Origin: Eledone cirrhosa
Lineage: Eukaryota
Assembly: GCA_964016885.1 (NCBI GenBank)
Contig: OZ024743.1
Coordinates: 25,296,001 to 25,360,000 of the forward strand
Direction of reading: 5' to 3'
Length of the DNA stretch: 64,000 nucleotides
Both the position numbers and the translations under genes were made by a program. The notes under the pieces were generated by a model, which was not told the origin of the DNA, searched no databases, and saw only the letters and a list, made by a program, of their open reading frames with translations. Shown here piece by piece: positions 1 through 64,000 of the stretch; positions within the stretch are counted from its first letter, which is position 1; every line of letters starts with the position of its first letter.

Positions 1-89
1 AGACACATATAGAGAGTTGATTGTTTACACATAAGCCCGTCAGAATGATACTTGGACCCACACCTATGATCAGATAAACTATCCTGATA

Positions 90-270
90 AATGCCTCCTG
101 AGCAGTAAATCTCCAAAATGTCTGCTTGTATACGCACGCCTGTATCTTTCTCATTTTCCCGTTCTTTCCTCTTCTCACTCTTTATCTGTTTTATCAACTG
201 GTAAAGGACTAGTGTCCGAAACGTTGAGACAATTTTCCTGTTATTTCAAGCGTTAAACTAATACATTTAT
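90..270 (+). mobile_element. Degenerate pLTR-like fragment with a decayed hammerhead (second copy ~14720-14910)
   Basis: CTGGTAA AGGAC TAGT GTCC GAAACGT at 198-224 versus GCGATGA AGGAC TAAC GTCC GAAGCGT at ~14848. Both are followed by TTTCAAGyGTTAAACTAATA. Confidence 0.45.
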
Positions 271-363
271 TCAAAGTACTGTGTCGTTTGTTGTTACTTA
301 TTTTTACATTTTACATGCATACATACATACATACATATATATATATATGTATTTGTATGTATG

Positions 364-420
<57 letters not shown>

Positions 421-553
421 GTATGGGTGCGTGTGTGTGTGTGCGTGCGTGCATATATCTGTGCGTTTGTCTTTGCATTTGCATGCATATGTAAGTATTT
501 CTGTATGCATACATTTACACACATATTTTCAAAAGAGCGAGCGAGAGAGAGAA

Positions 554-634
<81 letters not shown>

Positions 635-1512
635 AGAGAGAGCGATAGAGATAGAGAGAGAGACAGAGAGAATATTAACTGTGAAAGAGAAACATAATGG
701 GGGGTATATATTATTCTATCACCGTTTCGCTCTATCTGTGTTTCTCGTTTGTCAGTAGGTATTCTATTCCTCCGTTTTCCTTTCCTGGTTGGATCAATTT
801 CTGTTGATTTTGCTTTGCTTTTTCTTTTACTTTTATATCTCCCTATTTGTCTCTCATTCTCTTTCGTCCGGCACACTCTAATTCCTTGTCCACTTCTCTG
901 CATCATTTTCTTTCTCCACTTTCATTATTGATGGAGTTCGCTCAAATATTTAACGGTGTCTTTTCTTATCAACCTCTCTTTAGAAACACATGAAATACAT
1001 ACGCCATTTTGTAATTTTTCTTGCTTTTTCTTCCTTCCGTAATGCAGTTTCACTTTTATATAATTTAGGTATTTCTTGCTTATTTACTTTTGCCCTCTTT
1101 CTTCCTTACCTCATACTGATGCATCTTTTTGCTTGCTTTTCCGTTTTTTTTTTATTTCTTCTCATCACGTTCCAATTTTTCCTATTGAAAATAGAAAAAA
1201 CTAATATAAGAAATTAATATTATCAGTATCTGAATTTGTCTTTATCTTTCAGCTGCCCGTTTTGAGAAAATACTTACCAGTCATATTCAAAGGTCAAGAT
1301 TATTGACTATACTTAATCTCTTATAATGTGGGCCCTTGTGGTCTATATTAGACATCTTTAAGGCACTTTATTTTATGAGTTCCAATCGGAGTTCATTTTG
1401 ACTTTCATCTTGATGGGGTTGTAAGTGCCAGTGAAGTACTGCGATCAATGTAAATGACTGTTCTGCTTCAGCCCAACATTTTTGGCTTTTTGTCAACAAT
1501 CAGGAACTATTA

Positions 1513-2100
1513 TTGGATTGGCAGTATCGGTAGAGGGTCGCACGCCATGCTTTGACGCATAGAGTTACGGCCCTTGCCATTCTGAGTTCAAATCCCGCCG
1601 AGGTTAACTTTGCCTTTCATCCTTACGGGGGTCGATAAAATAAAGTACCAGTAATGCACTGGATAATTGCTGGCCTTGTGCCTAAAAGTAGAAACAATTA
1701 TTATTATAATTGGCAGTATCGGCAGAGGGTTGGACACCATGCTTTGCAGCATAGAGTTACGGCCCTTTGCGTTATGAGTTTAAATCCCGCCGAGGTTAGC
1801 TTTGCTTTTCTTCCTTATAGGGTCGATAAAATAAAGTACCAGTCACGCACTGGGACCGATTTGATCGACTGCCCCTCCCCCAAATTGCCGGCCTTGTGCC
1901 TATATAAGAAACCATTATTATTGGCAGTATCGGTAGAGCGTCGGACACCATATTTTGCAGCATAGAGTTACATCCCTTTGAGGTATTAGTTCAAATCCCG
2001 CCGAGGTTAGCTTAGCTTTTCATCCTTACAGGGTCGATAAATAAAGAACCAGTAATGCACTGGGATCGATTTAATAGATTTTCCCTTCACTCAAAATTGT
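1513..2100 (+). mobile_element. Three tandem tRNA-derived SINE copies (Nin/Deu-domain-like body)
   Basis: TTGGCAGTATCGGyAGAG (A-box-like) at ~1518, 1710 and 1921; GAGTTCAAATCC B-box; body TTGCCTTTCATCCTTACGGGGTCGATAAAATAAAGTACCAG; (ATT)n tails. Confidence 0.85.
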
Positions 2101-2791
2101 TTCTAAATACCACAACACTCAGTAACTATTATAATCTTTAAACAGTTTATACAAATCTAAACCTCAAACTTATGAATATTTTGTTTCATAAAATCCTGAA
2201 TAACACCGTCGATATACACTCCTTTCAACCATACTGTTTTTTAAAAAGTATTATCCTGGAAACCATCCACGTGTTAAATAGATAGTTGTATAAAAGAAAT
2301 TAGATATAGTAATTTGACCAGTTAGTGTTAGGCCTCTGTGATTTCTGATGCCGAATATTCCAGTTTTTCGGATCACAGATCAAACTCACGACATTACGAT
2401 CATGAGCCGAGTCCCCAAACAACCAAGCCACGTGCCTTTACATTTGTGGTAAAAGCGAATATAACATCATCCGTCTATGACTAATATTCATATTTTTCCT
2501 TGACAAATATAGGAAATAACATTTTTTTAAAAAGTCTTTTCGGCTTACTTTAGCCTTTTCATGAATTACCCACCATGAAAGTGAACTAAACCATAGGCAA
2601 GGACTCAGGGAAATTATACCATTCCCGTTTTGCCTTCACTTCTCTTCGATTCACCCACACCCATTCATTCGTTCAATTAGTCACTAATTCTCCCCCCTCT
2701 CTTTTCTCTCTCTCTCTTCTATTTCTTCTTCTTCGCCCTCTTCATTCTACGCCCCTTCACTTTTTCTCTCAATTGATCTCTCTCTCTCCCT

Positions 2792-2837
<46 letters not shown>

Positions 2838-3087
2838 TACACACACATATTCTTGTTTCTCTCCTGTCCTCCATTATCTCTATCTCCTACATATTTTCTC
2901 CCTCACCCTTTATTTTTCCTCTCTTCATTTTCTCTCACCCGTTTTTGTATTCATCATTCATTCTCTTATTTCAGTTATCACATTTTCATATTTCCATCTC
3001 TCTCACTCTGCTTCACATAATCTCTCTCTCACACAAGCATACACAAACACACTCACGCACACGCACACACTCACGCACACATACGCA

Positions 3088-3166
<79 letters not shown>

Positions 3167-3465
3167 TCTTTCTCTTTCTCTCCATACACATGCACACATT
3201 TCAGCTCTTTGCTCGAGTCACGCTGGATTCTGTCATCATCTGCAAGGGAAACTCTTAGAAACAAACCGCTCTTTGAGCATCGTACCTTGTCTCCGGTTTG
3301 GAGGATCCTATTTGTCCCCTCACAGACATTTAGAAGCAAACTATAATAACGACTTCAATAATGCATAGTTTCTGCTTGCTCCCTGTTTCAGAATCCTACC
3401 AACTATCACATAATCGTTTTTATCATGACTGATTCCTCTTCCCTATCACCATACCACAACACAGT

Positions 3466-3476
3466 GACCACCACCG

Positions 3477-3556
<80 letters not shown>

Positions 3557-3605
3557 GTTAGTACTATCCCCCCCTCCCACACAAACACGCACTACTATTA
3601 CTATT
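3466..3605. repeat. (ACC)/(ACT)n trinucleotide microsatellite
   Basis: Direct inspection; source of the poly-Thr/Val/Ser ORFs. Confidence 0.95.
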
Positions 3606-5958
3606 ACAAAGACTACAAATACTACGATGACTACACAGCTATTATAACCACCAAAGCTACTAATTTTACTTATAATTCTACTACCACCGACATTACCTCC
3701 ACGAACACCACAACCATTTGTATGAATAATGATAAAGATATTTTGTATCAATTAATAAAAACTTTACCCACAATAATCTCCAATTTCTCCTTCCAAGAAC
3801 TCTTGGGGAAAATGTCCTCTGGGTTTAGTAATACGTTCCTAGATACTCTATATTCAAATAAAGATGAGTTGCTCACAAGTGGAACGTGATTGAGCATTGG
3901 TCTGCTAATTCAGAACTGATCTGGGATTAAATAGCAATAATATAATACCATCTCCAGCACTATAAACCAACACTACCATTAGCTCAACCTGCACAACCAG
4001 CTCTATACACGTTAGTTCTGCCACCAATCACACAACGTGACACCCACAATCACTGCAACCGTTAATATTAACATACCAACACTATGATGATAATTACTAT
4101 TTTTGCTACAAAAAATATCGCCACCAATCCTAACGTGGGTGGTTCTATGTGGTCGCTCGATTTTGTAGAAATATTAGTAGAATCTTCTCTCGTATCACAC
4201 GCTACTGTCGTAAAGAATGATACATTGGGCAAGATCGTCTGTTATATACAAAATATAGTTAAACCATGACTGGTATGCCACTTATCATTAGTATTATCTA
4301 TCAATTCTGGAGCTTAACAATTATAAAAAGGAACAATAGCAGCATCACACAGAAACAACTCTCTATAGTACTTTAATCTGTTAGAAATTCCTTCAATTCA
4401 CACACAACTTTAAAAAAAGAATTGCCAAATTGTTTTATATTATATAAATGTGCTTAGTCTGAAAAAAAGACTGGATGATCTCATCTTAAACGTTAGACAT
4501 GATATGAGGCTGGGCTAAACAAGAACAACGACACCAACAACAACATAATAGCAGTAGCAGCATCGCAGCCATGTTCAGTACCATGTAAAGTTGATCCCGA
4601 ACAGACAATATATCCATCCAGCAATGCTCATGACCTTTAATCTAAAAGTCCGACAGAATGTCCTCGTCGGCGCCCGGAATCCCTCCTATGCCATTGTCGC
4701 TAATAAACTCCGCTAACCCAACGTCCCAAAGAATTCAAGGGCTGATTTTCCAATTACAAAATGATCCTGCTGGTAAAGTACAATAATTGCCTGGCAATAT
4801 TTTAGAAATCATAGACCGAACTTCGGTCCGTGCTATACCGAGGGCTGCAGATCGATCCCATATACGAGCTGTGGATAAGCATAACACAAGAAAGGTAAGC
4901 ACACATATTCAGAATAATCTTTTTGGAGTTAAACAACATCAACAACAGCATTTCAGTCACGTTCCCGAAGAGTCAATATCTCCCCGCAGAAATGTCCATG
5001 ATCTCCCCTAAGGAGGGATTTAAAGAACATAGATCCCAATCTGATCAGATGATTCCTGATACAACTCTTTTGTCTACTACTATGATTTTTGATGTGACTG
5101 ATCCTGTGAAGGTGATGTTTTCTACTTATGTAGAAACGGTTCACTTGAGCCACTGTTTTAGTGGTTTACCCCTCAGAGTATTCAACATCCATAGAGACGG
5201 CTCAATTGTCGAAACACACAGAAGAGATTAGAGGGTGCATACTTTGCTAATTGACCGTGCATTGCACGTCGCTACCGAGAGATGGCCGTTCGTTTGGTTT
5301 CATCAAATGCATCTGTATGTTGTAGCGACGCAGATTCACGTCGAGACTGAAATCGACTACCGTTAGGAGATCTGTAGATTAATCTAATCTAAACAGAAGT
5401 CCACCGATCTTATGATGATTCTAAAGGCACTCAAGAACCATATGTTGATGTTAAACCGAACGACGAAATAAGTCTATCACCCGAATTAAATCCATTAGAA
5501 ATGAACGGTTGGTTATCAGAATCACTCTAGCATCGCAGAAAATAGTTTGCTCTATTTACTCTGGATTTGTGGGTTCTCAGTTCAGACATTGCAGAGGTAA
5601 ATTGCCTTAAATTACCAGTCAATGACTCCCTCCACTTTCGAAAGCTGCTGATCACGTGCCTAAATGGGAAAGTATTACTATTTTAATCATCGGCATCACG
5701 ATCATTATAATTTCCATTCCGATATCCCCGTTGTTTACTTGTTTACGTTTCGTAGTGTTAGAGAAGTTCTAGATGATTTTTTATAACATTTATCCATCTT
5801 CGCTTTTCTTTTTACCTAATGGAGCAAATGATTTAAATCATTTATTTCATAGCCAACCAAAGTAGCAATGTTTGTTGCAGCTATTTTATTACTGGCGTAT
5901 ATGCCTTGGTATATGTGTGTGCAAGCATGGTTCTGTATACGTTTCACTATAGTTGAAT

Positions 5959-6019
<61 letters not shown>

Positions 6020-6091
6020 CACATACTTCGTTTCTATATTTGTTTTGCAAGATTACTTATCTTTATTGGAAGCAAGAACTTCCCAAAATAT

Positions 6092-6169
<78 letters not shown>

Positions 6170-6456
6170 GTGTGTATGTGTGTGTGTGTGTTTTGGGGAA
6201 ATTTAAAATGTGTGTGTCGTAACGCATATGAGCATAATAATAGTCGATCACATAAAAGAGTATTTGTGAAAATCGGGTAAAGTTCTCCGTGGTATATATA
6301 TATATAAAAATATATCTGAGGCGCTTCCAATTCAGGAGTCATGTTCGTTCATTAACAGATCGCTCCACGAGCTGATCGATAGTGAAACATATGTAATATG
6401 TAATTAAATATGTATATGATGCAACACTGAGTCTTTGTTCCCTTATATAATAATAC

Positions 6457-6490
<34 letters not shown>

Positions 6491-6499
<9 letters not shown>

Positions 6500-6682
6500 A
6501 GAAGAGCTTCTACAGGACTAGAACTGTTTCATTCGCGAGAAATCATCAGGAAGCTCCTGAGGATTTCTCACGAATGAAATATTTCTAGTCCTGTAGAAGC
6601 TCTTCTATATTAAAACATTTATACACTGCTATGTATTGAGTACCTTACTTATTGTGGTTACCTCCGATTCAACCCGAAATAA

Positions 6683-6686
<4 letters not shown>
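6491..6686. mobile_element. Short fold-back Penelope-like pLTR fragment with two back-to-back hammerhead cores, in (TA)n
   Basis: Inverted repeat 6491-6615 centred on AGC (~6553). Minus strand CTGATGA TTTC TCGC GAAT GAAAC; plus strand CTGAGGA TTTC TCAC GAAT GAAAT. Tail contains GTATTGAGTAC. TA tracts on both sides. Confidence 0.7.
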
Positions 6687-6750
<64 letters not shown>

Positions 6751-6918
6751 TTTGATTATATGATAGCCTAGCGAAATATTAAATAGTTAAGGTTAGTAGA
6801 CTCTATATGCACAGGCTTTCCCTGTGCAATATGCTCAGAACAACGCCAACCGACGAAGGCACAATCGTACCAAACTACATAAATAGGTTTACACACGTAC
6901 ACACGTTATATATATATG

Positions 6919-6988
<70 letters not shown>

Positions 6989-7349
6989 TGTGTGTGTATG
7001 TATATCTATATATAAATTTATGTCATGTGTGTGAGTAGAGAAAGAGCGAGAGAGAGAGGAGGGAGATGTGTATGTATGTATAAACGTGTAATAATCTATT
7101 GAATGAGATGATCAAGAACGTTTTTTCTTCCCTCTGAATGAACATTTTCGTTTCCTTTGAGGAATATTTTGTGCATCTTAAGCGGCGCCTGTTGTCCAGA
7201 GAGAAGATTTTTTTCCCTCTCTAAGTGTTTTATTGTCCAAGAGACGAACCATTGAATAGATGTTTGCTTCCATTTCGATTTATTACCGCTACCACCGTCA
7301 TCATCATCATCATCATCTGCAATATTGTTGTTATTTCTATTATTATTAT

Positions 7350-7393
<44 letters not shown>

Positions 7394-7659
7394 TTATTAT
7401 TATTATTATTACAATTGTTGTTGTTGTTGTTGTTGGTGGTGGTGTTGATGTAGTTGTTAATATTACTTGTTGTTGTTTTTAATGTTGTTAGTGTTATTGT
7501 TATCTATGTTGTTGTTAAATACATTTTTTTTTACTTGAGAGAAAGTGCGGAGATTTTCTTCTCACATTTTTTCTTTATTCAGTTATTCTTTCTTGATTCA
7601 ATCTTGTTTTTATCATTTCCTTTCATATTTAGTTTATTTTATTATTTGGCCATTTAGTT

Positions 7660-9270
<1,611 letters not shown>

Positions 9271-9506
9271 ATGTATATCAACACTTTGATATGTGTATTT
9301 ATAACTATACATAGAAACATAAATCCTTTATCAATTCATAAGGCAATTCAAAGGAACCGTACATCTTAACAATTTGGATAATGCTTCTAGCCTTATATAT
9401 TCCGTCGCCTCACTAATCTGCCGAGTTATTTATTATATGCACAGCTATACCGTCATTAAATCTGCTAACGCCAATTATATATGTATATACATATACATAT
9501 AAATAC

Positions 9507-9545
<39 letters not shown>

Positions 9546-9636
9546 GATAGATATATATAAAGATATATATTATATATATACACATACAGATATACATAAA
9601 CATATGAATACGTAGGTAAGCAGAGAAAGAATGTGG

Positions 9637-9875
<239 letters not shown>

Positions 9876-11034
9876 GTCAAAGAGTGATGTTTAAAATGAA
9901 ACAAATATATGAACGTCGTAACAATGTGACTTTTATTAAAACATTGTTCTATTATTTTTCCTTCGTGCAATAATATTTCGATTGCATGAGACCATCCGTC
10001 TTCGAATAATACAGTAGAATAACATAAAAGAATAATCTAACAAAAAATACGAGAACCGAACGAGGAAATCATTTGCCACTTGCTCTTGGAGCAGAAGCGA
10101 ATATATTCGGCCACAAAAAAGCAAAAAATATTGCCCTATTTTCTCCACACCATTCTATCACCAATAATATCTGTTTAGGAAAAGCAGAAAAGTGATTAAT
10201 TCCGTGCCATTTGTACAAGAAGAAGATCTCATTCCAGATGTTAACAACAATGTTTCGTTTTCAATTTATCTTTCTATGTGTTGCTAAAAGCAACCAGCTG
10301 GTTATTGAAAATGTTCATGTTCATCCTGGCTAGGTGCAGTATGGATTTTACATTGGTTTCTGAGGGCTAATTGAAGCATTATGATTAATAATGCTGGACA
10401 GAAATGTCCATATCGTAACACACCTCACAAATCACAATGTTTCAAGTAGGCCTTCCAAAGCCATTCAAAAATATGTATGATTTGTTGTGCCGAACATGAA
10501 CTTCAACTAGCTGGTGGATTTTAAGCTTCGGAGACAAACTCTAATCAGTTTATTAAAAGCTTACATTTTTGAACATACAAAAACAGAAGCTCAGCTCATA
10601 TCAAGAAGAAAATATCATATTTCAAAACCCCTTAAGTAATTGTACCAGATGGTGGGTTTCACAACAGCTGAGGGTATCCTATGGCAAACACCCGTCATTA
10701 AACCAGCTAGACCAACATCACAAAACTAGACCTTATAGTCAGGACCAGAGAATACTCCAGTATTCAAGATTGTGTGTCTCTCAGGCACTTTTAAGTTGCA
10801 TAGATGAGTCTCACAATGATGTGCCCTTCCTACCTGTGAGATGATCATGGTACTGCACACAAGCACGCTACAATGCACCCCGAGAAACGCCATTCGATTA
10901 ACTGGTATAATGTCATTTACAAACACATTTCGGGGTCTGAACAATGTATGTATGTATGTATGTATGTATGTATGTATGTATGTATGTATGTATGTATGTA
11001 TGTATGTATGTATGTATGTATGTATGTATGTCAT

Positions 11035-11250
11035 CACTTGGGCCCACCACTATGTGTCAATAATTGTCACAAGTGTAGTGTTTGTACCAGAGTTTTCAAG
11101 TCGCTGGCTGGACTAAAAAGTCACACTCGTTCAGCGCATCGGTAGGGGTTCTCCTACATGGATATAAAGTAGTAGCCGTACTCGAAAACGAGTTGGCAGC
11201 CACCATGTATGTATGTATGTATGTATGTATGTATGTATGTATGTATGTAT
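11035..11250 (+). mobile_element. 3' fragment of an RTE-derived non-autonomous retroelement with a C2H2 remnant and (TGTA)n tail
   Basis: Translates as ..CSVCTRVFKSLAGLKSHTRSAHR*, like the C-terminal C2H2 finger of RTE/BovB ORFs. Followed by a short UTR and TGTA repeats. Near-identical to 11635-11800. Confidence 0.75.
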
Positions 11251-11935
11251 GTCGGGTCGTTTGCGACTAAACTGGCAACCCCACCAAGGTTTCTTGGTGA
11301 GGAGATGACTTTGGACATCCTGCAGGTCTAAAAACAAAACCTGTCAAAGGGAAAAGGAGCTCGTAAGAGTCAATGGCCATCCAAAATCACCGGGAGAGAT
11401 GACCCCTTAGCCTTTGTCAAGGCAGAATTCTAGGAGAAGGAAAACTCTGATATAACACCTGCAACCCTGATGGTATCCAATGATGTTGACTTGTTCTTCT
11501 TTTTGGTAAATATCATCTTGGTTAAGAGAGTGGGACTGGCTTTGTGCAGTGCCTTTGCTCACTATAAAAGCTTCACAGCACAGGCATTGCTTTATATCTG
11601 GAGATCTCTCTGCACTTGTCGTCACATGGTACCATGGGCCCAGCACTATGTGTCAATAATTGTCACAAGTGTAGTGTTTGTACCAGAGTTTTCAAGTCGC
11701 TGGCTGGACTAAAAAGTCACACTCGTTCAGCGCATCGGTAAGGGTTCTCCTACATTGATATAAAGTAGTGGCCGTACTCGAAAACGAGTTGGCAGCCACC
11801 ATGTATGTATGTATGCATGTATGTATATATGTATGCATGTACGTATGTATGTTTAAATGTATGTATGTATGCATGTACGTATGTACGTTTATATGTATGC
11901 ATGCATGTATATATGCATGAATGTATGTATGCATG
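11251..11935 (+). mobile_element. ~550-bp internally deleted RTE-like element plus degenerate (TGTA)n tail
   Basis: A 5' UTR-like part (CTAGGAGAAGGAAAACTCTG) is joined directly to the C2H2/3' end. Highly similar to the minus-strand copy at 36144-36559. Confidence 0.75.
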
Positions 11936-12019
11936 AATTTTAGACAATGGAGGTTTCAAACAAGTGTGAAATGTGATTAAATGAAGAATTACTCAATATT
12001 GTTAAGTAGAAGAGAAAGC

Positions 12020-14190
<2,171 letters not shown>

Positions 14191-14228
14191 TAACGAGTTC
14201 CCTCTAATTTATGTTGATTCCGGTTATA

Positions 14229-14293
<65 letters not shown>

Positions 14294-15063
14294 CACACGC
14301 ACATACACACATATATATATGATATGTTTGTGTGTGTTTTTACTTATTTGATAGCTCTTCCTATACCTTAATCGTTAAAACGTTATTTATAAGTACTCGC
14401 ATCTATTTCTATAAAGACGGTGTTCAAGATTTTTCTCGTCGCTGTAGGTAATTAGTCCCAGGACTACCTTAACTGAGGAGAATCATAACTGAACGCCTTC
14501 TAGCTATGTCAGTTTCATCTGTAGTGCTTCAATAGAATCACATTCTTCGATGTCTGCTTCTCGTATTTTGAGAGCTGGGTTGATATCCTTCACGCTACAG
14601 TATCTAATAATTTGATGGACCATTTATATATATTTGTACACTGCAGATAACGTAATCTGCTGAGTGTCTTAATGCTTTTCAGTGTTGTATCTACGTTCTT
14701 TGCTTTTGACCCTCAATATATCGCAATCTTCTAAAATGACTAGGTACACACGGGTTTACTTCCTGAAAATGTTTTCCCTTTTACTCTTTTTCTTTCTTTT
14801 CTTACTTCCATCTCTCTTCTCTTTCTCGCACATTCTTATTCTATCTTGCGATGAAGGACTAACGTCCGAAGCGTACATTTTCTTTCCCTTCTGTTTCAAG
14901 TGTTAAACTAATATATATATCACTAATATATATATCACCCTTATATTGAATTGTTTTCTCGAGTTGTTTTTACTTGTTGAAACTTCACATAGACACACAA
15001 ACATACAGATACACACATACACATATACACATATACACATATACACATATACACATACCTACA

Positions 15064-15152
<89 letters not shown>

Positions 15153-15997
15153 TTACGTCGACGACTTGGCTTGTGTGCTACCTCTGACGCTGCTGTAATC
15201 ACCACTACTACTATCATCATACTAAAGCCACAACACTACTACTAAAGCCACCTTCATAATTACAATACACGTCACAATATACACCTTTATAGCTACCACT
15301 AAAATAACCGCCACTAGCAGCAGCAGCGTCTTCAGGATACATACAAATCATATTATTGAAGACATAAACAGCTATTAGTTATTGATAACTTGATTATCCA
15401 TCGATCACACTATGGAACGTTTATAAACATCTATTTATGAAAGATAACAATAACAATAACAATACAGCATTTATCGAACGAGTTTAAAGCAGGGCCAGCA
15501 TTAAACAATAATTACTGTCTAATGTAGCATGAAATGTTTCTCTTCTTTAACACTAAGCTATCTCATAGCGAACTCTCACCACCACCTCCACATCCACCAC
15601 CACCACAACGCATTTGAGGCGGTGGTGGAGGGCTATATTTTGATCTCTAATTTAAAAGGCTCGTTTATTGACTGACGAGTGTTATAACACGAAAGTTGTT
15701 TTAAAGAAAGGATATATAAATCTTATCCATATGCTTTAAGCTGTAATCTGAAGTGCTTGTCGTATACTTTACGGTGTCGCTGCCTAGGAAAGGTCGCTGT
15801 ATGAGTGTCAATGATCTAGAATTGTAATTCGAAATGTGCACTGCAATTATAGGAACAAGCATGAATACATAGTTAAGAAGTTCGCTTCGTAATCTCTTGG
15901 TAGATGTCTTCTGACATAAACTAGTGCTGGCTAAGATAATAATCAATCAAGTTTCATAAGACGGAGACTTCGCAGAGGCCCATCCTACAGCAAAGGT

Positions 15998-16212
15998 TTG
16001 ATAGCAAAGGAATTAGCTCGGTATAGTATTGACATAAGTGCACTCTCTGAAACATGGCTATGTGGTGAGGATCAGTTGACAGAATCCGGAGTGGGTTACA
16101 CCTTTTTCTGAAAAGGCAAGCCTGGTAAGAGAAACGTGAGCAAGGTGTAGGCTCGAATTGAGCTAACCAGCCATCTGGAGCAACCTTATGGTGTTCGTGA
16201 TAGAATCATTGT
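15998..16212 (+). pseudogene. RTE/BovB-clade LINE AP-endonuclease fragment
   Basis: Translates LIAKELARYSIDISALSETWLCGEDQLTESGVGYTFF*KGK..(frameshift)..REQGVG..PYGVRDRII, matching the RTE motif ELARYxIDIAALSETR..GYTFFWSG. Confidence 0.85.
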
Positions 16213-16409
16213 CCCCAGAGTTCAGAAACCGTATAATATGAGCACATAAAATATAGTACAGAGTAGCGCCGGTTAAGAGATTTCAGGCATAGATTTGAAT
16301 GATATACCAAGATATAAACCCACGGGTGTGTGAAATAATGTTTCATATTATTGCTGCAATGGATATGGAATAAAATTATATGAATTATGCAATTACATAT
16401 ATACACATA

Positions 16410-16493
<84 letters not shown>

Positions 16494-16521
16494 CATATAT
16501 ATATATGTATATATATATATG

Positions 16522-16663
<142 letters not shown>

Positions 16664-16842
16664 TTATATAGTGTAGCAAATAGCCATACTCCAACATCAC
16701 AAAGCACATTTTAATTTCTCTAATTGAGGCATTTGTGCACTAAAAGAGCGTTACAACTAATTATATGGCTATATTCCAGATTCCTCCTTTCATGTCATTG
16801 ATATAATATATATATTTTAAAATTCGATATTTATATATATGT

Positions 16843-16845
<3 letters not shown>

Positions 16846-16925
<80 letters not shown>

Positions 16926-17129
16926 ATATATATATATATATATATAAACATATATATATATATATATATAAACATATATATATATATATATATAAACATA
17001 TATATATATATATATAAACATATATATATATATATATATATAAACATATATATATATATATATAAACATATATATATATATATATAAACATATATATATA
17101 TATATATAAACATATATATATATATATAT
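16846..17129. repeat. (TA)n with periodic AAAC interruptions (~22-24-bp minisatellite); continues in the same orientation at 21848-22196
   Basis: TATAAACATATA repeats on both sides of the 310-bp array, never as TGTTTA. Confidence 0.9.
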
Positions 17130-19713
17130 GTGAATATAGACATAGAATATTCGAAAATATTCTGTATGTTTATAATAAACATTTTGAAGACCTAATCGCT
17201 ATAGAATAGAATACGTCACGTATTACAATTAGATTCTCGATAAAAGCAAGGGAAGTAATCTACGCGTTTCATTCTTATTAGAAATCTTCAGGACTACATA
17301 TCCAGTGCTTTTATCGAGAATGACACAGCTAGAGACTTATAGAATACTTAGCTGTGTACATGAACTGGTTTGAAAGAGCGGTTGCCGGTCCGGCAGAAAT
17401 TAGAAATTGGAATAAATGCTCTGAAATAGCGATATATATGTGAATATAGACATAGAATATTCGAAAATATTCTGTATGTTTATAATAAACATTTTGAAGA
17501 CCTAATCGCTATAGAATAGAATACGTCACGTATTACAATTAGATTCTCGATAAAAGCAAGGGAAGTAATCTACGCGTTTCATTCTTATTAGAAATCTTCA
17601 GGACTACATATCCAGTGCTTTTATCGAGAATGACACAGCTAGAGACTTATAGAATACTTAGCTGTGTACATGAACTGGTTTGAAAGAGCGGTTGCCGGTC
17701 CGGCAGAAATTAGAAATTGGAATAAATGCTCTGAAATAGCGATATATATGTGAATATAGACATAGAATATTCGAAAATATTCTGTATGTTTATAATAAAC
17801 ATTTTGAAGACCTAATCGCTATAGAATAGAATACGTCACGTATTACAATTAGATTCTCGATAAAAGCAAGGGAAGTAATCTACGCGTTTCATTCTTATTA
17901 GAAATCTTCAGGACTACATATCCAGTGCTTTTATCGAGAATGACACAGCTAGAGACTTATAGAATACTTAGCTGTGTACATGAACTGGTTTGAAAGAGCG
18001 GTTGCCGGTCCGGCAGAAATTAGAAATTGGAATAAATGCTCTGAAATAGCGATATATATGTGAATATAGACATAGAATATTCGAAAATATTCTGTATGTT
18101 TATAATAAACATTTTGAAGACCTAATCGCTATAGAATAGAATACGTCACGTATTACAATTAGATTCTCGATAAAAGCAAGGGAAGTAATCTACGCGTTTC
18201 ATTCTTATTAGAAATCTTCAGGACTACATATCCAGTGCTTTTATCGAGAATGACACAGCTAGAGACTTATAGAATACTTAGCTGTGTACATGAACTGGTT
18301 TGAAAGAGCGGTTGCCGGTCCGGCAGAAATTAGAAATTGGAATAAATGCTCTGAAATAGCGATATATATGTGAATATAGACATAGAATATTCGAAAATAT
18401 TCTGTATGTTTATAATAAACATTTTGAAGACCTAATCGCTATAGAATAGAATACGTCACGTATTACAATTAGATTCTCGATAAAAGCAAGGGAAGTAATC
18501 TACGCGTTTCATTCTTATTAGAAATCTTCAGGACTACATATCCAGTGCTTTTATCGAGAATGACACAGCTAGAGACTTATAGAATACTTAGCTGTGTACA
18601 TGAACTGGTTTGAAAGAGCGGTTGCCGGTCCGGCAGAAATTAGAAATTGGAATAAATGCTCTGAAATAGCGATATATATGTGAATATAGACATAGAATAT
18701 TCGAAAATATTCTGTATGTTTATAATAAACATTTTGAAGACCTAATCGCTATAGAATAGAATACGTCACGTATTACAATTAGATTCTCGATAAAAGCAAG
18801 GGAAGTAATCTACGCGTTTCATTCTTATTAGAAATCTTCAGGACTACATATCCAGTGCTTTTATCGAGAATGACACAGCTAGAGACTTATAGAATACTTA
18901 GCTGTGTACATGAACTGGTTTGAAAGAGCGGTTGCCGGTCCGGCAGAAATTAGAAATTGGAATAAATGTTCTGAAATAGCGATATATATGTGAATATAGA
19001 CATAGAATATTCGAAAATATTCTGTATGTTTATAATAAACATTTTGAAGACCTAATCGCTATAGAATAGAATACGTCACGTATTACAATTAGATTCTCGA
19101 TAAAAGCAAGGGAAGTAATCTACGCGTTTCATTCTTATTAGAAATCTTCAGGACTACATATCCAGTGCTTTTATCGAGAATGACACAGCTAGAGACTTAT
19201 AGAATACTTAGCTGTGTACATGAACTGGTTTGAAAGAGCGGTTGCCGGTCCGGCAGAAATTAGAAATTGGAATAAATGCTCTGAAATAGCGATATATATG
19301 TGAATATAGACATAGAATATTCGAAAATATTCTGTATGTTTATAATAAACATTTTGAAGACCTAATCGCTATAGAATAGAATACGTCACGTATTACAATT
19401 AGATTCTCGATAAAAGCAAGGGAAGTAATCTACGCGTTTCATTCTTATTAGAAATCTTCAGGACTACATATCCAGTGCTTTTATCGAGAATGACACAGCT
19501 AGAGACTTATAGAATACTTAGCTGTGTACATGAACTGGTTTGAAAGAGCGGTTGCCGGTCCGGCAGAAATTAGAAATTGGAATAAATGCTCTGAAATAGC
19601 GATATATATGTGAATATAGACATAGAATATTCGAAAATATTCTGTATGTTTATAATAAACATTTTGAAGACCTAATCGCTATAGAATAGAATACGTCACG
19701 TATTACAATTAGA
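17122..19713 (-). mobile_element. 310-bp tandem retrozyme-like array, left block (~8.4 monomers, 8 hammerheads on the minus strand)
   Basis: TGAATATAGACATAG recurs at 17131, 17441, 17751 ... 19611 (period 310). Each unit contains the reverse complement of a hammerhead core (first at 17255-17297). Only one substitution was seen by eye (C>T at 18969). Confidence 0.9.
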
Positions 19714-21842
19714 AACCAGTTCATGTACACAGCTAAGTATTCTATAAGTCTCTAGCTGTGTCATTCTCGATAAAAGCACTGGATATGTAGTCCTGAAGAT
19801 TTCTAATAAGAATGAAACGCGTAGATTACTTCCCTTGCTTTTATCGAGAATCTAATTGTAATACGTGACGTATTCTATTCTATAGCGATTAGGTCTTCAA
19901 AATGTTTATTATAAACATACAGAATATTTTCGAATATTCTATGTCTATATTCACATATATATCGCTATTTCAGAGCATTTATTCCAATTTCTAATTTCTG
20001 CCGGACCGGCAACCGCTCTTTCAAACCAGTTCATGTACACAGCTAAGTATTCTATAAGTCTCTAGCTGTGTCATTCTCGATAAAAGCACTGGATATGTAG
20101 TCCTGAAGATTTCTAATAAGAATGAAACGCGTAGATTACTTCCCTTGCTTTTATCGAGAATCTAATTGTAATACGTGACGTATTCTATTCTATAGCGATT
20201 AGGTCTTCAAAATGTTTATTATAAACATACAGAATATTTTCGAATATTCTATGTCTATATTCACATATATATCGCTATTTCAGAGCATTTATTCCAATTT
20301 CTAATTTCTGCCGGACCGGCAACCGCTCTTTCAAACCAGTTCATGTACACAGCTAAGTATTCTATAAGTCTCTAGCTGTGTCATTCTCGATAAAAGCACT
20401 GGATATGTAGTCCTGAAGATTTCTAATAAGAATGAAACGCGTAGATTACTTCCCTTGCTTTTATCGAGAATCTAATTGTAATACGTGACGTATTCTATTC
20501 TATAGCGATTAGGTCTTCAAAATGTTTATTATAAACATACAGAATATTTTCGAATATTCTATGTCTATATTCACATATATATCGCTATTTCAGAGCATTT
20601 ATTCCAATTTCTAATTTCTGCCGGACCGGCAACCGCTCTTTCAAACCAGTTCATGTACACAGCTAAGTATTCTATAAGTCTCTAGCTGTGTCATTCTCGA
20701 TAAAAGCACTGGATATGTAGTCCTGAAGATTTCTAATAAGAATGAAACGCGTAGATTACTTCCCTTGCTTTTATCGAGAATCTAATTGTAATACGTGACG
20801 TATTCTATTCTATAGCGATTAGGTCTTCAAAATGTTTATTATAAACATACAGAATATTTTCGAATATTCTATGTCTATATTCACATATATATCGCTATTT
20901 CAGAGCATTTATTCCAATTTCTAATTTCTGCCGGACCGGCAACCGCTCTTTCAAACCAGTTCATGTACACAGCTAAGTATTCTATAAGTCTCTAGCTGTG
21001 TCATTCTCGATAAAAGCACTGGATATGTAGTCCTGAAGATTTCTAATAAGAATGAAACGCGTAGATTACTTCCCTTGCTTTTATCGAGAATCTAATTGTA
21101 ATACGTGACGTATTCTATTCTATAGCGATTAGGTCTTCAAAATGTTTATTATAAACATACAGAATATTTTCGAATATTCTATGTCTATATTCACATATAT
21201 ATCGCTATTTCAGAGCATTTATTCCAATTTCTAATTTCTGCCGGACCGGCAACCGCTCTTTCAAACCAGTTCATGTACACAGCTAAGTATTCTATAAGTC
21301 TCTAGCTGTGTCATTCTCGATAAAAGCACTGGATATGTAGTCCTGAAGATTTCTAATAAGAATGAAACGCGTAGATTACTTCCCTTGCTTTTATCGAGAA
21401 TCTAATTGTAATACGTGACGTATTCTATTCTATAGCGATTAGGTCTTCAAAATGTTTATTATAAACATACAGAATATTTTCGAATATTCTATGTCTATAT
21501 TCACATATATATCGCTATTTCAGAGCATTTATTCCAATTTCTAATTTCTGCCGGACCGGCAACCGCTCTTTCAAACCAGTTCATGTACACAGCTAAGTAT
21601 TCTATAAGTCTCTAGCTGTGTCATTCTCGATAAAAGCACTGGATATGTAGTCCTGAAGATTTCTAATAAGAATGAAACGCGTAGATTACTTCCCTTGCTT
21701 TTATCGAGAATCTAATTGTAATACGTGACGTATTCTATTCTATAGCGATTAGGTCTTCAAAATGTTTATTATAAACATACAGAATATTTTCGAATATTCT
21801 ATGTCTATATTCACATATATATCGCTATTTCAGAGCATTTAT

Positions 21843-21848
<6 letters not shown>
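19713..21848 (+). mobile_element. 310-bp tandem retrozyme-like array, right block (~6.9 monomers, 7 hammerheads on the plus strand), inverted relative to the left block
   Basis: TCATGTACAC recurs at 19721, 20031 ... 21581. The sequence is the reverse complement of the left-block unit. The switch is at ...CAATTAG-A-AACCAGT (19713). Confidence 0.9.
19787..19829 (+). ncRNA. Minimal type I hammerhead ribozyme (representative; + copies every 310 bp to 21647, - copies at 17255+310n to 19425)
   Basis: GTAGTC (stem I) - CTGAAGA - T TTCT AATA AGAA T (stem II) - GAAA - CGCG - TA - GATTAC (stem I'). Stem III is the palindrome ACGCGT. Predicted cleavage after GUA at 19823. Stem I is extended by a perfect 16-bp helix, 19763-19778 with 19836-19851. 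Confidence 0.85.
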
Positions 21849-21883
<35 letters not shown>

Positions 21884-21973
21884 TATATATATATATATAT
21901 ATAAACATATATATATATAAACATATATATATATATATATATATAAACATATATATATATATATATATATATA

Positions 21974-22034
<61 letters not shown>

Positions 22035-22127
22035 ATATATATATATATATATATATAAACATATATATATATATATATAAACATATATATATATATATAT
22101 ATAAACATATATATATATATATATATA

Positions 22128-22184
<57 letters not shown>

Positions 22185-22388
22185 ATATATATATAAATTA
22201 TGTTTTATGTTTATATGTAAGCATACACCTATTTATGTGTGCAGTTATATATATATATATATAACTACATACAGAAGTAGATGTATGCTTACATATAAGC
22301 TTAATATATATACTTACGTATATACATGCATACTTAAAACCATGTATAAATACACAAACACCTTCACACACACAAACACACACACACC

Positions 22389-22436
<48 letters not shown>

Positions 22437-22900
22437 ACAACAACAACGACAACTACATAGACAATAGTAATAACAACAATAAAAAACAACAACATTGGTG
22501 TAAAATTGATTTAATAAATAAACATTTTATGAAAAACAAGTTACTCAGGTTTGCTTACGTTTTATATTGCAGCAGTGTGTATTTGCACAAATAAATACAC
22601 TTTAAAGAAAGTTGAAAAATCACTGGCAAATAAAACGGCGAGCATTCGGCCATGATGGAAATATAAACGATGTTAAAAGAGCGTTTCTCGTCATTTGAAT
22701 CGCTATTGGCGAATAACAAGAAAAGCGGAAACTGACTAAAAATCTTTATTAACAACAACATTAACATTTAGCACGGAAAAATAGCTGATCAAAAAACAAA
22801 ACAGATCTGATATAGCCAATATAGTATTCCTTTTATTTAATTTTATATTTCTGTTTGTATTTGTATGAATTGAAGCACCATAATAGCGACGATGGTAAGA

Positions 22901-22933
<33 letters not shown>

Positions 22934-23092
22934 TTAATGGTTGCTGTTATTTTCATCATAATCATCATCGTTATTGCTCCTATATATTATTTACATTAAC
23001 AACCATACCGATGGTTCTAATGGTACATATCTCTGACGCATTCATGTGTGAACATGTACACACACACAAACACAAACACACACATACACTCA

Positions 23093-23127
<35 letters not shown>

Positions 23128-23239
23128 CAGAAGATATATAATGCTAACTATTATGCTTACTTTACATTTAATGTCGTGCTGGTAAATGTGAAACTTTAAG
23201 TTTTATATACATACATATACATACATATACATACATTAT

Positions 23240-23279
<40 letters not shown>

Positions 23280-23990
23280 TACGTTATATATTTTATTACA
23301 TTATATAATATATACAGAAAAATAGATAACTACATGCATTCATAGATAGATACACAGGTACATATATATAGTATTACATATTACATATCAACATTAATTA
23401 GTCCATTAATTTTAGATATATAAATTAATTGGCACAAAGTTATGCAAACATCAGATCCACACACACAAACAGACATGTATATATAAATCCATATATTTCA
23501 ATGATATATATGGCTTCATCTTCCTTACCACGGCACCCGTATATAACTCTTTACCTTTCTCACTTCTCTCTCATACATACACGCACATGCTAAACACACC
23601 TGAATACATTCATCTATATATCTACACACACTCCCCCTAAAGTAGAGATAACATTTTGGCCGTTTTGAACTGCTGCTATTTCTAGTGGCAGGATATTGAC
23701 CTGTCCACCCTGCCTTTTGTCTTTGCACACGACACCAGACAGAATTATTTCTTTCATCATCCGCTCTCATTTGGGAATTGTTTTGTATGGCGTCAGTTTG
23801 TGATTTGAACTCGGGAATTTTATATTCTCCGAGGGAGAAGAGCCTTCTGAAGATTGCTCCCTTCTCAATGAAATTCCGCTTGGATTTTCCGTTTATTCTG
23901 GAGCATGAAACTGCGGTAAAGGCACATATAGTAAGTACAGCGAATTTTTTAAAATTTATTTGAAAACGTTTTTTCTATTTGCTAGACCTC

Positions 23991-24051
<61 letters not shown>

Positions 24052-24056
24052 TAAAC

Positions 24057-24059
<3 letters not shown>

Positions 24060-24090
<31 letters not shown>

Positions 24091-24193
24091 TTGTGTGTGT
24101 ATGTGTGTGTGTATGTGTGTGTGCGCGTGTGAATGTGTATGTGAGTGAGTGAAGAGAGGGAGATAGAAAGATAGCTGTATATTAATACACACC

Positions 24194-24234
<41 letters not shown>

Positions 24235-24335
24235 GTGTGGGTGTGTGGGTGTGTATTAATATACATCTATCTTTCTATCTCCCTCTCTTCACTCACTCAC
24301 ATACACATTCACACGCGCACACACACATACACACA

Positions 24336-24374
<39 letters not shown>
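24060..24374. repeat. Fold-back palindrome of low-complexity host sequence centred on (AT)n
   Basis: GTGAGTGAGTGAAGAGAGGGAGATAGAAAGATAG..ATTAATACACACCC is mirrored as GGGTGTGTATTAAT..CTATCTTTCTATCTCCCTCTCTTCACTCACTCAC. Confidence 0.85.
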
Positions 24375-24375
<1 letters not shown>

Positions 24376-24379
24376 AACA

Positions 24380-24864
<485 letters not shown>

Positions 24865-25819
24865 AGGAATTCCAACTTTGTCTGATTTACTCGTTTTATT
24901 TACAATCCTTTAAAATATATATAATGGTATTATAATGAAATAGTATGATAGAATATTAAATTCTAAGTGTTAATTGAACAAGTACTTTCATGCTTTCGCA
25001 ATCTTCAGGTTCATGATATGTGGTGACAGTCGAGTTTGCAATTTTCAACTGTAATGAGATGGGTAAATTTCCTACCTTTTATACATTTTATACAGAGAAA
25101 AGTGGCTCCAGAATGCAAAGCCCTGTAAACTGTATTTCGACCAATCAGTGTGTAGTTTCACTGAATTACTATAGCTGATTGGTTTAAGCGTCACGGCTGG
25201 TTGAGCATGCTAACGACCAATAGTCATATCCAACGTATCAATTGTTTTGCTTTTTGAAATGATGAAAATAGCATTTTCTATTAATCATCACCATCACCAT
25301 CACTTTTATTATTATTATTATTATTGTTGTTGTTGTTGTTGTTAGTGGTCGTGGTCATAGTGGTAGTAGAAGTAATACCCCTAGGCGTTATTATTGTTCA
25401 TTTAGCTTGGGTTTGAATTTATCAATAAAATTCTTTTCTTTGATTTTTCTCTTGATTTCACTTGAGCTGTGTAATTTGTAGAATGGGAATATTATATCCG
25501 TCAGATACCCCTAAGCGGCCACCTGGCAACATGTGGTCATGGAATATTTATAATATTCCCATTCTACAAATTACACAGCCCAAGTGAAATCAAGAGAAAA
25601 ATCAAAGAAAAGAATTTTATTGATAAATTCAAACCCAAGCTAAATGAACAATAATAACGCCTAGGGGTATTACTTCTACTACCACTATGACCACGACCAC
25701 TAACAACAACAACAACAACAATAATAATAATAATAATAAAAGTGATGTTGATGGTGATGATTAATAGAAAATGCTATTTTCATCATTTCAAAAAGCAAAA
25801 CAATTGATACGTTGGATAT

Positions 25820-25970
25820 GACTATTGGTCGTTAGCATGCTCAACCAGCCGTGACGCTTAAACCAATCAGCTGTAGTAATTCAGTGAAACTACACACTGA
25901 TTGGTCGAAATACAGTTTACAGGGCTTTGCATTCTGGAGCCACTTTTCTCTGTATAAAATGTATAAAAGG
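25820..25970 (+). promoter_or_regulatory. Putative Pol II promoter of the pLTR (CCAAT/ATTGG boxes, TGACG, TATA box), mirrored in the left arm
   Basis: ATTGG ~25824, TGACG ~25852, CCAATCAG ~25863, CTGATTGG ~25897, and TATAAAA twice (~25953, ~25962), about 70 nt upstream of the hammerhead. Confidence 0.45.
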
Positions 25971-26031
25971 TAGGAAATTTACCCATCTCATTACAGTTGA
26001 AAATTGCAAACTCGACTGTCACCACATATCA

Positions 26032-26070
26032 TGAACCTGAAGATTGCGAAAGCATGAAAGTACTTGTTCA
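26032..26070 (+). ncRNA. Minimal type I hammerhead ribozyme (mirror copy at 24975-25013, minus strand)
   Basis: TGAAC - CTGAAGA - T TGC GAAA GCA T - GAAA - GTAC TT - GTTCA. Stem I TGAAC/GTTCA, palindromic stem III AGTACT, predicted cleavage after CUU (26065). Confidence 0.75.
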
Positions 26071-26280
26071 ATTAACACTTAGAATATAATATTCTATCAT
26101 ACTATTTCATTATAATACCATTATATATATTTTAAAGGATTGTAAATAAAACGAGTAAATCAGACAAAGTTGGAATTCCTCTTATTAATATAATCTTCTA
26201 TACACAATCATACACACCCGTGTATATTTACCTATCTATATCTATATCTATATATATATATATACACATATATATATAAA

Positions 26281-26637
26281 GTACAGAACAATCAAAACTA
26301 TGTTTAATACATTTTATTGCTGAAAATCGTTTCTTCCAAACAGTCGTTTGGAATCATCGGAGCATTGGCAAAGCTTAAACATATAATTAAATTCTCTTAT
26401 AATTCTTTTATAATCTTATTATACTCATTGCTACTGACCACAACATCTTCACTCTTTTTGAATATGACACTATTGATAACAACAATAATATCAACATATT
26501 TTATGATTGTTCTGTTTGAATAGGAATTTAATTATATGATTAAGCTTTACCAATGCTCCGATGATTCCAGACGGCTGTTTGCAAGAAACGATTGTCAGCA
26601 ATAAAATGTATTAAACATAGTTTTGATTGTTCTGTAC
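26281..26637. mobile_element. Inverted pair (~114-bp arms) of hammerhead-bearing pLTR fragments
   Basis: 26281-26394 is the reverse complement of 26524-26637. Plus copy 26552-26602 reads AATGCT CCGATGA TTCCAGAC GGCT GTTTGCAA GAAAC GATT GTC AGCAAT (variant core CCGAUGA, GUC cleavage triplet). Confidence 0.7.
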
Positions 26638-26756
26638 GTTATACTCCTGCTCTCTAAGACATCTGATGTATTTACATTGAGCTATTTTTCATACTGGTAA
26701 TAAGGTGGTAAAAAAAAAAAAATATTGACCTTTCCTGTTTATAATTATGTATAGTT

Positions 26757-26814
<58 letters not shown>

Positions 26815-26818
26815 TATT

Positions 26819-26850
<32 letters not shown>

Positions 26851-26854
26851 ATAT

Positions 26855-27060
26855 CTTTATTTCATACAGAAAGTATTTTTATATGACATGAAATGTTTCA
26901 TAAGTAAAAGATCATCAGAAAATTACTGACAATTTCAAACGAATGAAACCGCTTTAGACGTGTAGAAGTTATTTCTTTATAAAATAAAGAATCCTATACT
27001 CTAACAACGTATTGAGTACCTTTTGTAAGTTTGGTCACTTCCCGACATCCACCGGGAGTC
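26855..27060. mobile_element. Degenerate fold-back pLTR fragment, same family as 6491
   Basis: GTTTC...TCATCAG (26895-26918) followed by CTGACAA TTTC AAAC GAAT GAAAC (26926-26949) and GTATTGAGTACC at 27009. Confidence 0.55.
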
Positions 27061-27248
27061 CACCCATAATTTTGTATAATATACATATGTATATATGCTC
27101 GTTCAGACAGTTATATATACATCTCCCTGATATGGGGTATTAGATTTGTTGTTTATGCTTTAATATTTCAGTTTCAATATCTCCAGGAAATTCATACCTA
27201 TTTATAATCATTCATTAAACAATTTCAATGAATTACACACACACACAC

Positions 27249-27301
<53 letters not shown>

Positions 27302-27731
27302 CACATGCACACACACATACACATACACTCACACACACACACACATACACACACACATACACACACACACACGCACACACACACACACTCACACACAACA
27401 CTCTCTCACACACACACACACACACACGCACGCACACATACACACACACACATACATATATATATAAGGAAAAGAAATCGAAAATGCAACTGGAGTCTTT
27501 TAGACTCCAGTTGCATTTATTTATTTCCTTTATTTATTTATTTATTTCCTTTACTGATTTCACAATTCTTATGCTTTTCAAAAGTAGAATTGAGATGGAG
27601 GGTTTGTAGTTTTTCTCGCATCCAGATATTCTTAAAAAGACTCCAGTTCAATTTTCGATTTCCTTTCCTTATATTTTCACCCGTGTAGGACATCTGGTTT
27701 TTTGCATTAAAAAAAAAACACCTCAATTTCT

Positions 27732-27764
<33 letters not shown>

Positions 27765-29308
27765 GGTAACTTGTACCATATGGATAAATAGAATTTGTAA
27801 CTAACCTTACATAGATCAATAACGGAGTATAGCTACAATGTATTATCATCATCTAGAAACGATCGTAAAGCAGTGAAGAATATCTCTAATGACTTGATTT
27901 TTTATTTCATTGTTTTAACTTATATATATATATATATATATATAGCTCTACGGTTCTTATATATTTGATATATATTTATCCTTATCGAGCCCTCTTTGGA
28001 TTTTAGTCTTCAAATTTATTATTATTACTATATATATATATATACATATATATATGCGTTACTTACAGAGTAATTTTAAAATTTGAATAATTTGAATAAA
28101 GTAACCCTGGAGTCGAAAAATTGAACAAAGATCCATGGGGTAATCAAACCACGCATCTCTCTTATGCTGGACGAGCGCATTTTCAAATTCGGGAGGACAA
28201 CGAGCTAAATCGTTTCCATCGTTTTGATAGGTTTTCAGCGTTGATGATGGTAATGTTAGCAATGTAGTGGCGAGTCGAGGGTGAAGGAGATACTATGGGT
28301 GATGATGATGATACTAGTGATGATAATAATTGTTTTAATGCTGCTGCTGATGATGATGCTGGGGGTGTAAGTGATGTTGCTGATGATTTTCAAGACATAA
28401 CAAGTGTAAAATTTCAGGAAATCAAAGATCCTAAATTTCTACAATAGAAATATACTTTCGGAATATTCCAGCGGAAATCGTTAATCTTAAAAACCCTGAA
28501 CATCCGACAGCCAGATAAAGTTTCTCCATTCTCAGTATGAAGTCATTGTAATTGAGGCGGAGAAGACAATGTCGTTGTTGTTGGTGGTGCTGCTGATGGT
28601 GGTGGTGTTTTGGGAATTTATTCTCTGTTTGAGGTGATGTCAATTGCTCAATTTTTCATCACATCGTCTCTGAAATTATTACATTCGCATCCCACATTTT
28701 ATTTCATCCACAAACGTTTTCTTCTATCGAGTATATCATCTCCCCCACCATCATGTTATCTAAACCTATATTTTCAAGATGCAAAGATGTATATTATGTT
28801 TGTTACTTTTTATTGTTGTTGTTGATATAGTGGTATAGTGGTAATAGTAGCTTAGTCTTAGGTTTTTAGCGCGTATCAACCGTCTCATTTTTTTTCTTCG
28901 AGCCAATGTGTACCTGTGTATCCAGCGTTCAATGATTCCTTTCTCTGATTATAATATAATGTGAGGTTAAGCGATGTTTGGCTGCTATTTCTAGCAGATC
29001 AAATAGATATATATCGACCTATTTCTTACTTCCTTTATCTTCACAAGTAGAACACCTGGTAATTCCACGGTTTCCTTATGATGATACACACGCACATATA
29101 TATATATATATTATATATATATACACATAAATAATATATACAACACTTAATATCAGATATATTAGACAACAAAATAAATCGAATGAATTTAATAAACGAC
29201 TGAAACTATTAAAATGGAATATTTTTTCTTGTATTAATATAATTTGAGGATAAACAATGTTTTGTAATTGAAATTTAGCTCTCTATCTCCATCCCTCACT
29301 CGCACACG

Positions 29309-29409
<101 letters not shown>

Positions 29410-29603
29410 ATATTCTTACCAACTGCTTTCCATACCTGTTACATGGTGGGATTTCAACGCTGCTGAGTCTACCTTCACCATTGCCACCGCTCGCTTTCTG
29501 TGTCTTTTGCAGACACACATTTACCATACCCTTTACACAGGAGGATCGACGTCTCAAAAAGTGATACCTCATTTAGTTCTCTTTGTCGTCCCCCTCTCTT
29601 TCT

Positions 29604-29634
<31 letters not shown>

Positions 29635-29829
29635 AAACACAAACACACACAACCACTCTTACCATCTCTTTGCCATTGAGACATGAAATCATTATCATCA
29701 ACACCACCAACACCACTCTCTCTCACACACAGACAAACGTTACCGTTCCGTTTCCTGCTTGACAGACATTTTACACCACAGAGAAACCAACTTTAATATA
29801 ATATATGGCGAACAAATTCACACATGTAA

Positions 29830-29869
29830 TGCATACATACATACATACATACATACATACATACATACA

Positions 29870-29901
<32 letters not shown>

Positions 29902-30420
29902 CATGATGGTGATGATGGCTGCAACTCGATTTTCGGTAATGCCATCGCTTGATACTTAAGCTTGAGCATCACAGTTGTGGCTTTTTAGTCCTGATAGGGA
30001 CTTTCCTGTGACTAGCAATACCATGTATTGCAAAAAATGTCACATATCAAGCGATGCCTGTGCTTGAAAATTTAAGAGTAGAAAGGCTTTGCACGGGGTC
30101 AATCCCACTCTCTGAACATCCAATGAATTTACCCCCAAAAGAAGAACTGGTCTACATTTGATGCAAACGAAGTTGCAGGTTTTACATCAGAGTTACCTTC
30201 TCCTAGAGGGATGTCTTAATGAAGACTAAGAGATCTCTCGCTCAAAATAAAAATAAAAAATACTTTATTGGATAGCCGTTGACTCTCTTGAGTTCCTCCA
30301 CCTTTTGGCGGTTTTTTTTTGGGGGGGGGGGGGGGGGTACCGGTTTAGACGTCGACAACCTGAACATGCACATATTGTATTGGGTTACATGTTTCTAGTA
30401 GCGTTGAAGAGCGACCTGAT
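29830..30420 (-). mobile_element. Older diverged member of the RTE-derived family
   Basis: Reverse complement has CTAGGAGAAGGTAACTCTG, GGACTAAAAAGCCACA and CGAAAATCGAGTTGCAGCCA followed by (TGTA)n. Confidence 0.6.
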
Positions 30421-30685
30421 ATACATACACATGATGATAAATATGACAACGTTCCTTCTCCGTTATTTTTGTTTAGCATAAAGTCAACCCCGATCGTGCA
30501 GACAATGTGTCCTTTCTTGGTGGTAGGTTACAAGTTTAGAGAATCTTAGCTGCTATTTCTAGCTGGTCCGTGTGGGCACATAAACACACACGAATTATTA
30601 AGTCAATAGATTTTTTTTCCCGAAGAGAATTATTTAAGCACTGCGTGCTCGTCCCCACTGCTACCCCTAACAGACTTGGAATCAA

Positions 30686-30746
<61 letters not shown>

Positions 30747-30999
30747 CACACAAATATATATATATATATATATAGGAAAAGAGTCAGGACTCCGACGGCT
30801 TAGCTCCGGCCGTTTCCACAGCTAGATCCGAACAATGTGGTGCTTTATGGTCCACCTGGCTCCTTACCACACTTTCTTTGTATATATATATATTTATATA
30901 AAGGATCGATCGACTTTCGTCGAATCGGACCGAGGAAACAATGTTTCTGTCGGTCTTTCCAATTGCTAATACTATCTATCGGTTGCAACTCCAAGTTGA

Positions 31000-31110
31000 A
31001 GGAGCAACGTGAAATAAAGTGTCTTGCTCAAGGACATAACGCATCGCCCGGTCCAGGAATTGAACTCACAACCTCAAGATTGTGAATCCAATTCTCTAAC
31101 CACTCAGCCA
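31000..31110 (-). mobile_element. tRNA-derived CORE-type SINE 5' part (diverged relative at ~2370-2440)
   Basis: Reverse complement: TGGCTGAGTGGTTAG (A-box) ... GAGTTCAATTCC (B-box) ... CCTTGAGCAAGACACTTTA (CORE-like). Confidence 0.7.
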
Positions 31111-32063
31111 ATAAACACTAAGTGAGGGCTACTCATTGCTATTGCTATTTCATATTGATATTATGGTGTCTTTTTATTTCTGAAGGTAAACTAAAGATTT
31201 GTTTCTGATCTTTAAATTCCTTGATGAAAGGCTTTCGAAATATTTGGACGCAACAACTTTCTGTTATAATTTCTTAATGGTTTCCTCAAACAGAAATATT
31301 TATCATTAGAAACAAACTTGATGTTGCTTTTGTTCGGTCATTTGTCTGAGACACTTGTTTTTACTTGAAGGCAATCTGAAAGTTACTAATGTTTTCATTT
31401 CAGCTAATCATAACCTTAATGAATATTCATGTCATATTCCTGTCATTAGATCAAAAATACGTCTCCCGATAACTTGGATTACTGAGTCGAATAAATATTA
31501 CTTACAATGACAATCAAATACAGAGTTACAAAAATTCTACTGAACATTAATAGCAAAACATATATTTAAGAGAAATATTAAAGATAGTTACTAAAGACTT
31601 TTATAAACGAAGGTAATAAAAACGCTTCAAACAACTCTCCCCTAGATATTATTGCGATAAAACAAAATGCACAATAAAATCCATTGTAAGGACTATACAA
31701 ATTGAGCTATTAAAGTTATCAGTCATATATAATGTATGAAGATATCTAGTTCTATTTACTCACTCAACTTCCCGCATTATTAACAGAATTGTTAATTAGC
31801 AGAAATTAGAATTGTGTACCACCCGCAACATCAACTGTTCAGGAAAACACAGCAGATTAAAACAAAAACTTGACGTATATTTTTAACAAATGGTGTAGGT
31901 GTGTGGTTAATTTGTAATCAAAATTTGCGAAGATGACTTCTATTATCAGATCCGATAGAACACATCATAGTGAGTGAAACATTAGGGAAAGTAACAGAGT
32001 GAGAATCTAGCGAACACATACTCCTGCGTGCTCATAGTCAGATGGCTAAACCAGTACAAGAAT

Positions 32064-32114
<51 letters not shown>

Positions 32115-32122
<8 letters not shown>

Positions 32123-32437
32123 TAACAGATTAAAGTTTAAGCAAAGAATCGCTGCTTTCACCCTTAACGGGATCTTCTGAAACTAACAAAGTCAATCTGT
32201 AAACGCAGAACTGGATATTTCAAAAAACGTTGCAACCGGAGGAAGACAGGAAGACGATACTTTGGTTCGTGGAAACGTTCGCTGGCAGAAGATCCCGTTA
32301 AGGGTGAAAGCAGCGATTCTTTGCTTAAACTTTAATCTGTTATTTTAATAAATATTTGCTCTACGGTTCTTATATATTTGATATATATTTTCTTTATCGA
32401 GCCCTCTTTGGATTTTAGTCTTCAATTTTATTATTAT

Positions 32438-32440
<3 letters not shown>
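32115..32440. mobile_element. Inverted pLTR fragments (65-bp perfect arms) with a variant hammerhead core, between TA tracts
   Basis: 32115-32179 is the reverse complement of 32286-32350. Core reads CAGAAGA T CCC GTTAA GGG T GAAA. The tail 32358-32440 recurs almost identically at 27944-28030, also within TA. Confidence 0.65.
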
Positions 32441-32515
<75 letters not shown>

Positions 32516-34654
32516 CACAATGGATATTTGACTTAGTCAAGTAGAATTTGAGGTGGAAAATTTCTTCTGAAACTTCAGATATCCCAGAGTGGTCGGCTAA
32601 CCCAAATGCACGCACACGCTTGCCTATTATTGAACTATATAAATATTATAAATATACATATTGGGTGGGTTGGCGGGTATATGTGTGAATGTTATTCCTG
32701 AGGCTATGTGCACGGATTTTAGTATGTATAGTGTGGGTGATTGTATGTTAGGTTGTGTCAGCAAGGGTGTTCAGATTCGAGGAATTTGTGTGGCACCTTG
32801 AATCCATGTGGAGTGGTGAGAGTTTGGAGATAAAGAATGAGTGACTGTTCCCTCTGGAGACGTAAGTTTGGAGACTTGATGACTTAAAGATGCAAATCTT
32901 TTCTCACACCGATGACTTGCTTGGTTGTAGATGACATCAATGATTTAAGTGCAACGTAATAATAATCAAATCAAAATATTTAAATTCAAATTCAATAAAA
33001 TCAGATTTGGGCAATGAATATTAAAAAAATTGAAACAAATTGAGCAAGGGACTTATATTCTAACCTGATATTTTATTCGAATAAAATATAGTACAGTGTA
33101 TCTATATTTTCGAGAAGGTATAACATGTGATAGAACTCAATGATAATATTTTAATAAAATACAATAAACAAAATGTGAATTAGTATTAAGAATACTTTTA
33201 TGTTGCTTTAATATTATGTTATGAATCGGATGTTTGGTCTGTGTTTGGTCTACCGTTACAAAATTTCAAATTAGATGAATACGTTATATGTAGTAAAGAA
33301 GCAGTATATCAAGAAACGTTGCGTTTGATAGCTGATTTGATTTGATGAATTAATTTATATATCACATAGTTTCGAAACGGCTAAGTTAAGTTTATGCGAA
33401 TGTTCTTGATGTGATGATTATGCAATGATAATGCGCTACATTTAAATTTAAGATCTAGAGATGTGTTTCTTTTTTAATATGAAGTTTGAATATAGGCGCA
33501 TAGGCATCGAAAGTTAAAAATTGAATAATAGCTTCAAATTCTGACCTAGCGTTTCAATCGAATGGATTATGCCAGGATATATATATATATATATATATAT
33601 ATGGTTGGGGTTTCTAAATATGCATGTATGTACATATATATCGAGAAAGTGTATATGTATATATTTTTTTTAATTTGAATTTTAAAATGGAATTCAATGT
33701 TTAATGCTTTAAATAAAACAACATACAATAAACAAGAAAACATTTACAGTTTTGGTACTAATGAAAACATTTTATTACAGCCTCTGATGTTGCATGATAC
33801 GCCTAAAACTGAAGGCGAAAAATTAGTCAAAATAAGAACTTCGCGGCGAGCTTCATCGGGTTCTGGAGTGTTTAGAGCCTGGGCAACGATTAGTCAGTGG
33901 GAAAAATTCAAAGATACCCTCGATGCTGTCGTGGACTGTTAGTTCATTCTCTATATCTCTAGCTAGAATATGAAGAAGACTTTTGTGCTTTTTTCTGTCT
34001 ACGCTAAATTTAACAAGACTACTACGGATAATATTTTTAGCTCTATCAAGTGTATGTTAGTATTTTTGTGTTACTTTTCGTCTTACCTAGTTGTTTCTTT
34101 AATTCTTATTTATTTATAAGTATATCGAGCAATATCTATGGCAAACTTATCAAGGTGGCAGAGTTATCAAGACGTCAGAAATATTTCGCATTGTCCATTG
34201 AATTTAAATCAGAGGACAACTTTGCTGTTCATGATTTCGTACTCGATAGATAAAGTCCTAGTTAAGTACTGTTAATTGATTATTTCTCTCACCATCTCTG
34301 CCCTCGCCCCCCTCTCTCTCTCTTTCTCCCCCTCTCTCGCGCTTTCTCCCTGGAAGAAATAAAATCTGATTTGACATGGAGATGATGAGCTTCACCGTGC
34401 CGATGACCTGCTGTATATCACGACGATGCTTCTGTGACTCCATTCACGAGACAATACATCCATATGGGTTTGCTTCCAAGTTTATACTCCATGTGTGTGT
34501 ATATGTGTATATAAAATATACGCATATCTATATAAGTGTCTGTGTTTATGTCAAGTAACCTAGCAATTTGACAAAAGAAAAAAAAGATCGTTAAGTACCA
34601 GAGTAAAGAAGGATACAGAGTGAGAGAGAAGGAAGTGAGAAATATATATAAAGG

Positions 34655-34780
34655 ACCAGTCGACCCCTGTATTTTATTGGTACCTTTTTATCGATCAGCA
34701 AAGGATGAAAGGCAAAGTTGACATCGGTGGGACTTGAACTCCGAGAGCAGAGATCCGAAACGAATGCCCCAAAACATACT

Positions 34781-34785
<5 letters not shown>
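34655..34785 (-). mobile_element. SINE fragment, same superfamily
   Basis: GGTACCTTTTTATCGATC...GGATGAAAGGCAAAGTTGAC...TTGAACTC is the reverse complement of the SINE body. Confidence 0.7.
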
Positions 34786-34828
<43 letters not shown>

Positions 34829-34869
34829 TTGTGTGTGTGTGTGTTTGTGTTTGTTTGTGTGAATGTGTG

Positions 34870-35005
34870 TAGATCCCAAGTGATATCGGGGGTAACCAAA
34901 ATAAATAAGGTACTCAATACATTGGTAGAGTGAAAACAAAGAAACTTAATATAGAAATGGCTTCCACGGGAGTAGAACTGTTTTATTCGTATGAAATCAT
35001 TAAGA
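34870..35005 (-). mobile_element. Degenerate pLTR fragment of the 6491 family
   Basis: Reverse complement reads TTAATGA TTTC ATAC GAAT AAAAC AGTTC TACTCCCGTGGAAGC...GTATTGAGTACC, colinear with 6556-6660. Confidence 0.55.
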
Positions 35006-35124
35006 ATGCCGGGTGACATAGTAAATCATTGGTATTCATAATTTCATAGAGGTTGGGGTGATAGTGGTGGTGGAGGTGGTGGGGGTTTCTATTTTTAGGG
35101 GCAGATATCAAGTGGTGGATTAGA

Positions 35125-35570
35125 AGAGACATATGTAGTGGCTAAACATTACACTGTAGAAAGGGTCATTCTGGGTATAAAATATAAAAAGTTACGGTGA
35201 TGTATAGGACATACGCACACATAAGATGAAAGAATACTGGTGGAATGTTCCAGTCGAAACCCCAATCAAATGTAAACACAACAGGTTAGACATAATACTT
35301 ATATAGGACAGAAAAAAAGAAGTCATGAATGTAGTGGAAATCAGTTGCCAAGTAGATGTTTATATAATGTTAAAGATTAGCGAACTAGGGAATATCCATG
35401 CCGAACTCCTGAGGGATCTGCAGATACGCTACTCTAACTAAACCATTATATTTGGTCTTGTGATCATTGGGACACTTGGATATGTTACTGCTTCAGCAAA
35501 AATTCTGGGAAGTTCGGCATAACAAAACTAGAAAGAGATCGGCTAACTAGAATATTCCAAATTTAGTTAT
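35125..35570 (+). pseudogene. Restriction-like endonuclease fragment of an R4/Dong-type non-LTR element
   Basis: EYWWNVPVETPIKCKHNRLDI ... VVEISCQVDV ... ELLRDLQ ... VIIGTLGYVT (HNRPD / E-I-S-C-P / IIGALG motifs) with stops and frameshifts. Confidence 0.75.
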
Positions 35571-35581
35571 ATTATTTAACT

Positions 35582-35724
35582 GAGGGCGGTGGATTGGCAG
35601 TATCGGTAGAGGATCGGACGACATGCTTTACAGCATAGAGTTATGGCCCTTTGTGATATGAGTTCAAATCGCGCCGAGGTTAACTTTGCCTTTCATCCTT
35701 ACGGAGTCGATAAAATAAAGTACC
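35582..35724 (+). mobile_element. tRNA-derived SINE, 3'-truncated
   Basis: GGATTGGCAGTATCGGTAGAGG...GAGTTCAAATCGCGCCGAGGTTAACTTTGCCTTTCATCCTTACGGAGTCGATAAAATAAAGTACC. Confidence 0.85.
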
Positions 35725-36143
35725 ATATTATAGCTGTATAAACACACGTACAGATATAGAAAAATATGTATATGTGTACATATTACTCAAAACAATGAAA
35801 TCCAGAGATGCAATTACTTAATTGATATTGTCTAAACTCCAGTGTAAGAGTCTTGTTTCTGTGTTCGATGTCGACTGTTTCTTTATAGGAGAGAAATTAA
35901 TAAAGAAAAAGAAAACTAGAACATACATGCGTACATACATACGTACATACATACAAAATATACATGTATACATACATACACACATACATACGTACATACA
36001 TACAAAATATATATGTATACATACATGCATGCATACATACGTGTACATACATATATACATACATACATACATACACACATATATACATATACATACATAT
36101 ACATACATATACATACGTACTTTAATACAAAATATACATGTAT

Positions 36144-36559
36144 ACATGGTGGCTGCCAACTCGTTTTCGAGTACGGCCACTACTTTATATCCATGTAGCA
36201 GAACTCCTACCGAAGCGCTGAACGAGTGTGACTTTTTAGTCCAGCCAGCGACTTGAAAACTCTGGTACAAACACTACACTTGTGACAATTATTGACACAT
36301 AGTGCTGGGCCCATGGTACCATGTGACGACAAGTGCAGAGAGATCTCCAGATATAAAGTAATGCCTGTGCCGTGAAGCTTTTATAGTGAGCAAAGGCACT
36401 GCACAAAGCCAGACCCACTCTCTTAACCAAGATGAGATTTACCAAAAAGAAGAACAAGTCAACATCATTGTATACCATCAGGGTTGCAGGTGTTATATCA
36501 GAGTTTTCCTTCTCCTAGAATTCTGTCTTGACAAAGGCTACGGGGTCATCTCTCCCGGT
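36144..36559 (-). mobile_element. Same RTE-derived non-autonomous element, 5'-truncated, embedded in (TACA)n
   Basis: Reverse complement of ~11390-11803; the ORF-track translations 36236..36478 and 11470..11712 are nearly identical. Confidence 0.8.
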
Positions 36560-37095
36560 ATACATACATACATACATACGAACATACATACATACATACA
36601 TGTACATAAATACATACATAATTATACATGTATGCGTACATATATTCGCAATGAGTAAATGCTACTTATACAAAACCCACACACAATTCCCATAATTCGG
36701 CATCTCCTCCAGGAATTGATATGTATGCACATTCAAATTTTAGAAGAAGAAGCTGCCGTCTGACTACTTTTATCGATTCTGTGTTTACATTTGCTTGAAA
36801 GCTAATGTTCTGCTTCTGTTACCGTATTAGTTATATAAACTAATTCTCAATTAATTGTCTCATTTGAAATTTCTGCTATACTACGAGATTTGATACGGCT
36901 CCAAATAGTTTGTTAGCTTGTGTATTGCGAAGATTACGGTAGAAAGAGGAATAATGCATTGAAAATTGTTTTGCTGGAAATCTCTTTGTTACAAATCTTT
37001 GTAAAATGCATTAAAACTCATAGCAATGAAGATAAGAAAGTGAGTTCGATTTTAGAAAATTGAATCACTTCCAATGATTAAAAATCTCTGATTAG

Positions 37096-37440
37096 TTTGA
37101 ACAAAATAATAATTGTTTCTACTTTAGGCACAAGGCCAGCAATTACGCAGTGCATTACTGGTACTTTATTTTATCGACCCCGTAAGGATGAAAAGCAAAG
37201 TAAACCTCGGCGAGATTTGAACTCAGACCGTTTGAACAAAATAATAATTGTTTCTACTTTAGGCACAAGGCCAGCAATTATACAGTACATTACTGGTACT
37301 TTATTTTATCGACCCCGTAAGGATGAAAGGCAAAGTTGACCTCGGCGGGATTTGAACTCAGACTGTAAAGGGACGTAATTATGCTAGAAAGCATGGCGTC
37401 CAACCCTCTACCGATACTGCCTTTTGAACAAAATAATAAT
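37096..37440 (-). mobile_element. Two tandem SINE copies (one 5'-truncated) with an 18-bp target sequence present three times
   Basis: TTTGAACAAAATAATAAT at 37096, 37231 and 37423 brackets the reverse-complement SINE bodies. Confidence 0.85.
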
Positions 37441-37939
37441 GAAAGATAAAATATACCTTATATAATTAGTTTGCCCATTTAGTAAATATAAATGAGAGTT
37501 TAGAGTATGACTTATTGGGGAAATCCACGAAATAGCTGAATCAGTAGAGCATCGTATAGACTGCCTTGTGGTAATTGTTCCGGACTTTGCGCTTCTAGTA
37601 TAACATTTACCTACATTAACTTTGCCTTCATTCTTCCCAAGACTATTTATTCTTTTTTCATCTCCTTCTCTCCCACTCTCTCTCTCTCTCCACCACACCC
37701 CCTCCCTCTCTCTGTCACATTCCTAGTCCTTTCTCGGAATCAACGCTGGTGCAGCGTGATAACGGTCGTGAGGACAACGCCCAGAAGTCGTTCTCTAAAA
37801 TATAGAGGGTTGAATGAGAGGCAATCAATCTCTTCTTATGGAAAAACTACAGAAACCACCTAACGGGAATATAGAAAAGTGTTAGTGTTTGTGACACGAA
37901 TTTGTTAAACACTAGCAAGCAATCCGCTTTAACATGACA

Positions 37940-38405
37940 CAGGCCTGCCCACAGCTAAAAACTTAAACGGGGAGTACGATGAAAAAAAAGTGATCCAAAA
38001 CGGTGAGAAATGATGCAAAATGGGGAAATTCTACTTAATGAAAGCTATACTCCTTTTCAATGGCCTTGTTTCAAGTGGGCACCAGGGGACAAGTCCCCCC
38101 ACTTTTTCAAACGTCTATGTTGTATTTTTTGTTTATTTGATATAATAAATTCTTTTTAAGCTTATTTTTTTTATCCGAACATTTGAATATATAAAATTTA
38201 ATTAGCGTAAAATTGTTACTTATGTGATAGGGTCTCGGAAAGGCACCATAAGCAATACTTTAAGAATCAACAAATGTTGCTTTGTCCCCCTCACATTTTA
38301 AAGGTAAACAATGCCCCTGCTCATTTTCACAAGATAAGACATCTCCCACCCACCCCAAAGCGGGTGGGAGATGTCCCAGTCGGACGAGGAGAGTTGACAA
38401 GTCTG
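37940..38405. mobile_element. hAT-like MITE (~200 bp) interrupted by a second MITE
   Basis: Ends CAGGCCTGCCCAC / GTTGACAAGTCTG. The body is the reverse complement of the uninterrupted copy at 40601-40796. Confidence 0.7.
38058..38319. mobile_element. Nested 262-bp hAT-type MITE with an 8-bp TSD
   Basis: Imperfect TIRs CAATGGCCTTGTTT / AAACAATGCCCCTG. TSD CTCCTTTT (38050-38057) / CTCATTTT (38320-38327). The empty paralogue has a single CCCATTTT. Confidence 0.75.
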
Positions 38406-38839
38406 ATGACCACCGACTGGTCATTGTTTGCTTTTAGCTGAGTTACCTTTGCTTCTATCCTTTATAAAAGATTACAAACGCCTTCTCCTCCTACATTTTT
38501 ACCAGTCTGTAAATAGATATTCAAGAGGTTTAGCAGCAACATTCTCCCCTGTTAACGAGGGTCTGCATGAACTTCTGCACTGATAATTTTCTCAGAACTA
38601 ACATTCTAAAAAATGTTAGGTCTCATGTTTAGTTTGAAGCATTGTATTTAGTGGTTAACGTTCCAATAATACCGCAAGGTCGATTGGATAGCCTTCCCTC
38701 TTTCGAATTCGATTATCAGAAGAGTTATCTGGTGTAACCCTATATGATCAACTTCTGATTTTACACACATATCCACTAACTTTGTACTTTAAAAAATATG
38801 TTTTGCTTTAATTAACCGAAGCCTATCAAATAAGCACCT

Positions 38840-38849
38840 ATATATACAT

Positions 38850-38890
<41 letters not shown>

Positions 38891-38940
38891 TATATATATA
38901 TATGTATATCTATATATATATCTATATCTATATATATATA

Positions 38941-38994
<54 letters not shown>

Positions 38995-39008
38995 TATATG
39001 TATGTATA

Positions 39009-39081
<73 letters not shown>

Positions 39082-39092
39082 ATGTATATCTA

Positions 39093-39133
<41 letters not shown>

Positions 39134-39174
39134 ATCTATCTATATATATATATATATATGTATGTATATCTATC

Positions 39175-39206
<32 letters not shown>

Positions 39207-39348
39207 TGCATACACACAGGTACGCATATACATATATAATGTGTGTGTATGTGTGAATATTCGTGTTTTTGACTACTTTATAAATATATTTTCTACATAT
39301 ATTTATCAAGGACTGTGTCGCTTAAATGTTTGTGTATCCATTCTTTGC

Positions 39349-39395
<47 letters not shown>

Positions 39396-39502
39396 TGTTT
39401 ATATGCGTGTATGTGAATGTGTCTGTGTGTCTGTGTATATGCGCGTGTATGTATGTTTGCATGTATGTGGGTGTGTGTATGTATGTGTATGTGTGTGTGT
39501 GT
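38840..39502. repeat. (TA)n/(TG)n compound microsatellite
   Basis: Direct inspection. Confidence 0.95.
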
Positions 39503-40600
39503 AAATGTTGTAGCCCTTTGGTTAAGTGGTTGGTATAGTTCTAGAAGAAACACATTCTATGCCTGAGGGGACATTACCATCATTTAGAATTAGTGCAACG
39601 GTGAACTGCAACGACTGCATCCTTCCATTGGGTGGAATCTGTTTTGATTGCTTCGAGGTGTGCTTTCATCGTACACATCGTTGGCGAAACTCTGCACCAA
39701 TGAATCAGAAATTTGTATTTGATGTTGCAGTTCGTCTTAATGGCAGTTAAAATATCACAGTTAAAACCTTCAGCAATCAATGAACAGTCAACACAATCTC
39801 GAAAATCTCAGCGTTTTAAGAATTATACTCAACTGACCTGAAACCCGTAGCAGTAATGAATATCCGCCGCCATCACCGACATCACCGCCATCACCGCCGC
39901 CGATCCTGGCAACGATGACGTCGATGACGCTTAACTTCGATAATTTGCATTTATACATGTACACACATCACATATATATACACTAACTCCTACAGGAGCC
40001 AACACATGCATAAACATGTGTGTTCACAAATATATACGTATGCAAAAATATCATGCATAGAAACACATATATAAACACTCAAATGCAAAGATACAAGTGT
40101 TCTTAATGATAAATGAACATACATACAGTCAGACAAAATATGTGTATGCGTATTGGTGTAGGCATATGTGTATATATGTAGTCTCCATGTGTGTTTGTCT
40201 GTGTTTAGGTGTACACCAATTAACAACTGGTACCGTTTATCTCTTGTAGAAATCGATAACATAGTTAGAATATTTTAAAATGATGTTAATAGTACAGTAC
40301 CTCCTACGATGACTGTCTCACAACGACTGATGCACACAGGAAGCTAACCAAAAATCACGCATACGCAGGAAATTATGCGCCTTAGTTCTGCATACGTTTG
40401 TCTCCTTAATGTCATTATTTCCCAAGGCAGAAAAAGAAAGTTGGATACTTGCTATAACTCCTTTATTTGTGTAGTCAAAATAGCAAGAGTGTTGCTATTT
40501 AATATAATAATATATATATACTCATATGCAAACAGAAAGATATAGATATGTTTGCACGTGTGTGACTTCATCTGTGTGTACGAGCTTTTATGTATATATG

Positions 40601-40796
40601 CAGACCTGTTAACTCTCTCCATCTGATGGGGAGATATCCCACCTACTTTGGGGTGGATGAGTGATGTCTTCTCTTCTGAAAATGGGTATAGCTTTCATTA
40701 TGTAAAATCTACCCATTTTGTCTCAAATCCTCCCCGTTTTTGGACACTATTTTTCATGGTACTCCCTGTTTGGGTCTTTAGAGGTTGGCAGGTCTG
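40601..40796. mobile_element. hAT-like MITE, uninterrupted
   Basis: TIRs CAGACCTGTTAAC / GTTGGCAGGTCTG. Confidence 0.75.
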
Positions 40797-40899
40797 ATGT
40801 ATGTATGTATTTATGTGTATTCTGATTTTATCTGTTTTAAATTGTTGATATAACTATAAATTGGTTGCTGATTACGGCGTCGTTGAATTCGGCTTCATC

Positions 40900-41330
40900 G
40901 TAACTAACGTTTATCATCTCGGACTTGGTTGATCTCGAGGAGCTTTAGAGCTGTAATGATTATTCGATGGTTCTCAACTACCGACCCAGCCGAACCAGCC
41001 AGGTTAGCCTCGTCCAGGTACCAGACGTTGAAGGGCAACCGGGCAGAGTGAGTAACATCTTGGACTGCCAGCGCAAAGAGGAGTGGCCAAGTGGGTCTCC
41101 TTGCAGGACACCTGTAGTGGAAGTGATCTTGCGTATATTGGGTGTTCCGTACGAGAGTTGAGCAAGGGGGACTCTTGTGGGGTCTCGTCTAAGACATGTC
41201 TCTAAGACGTCATCCCGCCTAACGCTGTTATCAGCGTTTCACATTTCCACCTTCAATAGGGGGTGTGGTAATAAGGGAGGCATGAGCTCTATGAAGTGTT
41301 TTGCTGCATGAGCTGCCCCCTCACAAATAG
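40900..41330 (-). pseudogene. CRE-clade-like non-LTR reverse transcriptase fragment
   Basis: CEGAAHA ... LLKVEM*NADNSVRRD ... TTGVLQGDPLG ... FNVWYLDEANLAG, matching GCEAAVH / KLDFxNAFNSVxR / GVQQGDPLG / WYLDD. Confidence 0.8.
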
Positions 41331-43451
41331 CCTTGTTTTTTCTTCTTTTCTAGGGCCTAGATTCTCTAAATTTGTGCTGAGCCACTTATTAACAAGGTTA
41401 AATATACAGATCAATAGACAAGAGCGGGATGGAATATCTGCACAATCCTCATTAAATCACCGTAGAAGTACTCCTTTTCATTAATCTTTAACATTATATT
41501 ACGTTGGATAGACAACTGATTTCCACTACTGTGCCTTCTTTTCTCTGGTCTATTATACTTTCATTTTATTGGTGGTTGACGTTCAACCATTTTATATTAT
41601 GTATGAGTATCATCTCCATGTCGCTGTAGAATTTCTATACTTTTATCTTAAGGACCATCCTTTCGGCAGGGTGCATTATATAATGTTTTGTCCACTACAT
41701 CATATCTGACATTTTTGAACCGCCGACTATGATGTGCATTATATCCTCGATATTTATTCCACAGTCTGCATCGGTATTTCGTTGTCAATTTCTATTCCTG
41801 GATTTCAAAAGCACATCCTTCAAATTGAGAGCTAATATACAGGTTGCTGGTCCAAGGTAGGCTACTTTGTTTATCTATATTACTCTCATTTTGAAGCTTC
41901 TGACAGCAAGTCACACATGAATTTCTTTTGATAAACAGAGATTTTTGACTATTGATTGTTTGTGGTAGTACTGCGTAACGTAACTCAATGAATATATATA
42001 TATATAAAGATATGTTTCTTTTATTTGCCACTAGGGCATCAAAAGTGGGACGATAGGTTGATAGAGAGAGAGAGAAAGAGAGGGAGAGATAGAAAATGTG
42101 GTGGTGGGGGGGGGGGGTAAATAACAGACAACATTGTTGGCAGAGAACGCTGACCTCTGGCATGAATAGAACAGTTTGAGAACATCTGGAACATTTGCTT
42201 TCAGTACTTTTTGTCTTCCGTTAATAGTGGTTCTAAAATGTCATGTTAATATTCTCTGACGCATAATTTAGTACCGTATCAAACGACATGGATATCTACC
42301 TTGTTGTCCATATCATAGGTCATTGAGACTATTGCAAAAGCTCTTGGTGTGACAGAGTTACACATGGATTTGTTTTCGTTTGAATTAATTTCACTCTGCT
42401 TATTATTAATAATTACACTGCAACTAATCATGTGAAACATATGACAGCCAGACACTCTAATTGTTCGTAGTTATGAAGATTAGCATTGTGCTTTATCAAC
42501 AGAAAGATACCTCCTTCGGTCATGACCGACGAAGGATTTGCGCCTGAAAAGAATCTATTTGAGGCACACGCCTGGCCAAGGTGTTTTGTACAAAAACAGC
42601 AGTCACACCTGAATGCAATCTTTCCCTCTCCACGCTACCGATGTTGACCAAGGGAAGAGCAAACTCCAATACAGTTTGGCACCAATGTCATTAAAACTAA
42701 TTTTTTCTCACTTGATTTGACTGGAGCAACTTAAAATACCGGTATTATTCCGCATACCTATTACTCATACATTTACTTACTAATGCTATTACTATTTCCA
42801 CTCTCAAAATAAATAGAATTATTTTTATCAATTTTCCTTTATCGATGTAATGTACCAAAATGATCTACGATATTAATTATAAATATTCTCTTAAAATCCG
42901 ATATCAGATATCAATACATACAATTTCTGTAGCGAGGACATTTGCAATTTCATTTTTAATCTGACAACATCAAGTACACATATACAGCTTAACATTTTCA
43001 TTAGTGACTTAGACATTAAATATTTATAAGATCAGAAAAAGAAGGAGAGACGGGAGAGCTGGAGTAGATGTTCCATTATACCTATCTATTTTACATTTAA
43101 ATACTGCTGAGAGAATTCTTAACGTTCATGTGGCCTTTGGTAATGTGTGAGAATCAATAACGTGTTCTCAAACATTCGGAATTTGTTCTCGTTCAAGAGA
43201 AATCATAGTTCAGTGAGATCCTGAGTTGATTGAGTTTGGCGTTACTTTTATTATGTCAATTATCAATTAATATATTATCATAGGGTCACGCGTTTTACTG
43301 GTACTAATTCTATCAATCATGATAGGATAAAAAAGCTAATTCGACCACAAGATTTGAACTTATATTGTAAAGGAAAATAACCAATCGCTGCAAATAGTTA
43401 TATCCGTAACTCTAAGTATTCTAGGTATTTATATCTGCACTCTGGTTCCAT

Positions 43452-43620
43452 TTATTTTATTGTAAAGTCCTTATCTAATATAATATTGTTGATGGCTAAT
43501 AATTTCCCTTTCACAAATGTAGCCTCGGCACATTTATTGTGCCCGAATTCCATTTTGATGTCAACATTAAATTGTTTGACAGTCTGAAAAACTCCTTGCT
43601 TATGTTGGTCTTTTTTTTGT
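43452..43620 (-). pseudogene. Reverse transcriptase fragment, R4/Dong-like
   Basis: QTVKQFNVDIKMEFGHNKCAEATFVKGKL resembles the post-YxDD motif TVxxFSxDIxMEFGLDKCA. Confidence 0.75.
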
Positions 43621-43739
43621 GGTTTCAAATCTTTAACAGAAAACATTATTGTTACTTCTTCTTTCTCAGGTTGTTCTTTTGCCGCATTTCTAAGCCAAGG
43701 CGAAAACTACCTTTGCCTGGATCCCAAGTTTTTCTCTTC

Positions 43740-43990
43740 ACTTTTCTAAGTTCTTGGTCACACAACCAGGAGCACCTATCATTATTAATATAACCTCATA
43801 TAAAGTACCAGTAATGCACTGGGTAATTGCTGGCCTTGTGCCTAAAGTAGAAACAATTATTAATATAACCTCAACCTTTCTCATGTTCTATATTCTTTGG
43901 ACTTCAATTCTAAGGTCCTGGTACTTATCAACTTTCTCCATTTCTTTTGGGTGGATTCTCTCATCTTCGAGAATGGTGACATCAATAATT
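43740..43990 (-). pseudogene. RLE endonuclease fragment, R4/Dong-like, interrupted by a SINE tail
   Basis: IIDVTILEDERIHPKEMEKVDKYQDLRIEVQRI*NMRKVE|VILIMIGAPGCV after removing the SINE and one TSD. Confidence 0.8.
43781..43873 (+). mobile_element. 5'-truncated SINE tail with a perfect 18-bp TSD, inserted in a LINE endonuclease relic
   Basis: ATTATTAATATAACCTCA at 43781-43798 and 43856-43873. The insert matches the SINE tail at ~1641-1700. Confidence 0.85.
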
Positions 43991-45429
43991 CAATAAGCCA
44001 GAATAGAAAAGGGCACAATCAACAACGCCAGCACTGGTAGAAGCAAGAGTGCAACGAACAGCAGCAACAGCTAAATCACCACCAACAACTGCAACAAAAA
44101 TAAAATCAACCCAAGCGGAAGATGAGGGAAGATTCACCCTTCCCCTCCTCCTCCCCAAACAAATACACACATAAACACTCAGACAAACACAAACACACAA
44201 ACATTTGAAAGTAACACAGAGACCTCGTCTTCTGGTAGCGAAGACGAGGGACAACCAAAAAAGAGAAAAGTACAAAAAAGCCTCAAACATCACACACAAA
44301 CAACCGAAATCGGACTGAACACACACAACAAACACAGACACATCCACAACAAAACCAACACTACCTTCGCTACCAAAATCGCCCAAAGGTAAACAAGCAT
44401 TTAAAAAATCGTGCTAGTAAGAAGGGCCAACAAGAAATTGATATCCCTCATAGCACGAAGCAAAGTATCGAGAAGGAGGGGCAGATATTTGGCACCAGCA
44501 CATTTCGAGTGCCGGAGGGATGATGATGGAAAGTTGCTGGATGCCTACAAAGCATTAGGGAGAGTATTCCATGTGACATGGGAGCCCCTAGTGTTAAAGC
44601 AATAAGCAGGCTTTTAAAGTGGTTCGCAAAAGAAAACCCGCAAAACATGGAGGTGGAACCTCCCGAACTCCATAAGAGCCCAGAATGTAAGTAAACCTTT
44701 TCTCTCTTGATCAACCAGCCAACATGGCTAACTGAATAGAAGGATGCATAAATGTTCGTGGCCTGGGGTCGTCCTGGAAGGAGAGTCGCTTACTGAACTA
44801 TCTCAGGTCATTAGATACGAATGTAACTGCCGTCAGCGAGATCAATACGGGTATAATGACCAAGAAATTATACATCCAGTCTCTTTGTGGAGACCACATG
44901 GTGAACGAGAACACAAGTTGCGCAGTTGAACTATTAAATTATCAAAATACTTCTCTACGTATTAGGACTATGCGACAGGCTTATAATGCCGCTAGAAATA
45001 GCAGCCAAAAGACCGTCTAATAAAACTCGACAAATTAAGGAGTAGTTTAATATTAATTAATGGTGAATTAGTCTCTAATACTTAAAAATCTCAATGAGTG
45101 GAATCACTCAGAGAAGAAATATTATATACTAAATTTAATTAAGAAAAAAATTGAGAAATGTTTTGAAGAGAAGTGTTTTGAAGAGAAATGTTTTGAAGAA
45201 TCAAAACTCCCTTGAAGAGTATTGTAGATTCTTCAATAATTGGTTCATCCAATAATAGGTTCTTTCGCAAACGAAACCATAGTAGAGAGATTTTTATACA
45301 AGTGAGTATAGATAGAATATTTATTTTGTCTCTCTGGCTTGTATTCCTATAATTAGAGGTTTTTCTAAATTGAATTTAATATATTTACATATATATATAT
45401 ATATATATATAGGGAGAGAGACAGAGAGA

Positions 45430-45509
<80 letters not shown>

Positions 45510-46178
45510 AGGGCATTATATACTTCAGGTGACTGTTTCTACACATTGCCCGTCTAACAAATTCTATCATTAGGGCTCGAACAAATGTAGAACATCGTTG
45601 TGTTAGATACCGTGTCGTGAGGTTGTATCCGGACACACTTCTTAAAAACACGGCCACCATTGCGTCCACGAGAAGAAGAAGAAAAAGAAAAAGTAGAAGA
45701 AGAAGAAGGAGAAGGAGAAGGAGAAGAAGTGGATGATATTTAAGTCAGTTTACGATCGAAACAAAGAAGGTTAATTGTCAATTTGCAAATTTACTTCATG
45801 AACAGGAAGTGTGGAGTGTGGGAAAAATCACTAAACCATTTTGAAAAGTCCGACTTCCGTTGTTCACTGGTGAGTGAGTTTTATTAAAAGACACACTGTC
45901 TCCCAGTTAATGACAGGCCGTTTTGTTGTGAAAAAAATGCATGCATATATATATATGTGGATCTGTATGTTTGTGTGCGTGTGTGTGTGTGTGTTCATTC
46001 GAATGTATGTGGGTTTGTGTTTCCGTGAGTGTATGTGTGTATGTATGTGTGTGTTTGTGTGGCTCTCTCCAGTACTCTACCAACAAATAAATAAATACAT
46101 AAAAGAAATATTGAATACAATAAACAACTATAGGTGACACGCGACCAAAAACCTGCGTATACGTGGATATTAATGTGC

Positions 46179-46222
<44 letters not shown>

Positions 46223-46348
46223 GTGTGTTGTGTGTGAGAGTGTGCGACGACGATCTATTTTGTATCTCTCTTCATATATGTGTATGTGTGTTTATATATT
46301 TGTGTATGTATATAGAGATACCTTCATAAATACGTATATATGCTCATA

Positions 46349-49300
46349 GTAGTGAGGGATGGGGAGGATGAGAGAGATGGAGGCTTGACAGTGGGAGTTC
46401 GGCTCTTCTGTGTTTGGACCTGGTGTAGTTAAGAGATGGGGAGGGTGAGAGAGATGGAGGCTTGACAGTGGGAGTTCGGCTCCTCTGTGTTCGGACCTGG
46501 TGTTGATATGAGATGGGGAGGGTGAGAGAGATGGAGGCTTGACAGTGATAGTTCGGCTCCTCTGTGTTCGGACCTGGTGTAGTTAAGAGATGGGGAGGTT
46601 GAGTGAGATGGAGGCTTGACAGTGGGAGTTCGGCTCCTCTGTGTTCGGACCTGGTGTTGATATGAGATGGAGGAGGGTGAGAGAGATGGAGGCTTGACAG
46701 TGGGAGTTCGGCTCCTCTGTGTTCGGACCTTGTGTAGTTAAGAGATGAGGAGAGTGAGAGAGATGGAGGCTTGACAGTGGGAGTTCGGCTCCTCTGTGTT
46801 CGGACCTGGTGTAGTTAAGAGATGGAGAGGGTGAGAGAGATGGAGGCTTGACAGTGGGAGTTCGGCTCCTCTGTGTTCGGACCTGGTGTAGTTAAGAGAT
46901 GGGGAGGGTTAGAGAGACGGAGGCTTGACAGTGGGGGTTCGGCTCCTCTGTGTTCGGACCTGGTGTAGTTAAGAGATGAGGAGAGTGAGAGAGACGGAGG
47001 CTTGACAGTGGGGGTTCGGCTCCTCTGTGTTCGGACCTGGTGTAGTTAAGAGATGAGGAGAGTGAGAGAGACGGAGGCTTGACAGTGGGGGTTCGGCTCC
47101 TCTGTGTTCGGACCTGGTGTAGTTAAGAGATGGGGAGGGTGAGAGAGATTGGGGATTGACAGTGGGAGTTCGGCTCTTCTGTGTTCGAACCTGGTGTAGT
47201 TAAGAGATGGAGAGGGTGAGAGAGATGGAGGCTTGACAGTGGGAGTTCGGCTCCTCTGTGTTCGGACCTGATGTAGTTAAGAGATGCGAAGAGTGAGAGA
47301 GATGGAGGCTTGACAGTGGGAGTTCGGCTCCTCTGTGTTCGCACCTGGTGTAGTTAAGAGATGGGGAGGGTGAGACAGATGGAGCCTTGACAGTGGGAGT
47401 TCGGCTCCTCTGTGTTCGGACCTGATGTAGTTAAGAGATGCGGAGAGTGAGAGAGATGGAGGCTTGACAGCGGGAGTCCGGCTCCTCTGTGTTCGGACCT
47501 TGTGTAGTTAAGAGATGGGGAGGGTGAGAGAGATGGAGCCTTGACAGTGGGGGTTCGGCTCCTCTGCGTTAGGAGCTTGTGTAGATAAGAGATGGGGAGG
47601 TTGAGAGAGATGGAGGCTTGATAGTGGGAGTTCGGCTCCTCTGTGTTGGACCTGGTGTAGTTAAGAGATGGGGAGGTTGAGTGAGATGGAGACTTGACAG
47701 TGGGAGTTCGGCTCCTCTGTGTTCGGACCTGGTGTAGTTAAGAGATGGGGAGGGTGAGAGAGATGGAGGCTTGACAGTCGGGTCCTATGTGTTCGGACAT
47801 GGTGTACTTGAGAAAAGGGGAGAGTGAGAGAGATTGGGGATTGACAGTGGGAGTTCGGCTCCTCTGTGTTAGGAGTTTGTGTAGTTAAGAGATGGGGAGG
47901 GTGAGAGAGATGGAGGCTTAACAGTGGGAGTTCGGGTCCTCTGTGTTCGGACCTGGTGTAGTTAAGAGATGGGGAGGTTGAGTGAGATGGAGACTTGACA
48001 GTGGGAGTTCGGCTCCTCTGTGTTCGGACCTGGTGTAGTTAAGAGATGGGGAGGGTGAGAGAGATGGAGGCTTGACAGTCGGGTCCTATGTGTTCGGACA
48101 TGGTGTACTTGAGAAAAGGGGAGAGTGAGAGAGATTGGTGTTGACAGTGGGAGTTCGGCTCCTCTGCGTTAGGAGTTTGTGTAGTTAAGAGATGGGGAGG
48201 TTGAGAGAGATGGAGGGGTGACAGCGGGAGTTCGGCTCCTCTGTGTTCGGACCTGGTGTAGTTAAGTGATGGGGAGGGTGAGAGAGATGGAGGCTTGACA
48301 GTGGGAGTGCGGCTCCTCTGTGTTCGGACCTGGTGTAGTTAAGAGATGGGGAGAGTGAGAGAGATGGAGGCTTGACAGTGGGAGTTCGGCTCTTCTGTGT
48401 TCGGACCTGGTGTAGTTAAGAGATGCGGAGAGTGAGAGAGATGGAGGCTTGACAGTGGGAGTTCGGCTCTTCTGTGTTCGGACCTGGTGTAGTTAAGAGA
48501 TGCGGAGAGTGAGAGAGATGGAGGCTTGACAGTGGGAGTTCGGCTCTTCTGTGTTCGGACCTGGTGTAGTTAAGAGATGCGGAGAGTGAGAGAGATGGAG
48601 GCTTGACAGTGGGAGTTCGGCTCTTCTGTGTTCGGACCTGGTGTAGTTAAGAGATGCGGAGAGTGAGAGAGATGGAGGCTTGACAGTGGGAGTTCGGCTC
48701 TTCTGTGTTCGGACCTGGTGTAGTTAAGAGATGCGGAGAGTGAGAGAGATGGAGGCTTGACAGTGGGAGTTCGGCTCTTCTGTGTTCGGACCTGGTGTAG
48801 TTAAGAGATGCGGAGAGTGAGAGAGATGGAGGCTTGACAGTGGGAGTTCGGCTCTTCTGTGTTCGGACCTGGTGTAGTTAAGAGATGGGAAGGGTGAGAG
48901 AGATGGAGGCTTGATAGTGGGAGTTCGGCTCCTCTGTGTTCAAACCTGGTGTAGTGAAGAGATTGGGAGGGTGAGAGATATGGAGGCTTCACAGTGGGAG
49001 TTCGGGTCCTATGTTTTCGGACCTGGTGTACTTGAGAGATCGGGAGGTTGAGAGAGATGGAGGCTTGACAGTGGGAGTTCGGCTCCTCTGTGTTCGGACC
49101 TGGTGTACTTGAGAGATGGGGAGGTTGAGAGAGATGGAGGCTTGACAGTGGGAGTTTGGCTCCTCTGTGTTCTGACCTGGTGTACTTGAGAGATAGGGAG
49201 GGTGAGAGAGATGGAGGCTGACAGTGGGAGTTCGGCACCTCTGTGTTCGGAACTGGTGTAGTTAAGAGATGGGGAGGGTGAGAGAGATTGGGGCTTGACA

Positions 49301-52300
49301 GTGGGAGTTCGGCACCTCCGTGTTCGGACCTGGTGTAGTTAAGAGATGGGGAGGCTGAGAGAGATGGAGACTGATAGTGGGAGTTCGGCTCCTCTGTATT
49401 CGGACCTGGTGTAGTTAAGAGATGGGGAGGCTGAGAGAGATGGAGAATTGACAGTGGGAGTTCGGCTCCTCCGTGTTCGGACCTGGTGTACTTGAGAGAT
49501 GGGGAGGGTGAGAGAGATGGAGGCTTGACAGTGGGAGTTCGGCTCTTCTGTGTTTGGACCTGGTGTAGTTAAGAGATGGGGAGGGTGAGAGAGATGGATG
49601 CTTGACAGTGGGAGTTCGGCTCTTCTGTATTCGGACCTGGTGTTGATATGAGATGGGGAGGGTGAGAGAGATGGAGGCTTGACAGTGGGAGTTCGGCTCC
49701 TCTGTGTTCGGACCTGGTGTTGATATGATATGGGGAGGGTGAGAGAGATGGAGGCTTGACAGTGGGAGTTCAGCTCCTCTGTGTTCGGACCTGGTGTAGT
49801 TAAGAGATGGGGAGGTTGAGTGAGATGGAGACTTGACAGTGGGAGTTCGGCTCCTCTGTGTTCGGACCTGGTGTTGATATGAGATGGAGGAGGGTGAGAG
49901 AGATGGAGGCTTGACAGTGGGAGTTCGGCTCCTCTGTGTTCGGACCTGGTGTAGTTAAGAGATGAGGAGAGTGAGAGAGATGGAGGCTTGACAGTGGGAG
50001 TTCGGCTCCTCTGTGTTCGGACCTGGTGTAGTTAAGAGATGGAGAGGGTGAGAGAGATGGAGGCTTGACAGTGGGAGTTCGGCTCCTCTGTGTTCGGACC
50101 TGGTGTAGTTAAGAGATGAGGAGAGTGAGAGAGACGGAGGCTTGACAGTGGGGGTTCGGCTCCTCTGTCTTCGGACCTGGTGTAGTTAAGAGATGGGGAG
50201 GGTGAGAGAGATTGGGGTTTGACAGTGGGAGTTCGGCTCTTCTGTGTTCGAACCTGGTGTAGTTAAGAGATGGAGAGAGTGAGAGAGATGGAGGCTTGAC
50301 AGTGGGAGTTCGGCTCCTCTGTGTTCGGACCTGATGTAGTTAAGAGATGCGAAGAGTGAGAGAGATGGAGGCTTGACAGTGGGAGTTCGGCTCCTCTGTG
50401 TTCGCACCTGGTGTAGTTAAGAGATGGGGAGGGTGAGACAGATGGAGCCTTGACAGTGGGAGTTCGGCTCCTCTGTGTTCGGACCTGATGTAGTTAAGAG
50501 ATGCGGAGAGTGAGAGAGATGGAGGCTTGACAGCGGGAGTCCGGCTTCTCTGTGTTCGGACCTGGTGTAGTTAAGAGATGAGGAGAGTGAGAGAGATGGA
50601 GACTTGACAGCGGGAGTCCGGCTCCTCTGTGTTCGGACCTTGTGTAGTTAAGAGATGGGGAGGGTGAGAGAGATGGAGCCTTGACAGTGGGGGTTCGGCT
50701 CCTCTGCGTTAGGAGCTTGTGTAGATAAGAGATGGGGAGGTTGAGAGAGATGGAGGCTTGATAGTGGGAGTTCGGCTCCTCTGTGTTGGACCTGGTGTAG
50801 TTAAGAGATGGGGAGGTTGAGTGAGATGGAGACTTGACAGTGGGAGTTCGGCTCCTCTGTGTTCGGACCTGGTTTAGTTAAGAGATGGGGAGGGTGAGAG
50901 AGATGGAGGCTTGACAGTCGGGTCCTATGTGTTCGGACATGGTGTACTTGAGAAAAGGGGAGAGTGAGAGAGATTGGGGATTGACAGTGGGAGTTCGGCT
51001 CCTCTGTGTTCGGACCTGGTGTAGTTAAGAGATGGGGAGGGTGAGAGAGATGGAGGCTTAACAGTGGGAGTTCGGGTCCTCTGTGTTCGGACCTGGTGTA
51101 GTTAAGAGATGGGGAGGTTGAGTGAGATGGAGACTTGACAGTGGGAGTTCGGCTCCTCTGTGTTCGGACCTGGTGTAGTTAAGAGATGGGGAGGGTGAGA
51201 GAGATGGAGGCTTGACAGTCGGGTCCTATGTGTTCGGACATGGTGTACTTGAGAAAAGGGGAGAGTGAGAGAGATTGGGGTTGACAGTGGGAGTTCGGCT
51301 CCTCTGCGTTAGGAGTTTGTGTAGTTAAGAGATGGGGAGGTTGAGAGAGATGGAGGAGTGACAGCGGGAGTTCGGCTCCTCTGTGTTCGGACCTGGTGTA
51401 GTTAAGAGATGGGGAGGGTGAGAGAGATGGAGGCTTGACAGTGGGAGTTCGGCTCCTCTGTGTTCGGACCTGGTGTAGTTAAGAGATGGGGAGAGTGAGA
51501 GAGATGGAGGCTTGACAGTGGGAGTTCGGCTCTTCTGTGTTCGGACCTGGTGTAGTTAAGAGATGCGGAGAGTGAGAGAGATGGAGGCTTGACAGTGGGA
51601 GTTCGGCTCTTCTGTGTTCGGACCTGGTGTAGTTAAGAGATGCGGAGAGTGAGAGCGATGGAGGCTTGACAGTGGGAGTTCGGCTCTTCTGTGTTCGGAC
51701 CTGGTGTAGTTAAGAGATGCGGAGAGTGAGAGAGATGGAGGCTTGACAGTGGGAGTTCGGCTCTTCTGTGTTCGGACCTGGTGTAGTTAAGAGATGCGGA
51801 GAGTGAGAGAGATGGAGGCTTGACAGTGGGAGTTCGGCTCTTCTGTGTTCGGACCTGGTGTAGTTGAGAGATGCGGAGAGTGAGAGAGATGGAGGCTTGA
51901 CAGTGGGAGTTCGGCTCTTCTGTGTTCGGACCTGGTGTAGTTAAGAGATGGGGAGGGTGAGAGAGATGGAGGCTTGATAGTGGGAGTTTGGCTCCTCTGC
52001 GTTCAAACCTGGTGTAGTGAAGAGATGGGGAGGGTGAGAGATATGGAGGCTTCACAGTGGGAGTTCGGGTCCTATGTTTTCGGACCTGGTGTACTTGAGA
52101 GATCGGGAGGTTGAGAGAGATGGAGGCTTGACAGTGGGAGTTCGGCTCCTCTGTGTTCGGACCTGGTGTACTTGAGAGATGGGGAGGTTGAGAGAGATGG
52201 AGGCTTGACAGTGGGAGTTCGGCTCCTCTGTGTTCTGACCTGGTGTACTTGAGAGATAGGGAGGTTGAGAGAGATGGAGGCTGACAGTGGGAGTTCGGCA

Positions 52301-55300
52301 CCTCTGTGTTCGGAACTGGTGTAGTTAAGAGATGGGGAGGGTGAGAGAGATTGGGGCTTGACAGTGGGAGTTCGGCACCTCCGTGTTCGGACCTGGTGTA
52401 GTTAAGAGATGGGGAGGCTGAGAGAGATGGAGACTGATAGTGGGAGTTCGGCTCCTCTGTGTTCGGACCTGGTGTAGTTAAGAGATGGGGAGGTTGAGAG
52501 AGATGGAGGCTTGATAGTGGGAGTTCGGCTCCTCTGTATTCGGACCTGGTGTAGTTAAGAGATGGGGAGGGTGAGAGAGATGGAGGCTTGACAGTGGGAG
52601 TTCGGCATCCCTGTGTTCGGACCTGGTGTAGTTAAGAGATGGGGAGGGTGAGAGAGATTGGGGCTTGACAGTGGGAATTCGGCTCCTCTGTGTTCGGACC
52701 TGATGTAGTTAAGAGATGCGGAGAGTGAGAGAGATGGAGGCTTGACAGCGGGAGTCCGGCTTCTCTGTGTTCGGACCTGGTGTAGTTAAGAGATGAGGAG
52801 AGTGAGAGAGATGGAGACTTGACAGCGGGAGTCCGGCTCCTCTGTGTTCGGACCTTGTGTAGTTAAGAGATGGGGAGGGTGAGAGAGATGGAGCCTTGAC
52901 AGTGGGGGTTCGGCTCCTCTGCGTTAGGAGCTTGTGTAGATAAGAGATGGGGAGGTTGAGAGAGATGGAGGCTTGATAGTGGGAGTTCGGCTCCTCTGTG
53001 TTGGACCTGGTGTAGTTAAGAGATGGGGAGGTTGAGTGAGATGGAGACTTGACAGTGGGAGTTCGGCTCCTCTGTGTTCGGACCTGGTTTAGTTAAGAGA
53101 TGGGGAGGGTGAGAGAGATGGAGGCTTGACAGTCGGGTCCTATGTGTTCGGACATGGTGTACTTGAGAAAAGGGGAGAGTGAGAGAGATTGGGGATTGAC
53201 AGTGGGAGTTCGGCTCCTCTGTGTTCGGACCTGGTGTAGTTAAGAGATGGGGAGGGTGAGAGAGATGGAGGCTTAACAGTGGGAGTTCGGGTCCTCTGTG
53301 TTCGGACCTGGTGTAGTTAAGAGATGGGGAGGTTGAGTGAGATGGAGACTTGACAGTGGGAGTTCGGCTCCTCTGTGTTCGGACCTGGTGTAGTTAAGAG
53401 ATGGGGAGGGTGAGAGAGATGGAGGCTTGACAGTCGGGTCCTATGTGTTCGGACATGGTGTACTTGAGAAAAGGGGAGAGTGAGAGAGATTGGGGTTGAC
53501 AGTGGGAGTTCGGCTCCTCTGCGTTAGGAGTTTGTGTAGTTAAGAGATGGGGAGGTTGAGAGAGATGGAGGAGTGACAGCGGGAGTTCGGCTCCTCTGTG
53601 TTCGGACCTGGTGTAGTTAAGAGATGGGGAGGGTGAGAGAGATGGAGGCTTGACAGTGGGAGTTCGGCTCCTCTGTGTTCGGACCTGGTGTAGTTAAGAG
53701 ATGGGGAGAGTGAGAGAGATGGAGGCTTGACAGTGGGAGTTCGGCTCTTCTGTGTTCGGACCTGGTGTAGTTAAGAGATGCGGAGAGTGAGAGAGATGGA
53801 GGCTTGACAGTGGGAGTTCGGCTCTTCTGTGTTCGGACCTGGTGTAGTTAAGAGATGCGGAGAGTGAGAGCGATGGAGGCTTGACAGTGGGAGTTCGGCT
53901 CTTCTGTGTTCGGACCTGGTGTAGTTAAGAGATGCGGAGAGTGAGAGAGATGGAGGCTTGACAGTGGGAGTTCGGCTCTTCTGTGTTCGGACCTGGTGTA
54001 GTTAAGAGATGCGGAGAGTGAGAGAGATGGAGGCTTGACAGTGGGAGTTCGGCTCTTCTGTGTTCGGACCTGGTGTAGTTGAGAGATGCGGAGAGTGAGA
54101 GAGATGGAGGCTTGACAGTGGGAGTTCGGCTCTTCTGTGTTCGGACCTGGTGTAGTTAAGAGATGGGGAGGGTGAGAGAGATGGAGGCTTGATAGTGGGA
54201 GTTTGGCTCCTCTGCGTTCAAACCTGGTGTAGTGAAGAGATGGGGAGGGTGAGAGATATGGAGGCTTCACAGTGGGAGTTCGGGTCCTATGTTTTCGGAC
54301 CTGGTGTACTTGAGAGATCGGGAGGTTGAGAGAGATGGAGGCTTGACAGTGGGAGTTCGGCTCCTCTGTGTTCGGACCTGGTGTACTTGAGAGATGGGGA
54401 GGTTGAGAGAGATGGAGGCTTGACAGTGGGAGTTCGGCTCCTCTGTGTTCTGACCTGGTGTACTTGAGAGATAGGGAGGTTGAGAGAGATGGAGGCTTGA
54501 CAGTGGGAGTTCGGCATCCCTGTGTTCGGACCTGGTGTAGTTAAGAGATGGAGAGGGTGAGAGAGATGGAGTCTGACAGTGGGAGTTCGGCTCCTCTGTG
54601 TTCGGACCTGGTGTAGTTAAGAGATGGGGAGGGTGAGAGAGATGGAGGCTTGACAGTGGGAGTTCGGCATCCCTGTGTTCGGACCTGGTGTAGTTAAGAG
54701 ATGGGGAGGGTGAGAGAGATTGGGGCTTGACAGTGGGAGTTCGGCACCTCCGTGTTCGGACCTGGTGTAGTTAAGAGATGGGGAGGCTGAGAGAGATTGG
54801 TGATTGACACTGGGGGTTCGGCTCTTCTGTGTTAGGACCTGGTGTTGTTATGAGATGGGGAGGGTGAGAGAGATTGGGGCTTGACAGTGGGAGTTCGGCT
54901 CCTCCGTGTTCGGACCTGGTGTACTTGAGAGATGGGGAGGGTGAGAGAGATGGAGGCTTGACAGTGGGAGTTCGGCATCCCTGTGTTCGGACCTGGTGTA
55001 GTTAAGAGATGGAGAGGGTGAGAGAGATGGAGTCTGACAGTGGGAGTTCGGCTCCTCTGTGTTCGGACCTGGTGTAGTTAAGAGATGGGGAGGTTGAGAG
55101 AGATGGAGGCTTGATAGTGGGAGTTCGGCTCCTCTGTATTCGGACCTGGTGTATTTAAGAGATGGGGAGGGTGAGAGAGATGGAGGCTTGACAGTGGGAG
55201 TTCGGCATCCCTGTGTTCGGACCTGGTGTAGTTAAGAGATGGAGAGGGTGAGAGAGATGGAGTCTGACAGTGGGAGTTCGGCTCCTCTGTGTTCGGACCT

Positions 55301-58300
55301 GGTGTAGTTAAGAGATGGGGAGGTTGAGAGAGATGGAGGCTTGACAGTGGGAGTTGGGCTCCTCTGTATTCGGACCTTGTGTAGTTAAGAGATGGGGAAT
55401 AGTGAGAGAGTTTGGTGATTGACAGTGGGAGTTCGGCTCCTCTGTGTTCGGACCTGGTGTAGTTAAGAGATGGGGAGGCTGAGAGAGATGGAGGCTTGAC
55501 AGTGGGAGTTCGGCTCCTCTGTGTTCGGACCTGGTGTAGTTAAGAGATGGAGAGGGTGAGTGAGATGGAGGCTTGACAGTGGGTGTTCGGCACCTCTGTG
55601 TTCGGAACAGGTGTAGTTAAGAGATGGGGAGAGTGAGAGATATGGAGACTTGACAGTGGGATGTCGGCTCCTCTGTGTTCGGACCTGATGTAGCTCAGAG
55701 ATGGGGAGGGTGAGAGAGATGGAGGCTTGACAGTGGGAGTTCGGCTCCTCTGTGTTCGGACCTGGTGTAGTTAAGAGATGGGGAGGGTGAGAGAGATTGG
55801 GGATTGACAGTGGGAGTTCGGCTCCTCTGTGTTCGGACCTGGTGTACTTGAGAGATAGGGAGGGTGAGAGAGATGGAGGCTGACAGTGGGAGTACGACTC
55901 CTCTGTGTTCGGACCTGATGTAGTTAAGAGATGCGGAGAGTGAGAGAGATGGAGGCTTGACAGTGGGAGTTCGGCTCTTCTGTGTTCAGACCTGGTGTAG
56001 TTAAGAGATGGGGAGGGTGAGAGAGATGGAGGCTTGACAGTGGGAGGTCGGCTCCTCTGTGTTCGGACCTGATGTAGCTCAGAGATGGGGAGGGTGAGAG
56101 AGATTGGGGATTGACAGTGGGAGTTCGGCTCCTCTGTGTTCGGACCTGGTGTAGTTAAGAGATGGGGAGGGTGAGAGAGATGGATGCTTGACAGTGGGAG
56201 GTCGGTTCCTCTGTGTTCGGACCTGATGTAGCTCAGAGATGGGGAGGTTGAGTGAGATGGAGACTTGACAGTGGGAGTTCGGCTCCTCTGTGTTCGGACC
56301 TGGTGTTGATATGAGATGGGGAGGGTGAGAGAGATGGAGGCTTGACAGTGGGAGTTCGGCTCTTCTGTGTTCGGACCTGGTGTAGTTGAGAGATGCGGAG
56401 AGTGAGAGAGATGGAGGCTTGACAGTGGGAGTTCGGCTCTTCTGTGTTCGGACCTGGTGTAGTTAAGAGATGGGGAGGGTGAGAGAGATGGAGGCTTGAT
56501 AGTGGGAGTTTGGCTCCTCTGCGTTCAAACCTGGTGTAGTGAAGAGATGGGGAGGGTGAGAGATATGGAGGCTTCACAGTGGGAGTTCGGGTCCTATGTT
56601 TTCGGACCTGGTGTACTTGAGAGATCGGGAGGTTGAGAGAGATGGAGGCTTGACAGTGGGAGTTCGGCTCCTCTGTGTTCGGACCTGGTGTACTTGAGAG
56701 ATGGGGAGGTTGAGAGAGATGGAGGCTTGACAGTGGGAGTTCGGCTCCTCTGTGTTCTGACCTGGTGTACTTGAGAGATAGGGAGGTTGAGAGAGATGGA
56801 GGCTGACAGTGGGAGTTCGGCACCTCTGTGTTCGGAACTGGTGTAGTTAAGAGATGGGGAGGGTGAGAGAGATTGGGGCTTGACAGTGGGAGTTCGGCAC
56901 CTCCGTGTTCGGACCTGGTGTAGTTAAGAGATGGGGAGGCTGAGAGAGATGGAGACTGATAGTGGGAGTTCGGCTCCTCTGTATTCGGACCTGGTGTAGT
57001 TAAGAGATGGGGAGGCTGAGAGAGATGGAGACTTGACAGTGGGAGTTCGGCTCCTCCGTGTTCGGACCTGGTGTACTTGAGTGATGGGGAGGGTGAGAGA
57101 GATGGAGGCTTGACAGTGGGAGTTCGGCATACCTGTGTTCGGACCTGGTGTAGTTAAGAGATGGAGAGGGTGAGAGAGATGGAGTCTGACAGTGGGAGTT
57201 CGGCTCCTCTGTGTTCGGACCTGGTGTAGTTAAGAGATGGGGAGGTTGAGAGAGATGGAGGCTTGATAGTGGGAGTTCGGCTCCTCTGTATTCGGACCTG
57301 GTGTAGTTAAGAGATGGGGAGGGTGAGAGAGATGGAGGCTTGACAGTGGGAGTTCGGCATCCCTGTGTTCGGACCTGGTGTAGTTAAGAGATGGGGAGGG
57401 TGAGAGAGATTGGGGCTTGACAGTGGGAATTCGGCACCTCCGTGTTCGGACCTGGTGTAGTTAAGAGATGGGGAGGCTGAGAGAGATGGAGACTTGACAG
57501 TGGGAGTTCGGCTCCTCCGTGTTCGGACCTGGTGTACTTGAGAGATGGGGAGGGTGAGAGAGATGGAGGCTTGACAGTGGGAGTTCGGCATCCCTGTGTT
57601 CGGACCTGGTGTAGTTAAGAGATGGAGAGGGTGAGAGAGATGGAGTCTGACAGTGGGAGTTCGGCTCCTCTGTGTTCGGACCTGGTGTAGTTAAGAGATG
57701 GGGAGGGTGAGAGAGATGGAGGCTTGACAGTGGGAGTTCGGCATCCCTGTGTTCGGACCTGGTGTAGTTAAGAGATGGGGAGGGTGAGAGAGATTGGGGC
57801 TTGACAGTGGGAGTTCGGCACCTCCGTGTTCGGACCTGGTGTAGTTAAGAGATGGGGAGGCTGAGAGAGATTGGTGATTGACACTGGGGGTTCGGCTCTT
57901 CTGTGTTAGGACCTGGTGTTGTTATGAGATGGGGAGGGTGAGAGAGATTGGGGCTTGACAGTGGGAGTTCGGCTCCTCCGTGTTCGGACCTGGTGTACTT
58001 GAGAGATGGGGAGGGTGAGAGAGATGGAGGCTTGACAGTGGGAGTTCGGCATCCCTGTGTTCGGACCTGGTGTAGTTAAGAGATGGAGAGGGTGAGAGAG
58101 ATGGAGTCTGACAGTGGGAGTTCGGCTCCTCTGTGTTCGGACCTGGTGTAGTTAAGAGATGGGGAGGTTGAGAGAGATGGAGGCTTGATAGTGGGAGTTC
58201 GGCTCCTCTGTATTCGGACCTGGTGTATTTAAGAGATGGGGAGGGTGAGAGAGATGGAGGCTTGACAGTGGGAGTTCGGCATCCCTGTGTTCGGACCTGG

Positions 58301-61300
58301 TGTAGTTAAGAGATGGAGAGGGTGAGAGAGATGGAGTCTGACAGTGGGAGTTCGGCTCCTCTGTGTTCGGACCTGGTGTAGTTAAGAGATGGGGAGGTTG
58401 AGAGAGATGGAGGCTTGACAGTGGGAGTTGGGCTCCTCTGTATTCGGACCTTGTGTAGTTAAGAGATGGGGAATAGTGAGAGAGTTTGGTGATTGACAGT
58501 GGGAGTTCGGCTCCTCTGTGTTCGGACCTGGTGTAGTTAAGAGATGGGGAGGCTGAGAGAGATGGAGGCTTGACAGTGGGAGTTCGGCTCCTCTGTGTTC
58601 GGACCTGGTGTAGTTAAGAGATGGAGAGGGTGAGTGAGATGGAGGCTTGACAGTGGGTGTTCGGCACCTCTGTGTTCGGAACAGGTGTAGTTAAGAGATG
58701 GGGAGAGTGAGAGATATGGAGACTTGACAGTGGGAGGTCGGCTCCTCTGTGTTCGGACCTGATGTAGCTCAGAGATGGGGAGGGTGAGAGAGATGGAGGC
58801 TTGACAGTGGGAGTTCGGCTCCTCTGTGTTCGGACCTGGTGTAGTTAAGAGATGGGGAGGGTGAGAGAGATTGGGGATTGACAGTGGGAGTTCGGCTCCT
58901 CTGTGTTCGGACCTGGTGTACTTGAGAGATAGGGAGGGTGAGAGAGATGGAGGCTGACAGTGGGAGTACGACTCCTCTGTGTTCGGACCTGATGTAGTTA
59001 AGAGATGCGGAGAGTGAGAGAGATGGAGGCTTGACAGTGGGAGTTCGGCTCTTCTGTGTTCAGACCTGGTGTAGTTAAGAGATGGGGAGGGTGAGAGAGA
59101 TGGAGGCTTGACAGTGGGAGGTCGGCTCCTCTGTGTTCGGACCTGATGTAGCTCAGAGATGGGGAGGGTGAGAGAGATTGGGGATTGACAGTGGGAGTTC
59201 GGCTCCTCTGTGTTCGGACCTGGTGTAGTTAAGAGATGGGGAGGGTGAGAGAGATGGATGCTTGACAGTGGGAGGTCGGTTCCTCTGTGTTCGGACCTGA
59301 TGTAGCTCAGAGATGGGGAGGTTGAGTGAGATGGAGACTTGACAGTGGGAGTTCGGCTCCTCTGTGTTCGGACCTGGTGTTGATATGAGATGGGGAGGGT
59401 GAGAGAGATGGAGGCTTGACAGTGGGAGTTCGGCTCCTCTGTGTTCGGACCTGGTGTAGTTAAGAGATGGGGAGGGTGAGAGAGATTGGTGATTGACAGT
59501 GGGAGTTCGGCTCTTCTGTGTTAGGACCTGGTGTTGTTATGAGATGGGGAGGGTGAGAGAGATGGAGGCTTGACAGTGGGAGTTCGGCTCCTCTGTGTTC
59601 GGACCTGGTGTAGTTAAGAGATGAGGAGAGTGAGAGAGATAGAGGCTTGACAGTGGGAGTTCGGCTCCTCTGTGTTCGGACCTGGTGTAGTTAAGAGATG
59701 GAGAGGGTGAGAGAGATGGAGGCTTGACAGTGGGAGTTCGGCACCTCTGTGTTCGGACCTGGTGTAGTTAAGAGATGGGGAGGGTGAGAGAGATGGAGGC
59801 TTGACAGTCGGGTCCTATGTGTTCGGACATGGTGTACTTGAGAAAAGGGGAGAGTGAGAGAGATTGGGGATTGACAGTGGGAGTTCGGCTCCTCTGTGTT
59901 AGGAGTTTGTGTAGTTAAGAGATGGGGAGGTTGAGAGAGATGGAGGCTTGACAGTGGGAGTTCGGCTCTTCTGTGTTCGGACCTGGTGTAGTTAAGAGAT
60001 GGGGAGGGTGAGAGAGATGGAGGCTTAACAGTGGGAGTTCGGGTCCTCTGTGTTAGGAGTTTGTGTAGTTAAGAGATGGGGAGGTTGAGAGAGATGGAGG
60101 GGTGACAGTGGGAGTTCGGCTCTTCTGTGTTCGGACCTGGTGTAGTTAAGCGATGCGGAGAGTGAGAGAGATGGAGGCTTGACAGTGGGAGTTCGGCTCT
60201 TCTGTGTTCGGACCTGGTGTAGTTAAGAGATGCGGACAGTGAGAGAGATGGAGGCTTGACAGTGGGAGTTCGGCTCTTCTGTGTTCGGACCTGGTGTAGT
60301 TAAGAGATGCGGAGAGTGAGAGAGATGGAGGGTTGACAGTGGGAGTTCGGCTCTTCTGTGTTCGGACCTGGTGTAGTTAAGAGATGCGGAGAGTGAGAGA
60401 GATGGAGGCTTGACAGTGGGAGTTCGGCTCCTCTGTGTTCAAACCTGGTGTAGTGAAGAGATGGGGAGGGTGAGAGATATGGAGGCTTGACAGTGGGAGT
60501 TCGGGTTCTATGTTTTCGGACCTGGTGTACTTGAGAGATCGGGAGGTTGAGAGAGATGGAGGCTTGACAGTGGGAGTTCGGCTCCTCTGTGTTCAAACCT
60601 GGTGTAGTGAAGAGATGGGGAGGATGAGAGAGATGGAGGCTTGACAGTGGGAGTTCGGGTCCTATGTTTTCGGACCTGGTGTACTTGAGAGATCGGGAGG
60701 TTGAGAGAGATGGAGGCTTGACAGTGGGAGTTCGGCTCCTCTGTGTTCAAACCTGGTGTAGTGAAGAGATGGGGAGGATGAGAGAGATGGAGGCTTGACA
60801 GTGGGAGTTCGGGTCCTATGTTTTCGGACCTGGTGTACTTGAGAGATCGGGAGGTTGAGAGAGATGGAGGCTTGACAGTGGGAGTTCGGCTCCTCTGTGT
60901 TCAAACCTGGTGTAGTGAAGAGATGGGGAGGATGAGAGAGATGGAGGCTTGACAGTGGGAGTTCGGGTCCTATGTTTTCGGACCTGGTGTACTTGAGAGA
61001 TGGGGAGGTTGAGAGAGATGGAGGCTTGACAGTGGGAGTTCGGCTCCTCTGTGTTCTGACCTGGTGTAGTTAAGAGATGGGGAGGGTGAGAGAGATTGGG
61101 GCTTGACAGTGGGAGTTCGGCTCCTCTGTGTTCGGAACTGGTGTAGTTAAGAGATGGGGAGGGTGAGAGAGATGGAGGCTTGACAGTGGGAGTTCGGCAC
61201 CTCTGTGTTCGGAACTGGTGTAGTTAAGAGATGGGGAGGGTGAGAGAGATGGAGGCTTGACAGTGGGAGTTCGGCACCTCTGTGTTCGGAACTGGTGTAG

Positions 61301-64000
61301 TTAAGAGATGGGGAGGTTGAGAGAGATGGAGGCTTGACAGTGGGAGTTCGGCTCCTCTGTGTTCTGACCTGGTGTACTTGAGAGATAGGGAGGGTGAGAG
61401 AGATGGAGGCTTGACAGTGGGAGTTCGGCACCTCTGTGTTCGGACCTGGTGTAGTTAAGAGATGGGGAGGGTGAGAGAGATTGGGGCTTGACAGTGGGAG
61501 TTCGGCACTTCCGTGTTCGGACCTGGTGTAGTTAAGAGATGGGGAGGCTGAGAGAGATGGAGACTGATAGTGGGAGTTCGGCTCCTCTGTATTCGGACCT
61601 GGTGTAGTTAAGAGATGGGGAGGCTGAGATAGATGGAGACTTGACAGTGGGAGTTCGGCTCCTCCGTGTTCGGACCTGGTGTACTTGAGAGATGGGGAGG
61701 GTGAGAGAGATGGAGGCTTGACAGTGGGAGTTCGGCATCCCTGTGTTCGGACCTGGTGTAGTTAAGAGATGGGGAGGTTGAGTGAGATGGAGACTTGACA
61801 GTGGGAGTTCGGCTCCTCTGTGTTCGGACCTGGTGTTGATATGAGATGGGGAGGGTGAGAGAGATGGAGGCTTGACAGTGGGAGTTCGGCTCCTCTGTGT
61901 TCGGACCTGGTGTAGTTAAGAGATGGGGAGGGTGAGAGAGATTGGTGATTGACAGTGGGATTTCGGCTCTTCTGTGTTCGGACCTGGTGTTGTTATGAGA
62001 TGGGGAGGGTGAGAGAGATGGAGGCTTGACAGTGGGAGTTCGGCTCCTCTGTGTTCGGACCTGGTGTAGTTAAGAGATGAGGAGAGTGAGAGAGATGGAG
62101 GCTTGACAGTCGGGTCCTATGTGTTCGGACATGGTGTACTTGAGAAAAGGGGAGAGTGAGAGAGATTGGGGATTGACAGTGGGAGTTCGGCTCCTCTGTG
62201 TTAGGAGTTTGTGTAGTTAAGAGATGGGGAGGTTGAGAGAGATGGAGGCTTGACAGTGGGAGTTCGGCTCTTCTGTGTTCGGACCTGGTGTAGTTAAGAG
62301 ATGGGGAGGGTGAGAGAGATAGAGGCTTAACAGTGGGAGTTCGGGTCCTCTGTGTTAGGAGTTTGTGTAGTTAAGAGATGGGGAGGTTGAGAGAGATGGA
62401 GGGGTGACAGTGGGAGTTCGGCTCTTCTGTGTTCGGACCTGGTGTAGTTAAGAGATGCGGAGAGTGAGAGAGATGGAGGCTTGACAGTGGGAGTTCGGCT
62501 CTTCTGTGTTCGGACCTGGTGTAGTTAAGAGATGCGGAGAGTGAGAGAGATGGAGGCTTGACAGTGGGAGTTCGGCTCTTCTGTGTTCGGACCTGGTGTA
62601 GTTAAGAGATGCGGAGAGTGAGAGAGATGGAGGCTTGACAGTGGGAGTTCGGCTCTTCTGTGTTCGGACCTGGTGTAGTTAAGAGATGCGGAGAGTGAGA
62701 GAGATGGAGGCTTGACAGTGGGAGTTCGGCTCCTCTGTGTTCAAACCTGGTGTAGTGAAGAGATGGGGAGGGTGAGAGATATGGAGGTTTGACAGTGGGA
62801 GTTCGGGTCCTATGTTTTCGGACCTGGTGTACTTGAGAGATCGGGAGGTTGAGAGAGATGGAGGCTTGACAGTGGGAGTTCGGCTCCTCTGTGTTCAAAC
62901 CTGGTGTAGTGAAGAGATGGGGAGGATGAGAGAGATGGAGGCTTGACAGTGGTAGTTCGGGTCCTATGTTTTCGGACCTGGTGTACTTGAGAGATCGGGA
63001 GGTTGAGAGAGATGGAGGCTTCACAGTGGGAGTTCGGCTCCTCTGTGTTCAAACCTGGTGTAGTGAAGAGATGGGGAGGATGAGAGAGATGGAGGCTTGA
63101 CAGTGTGAGTTCGGGTCCTATGTTTTCGGACCTGGTGTACTTGAGAGATCGGGAGGTTGAGAGAGATGGAGGCTTGACAGTGGGAGTTCGGCTCTTCTGT
63201 GTTCGGACCTGGTGTACTTGAGAGATAGGGAGGGTGAGAGAGATGGAGGCTGACAGTGGGAGTTCGGCACCTCTGTGTTCGGAACTGGTGTAGTTAAGAG
63301 ATGGGGAGGGTGAGAGAGATTGGGGCTTGACAGTGGGAGTTCGGCACCTCCGTGTTCGGACCTGGTGTAGTTAAGAGATGGGGAGGCTGAGAGAGATGGA
63401 GACTGATAGTGGGAGTTCGGCTCCTCTGTATTCGGACCTGGTGTAGTTAAGAGTTGGGGAGGCTGAGAGAGATGGAGACTTGACAGTGGGAGTTCGGCTC
63501 CTCCGTGTTCGGACCTGGTGTACTTGAGAGATGGGGAGGGTGAGAGAGATGGAGGCTTGACAGTGGGAGTTCGGCATCCCTGTGTTCGGACCTGGTGTAG
63601 TTAAGAGATGGGGAGGTTGAGTGAGATGGAGACTTGACAGTGGGAGTTCGGCTCCTCTGTGTTCGGACCTGGTGTTGATATGAGATGGGGAGGGTGAGAG
63701 AGATGGAGGCTTGACAGTGGGAGTTCGGCTCCTCTGTGTTCGGACCTGGTGTAGTTAAGAGATGGGGAGGGTGAGAGAAATTGGTGATTGACAGTGGGAG
63801 TTCGGCTCTTCTGTGTTCGGACCTGGTGTTGTTATGAGATGGGGAGGGTGAGAGAGATGGAGGCTTGACAGTGGGAGTTCGGCTCCTCTGTGTTCGGACC
63901 TGGTGTAGTTAAGAGATGAGGAGAGTGAGAGAGATGGAGGCTTGACAGTGGGAGTTCGGCTCCTCTGTTTTCGGACCTGGTGTAGTTAAGAGATGGAGAG
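46349..64000. repeat. 77-bp G-rich satellite array (~229 monomers, runs off the window end) with higher-order repeats
   Basis: Consensus GAGAGAGATGGAGGCTTGACAGTGGGAGTTCGGCTCCTCTGTGTTCGGACCTGGTGTAGTTAAGAGATGGGGAGGGT. Period 77 (46381 to 46458). Diagnostic variants recur at offsets 154, 301, 2215, 3063 and 3074. Confidence 0.97.

Follow-up and report, generated by a model that had tools for sequence, protein, structure and literature searches.

Structure of the insertion

Two tandem arrays of a 310-nt unit lie fused 5′-to-5′ inside a (TA)n array in the window, the whole stretch of 64,000 nucleotides analysed here. By sequence comparison the left and right arms are rotations of one unit, and TRF returned a period of 310 for both, with 8.4 copies in arm A and 6.9 copies in arm B. 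Nucleotide 1 of the unit is the first base past GAAACGCGTA^. The 3′ ends were defined by maximal match, so the ATATATAT and AT that overlap with the target are counted in them. The features are:

16397..17129, left (TA)n target array with AAAC interruptions
17122..19713, minus strand, arm A, 2592 nt, 8.36 laps; RNA-sense 5′ end at nt 28 (19713), 3′ end at nt 139 (17122)
17122..17129, minus strand, site A end, unit nt 132-139 (ATATATAT), overlapping the (TA)n target
17260/1 to 19430/1, minus strand, predicted cuts of the eight hammerhead copies of the left arm, at 310-nt spacing
18969, minus strand, single-lap substitution G152A in the ribozyme sense (C>T on the plus strand)
19713, 5′-to-5′ junction with 1 nt of microhomology, the base A common to both arms
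19713..21848, plus strand, arm B, 2136 nt, 6.89 laps; 5′ end at nt 200 (19713), 3′ end at nt 165 (21848)
19787..19829, plus strand, one copy of the type I hammerhead motif, cleavage predicted after 19823
19823, 20133, 20443, 20753, 21063, 21373 and 21683, plus strand, last bases before the predicted cuts of the seven hammerhead copies of the right arm
21814..21848, plus strand, the "tail", unit nt 131-165, between start sites A and B and present only at the right end
21847..22195, right (TA)n target array with AAAC interruptions as on the left and in identical orientation

An earlier note on this DNA had described arms fused 5′-to-5′ at 19713 through 1 nt of microhomology, and sequence comparison reproduced this exactly. 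Its 5′ ends (nt 28 and 200), 3′ ends (nt 139 and 165) and approximate lap numbers (8.4 and 6.9) likewise match the measured values. The last bases of the tail, AT, overlap with the (TA)n target, and a target duplication is not resolvable inside such flanks. Across the 4,728 nt of both arms there is a single mismatch, the C>T at 18969. It had been suggested as a possible RT error, an assignment we do not retain, as it may be a later mutation or an assembly error.

The repeat unit and its hammerhead motif

The motif runs in the order stem I 5′ strand, CUGAAGA, stem II, GAAA, stem III, GUA^ and stem I 3′ strand. Stem III is 2 bp long and lies within the palindrome ACGCGT, stem I carries a long extension, and the fold has a z of -5.8. 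With the core CUGANGA...GAAA...NUH, stems I-III and an open stem I, the unit reads as a type I hammerhead with predicted cleavage. The Rfam search of the window gave no match at gathering score; the HH9 core aligned weakly (17 bits, E 0.35; gathering score 52).

The GC content of the unit is about 0.33, and the absence of any ORF of at least 150 aa across the element marks it as non-coding. An ORF with RT and GIY-YIG domains, which defines an autonomous Penelope-like element (PLE), is thus lacking here and found elsewhere in the genome. A tandem unit within 150-450 bp, one type I hammerhead motif per unit, GC below 50% and the lack of both LTR and ORF place the element among the non-LTR retrozymes. 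Variants present in all laps occurred at 9 of 29 non-core hammerhead sites versus 0 of 14 core sites (Fisher p 0.02), and single-lap variants in the core numbered 3 against 4.1 expected. This conservation of the core suggests that self-cleavage is needed.

Two fixed 3′ end sites in a genome-wide family

Genome-wide, 855 A-type and 797 B-type ends were matched on the forward strand, and doubling such counts gives an estimate of about 1,600 insertions in (TA)n, a young family. The first 80 Mb of C1 held 43 B ends, and 41 of the 53 loci in the end-selected sample from this region were two-armed. In total 75 loci were parsed and 59 of them had the fused 5′-to-5′ layout. Seven extra loci picked by the A end alone were all two-armed, fused 5′-to-5′ and of A+B type. 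L031, which is partly masked and rich in indels, was dropped before counting, as were a duplicate copy within L079, the middle two segments of L051 and an incomplete second insertion in L160. A near-identical unit also occurs in sequencing runs labelled with other organisms, which may reflect contamination or horizontal transfer.

All 66 fully seen two-arm insertions were joined 5′-to-5′ with one site A and one site B end; A+A or B+B was never found. Site A 3′ ends fell at nt 125-139 and site B ends at nt 165-172, about 35 nt apart. The C1 sample had been chosen for TA flanks, and in 21 loci unselected by flank all 40 3′ ends also adjoined TA-rich runs. Single-arm insertions exist for both types. 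These counts confirm that the layout of the locus is neither chance nor a one-off.

Tabulating ends over the family, as the earlier note had proposed, established the 5′-to-5′ layout as general and exposed two programmed priming sites which that note had overlooked. Priming at arbitrary internal microhomology, its own suggestion, finds no support in the two narrow clusters of 3′ ends, one of each in all 66 insertions. It had also named fixed ends as a sign of unequal crossing-over. That test was mis-specified, for the 3′ ends are fixed and the 5′ ends free, and fixed 3′ ends point to programmed PLE initiation rather than to crossing-over.

Arm lengths, 5′ ends and junctions

Arms average about 5 laps and reach 27. 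In the 41 two-armed loci of C1 0-80 Mb, 73 of 82 arms exceeded one lap, and arm lengths in this sample fit an exponential (KS p 0.25). Arm A was the longer in 34 and arm B in 25 of 59 two-arm loci. The lengths of the two were only weakly correlated (rho 0.25, p 0.055), which argues that the two RTs do not travel in lockstep.

The 5′ ends were scattered and showed no enrichment at the ribozyme cut, with 2 of 118 within 3 nt of it (2.7 expected). The predicted cleavage site was crossed 671 times with no indel at nt 309-2. Among junctions free of inserts, 36 of 42 had at least 1 nt of microhomology, compared with 47% for random joins; templated inserts were found at some other junctions of the family. 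Near-palindromic junctions, with 5′ ends at most 10 nt apart, numbered 7 of 59 (about 4 expected). A register of L1 type, with the B-arm 5′ end near the A-arm 3′ end, was tried and rejected (5 of 59 within 10 nt, 4.0 expected).

As a post hoc observation that we do not rely on, 6 of 59 A-arm 5′ ends lay at nt 160-172, where about 2.5 were expected.

Haplotypes and lap variants

The two arms agreed in haplotype at 33 of 34 informative loci, for which the chance expectation was 0.10. A single dominant source locus in each cell, instead of a single molecule, could also underlie such concordance. Among 36 loci longer than 1 kb there were 17 haplotypes, 11 of which were seen once. The latter were not shorter than the others (median 9.1 versus 11.7 laps, p 0.84), which implies that new variants pass through a one-unit bottleneck and then re-expand.

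Single-lap variants occurred at 4.4e-4 per base and may be later mutations or assembly errors. They recurred within an arm in 7 of 86 pairs, as opposed to 3 of 2,892 between loci, and two were common to both arms, at L068 and L156. A clean monomer circle does not predict such recurrence without later gene conversion or a template lesion that is re-read. Strictly multimeric circles were considered and rejected, as the variants recur without periodicity in L064 and L069 and with period 7, for two of three variants, in L068. Mixing was rare, but an allele switch after four laps in one arm of L081 and one discordant lap each in L041 and L086 count against the mechanism proposed below.

A related family about 5% diverged had no long arrays in 12 loci, a non-random sample of best matches. 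Conservation of the unit with a second family covers nt 59-200.

Relation to Penelope-like elements

The spacing from A to B matches the "tail" of PLEs, which spans the distance from one internal RT start site to the other. Autonomous elements with RT and GIY-YIG in this genome end in (TA)n at two sites past a hammerhead or hammerhead-like motif, and two of them (L136 and L139) are inverted, each with one end of each type. Two marks of a PLE-mobilised sequence were present, namely an inverted 5′-truncated copy whose tail of 30-40 bp lies on one side, in 66 of 66 two-arm insertions, and a (TA)n or AT-rich target.

In vitro, the anole PLE cut and extended both DNA strands, and reverse transcription started at two internal sites bounding the tail; ribozyme cleavage was dispensable and the main substrate was unprocessed RNA (PMC11167929). 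Neither a partner PLE nor homology of the unit to an autonomous pLTR was found in the 56 stretches adjoining GIY-YIG matches, drawn from 150 listed of 10,596 PF01541 candidates. The only unit matches beside GIY-YIG in these stretches were nested insertions of two related non-coding families.

Proposed mechanism and alternatives

Double-ended, target-primed rolling-circle reverse transcription of the predicted circular monomer by a PLE RT/GIY-YIG enzyme is probably what built these arrays, and the locus is a single insertion of a non-coding 310-nt non-LTR retrozyme with a hammerhead motif, likely made by this route. The mechanism may be depicted as follows: Arrays would be transcribed, and the RNA would cleave itself and circularise. 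A PLE protein, perhaps as a dimer, would bind the region of nt 60-170 and cut both (TA)n strands. The two DNA ends would then prime on the same RNA, one of them at site B and its partner at site A, 35 nt further along. Each RT would circle with strand displacement, stopping at a roughly constant rate per base, and the cDNA 3′ ends would be joined by microhomology-mediated end joining and filled in. Little or no cDNA from one end would give a single-arm insertion.

The data support the proposal in the earlier note that two cDNAs grew from both ends of a (TA)n break and were joined at their RNA-sense 5′ ends. Its circular template fares well in one respect, the many seamless traversals of the cut. 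The circle itself we infer, and the haplotype data favour it.

The template could instead be an uncleaved linear multimer from an existing array, primed at both ends by the same PLE machinery, so that each arm is a one-pass copy. We consider this unlikely, while noting that uncleaved RNA was the main PLE substrate in vitro (PMC11167929) and that hammerheads with a short stem III cleave weakly as monomers (PMC7229834). A single haplotype at each locus would also follow from homogeneous donors, and the cross-arm variants of L068 and L156 fit priming at different laps of one heterogeneous multimer. Daughters of a linear template cannot outgrow their donors, however, yet once-seen haplotypes reach 14-22 laps, so some step would have to regenerate length. 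Priming at the same lap predicts mirrored single-lap variants and 0 of 38 were seen, a weak argument if the variants are later mutations. There is no run-off peak at the cut, and none of the 75 loci holds a three-arm copy of a donor junction, save for a locally repeated junction in L051. In L1-type twin priming from a single linear RNA the B arm should end at the A arm start, which it does not, and the conservation of the hammerhead core points to a need for cleavage.

Short inverted insertions of PLE type may alternatively have been expanded in place later, unequal crossing-over or slippage having been suggested as the route to tandem retrozymes (bioRxiv 10.64898/2026.07.22.740005). Reshuffling after insertion is indeed visible in the period-7 repeat of two variants in L068 and in the recurrent variants of L064 and L069. 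Expansion in place is nevertheless improbable as the origin of the arrays, since the laps differ by only 4.4e-4 per base while nearly all arms exceed one lap, both arms would have had to grow independently at most loci, and the related family lacks long arrays in the loci sampled.

Fold-back or self-priming on an antisense template, proposed for head-to-head PLEs (PMC3846280), would need only a single priming event, with one arm copying the other. Haplotype concordance, the fixed shortfall at one end and the few near-palindromic junctions are accounted for in this way. A copied arm should never be the longer one, however, and the two-sided length distribution largely refutes this account; the 5′ offsets otherwise range over the whole unit and single-arm insertions of both types occur. 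We judge it very improbable.

It is similarly improbable that the RT, on reaching the 5′ end of a cleaved linear monomer, jumped again and again to the 3′ end of that molecule or of a different one. Concatemers would result without a covalent circle, and L081, where the allele switches, shows that the RT may change template. Against this stand the indel-free crossings, the lack of excess stops at the cut and the rarity of haplotype mixing though haplotypes are many.

An assembly artefact from chimeric fold-back long reads is virtually dismissed, for although junction 19713 is bridged by no contig of the sequencing runs among the matches listed, the arms are asymmetric, the junction differs at nearly every locus, the A+B rule is strict, and contigs of run X1, which may derive from the assembled sample, hold four other 5′-to-5′ joints and both A- and B-type TA ends.

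Returning to double-ended priming on a circle, a broader reading has about an even chance in our view: that the arrays record, across the genome, how ribozyme-made circular RNA is naturally reverse-transcribed by rolling circle into animal chromosomes, and that the Penelope enzyme always starts from both sides of the double-strand cut, priming at two set positions of a single RNA, a rule which would explain the head-to-head layout and one-sided tail of all PLEs. Spread of animal retrozymes via circles was proposed in PMC7229834, local amplification was suggested instead for tandem retrozymes (bioRxiv 10.64898/2026.07.22.740005), and the making of inverted copies and one-sided tails by PLEs was called undefined (PMC8557442). 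With about 1,600 nearly unmutated insertions carrying natural haplotype barcodes, both questions become countable. For an assay in vitro, the 310-nt unit would serve as a minimal RNA and (TA)n as its target, and the arms read out RT processivity in vivo, about 1.6 kb per arm and up to 8.5 kb. Identical inverted-repeat arrays are also a likely source of dsRNA and of assembly trouble.

Comparison with known systems

In LINE-1 twin priming, cDNA synthesis is primed from both ends of the target and microhomology joins the products 5′-to-5′; the first cDNA, which begins at the poly(A) tail, stops close to the internal primer, and nothing is copied twice. Here, in contrast, the two primers are fixed and internal, and the two arms repeatedly traverse one and the same sequence. 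Searches on Penelope-like elements with twin priming gave no paper addressing the PLE mechanism by its title. No inverted retrozyme arrays were found by title or abstract start in literature mostly outside subscription journals and supplements.

Animal non-LTR retrozymes (PMC7229834; bioRxiv 10.64898/2026.07.22.740005) share with the present family a low-GC, non-coding tandem unit of about 300 nt, one type I hammerhead per unit and many dispersed copies. Circular monomers are documented for other animal retrozymes, and the formation of tandem cDNA from primed circRNA by a PLE or LINE RT is a hypothesis only (PMC7229834). Unlike those retrozymes, most insertions here are two arrays fused 5′-to-5′ whose A and B ends in (TA)n are programmed; the words "inverted" and "orientation" are absent from the main text of PMC7229834.

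PLEs containing an endonuclease (PMC8557442, PMC3846280, PMC11167929) likewise have a head-to-head inverted 5′-truncated copy, a tail of 30-40 bp at one end (about 35 nt in the present family, where it is likewise confined to one end), AT-rich or microsatellite targets, start sites that lie downstream of a hammerhead and microhomology at the 5′ junction. They differ in that the present element has no ORF and each arm consists of many laps of the 310-nt unit, and in that the tail, optional in the PLEs of those studies, is present in 66 of 66 insertions here.

Two-arm insertions of a 310-nt unit

Two runs of a 310-nt unit with a hammerhead motif are fused 5'-to-5' (in RNA sense) in the window. 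Each run is termed an arm and one unit length a lap; unit nucleotides are numbered from the predicted ribozyme cut.

Arms of the insertion in the window
17122-19713, minus strand: 8.36 repeats of the 310-nt unit
19713-21848, plus strand: 6.89 repeats of the 310-nt unit

The two divergent arrays with a 1-nt shared junction described in the earlier note were exact: the arms have one base in common, and the sole departure from the unit is at 18969. A (TA)n array with identical interruptions on the left and right encloses the insertion. Every unit contains a type I hammerhead motif (CUGAAGA, stem II, GAAA, a 2-bp stem III within the palindrome ACGCGT, and GUA^) borne on a long stem I extension (fold z -5.8). 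The hammerhead was not called by Rfam at gathering score; HH9 was a weak match (E 0.35).

Many chromosomes match the unit at 100%. Patterns for the boundary of unit and (TA)n, one for each type of end, matched the forward strand 797 and 855 times; the reverse-strand counts were inflated by a variable gap. The genome total is thus about 1,600 loci, consistent with a count of 43 B-type ends across C1 0-80 Mb. Three sets were parsed: the window together with 21 loci on the list of 100% matches, biased towards the window's haplotype (its set of all-lap variants) and excluding the masked L031; all 53 loci found by either end pattern on C1 0-80 Mb; and seven held-out loci chosen solely by their A end. 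In the first two sets (n = 75), 59 loci had two arms fused 5'-to-5' and 16 were parsed as a single arm, one of these being interrupted by N and another having an 11-nt second arm under the parser limit. Two arms were present in 41/53 loci of the C1 set and in 7/7 held-out loci.

The 3' ends of arms fell into two clusters, site A (nt 125-139, chiefly 130 and 139) and site B (nt 165-172, chiefly 165). One A end and one B end occurred in all 59 two-arm insertions and then in 7/7 held-out loci, where independent end choice would give this pairing in about half per locus. The internal 3' ends reported in the earlier note were correctly positioned, while the two-site rule that they obey had escaped it.

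The template of the arms

More than one lap was present in 73/82 arms of the C1 set (means 4.7 and 5.7 laps, maximum 27.3), and an exponential distribution of lengths was not rejected (p 0.25). The 5' ends were distributed across the unit (chi-square p 0.07), 2/118 lying near the cut against 2.7 expected, and no indel at nt 309-2 was seen over 671 cut crossings.

The variant set of a locus was present in essentially all laps, and the haplotypes of both arms agreed in 33/34 informative loci (chance 0.10). Among 36 C1 loci longer than 1 kb, 17 haplotypes were found, 11 of them once; the once-seen haplotypes were not shorter (median 9.1 vs 11.7 laps, reaching 22). Since the arms are concordant and once-seen haplotypes not shorter, a new variant must be reduced to a single unit and grow back from it to many laps in the two arms. 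A circle allows this in one step, but it is impossible where a linear donor is copied in a single pass. All-lap variants occupied 9/29 non-core hammerhead sites (N7, loop II, and changes keeping or restoring pairs) and 0/14 core sites (p 0.02), while the number of single-lap variants in the core matched expectation (3 vs 4.1). That all-lap variants, unlike single-lap ones, spare the core suggests that ribozyme cleavage may be needed for propagation.

Several observations count against a clean circle. Recurrence of single-lap variants was seen within arms (7/86 pairs, compared with 3/2,892 for pairs from different loci) and, in two cases, from one arm to the other. In L068, two variants come back with a period of 7, and the allele in L081 changes after the fourth lap. 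Any one of these could be due to gene conversion after insertion, a circle lesion that was read again, switching of the template, polishing of the assembly, or a template that was a heterogeneous multimer. The preference of an anole Penelope-like element (PLE) enzyme for uncleaved RNA in vitro, described in PMC11167929, also counts against a clean circle. Overall, the template was probably a circle; a linear multimer is unlikely.

Joining of the arms

Among the matches listed, no piece bridged the 19713 junction when 4 of 24 listed runs were compared with 19545-19850. Sequencing run X1, possibly derived from the assembled sample, contained four other 5'-to-5' joints, as well as loose TA ends at sites A and B. 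None of the runs listed as containing the unit was an RNA run, which says nothing for or against its expression. Misassembly of the window junction is unlikely, as it poorly fits asymmetric arms that obey the strict A+B rule.

Microhomology was found at 36/42 insert-free junctions (random 47%, P 2e-7), with a mean of 2.2 nt against 0.76 nt at random. Inserted bases were present at 17 junctions, and the unit was the source of all or most of the sequence in the seven inserts of 6-23 nt. Microhomology-mediated end joining leaves both microhomology and templated inserts, and the pattern is what such joining of two cDNA ends would be expected to leave. In L1-type twin priming, one arm ends where the other begins; the present system differs, since the B arm does not stop at the start of the A arm (the two met in 5/59 insertions vs 4.0 expected). 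That one arm is a fold-back copy of the other, after the self-priming idea outlined in PMC3846280, is argued against by the finding that either arm can be the longer (A in 34/59, B in 25/59).

Some joins were unusual. A 272-nt unrelated, GC-richer sequence is caught between the arms at L069:1599-1870. The complex joins at L051:2143-2320 (a locally repeated junction) and L048:3540-3614 (a 75-nt patchwork of unit-like fragments) suggest repeated template switching while joining. The two-arm insertion at L079:4440-8752 is present as two tandem copies with numerous one-base indels, adjoining a masked stretch; it reflects either segmental duplication or duplication in the assembly.

Related families and other repeats

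A second non-coding family, 78% identical to the unit over nt 59-154, has A and B ends at homologous positions, and a clear divergent A+B pair was seen by eye in 5/12 fetched loci. It is retrozyme-like, older and about 5% diverged, with 2,891 first-look candidates (L142-L153, e.g. L146:1130-1765). Long arrays were absent from these 12 loci; retrozyme-like arrays may contract with age. A short head-to-head insertion in (TA)n at window 6444-6746 belongs to a third hammerhead-motif family, whose ribozyme part is related to the unit; L135 and L137 contain it as well, and its end adjoins L039.

Contigs labelled with 18 organisms from 17 studies (runs X1-X20) contained 58-85% of the unit's words. 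Runs X4 and X5 share the common variants of the unit, and a contig of X5 forms a closed loop of 340 nt. No raw reads under the organism label of X5 were placed on the unit. Either contamination or horizontal transfer would account for the unit under other labels.

The window also harbours an unclassified repeat with a partial tandem duplication and an (ATGT)n end (11039-11930; parts of L127 and L132 share 85-93% identity with it), two copies of a 135-bp unit (37095-37363), whose motif presumably resembles a common cephalopod repeat, and a 77-bp satellite (46358-64000; at least 230 copies, strong G skew) continuing past the window end.

Mobilisation and comparison with known systems

PLEs are abundant in the genome, with 10,596 GIY-YIG candidates, and both ORFs tested combined RT with a C-terminal GIY-YIG. 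Two autonomous families have (TA)n ends at two sites (about +80/+145 and +123/+170) past a motif that is a hammerhead or resembles one; the autonomous L139 and L136 are inverted, and each has both end types. At L126:1420 (minus strand), L127:5130, L132 and L137, the hammerhead-like core upstream of the tail sites of two autonomous families is degenerate, with UUGAAAA replacing CUGANGA.

PMC8557442 and PMC3846280 describe two features of PLEs: a tail of 30-40 bp, present at one end, and a copy that is inverted and 5'-truncated. For the anole PLE, sections of PMC11167929 report that the purified protein, a predicted dimer, cuts and extends both target strands and prefers AT-rich DNA, and that its RT has two internal start sites whose spacing equals the tail. 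Mobilisation of the 310-nt family by a PLE is well supported by anatomy, since its A+B ends, tail and inversion parallel those of PLEs, including the autonomous families of this genome. No specific partner of the family was identified among 56 stretches adjoining GIY-YIG matches.

By unit size, motif and dispersal, the element is a non-LTR retrozyme, with a predicted circular RNA. As set out in part of PMC7229834, retrozyme circles have been shown in coral, mussel and axolotl, and a primed circle is proposed to yield tandem cDNA, with PLEs as possible copiers; in part of bioRxiv 10.64898/2026.07.22.740005, retrozymes are tied to PLE pLTRs and local amplification is suggested. No description was found, in listings and main texts mostly outside subscription journals, of retrozyme arrays that are both multi-lap and head-to-head, of an A+B rule without exceptions, or of haplotypes pointing to a template of one unit. 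The inverted layout and the tail are already known from PLEs, and with these insertions the questions of retrozyme spread by circles and of PLE inversion and tails become countable.

Follow-up and report, generated by a model that had tools for sequence, protein, structure and literature searches.

The window (the whole 64,000-nucleotide stretch of Eledone cirrhosa DNA analysed here) holds hammerhead-shaped motifs in insertions of Penelope-like elements (PLEs) and in a retrozyme-like tandem array, with a U facing a U at positions 10.1 and 11.1, at the base of stem II. The features discussed below are:

6504 to 6556, minus strand: intact U·U hammerhead of the 6549 family, with a 7-bp stem I and a 4-bp hairpin stem III
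6557 to 6610, plus strand: inversion-junction copy of the 6549 family, with the matching 5' strand of stem I absent and stem III damaged
17122 to 21853, both arms: non-coding 310-bp tandem array, retrozyme-like, as two inverted arms between (TA)n tracts
19787 to 19829, plus strand: representative array hammerhead, with U·U at 19800/19813, a palindromic stem III and a predicted cut after 19823
24793 to 26262, no single strand: 5'-truncated Neptune-type PLE with two 3' ends back to back and (TA)n on both flanks
24975 to 25013, minus strand: hammerhead identical to the 26037 motif, carried by that insertion's inverted copy
26032 to 26070, plus strand: type I hammerhead motif, with U10.1 (26044) opposite U11.1 (26055), a palindromic stem III and a predicted cut after 26065
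26896 to 26975, both strands: decayed inverted pair resembling the 6549 family (assigned by eye)
32128 to 32197, minus strand: intact hammerhead-shaped motif in which CAGA (A at core position 4) is combined with U·U, at the 3' end of a Hydra-clade PLE
32286 to 32337, plus strand: second CAGA motif, in which a deletion has removed the 5' strand of stem I

In the motif at 26032-26070, stems I, II and III surround the core and stem I is the open one. Stem I pairs 26032-36 with 26066-70 (5 bp); the core CUGAAGA occupies 26037-43 and is followed by U10.1; stem II has 3 bp, after which come U11.1 and GAA; and stem III is a self-complementary 6-mer (26059-64; the 19793 motif has one too), with U17 at 26065. 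The type I core CUGANGA...GAAA...UH is found at 26037, at 25008, in the 310-bp array and at 6549, and is departed from by the 32179 family (A4) and by 26926 (A8). The usual purine-pyrimidine pair at 10.1-11.1 is replaced by U·U, and in the 26037 family this holds for 98 of the first 100 of 5,575 copies, in a search that left both positions free; such uniformity of young copies reflects recent amplification and not selection copy by copy. Among the four motifs folded, the hammerhead fold was the MFE structure for 26037 alone, with stems I and II present; it lay above the MFE by 1.5 (19793), 1.0 (6549) and 3.8 kcal/mol (the CAGA family), and the folding z-scores were unremarkable.

A full-length copy of the 26037 element (locus L021) has a 4.2-kb unit between two hammerheads, with an ORF1 of 476 aa (stop to stop) and an overlapping RT and GIY-YIG ORF of 775 aa. 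GxKF, DKG, CX4CxxC and CCHH were read by eye in this RT and GIY-YIG ORF (P0001), in line with the Neptune description (GxKF, DKG, a CX2-5CxxC linker and a GIY-YIG EN with CCHH); in Pfam, GIY-YIG passed its cut-off and RVT_1 narrowly missed its own (27.6 of 29.6 bits). We class the element as Neptune-type, a call made from motifs of which Nematis shares the linker. Named relatives of P0001 are mainly bivalve proteins. ORF1 and the RT ORF of L021 share ~90 nt (6467-6557); runs of A and of T lie where this overlap starts, and a programmed frameshift is possible there.

The 310-bp array carries eight hammerheads on the minus strand and seven on the plus strand, and no long ORF was found in it. It shares with retrozymes a make-up of non-coding tandem units of 170-400 bp, each with a type I hammerhead. 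In run X1, which may be the window's own source, variation of at least 5% within the 19787-19829 motif falls only at N7 (19797) and in loop II (19807, 19808). No RNA holder was listed for the 310-bp unit, which says nothing about its expression, and no autonomous partner was found among the fetched loci. Contigs of the unit of 340 nt in runs X4-X6 were considered as RNA circles and rejected as such, because tandem DNA alone accounts for them. The layout of near-identical 310-bp units in inverted arms recurs at loci L026 and L027, and resembles the inverted 5' copies of PLE insertions.

The 6549 family is tied to a Hydra-type endonuclease fragment at two loci, across 2.5-3 kb of homologous DNA. 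The initial annotation had listed motifs at 6.5 kb, 26926 and 32286. In the plus-strand copies at 6557 and 32286 the U·U strings are indeed present, but the intact copies are those on the minus strand at 6549 and 32179. The string at 26926 is present, but it has lost G8 (CTGACAA) and belongs to a decayed inversion-junction copy rather than to a sound motif; in its minus-strand partner (26918) stem II is broken.

A both-strand scan missed nothing that had been quoted: all motif strings were recovered at their positions. In the window the U..U core pattern has 21 matches against 0.19 expected, with 21 or more in 0 of 100 shuffles, although 15 of the 21 are copies of the one 310-bp tandem unit and so are not independent. 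Across the animal's own 3.0-Gb genome, with patterns that demand no stem pairing and hence count core-like strings and not verified ribozymes, U..U matches 102,946 times and its reversed-pattern control 2,172 times. The corresponding G..C count (with or without an extra base) is lower, at 76,046 against 3,380; C..Y in the same frame is close to background (5,278 against 4,121); and U..U cores lacking U4 number 53,945 against 5,456. A chance origin of the U·U motifs is thus excluded, and the genome as a whole prefers U·U over C-pyrimidine mismatches. Among the fetched loci, which were chosen by hand and are no random sample, six U·U families have different but pairing stems I, II and III; stem III is a palindromic 6-mer in three of them and a hairpin in the other three. 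Conserved U·U in PLE-type hammerheads, as the initial annotation claimed, is borne out by counts, stems and links to RT and GIY-YIG ORFs.

Two U's facing each other need not form a pair: one could be an extra nucleotide after A9 and the other an unpaired base before G12, with stem II starting one pair further out. The published core CUGANGAH of Cervera 2014 (PMC4209133), which includes an unpaired nucleotide, and the placing of both U's in core columns by Craig 2021 (PMC8557442) would accord with such an arrangement. We think it very improbable, given that the published extra nucleotide may be any H, but U fills the two positions here and C..Y lies near background. It also sits badly with a homologous G-C tandem family, which aligns without gaps to a U·U family through the hammerhead. 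These two families agree at 66% of 223 nt, and the differences in their stems I and II are compensatory; U·U and G-C thus occur in homologous families, and the 10.1-11.1 pair has therefore switched within one lineage. They lie at L027 1600-2200 and L109 4300-4900 and have units of 466-500 bp, and in both an octamer, ATGCAAAT, stands upstream of the hammerhead. We take this octamer to be a snRNA-type promoter element; the 310-bp unit is without it.

Contrary to what had been thought, the U·U mismatch is not new. Perreault 2011 (PMC3088659) names natural hammerheads with U10.1·U11.1 and, citing Ruffner 1990, describes it as the best-tolerated mispair; the mismatch is the same as ours, in a passage without retroelement context. 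Published PLE alignments, with which a comparison had been proposed, already document U·U for the Hydra clade: in File S2 of Craig 2021 (PMC8557442) it stands in 14 of 25 Hydra-clade rows (two sharing one motif), beside rows with G·U and U·C, although the Hydra section of that paper calls the hammerheads canonical and passes over U·U without comment. The U..U families there come from Hydra, a sea cucumber and a copepod, and share with those described here the U after A9, the U before G12, a short stem II, the 3' position and (TA)n; kinship with the clade is seen here in the protein motifs of the 32179 family and in the link of 6549 to a Hydra-type EN fragment. Unlike Hydra-clade PLEs, the 26037 motif sits in a two-ORF, Neptune-type element. 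In Fig S3 of Cervera 2014 (PMC4209133) U..U occurs in 2 of 56 rows (Hydra and Drosophila willistoni), with the placement relative to the GAAA column being our own reading, confirmed for Hydra by the motif in Craig's table. The minimal PLE hammerheads of that study resemble ours in pLTR location, palindromic stem III and a proposed dimer mode, but have a consensus of G10.1-C11.1 with an extra nucleotide.

Another close system is that of the axolotl (Cervera 2020, PMC7229834), where ~60,000 motifs with a U·U mismatch at the foot of helix II self-cleave in vitro. HHR_Amex2/Rtz_353 shares with our array the helix II-base U·U, tandem repeats of 300-350 bp, tens of thousands of copies and a weak stem III; in contrast, the window array lies within (TA)n as a pair of inverted arms, and it is for the axolotl element that cleavage and circular RNAs have been demonstrated. 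The variant is thus not specific to one lineage, as Hydra-clade PLEs and the axolotl have it too; of the earlier claim, the conservation of U·U stood and its lineage-specificity fell. As a published and active exception, U·U shows that a purine-pyrimidine pair at 10.1-11.1 is not a strict requirement, and as its presence in PLE hammerheads was already known, our finding adds no new chemistry.

The initial annotation saw in U·U a possible damper that slows cleavage or enforces cutting as dimers only. Most hammerheads strongly prefer G10.1-C11.1, which would fit such a role; nevertheless we give this reading very little credence. The U·U monomer of the axolotl was 22% cleaved in 1 h against 6% for a sister family, from which it differs in stem III also, and dimers did much better (PMC7229834), so that attenuation by U·U is not supported. 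Dependence on dimers would follow stem III instead, which in some U·U families is a palindrome and in others a hairpin of 4-5 bp.

We consider it quite probable that these motifs are type I hammerheads in PLE terminal repeats and in a retrozyme-like array, that the published U·U replaces G10.1-C11.1 in them and that they still cut themselves. The U·U would act as a stacked non-canonical pair in place of G-C, with the cut after position 17. As a narrow, non-Watson-Crick pair it would keep the stack under G12·A9. Cleavage is likely by analogy with the axolotl and with other PLEs. Where stem III is a 6-nt palindrome (26037, 19793), dimers between tandem copies would be the cutting form, and where it is a hairpin (6549, 32179), a monomer could suffice. 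Transcripts that read through or are multimeric would in this way yield RNA of unit length, to be reverse-transcribed into (TA)n targets. More than one origin of U·U from G-C is likely, perhaps with G·U as an intermediate produced by CpG decay of C11.1-G12. Alternatively, the 10.1-11.1 position may simply be loosely constrained, as suggested by another lineage, often with C4 and a long stem II (26360, minus; 26558, plus; loci L131, L138, L141 and L114), in which the pair varies among U-A, A·G, C·U and A·A. At L141 the hammerhead of this C4 lineage adjoins a Hydra-type ORF.

Standard searches fare poorly with these motifs. For two window motifs the Rfam hammerhead models gave no match at E<=10. 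In the single pair compared, 36.5 bits went to the G-C tandem family and 18.5 to its U·U homologue, against a cut-off of 52 bits. The expectation that strict searches overlook U·U is upheld in part, by absent or low scores for U·U, but the G-C relative falls short of the cut-off as well. An Rfam scan of the whole window returned only microsatellite-driven, miRNA-type matches among the 150 of 179 matches listed. Descriptors that require G-C at 10.1-11.1 would lose the majority of this genome's hammerhead-like core matches.

The 32179/32286 family is best described as a young, prolific Hydra-clade PLE. It fits the published description of that clade, which is a single ORF with a C-terminal GIY-YIG-type EN, RWK and DKT motifs, a CxCx5C linker and no CCHH, together with insertion at (TA)n, a 3' hammerhead and partial tandem and inverted copies. 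At 3.24-3.26 kb, this single-ORF element is slightly over the 'generally <3 kb' of that description. The 713-aa ORF of L107 (1-6001) has RWR, NKT and CNCRNRADC, compared by eye with Craig's description, and Pfam returned no match for a 501-aa fragment (P0003). The 86 scored matches to a query of this family are 95-100% identical.

Its motif at 32128-32197 can fold so that stem III is a hairpin and stem I is extended and bulged, and the CAGAAGA at 32286 is the normal core of the family and not a mutation: A4 is present in all 44 motifs of 30 ORF-bearing loci, and among the first 100 of 17,191 genome pattern matches A4 is found in 100 and U·U in 98. For older subfamilies, which may descend from few master lineages, a search that left the core free gave 191 matches, and a hand count of the first 100 found A4 in 93 and U4 in 2. 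Versions of the 32286 stem II with CTGAAGA appear to be mostly products of inversion junctions, as four of the five such T4 sites fetched have an inverted flank (two by script, two by eye).

This CAGA core may be unreported. A literature search that did not extend to the work of Lunse et al. 2017 on dimeric variants of PLE hammerheads found no natural A4 core, and no row of the Craig 2021 table (PMC8557442) has A4. The sole natural change at position 4 that we found in print is the U4C of a viroid (Ambros and Flores 1998, cited in PMC3088659), which is viable and less active in vitro; the C4 lineage at 26360/26558 is alike, whereas in the 32179 family the change is to a purine (A4) and, along with U·U, has become fixed in a retroelement of high copy number. 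In a mutagenesis screen (PMC9901934) single mutants of the CUGA turn had low activity. We tentatively suggest, at somewhat less than even confidence, that A4 with U·U, fixed and kept across subfamilies, is either an unreported working variant of the core that owes its rescue to the strength of stems I and III, or a dead fold kept for another purpose. Either outcome would bear on why Penelope-like elements carry hammerheads.

The second of these possibilities has a general form, in which the hammerhead fold is kept for a non-catalytic job, for example as a handle for RT/EN near the start of reverse transcription, with U·U, A4 and C4 tolerated and cutting weak or incidental. For Poseidon of Anolis, Frangieh 2024 (PMC11167929) reports that catalytic mutants of the hammerhead left insertion in vitro unaffected, that cleavage required protein and that RNA-seq ends at the cut site were unseen; Naiads thrive without canonical hammerheads; and the prolific family here bears A4, in the very turn where single mutants are poorly active. 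As a general account we nevertheless find it unlikely. The U·U hammerheads of the axolotl do cleave (PMC7229834), and compensated U3-A8 cores exist in the Eledone genome. Moreover the older A4 subfamilies, by the same hand count of 100 matches, keep the other core positions in 90-98 (G8 in 90, G12 in 94) while N7 is split among A (64), U (32) and G (4). Self-cutting hammerheads with a U·U pair remain our preferred reading, and the CAGA lineage is a natural case in which to test whether PLE retrotransposition needs hammerhead cleavage.

Other hammerhead-like sequences were met along the way. The compensated U3-A8 cores are at L108 8152 (minus), L114 5196 (plus) and L122 1606 (plus). The protein P0002 of L037 was considered as the partner of the neighbouring U·U tandem family and rejected as belonging to a separate Hydra-type element, downstream of which the sole core found is U3-A8 with U-A. 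A reading of U·U as the mark of Naiad 'HHR_core' elements was considered and given up, as the ORFs are of C-terminal EN types. Within the window, isolated core-like strings occur on the plus strand at 15672 (G-C, with no convincing stem I by eye) and at 23847. A 77-bp satellite of ~200 copies fills the last 18 kb (46230-64000) and has no hammerhead match, and another repeat, found in L107 too, is present in two copies at 11039-11870 and 36054-36559.
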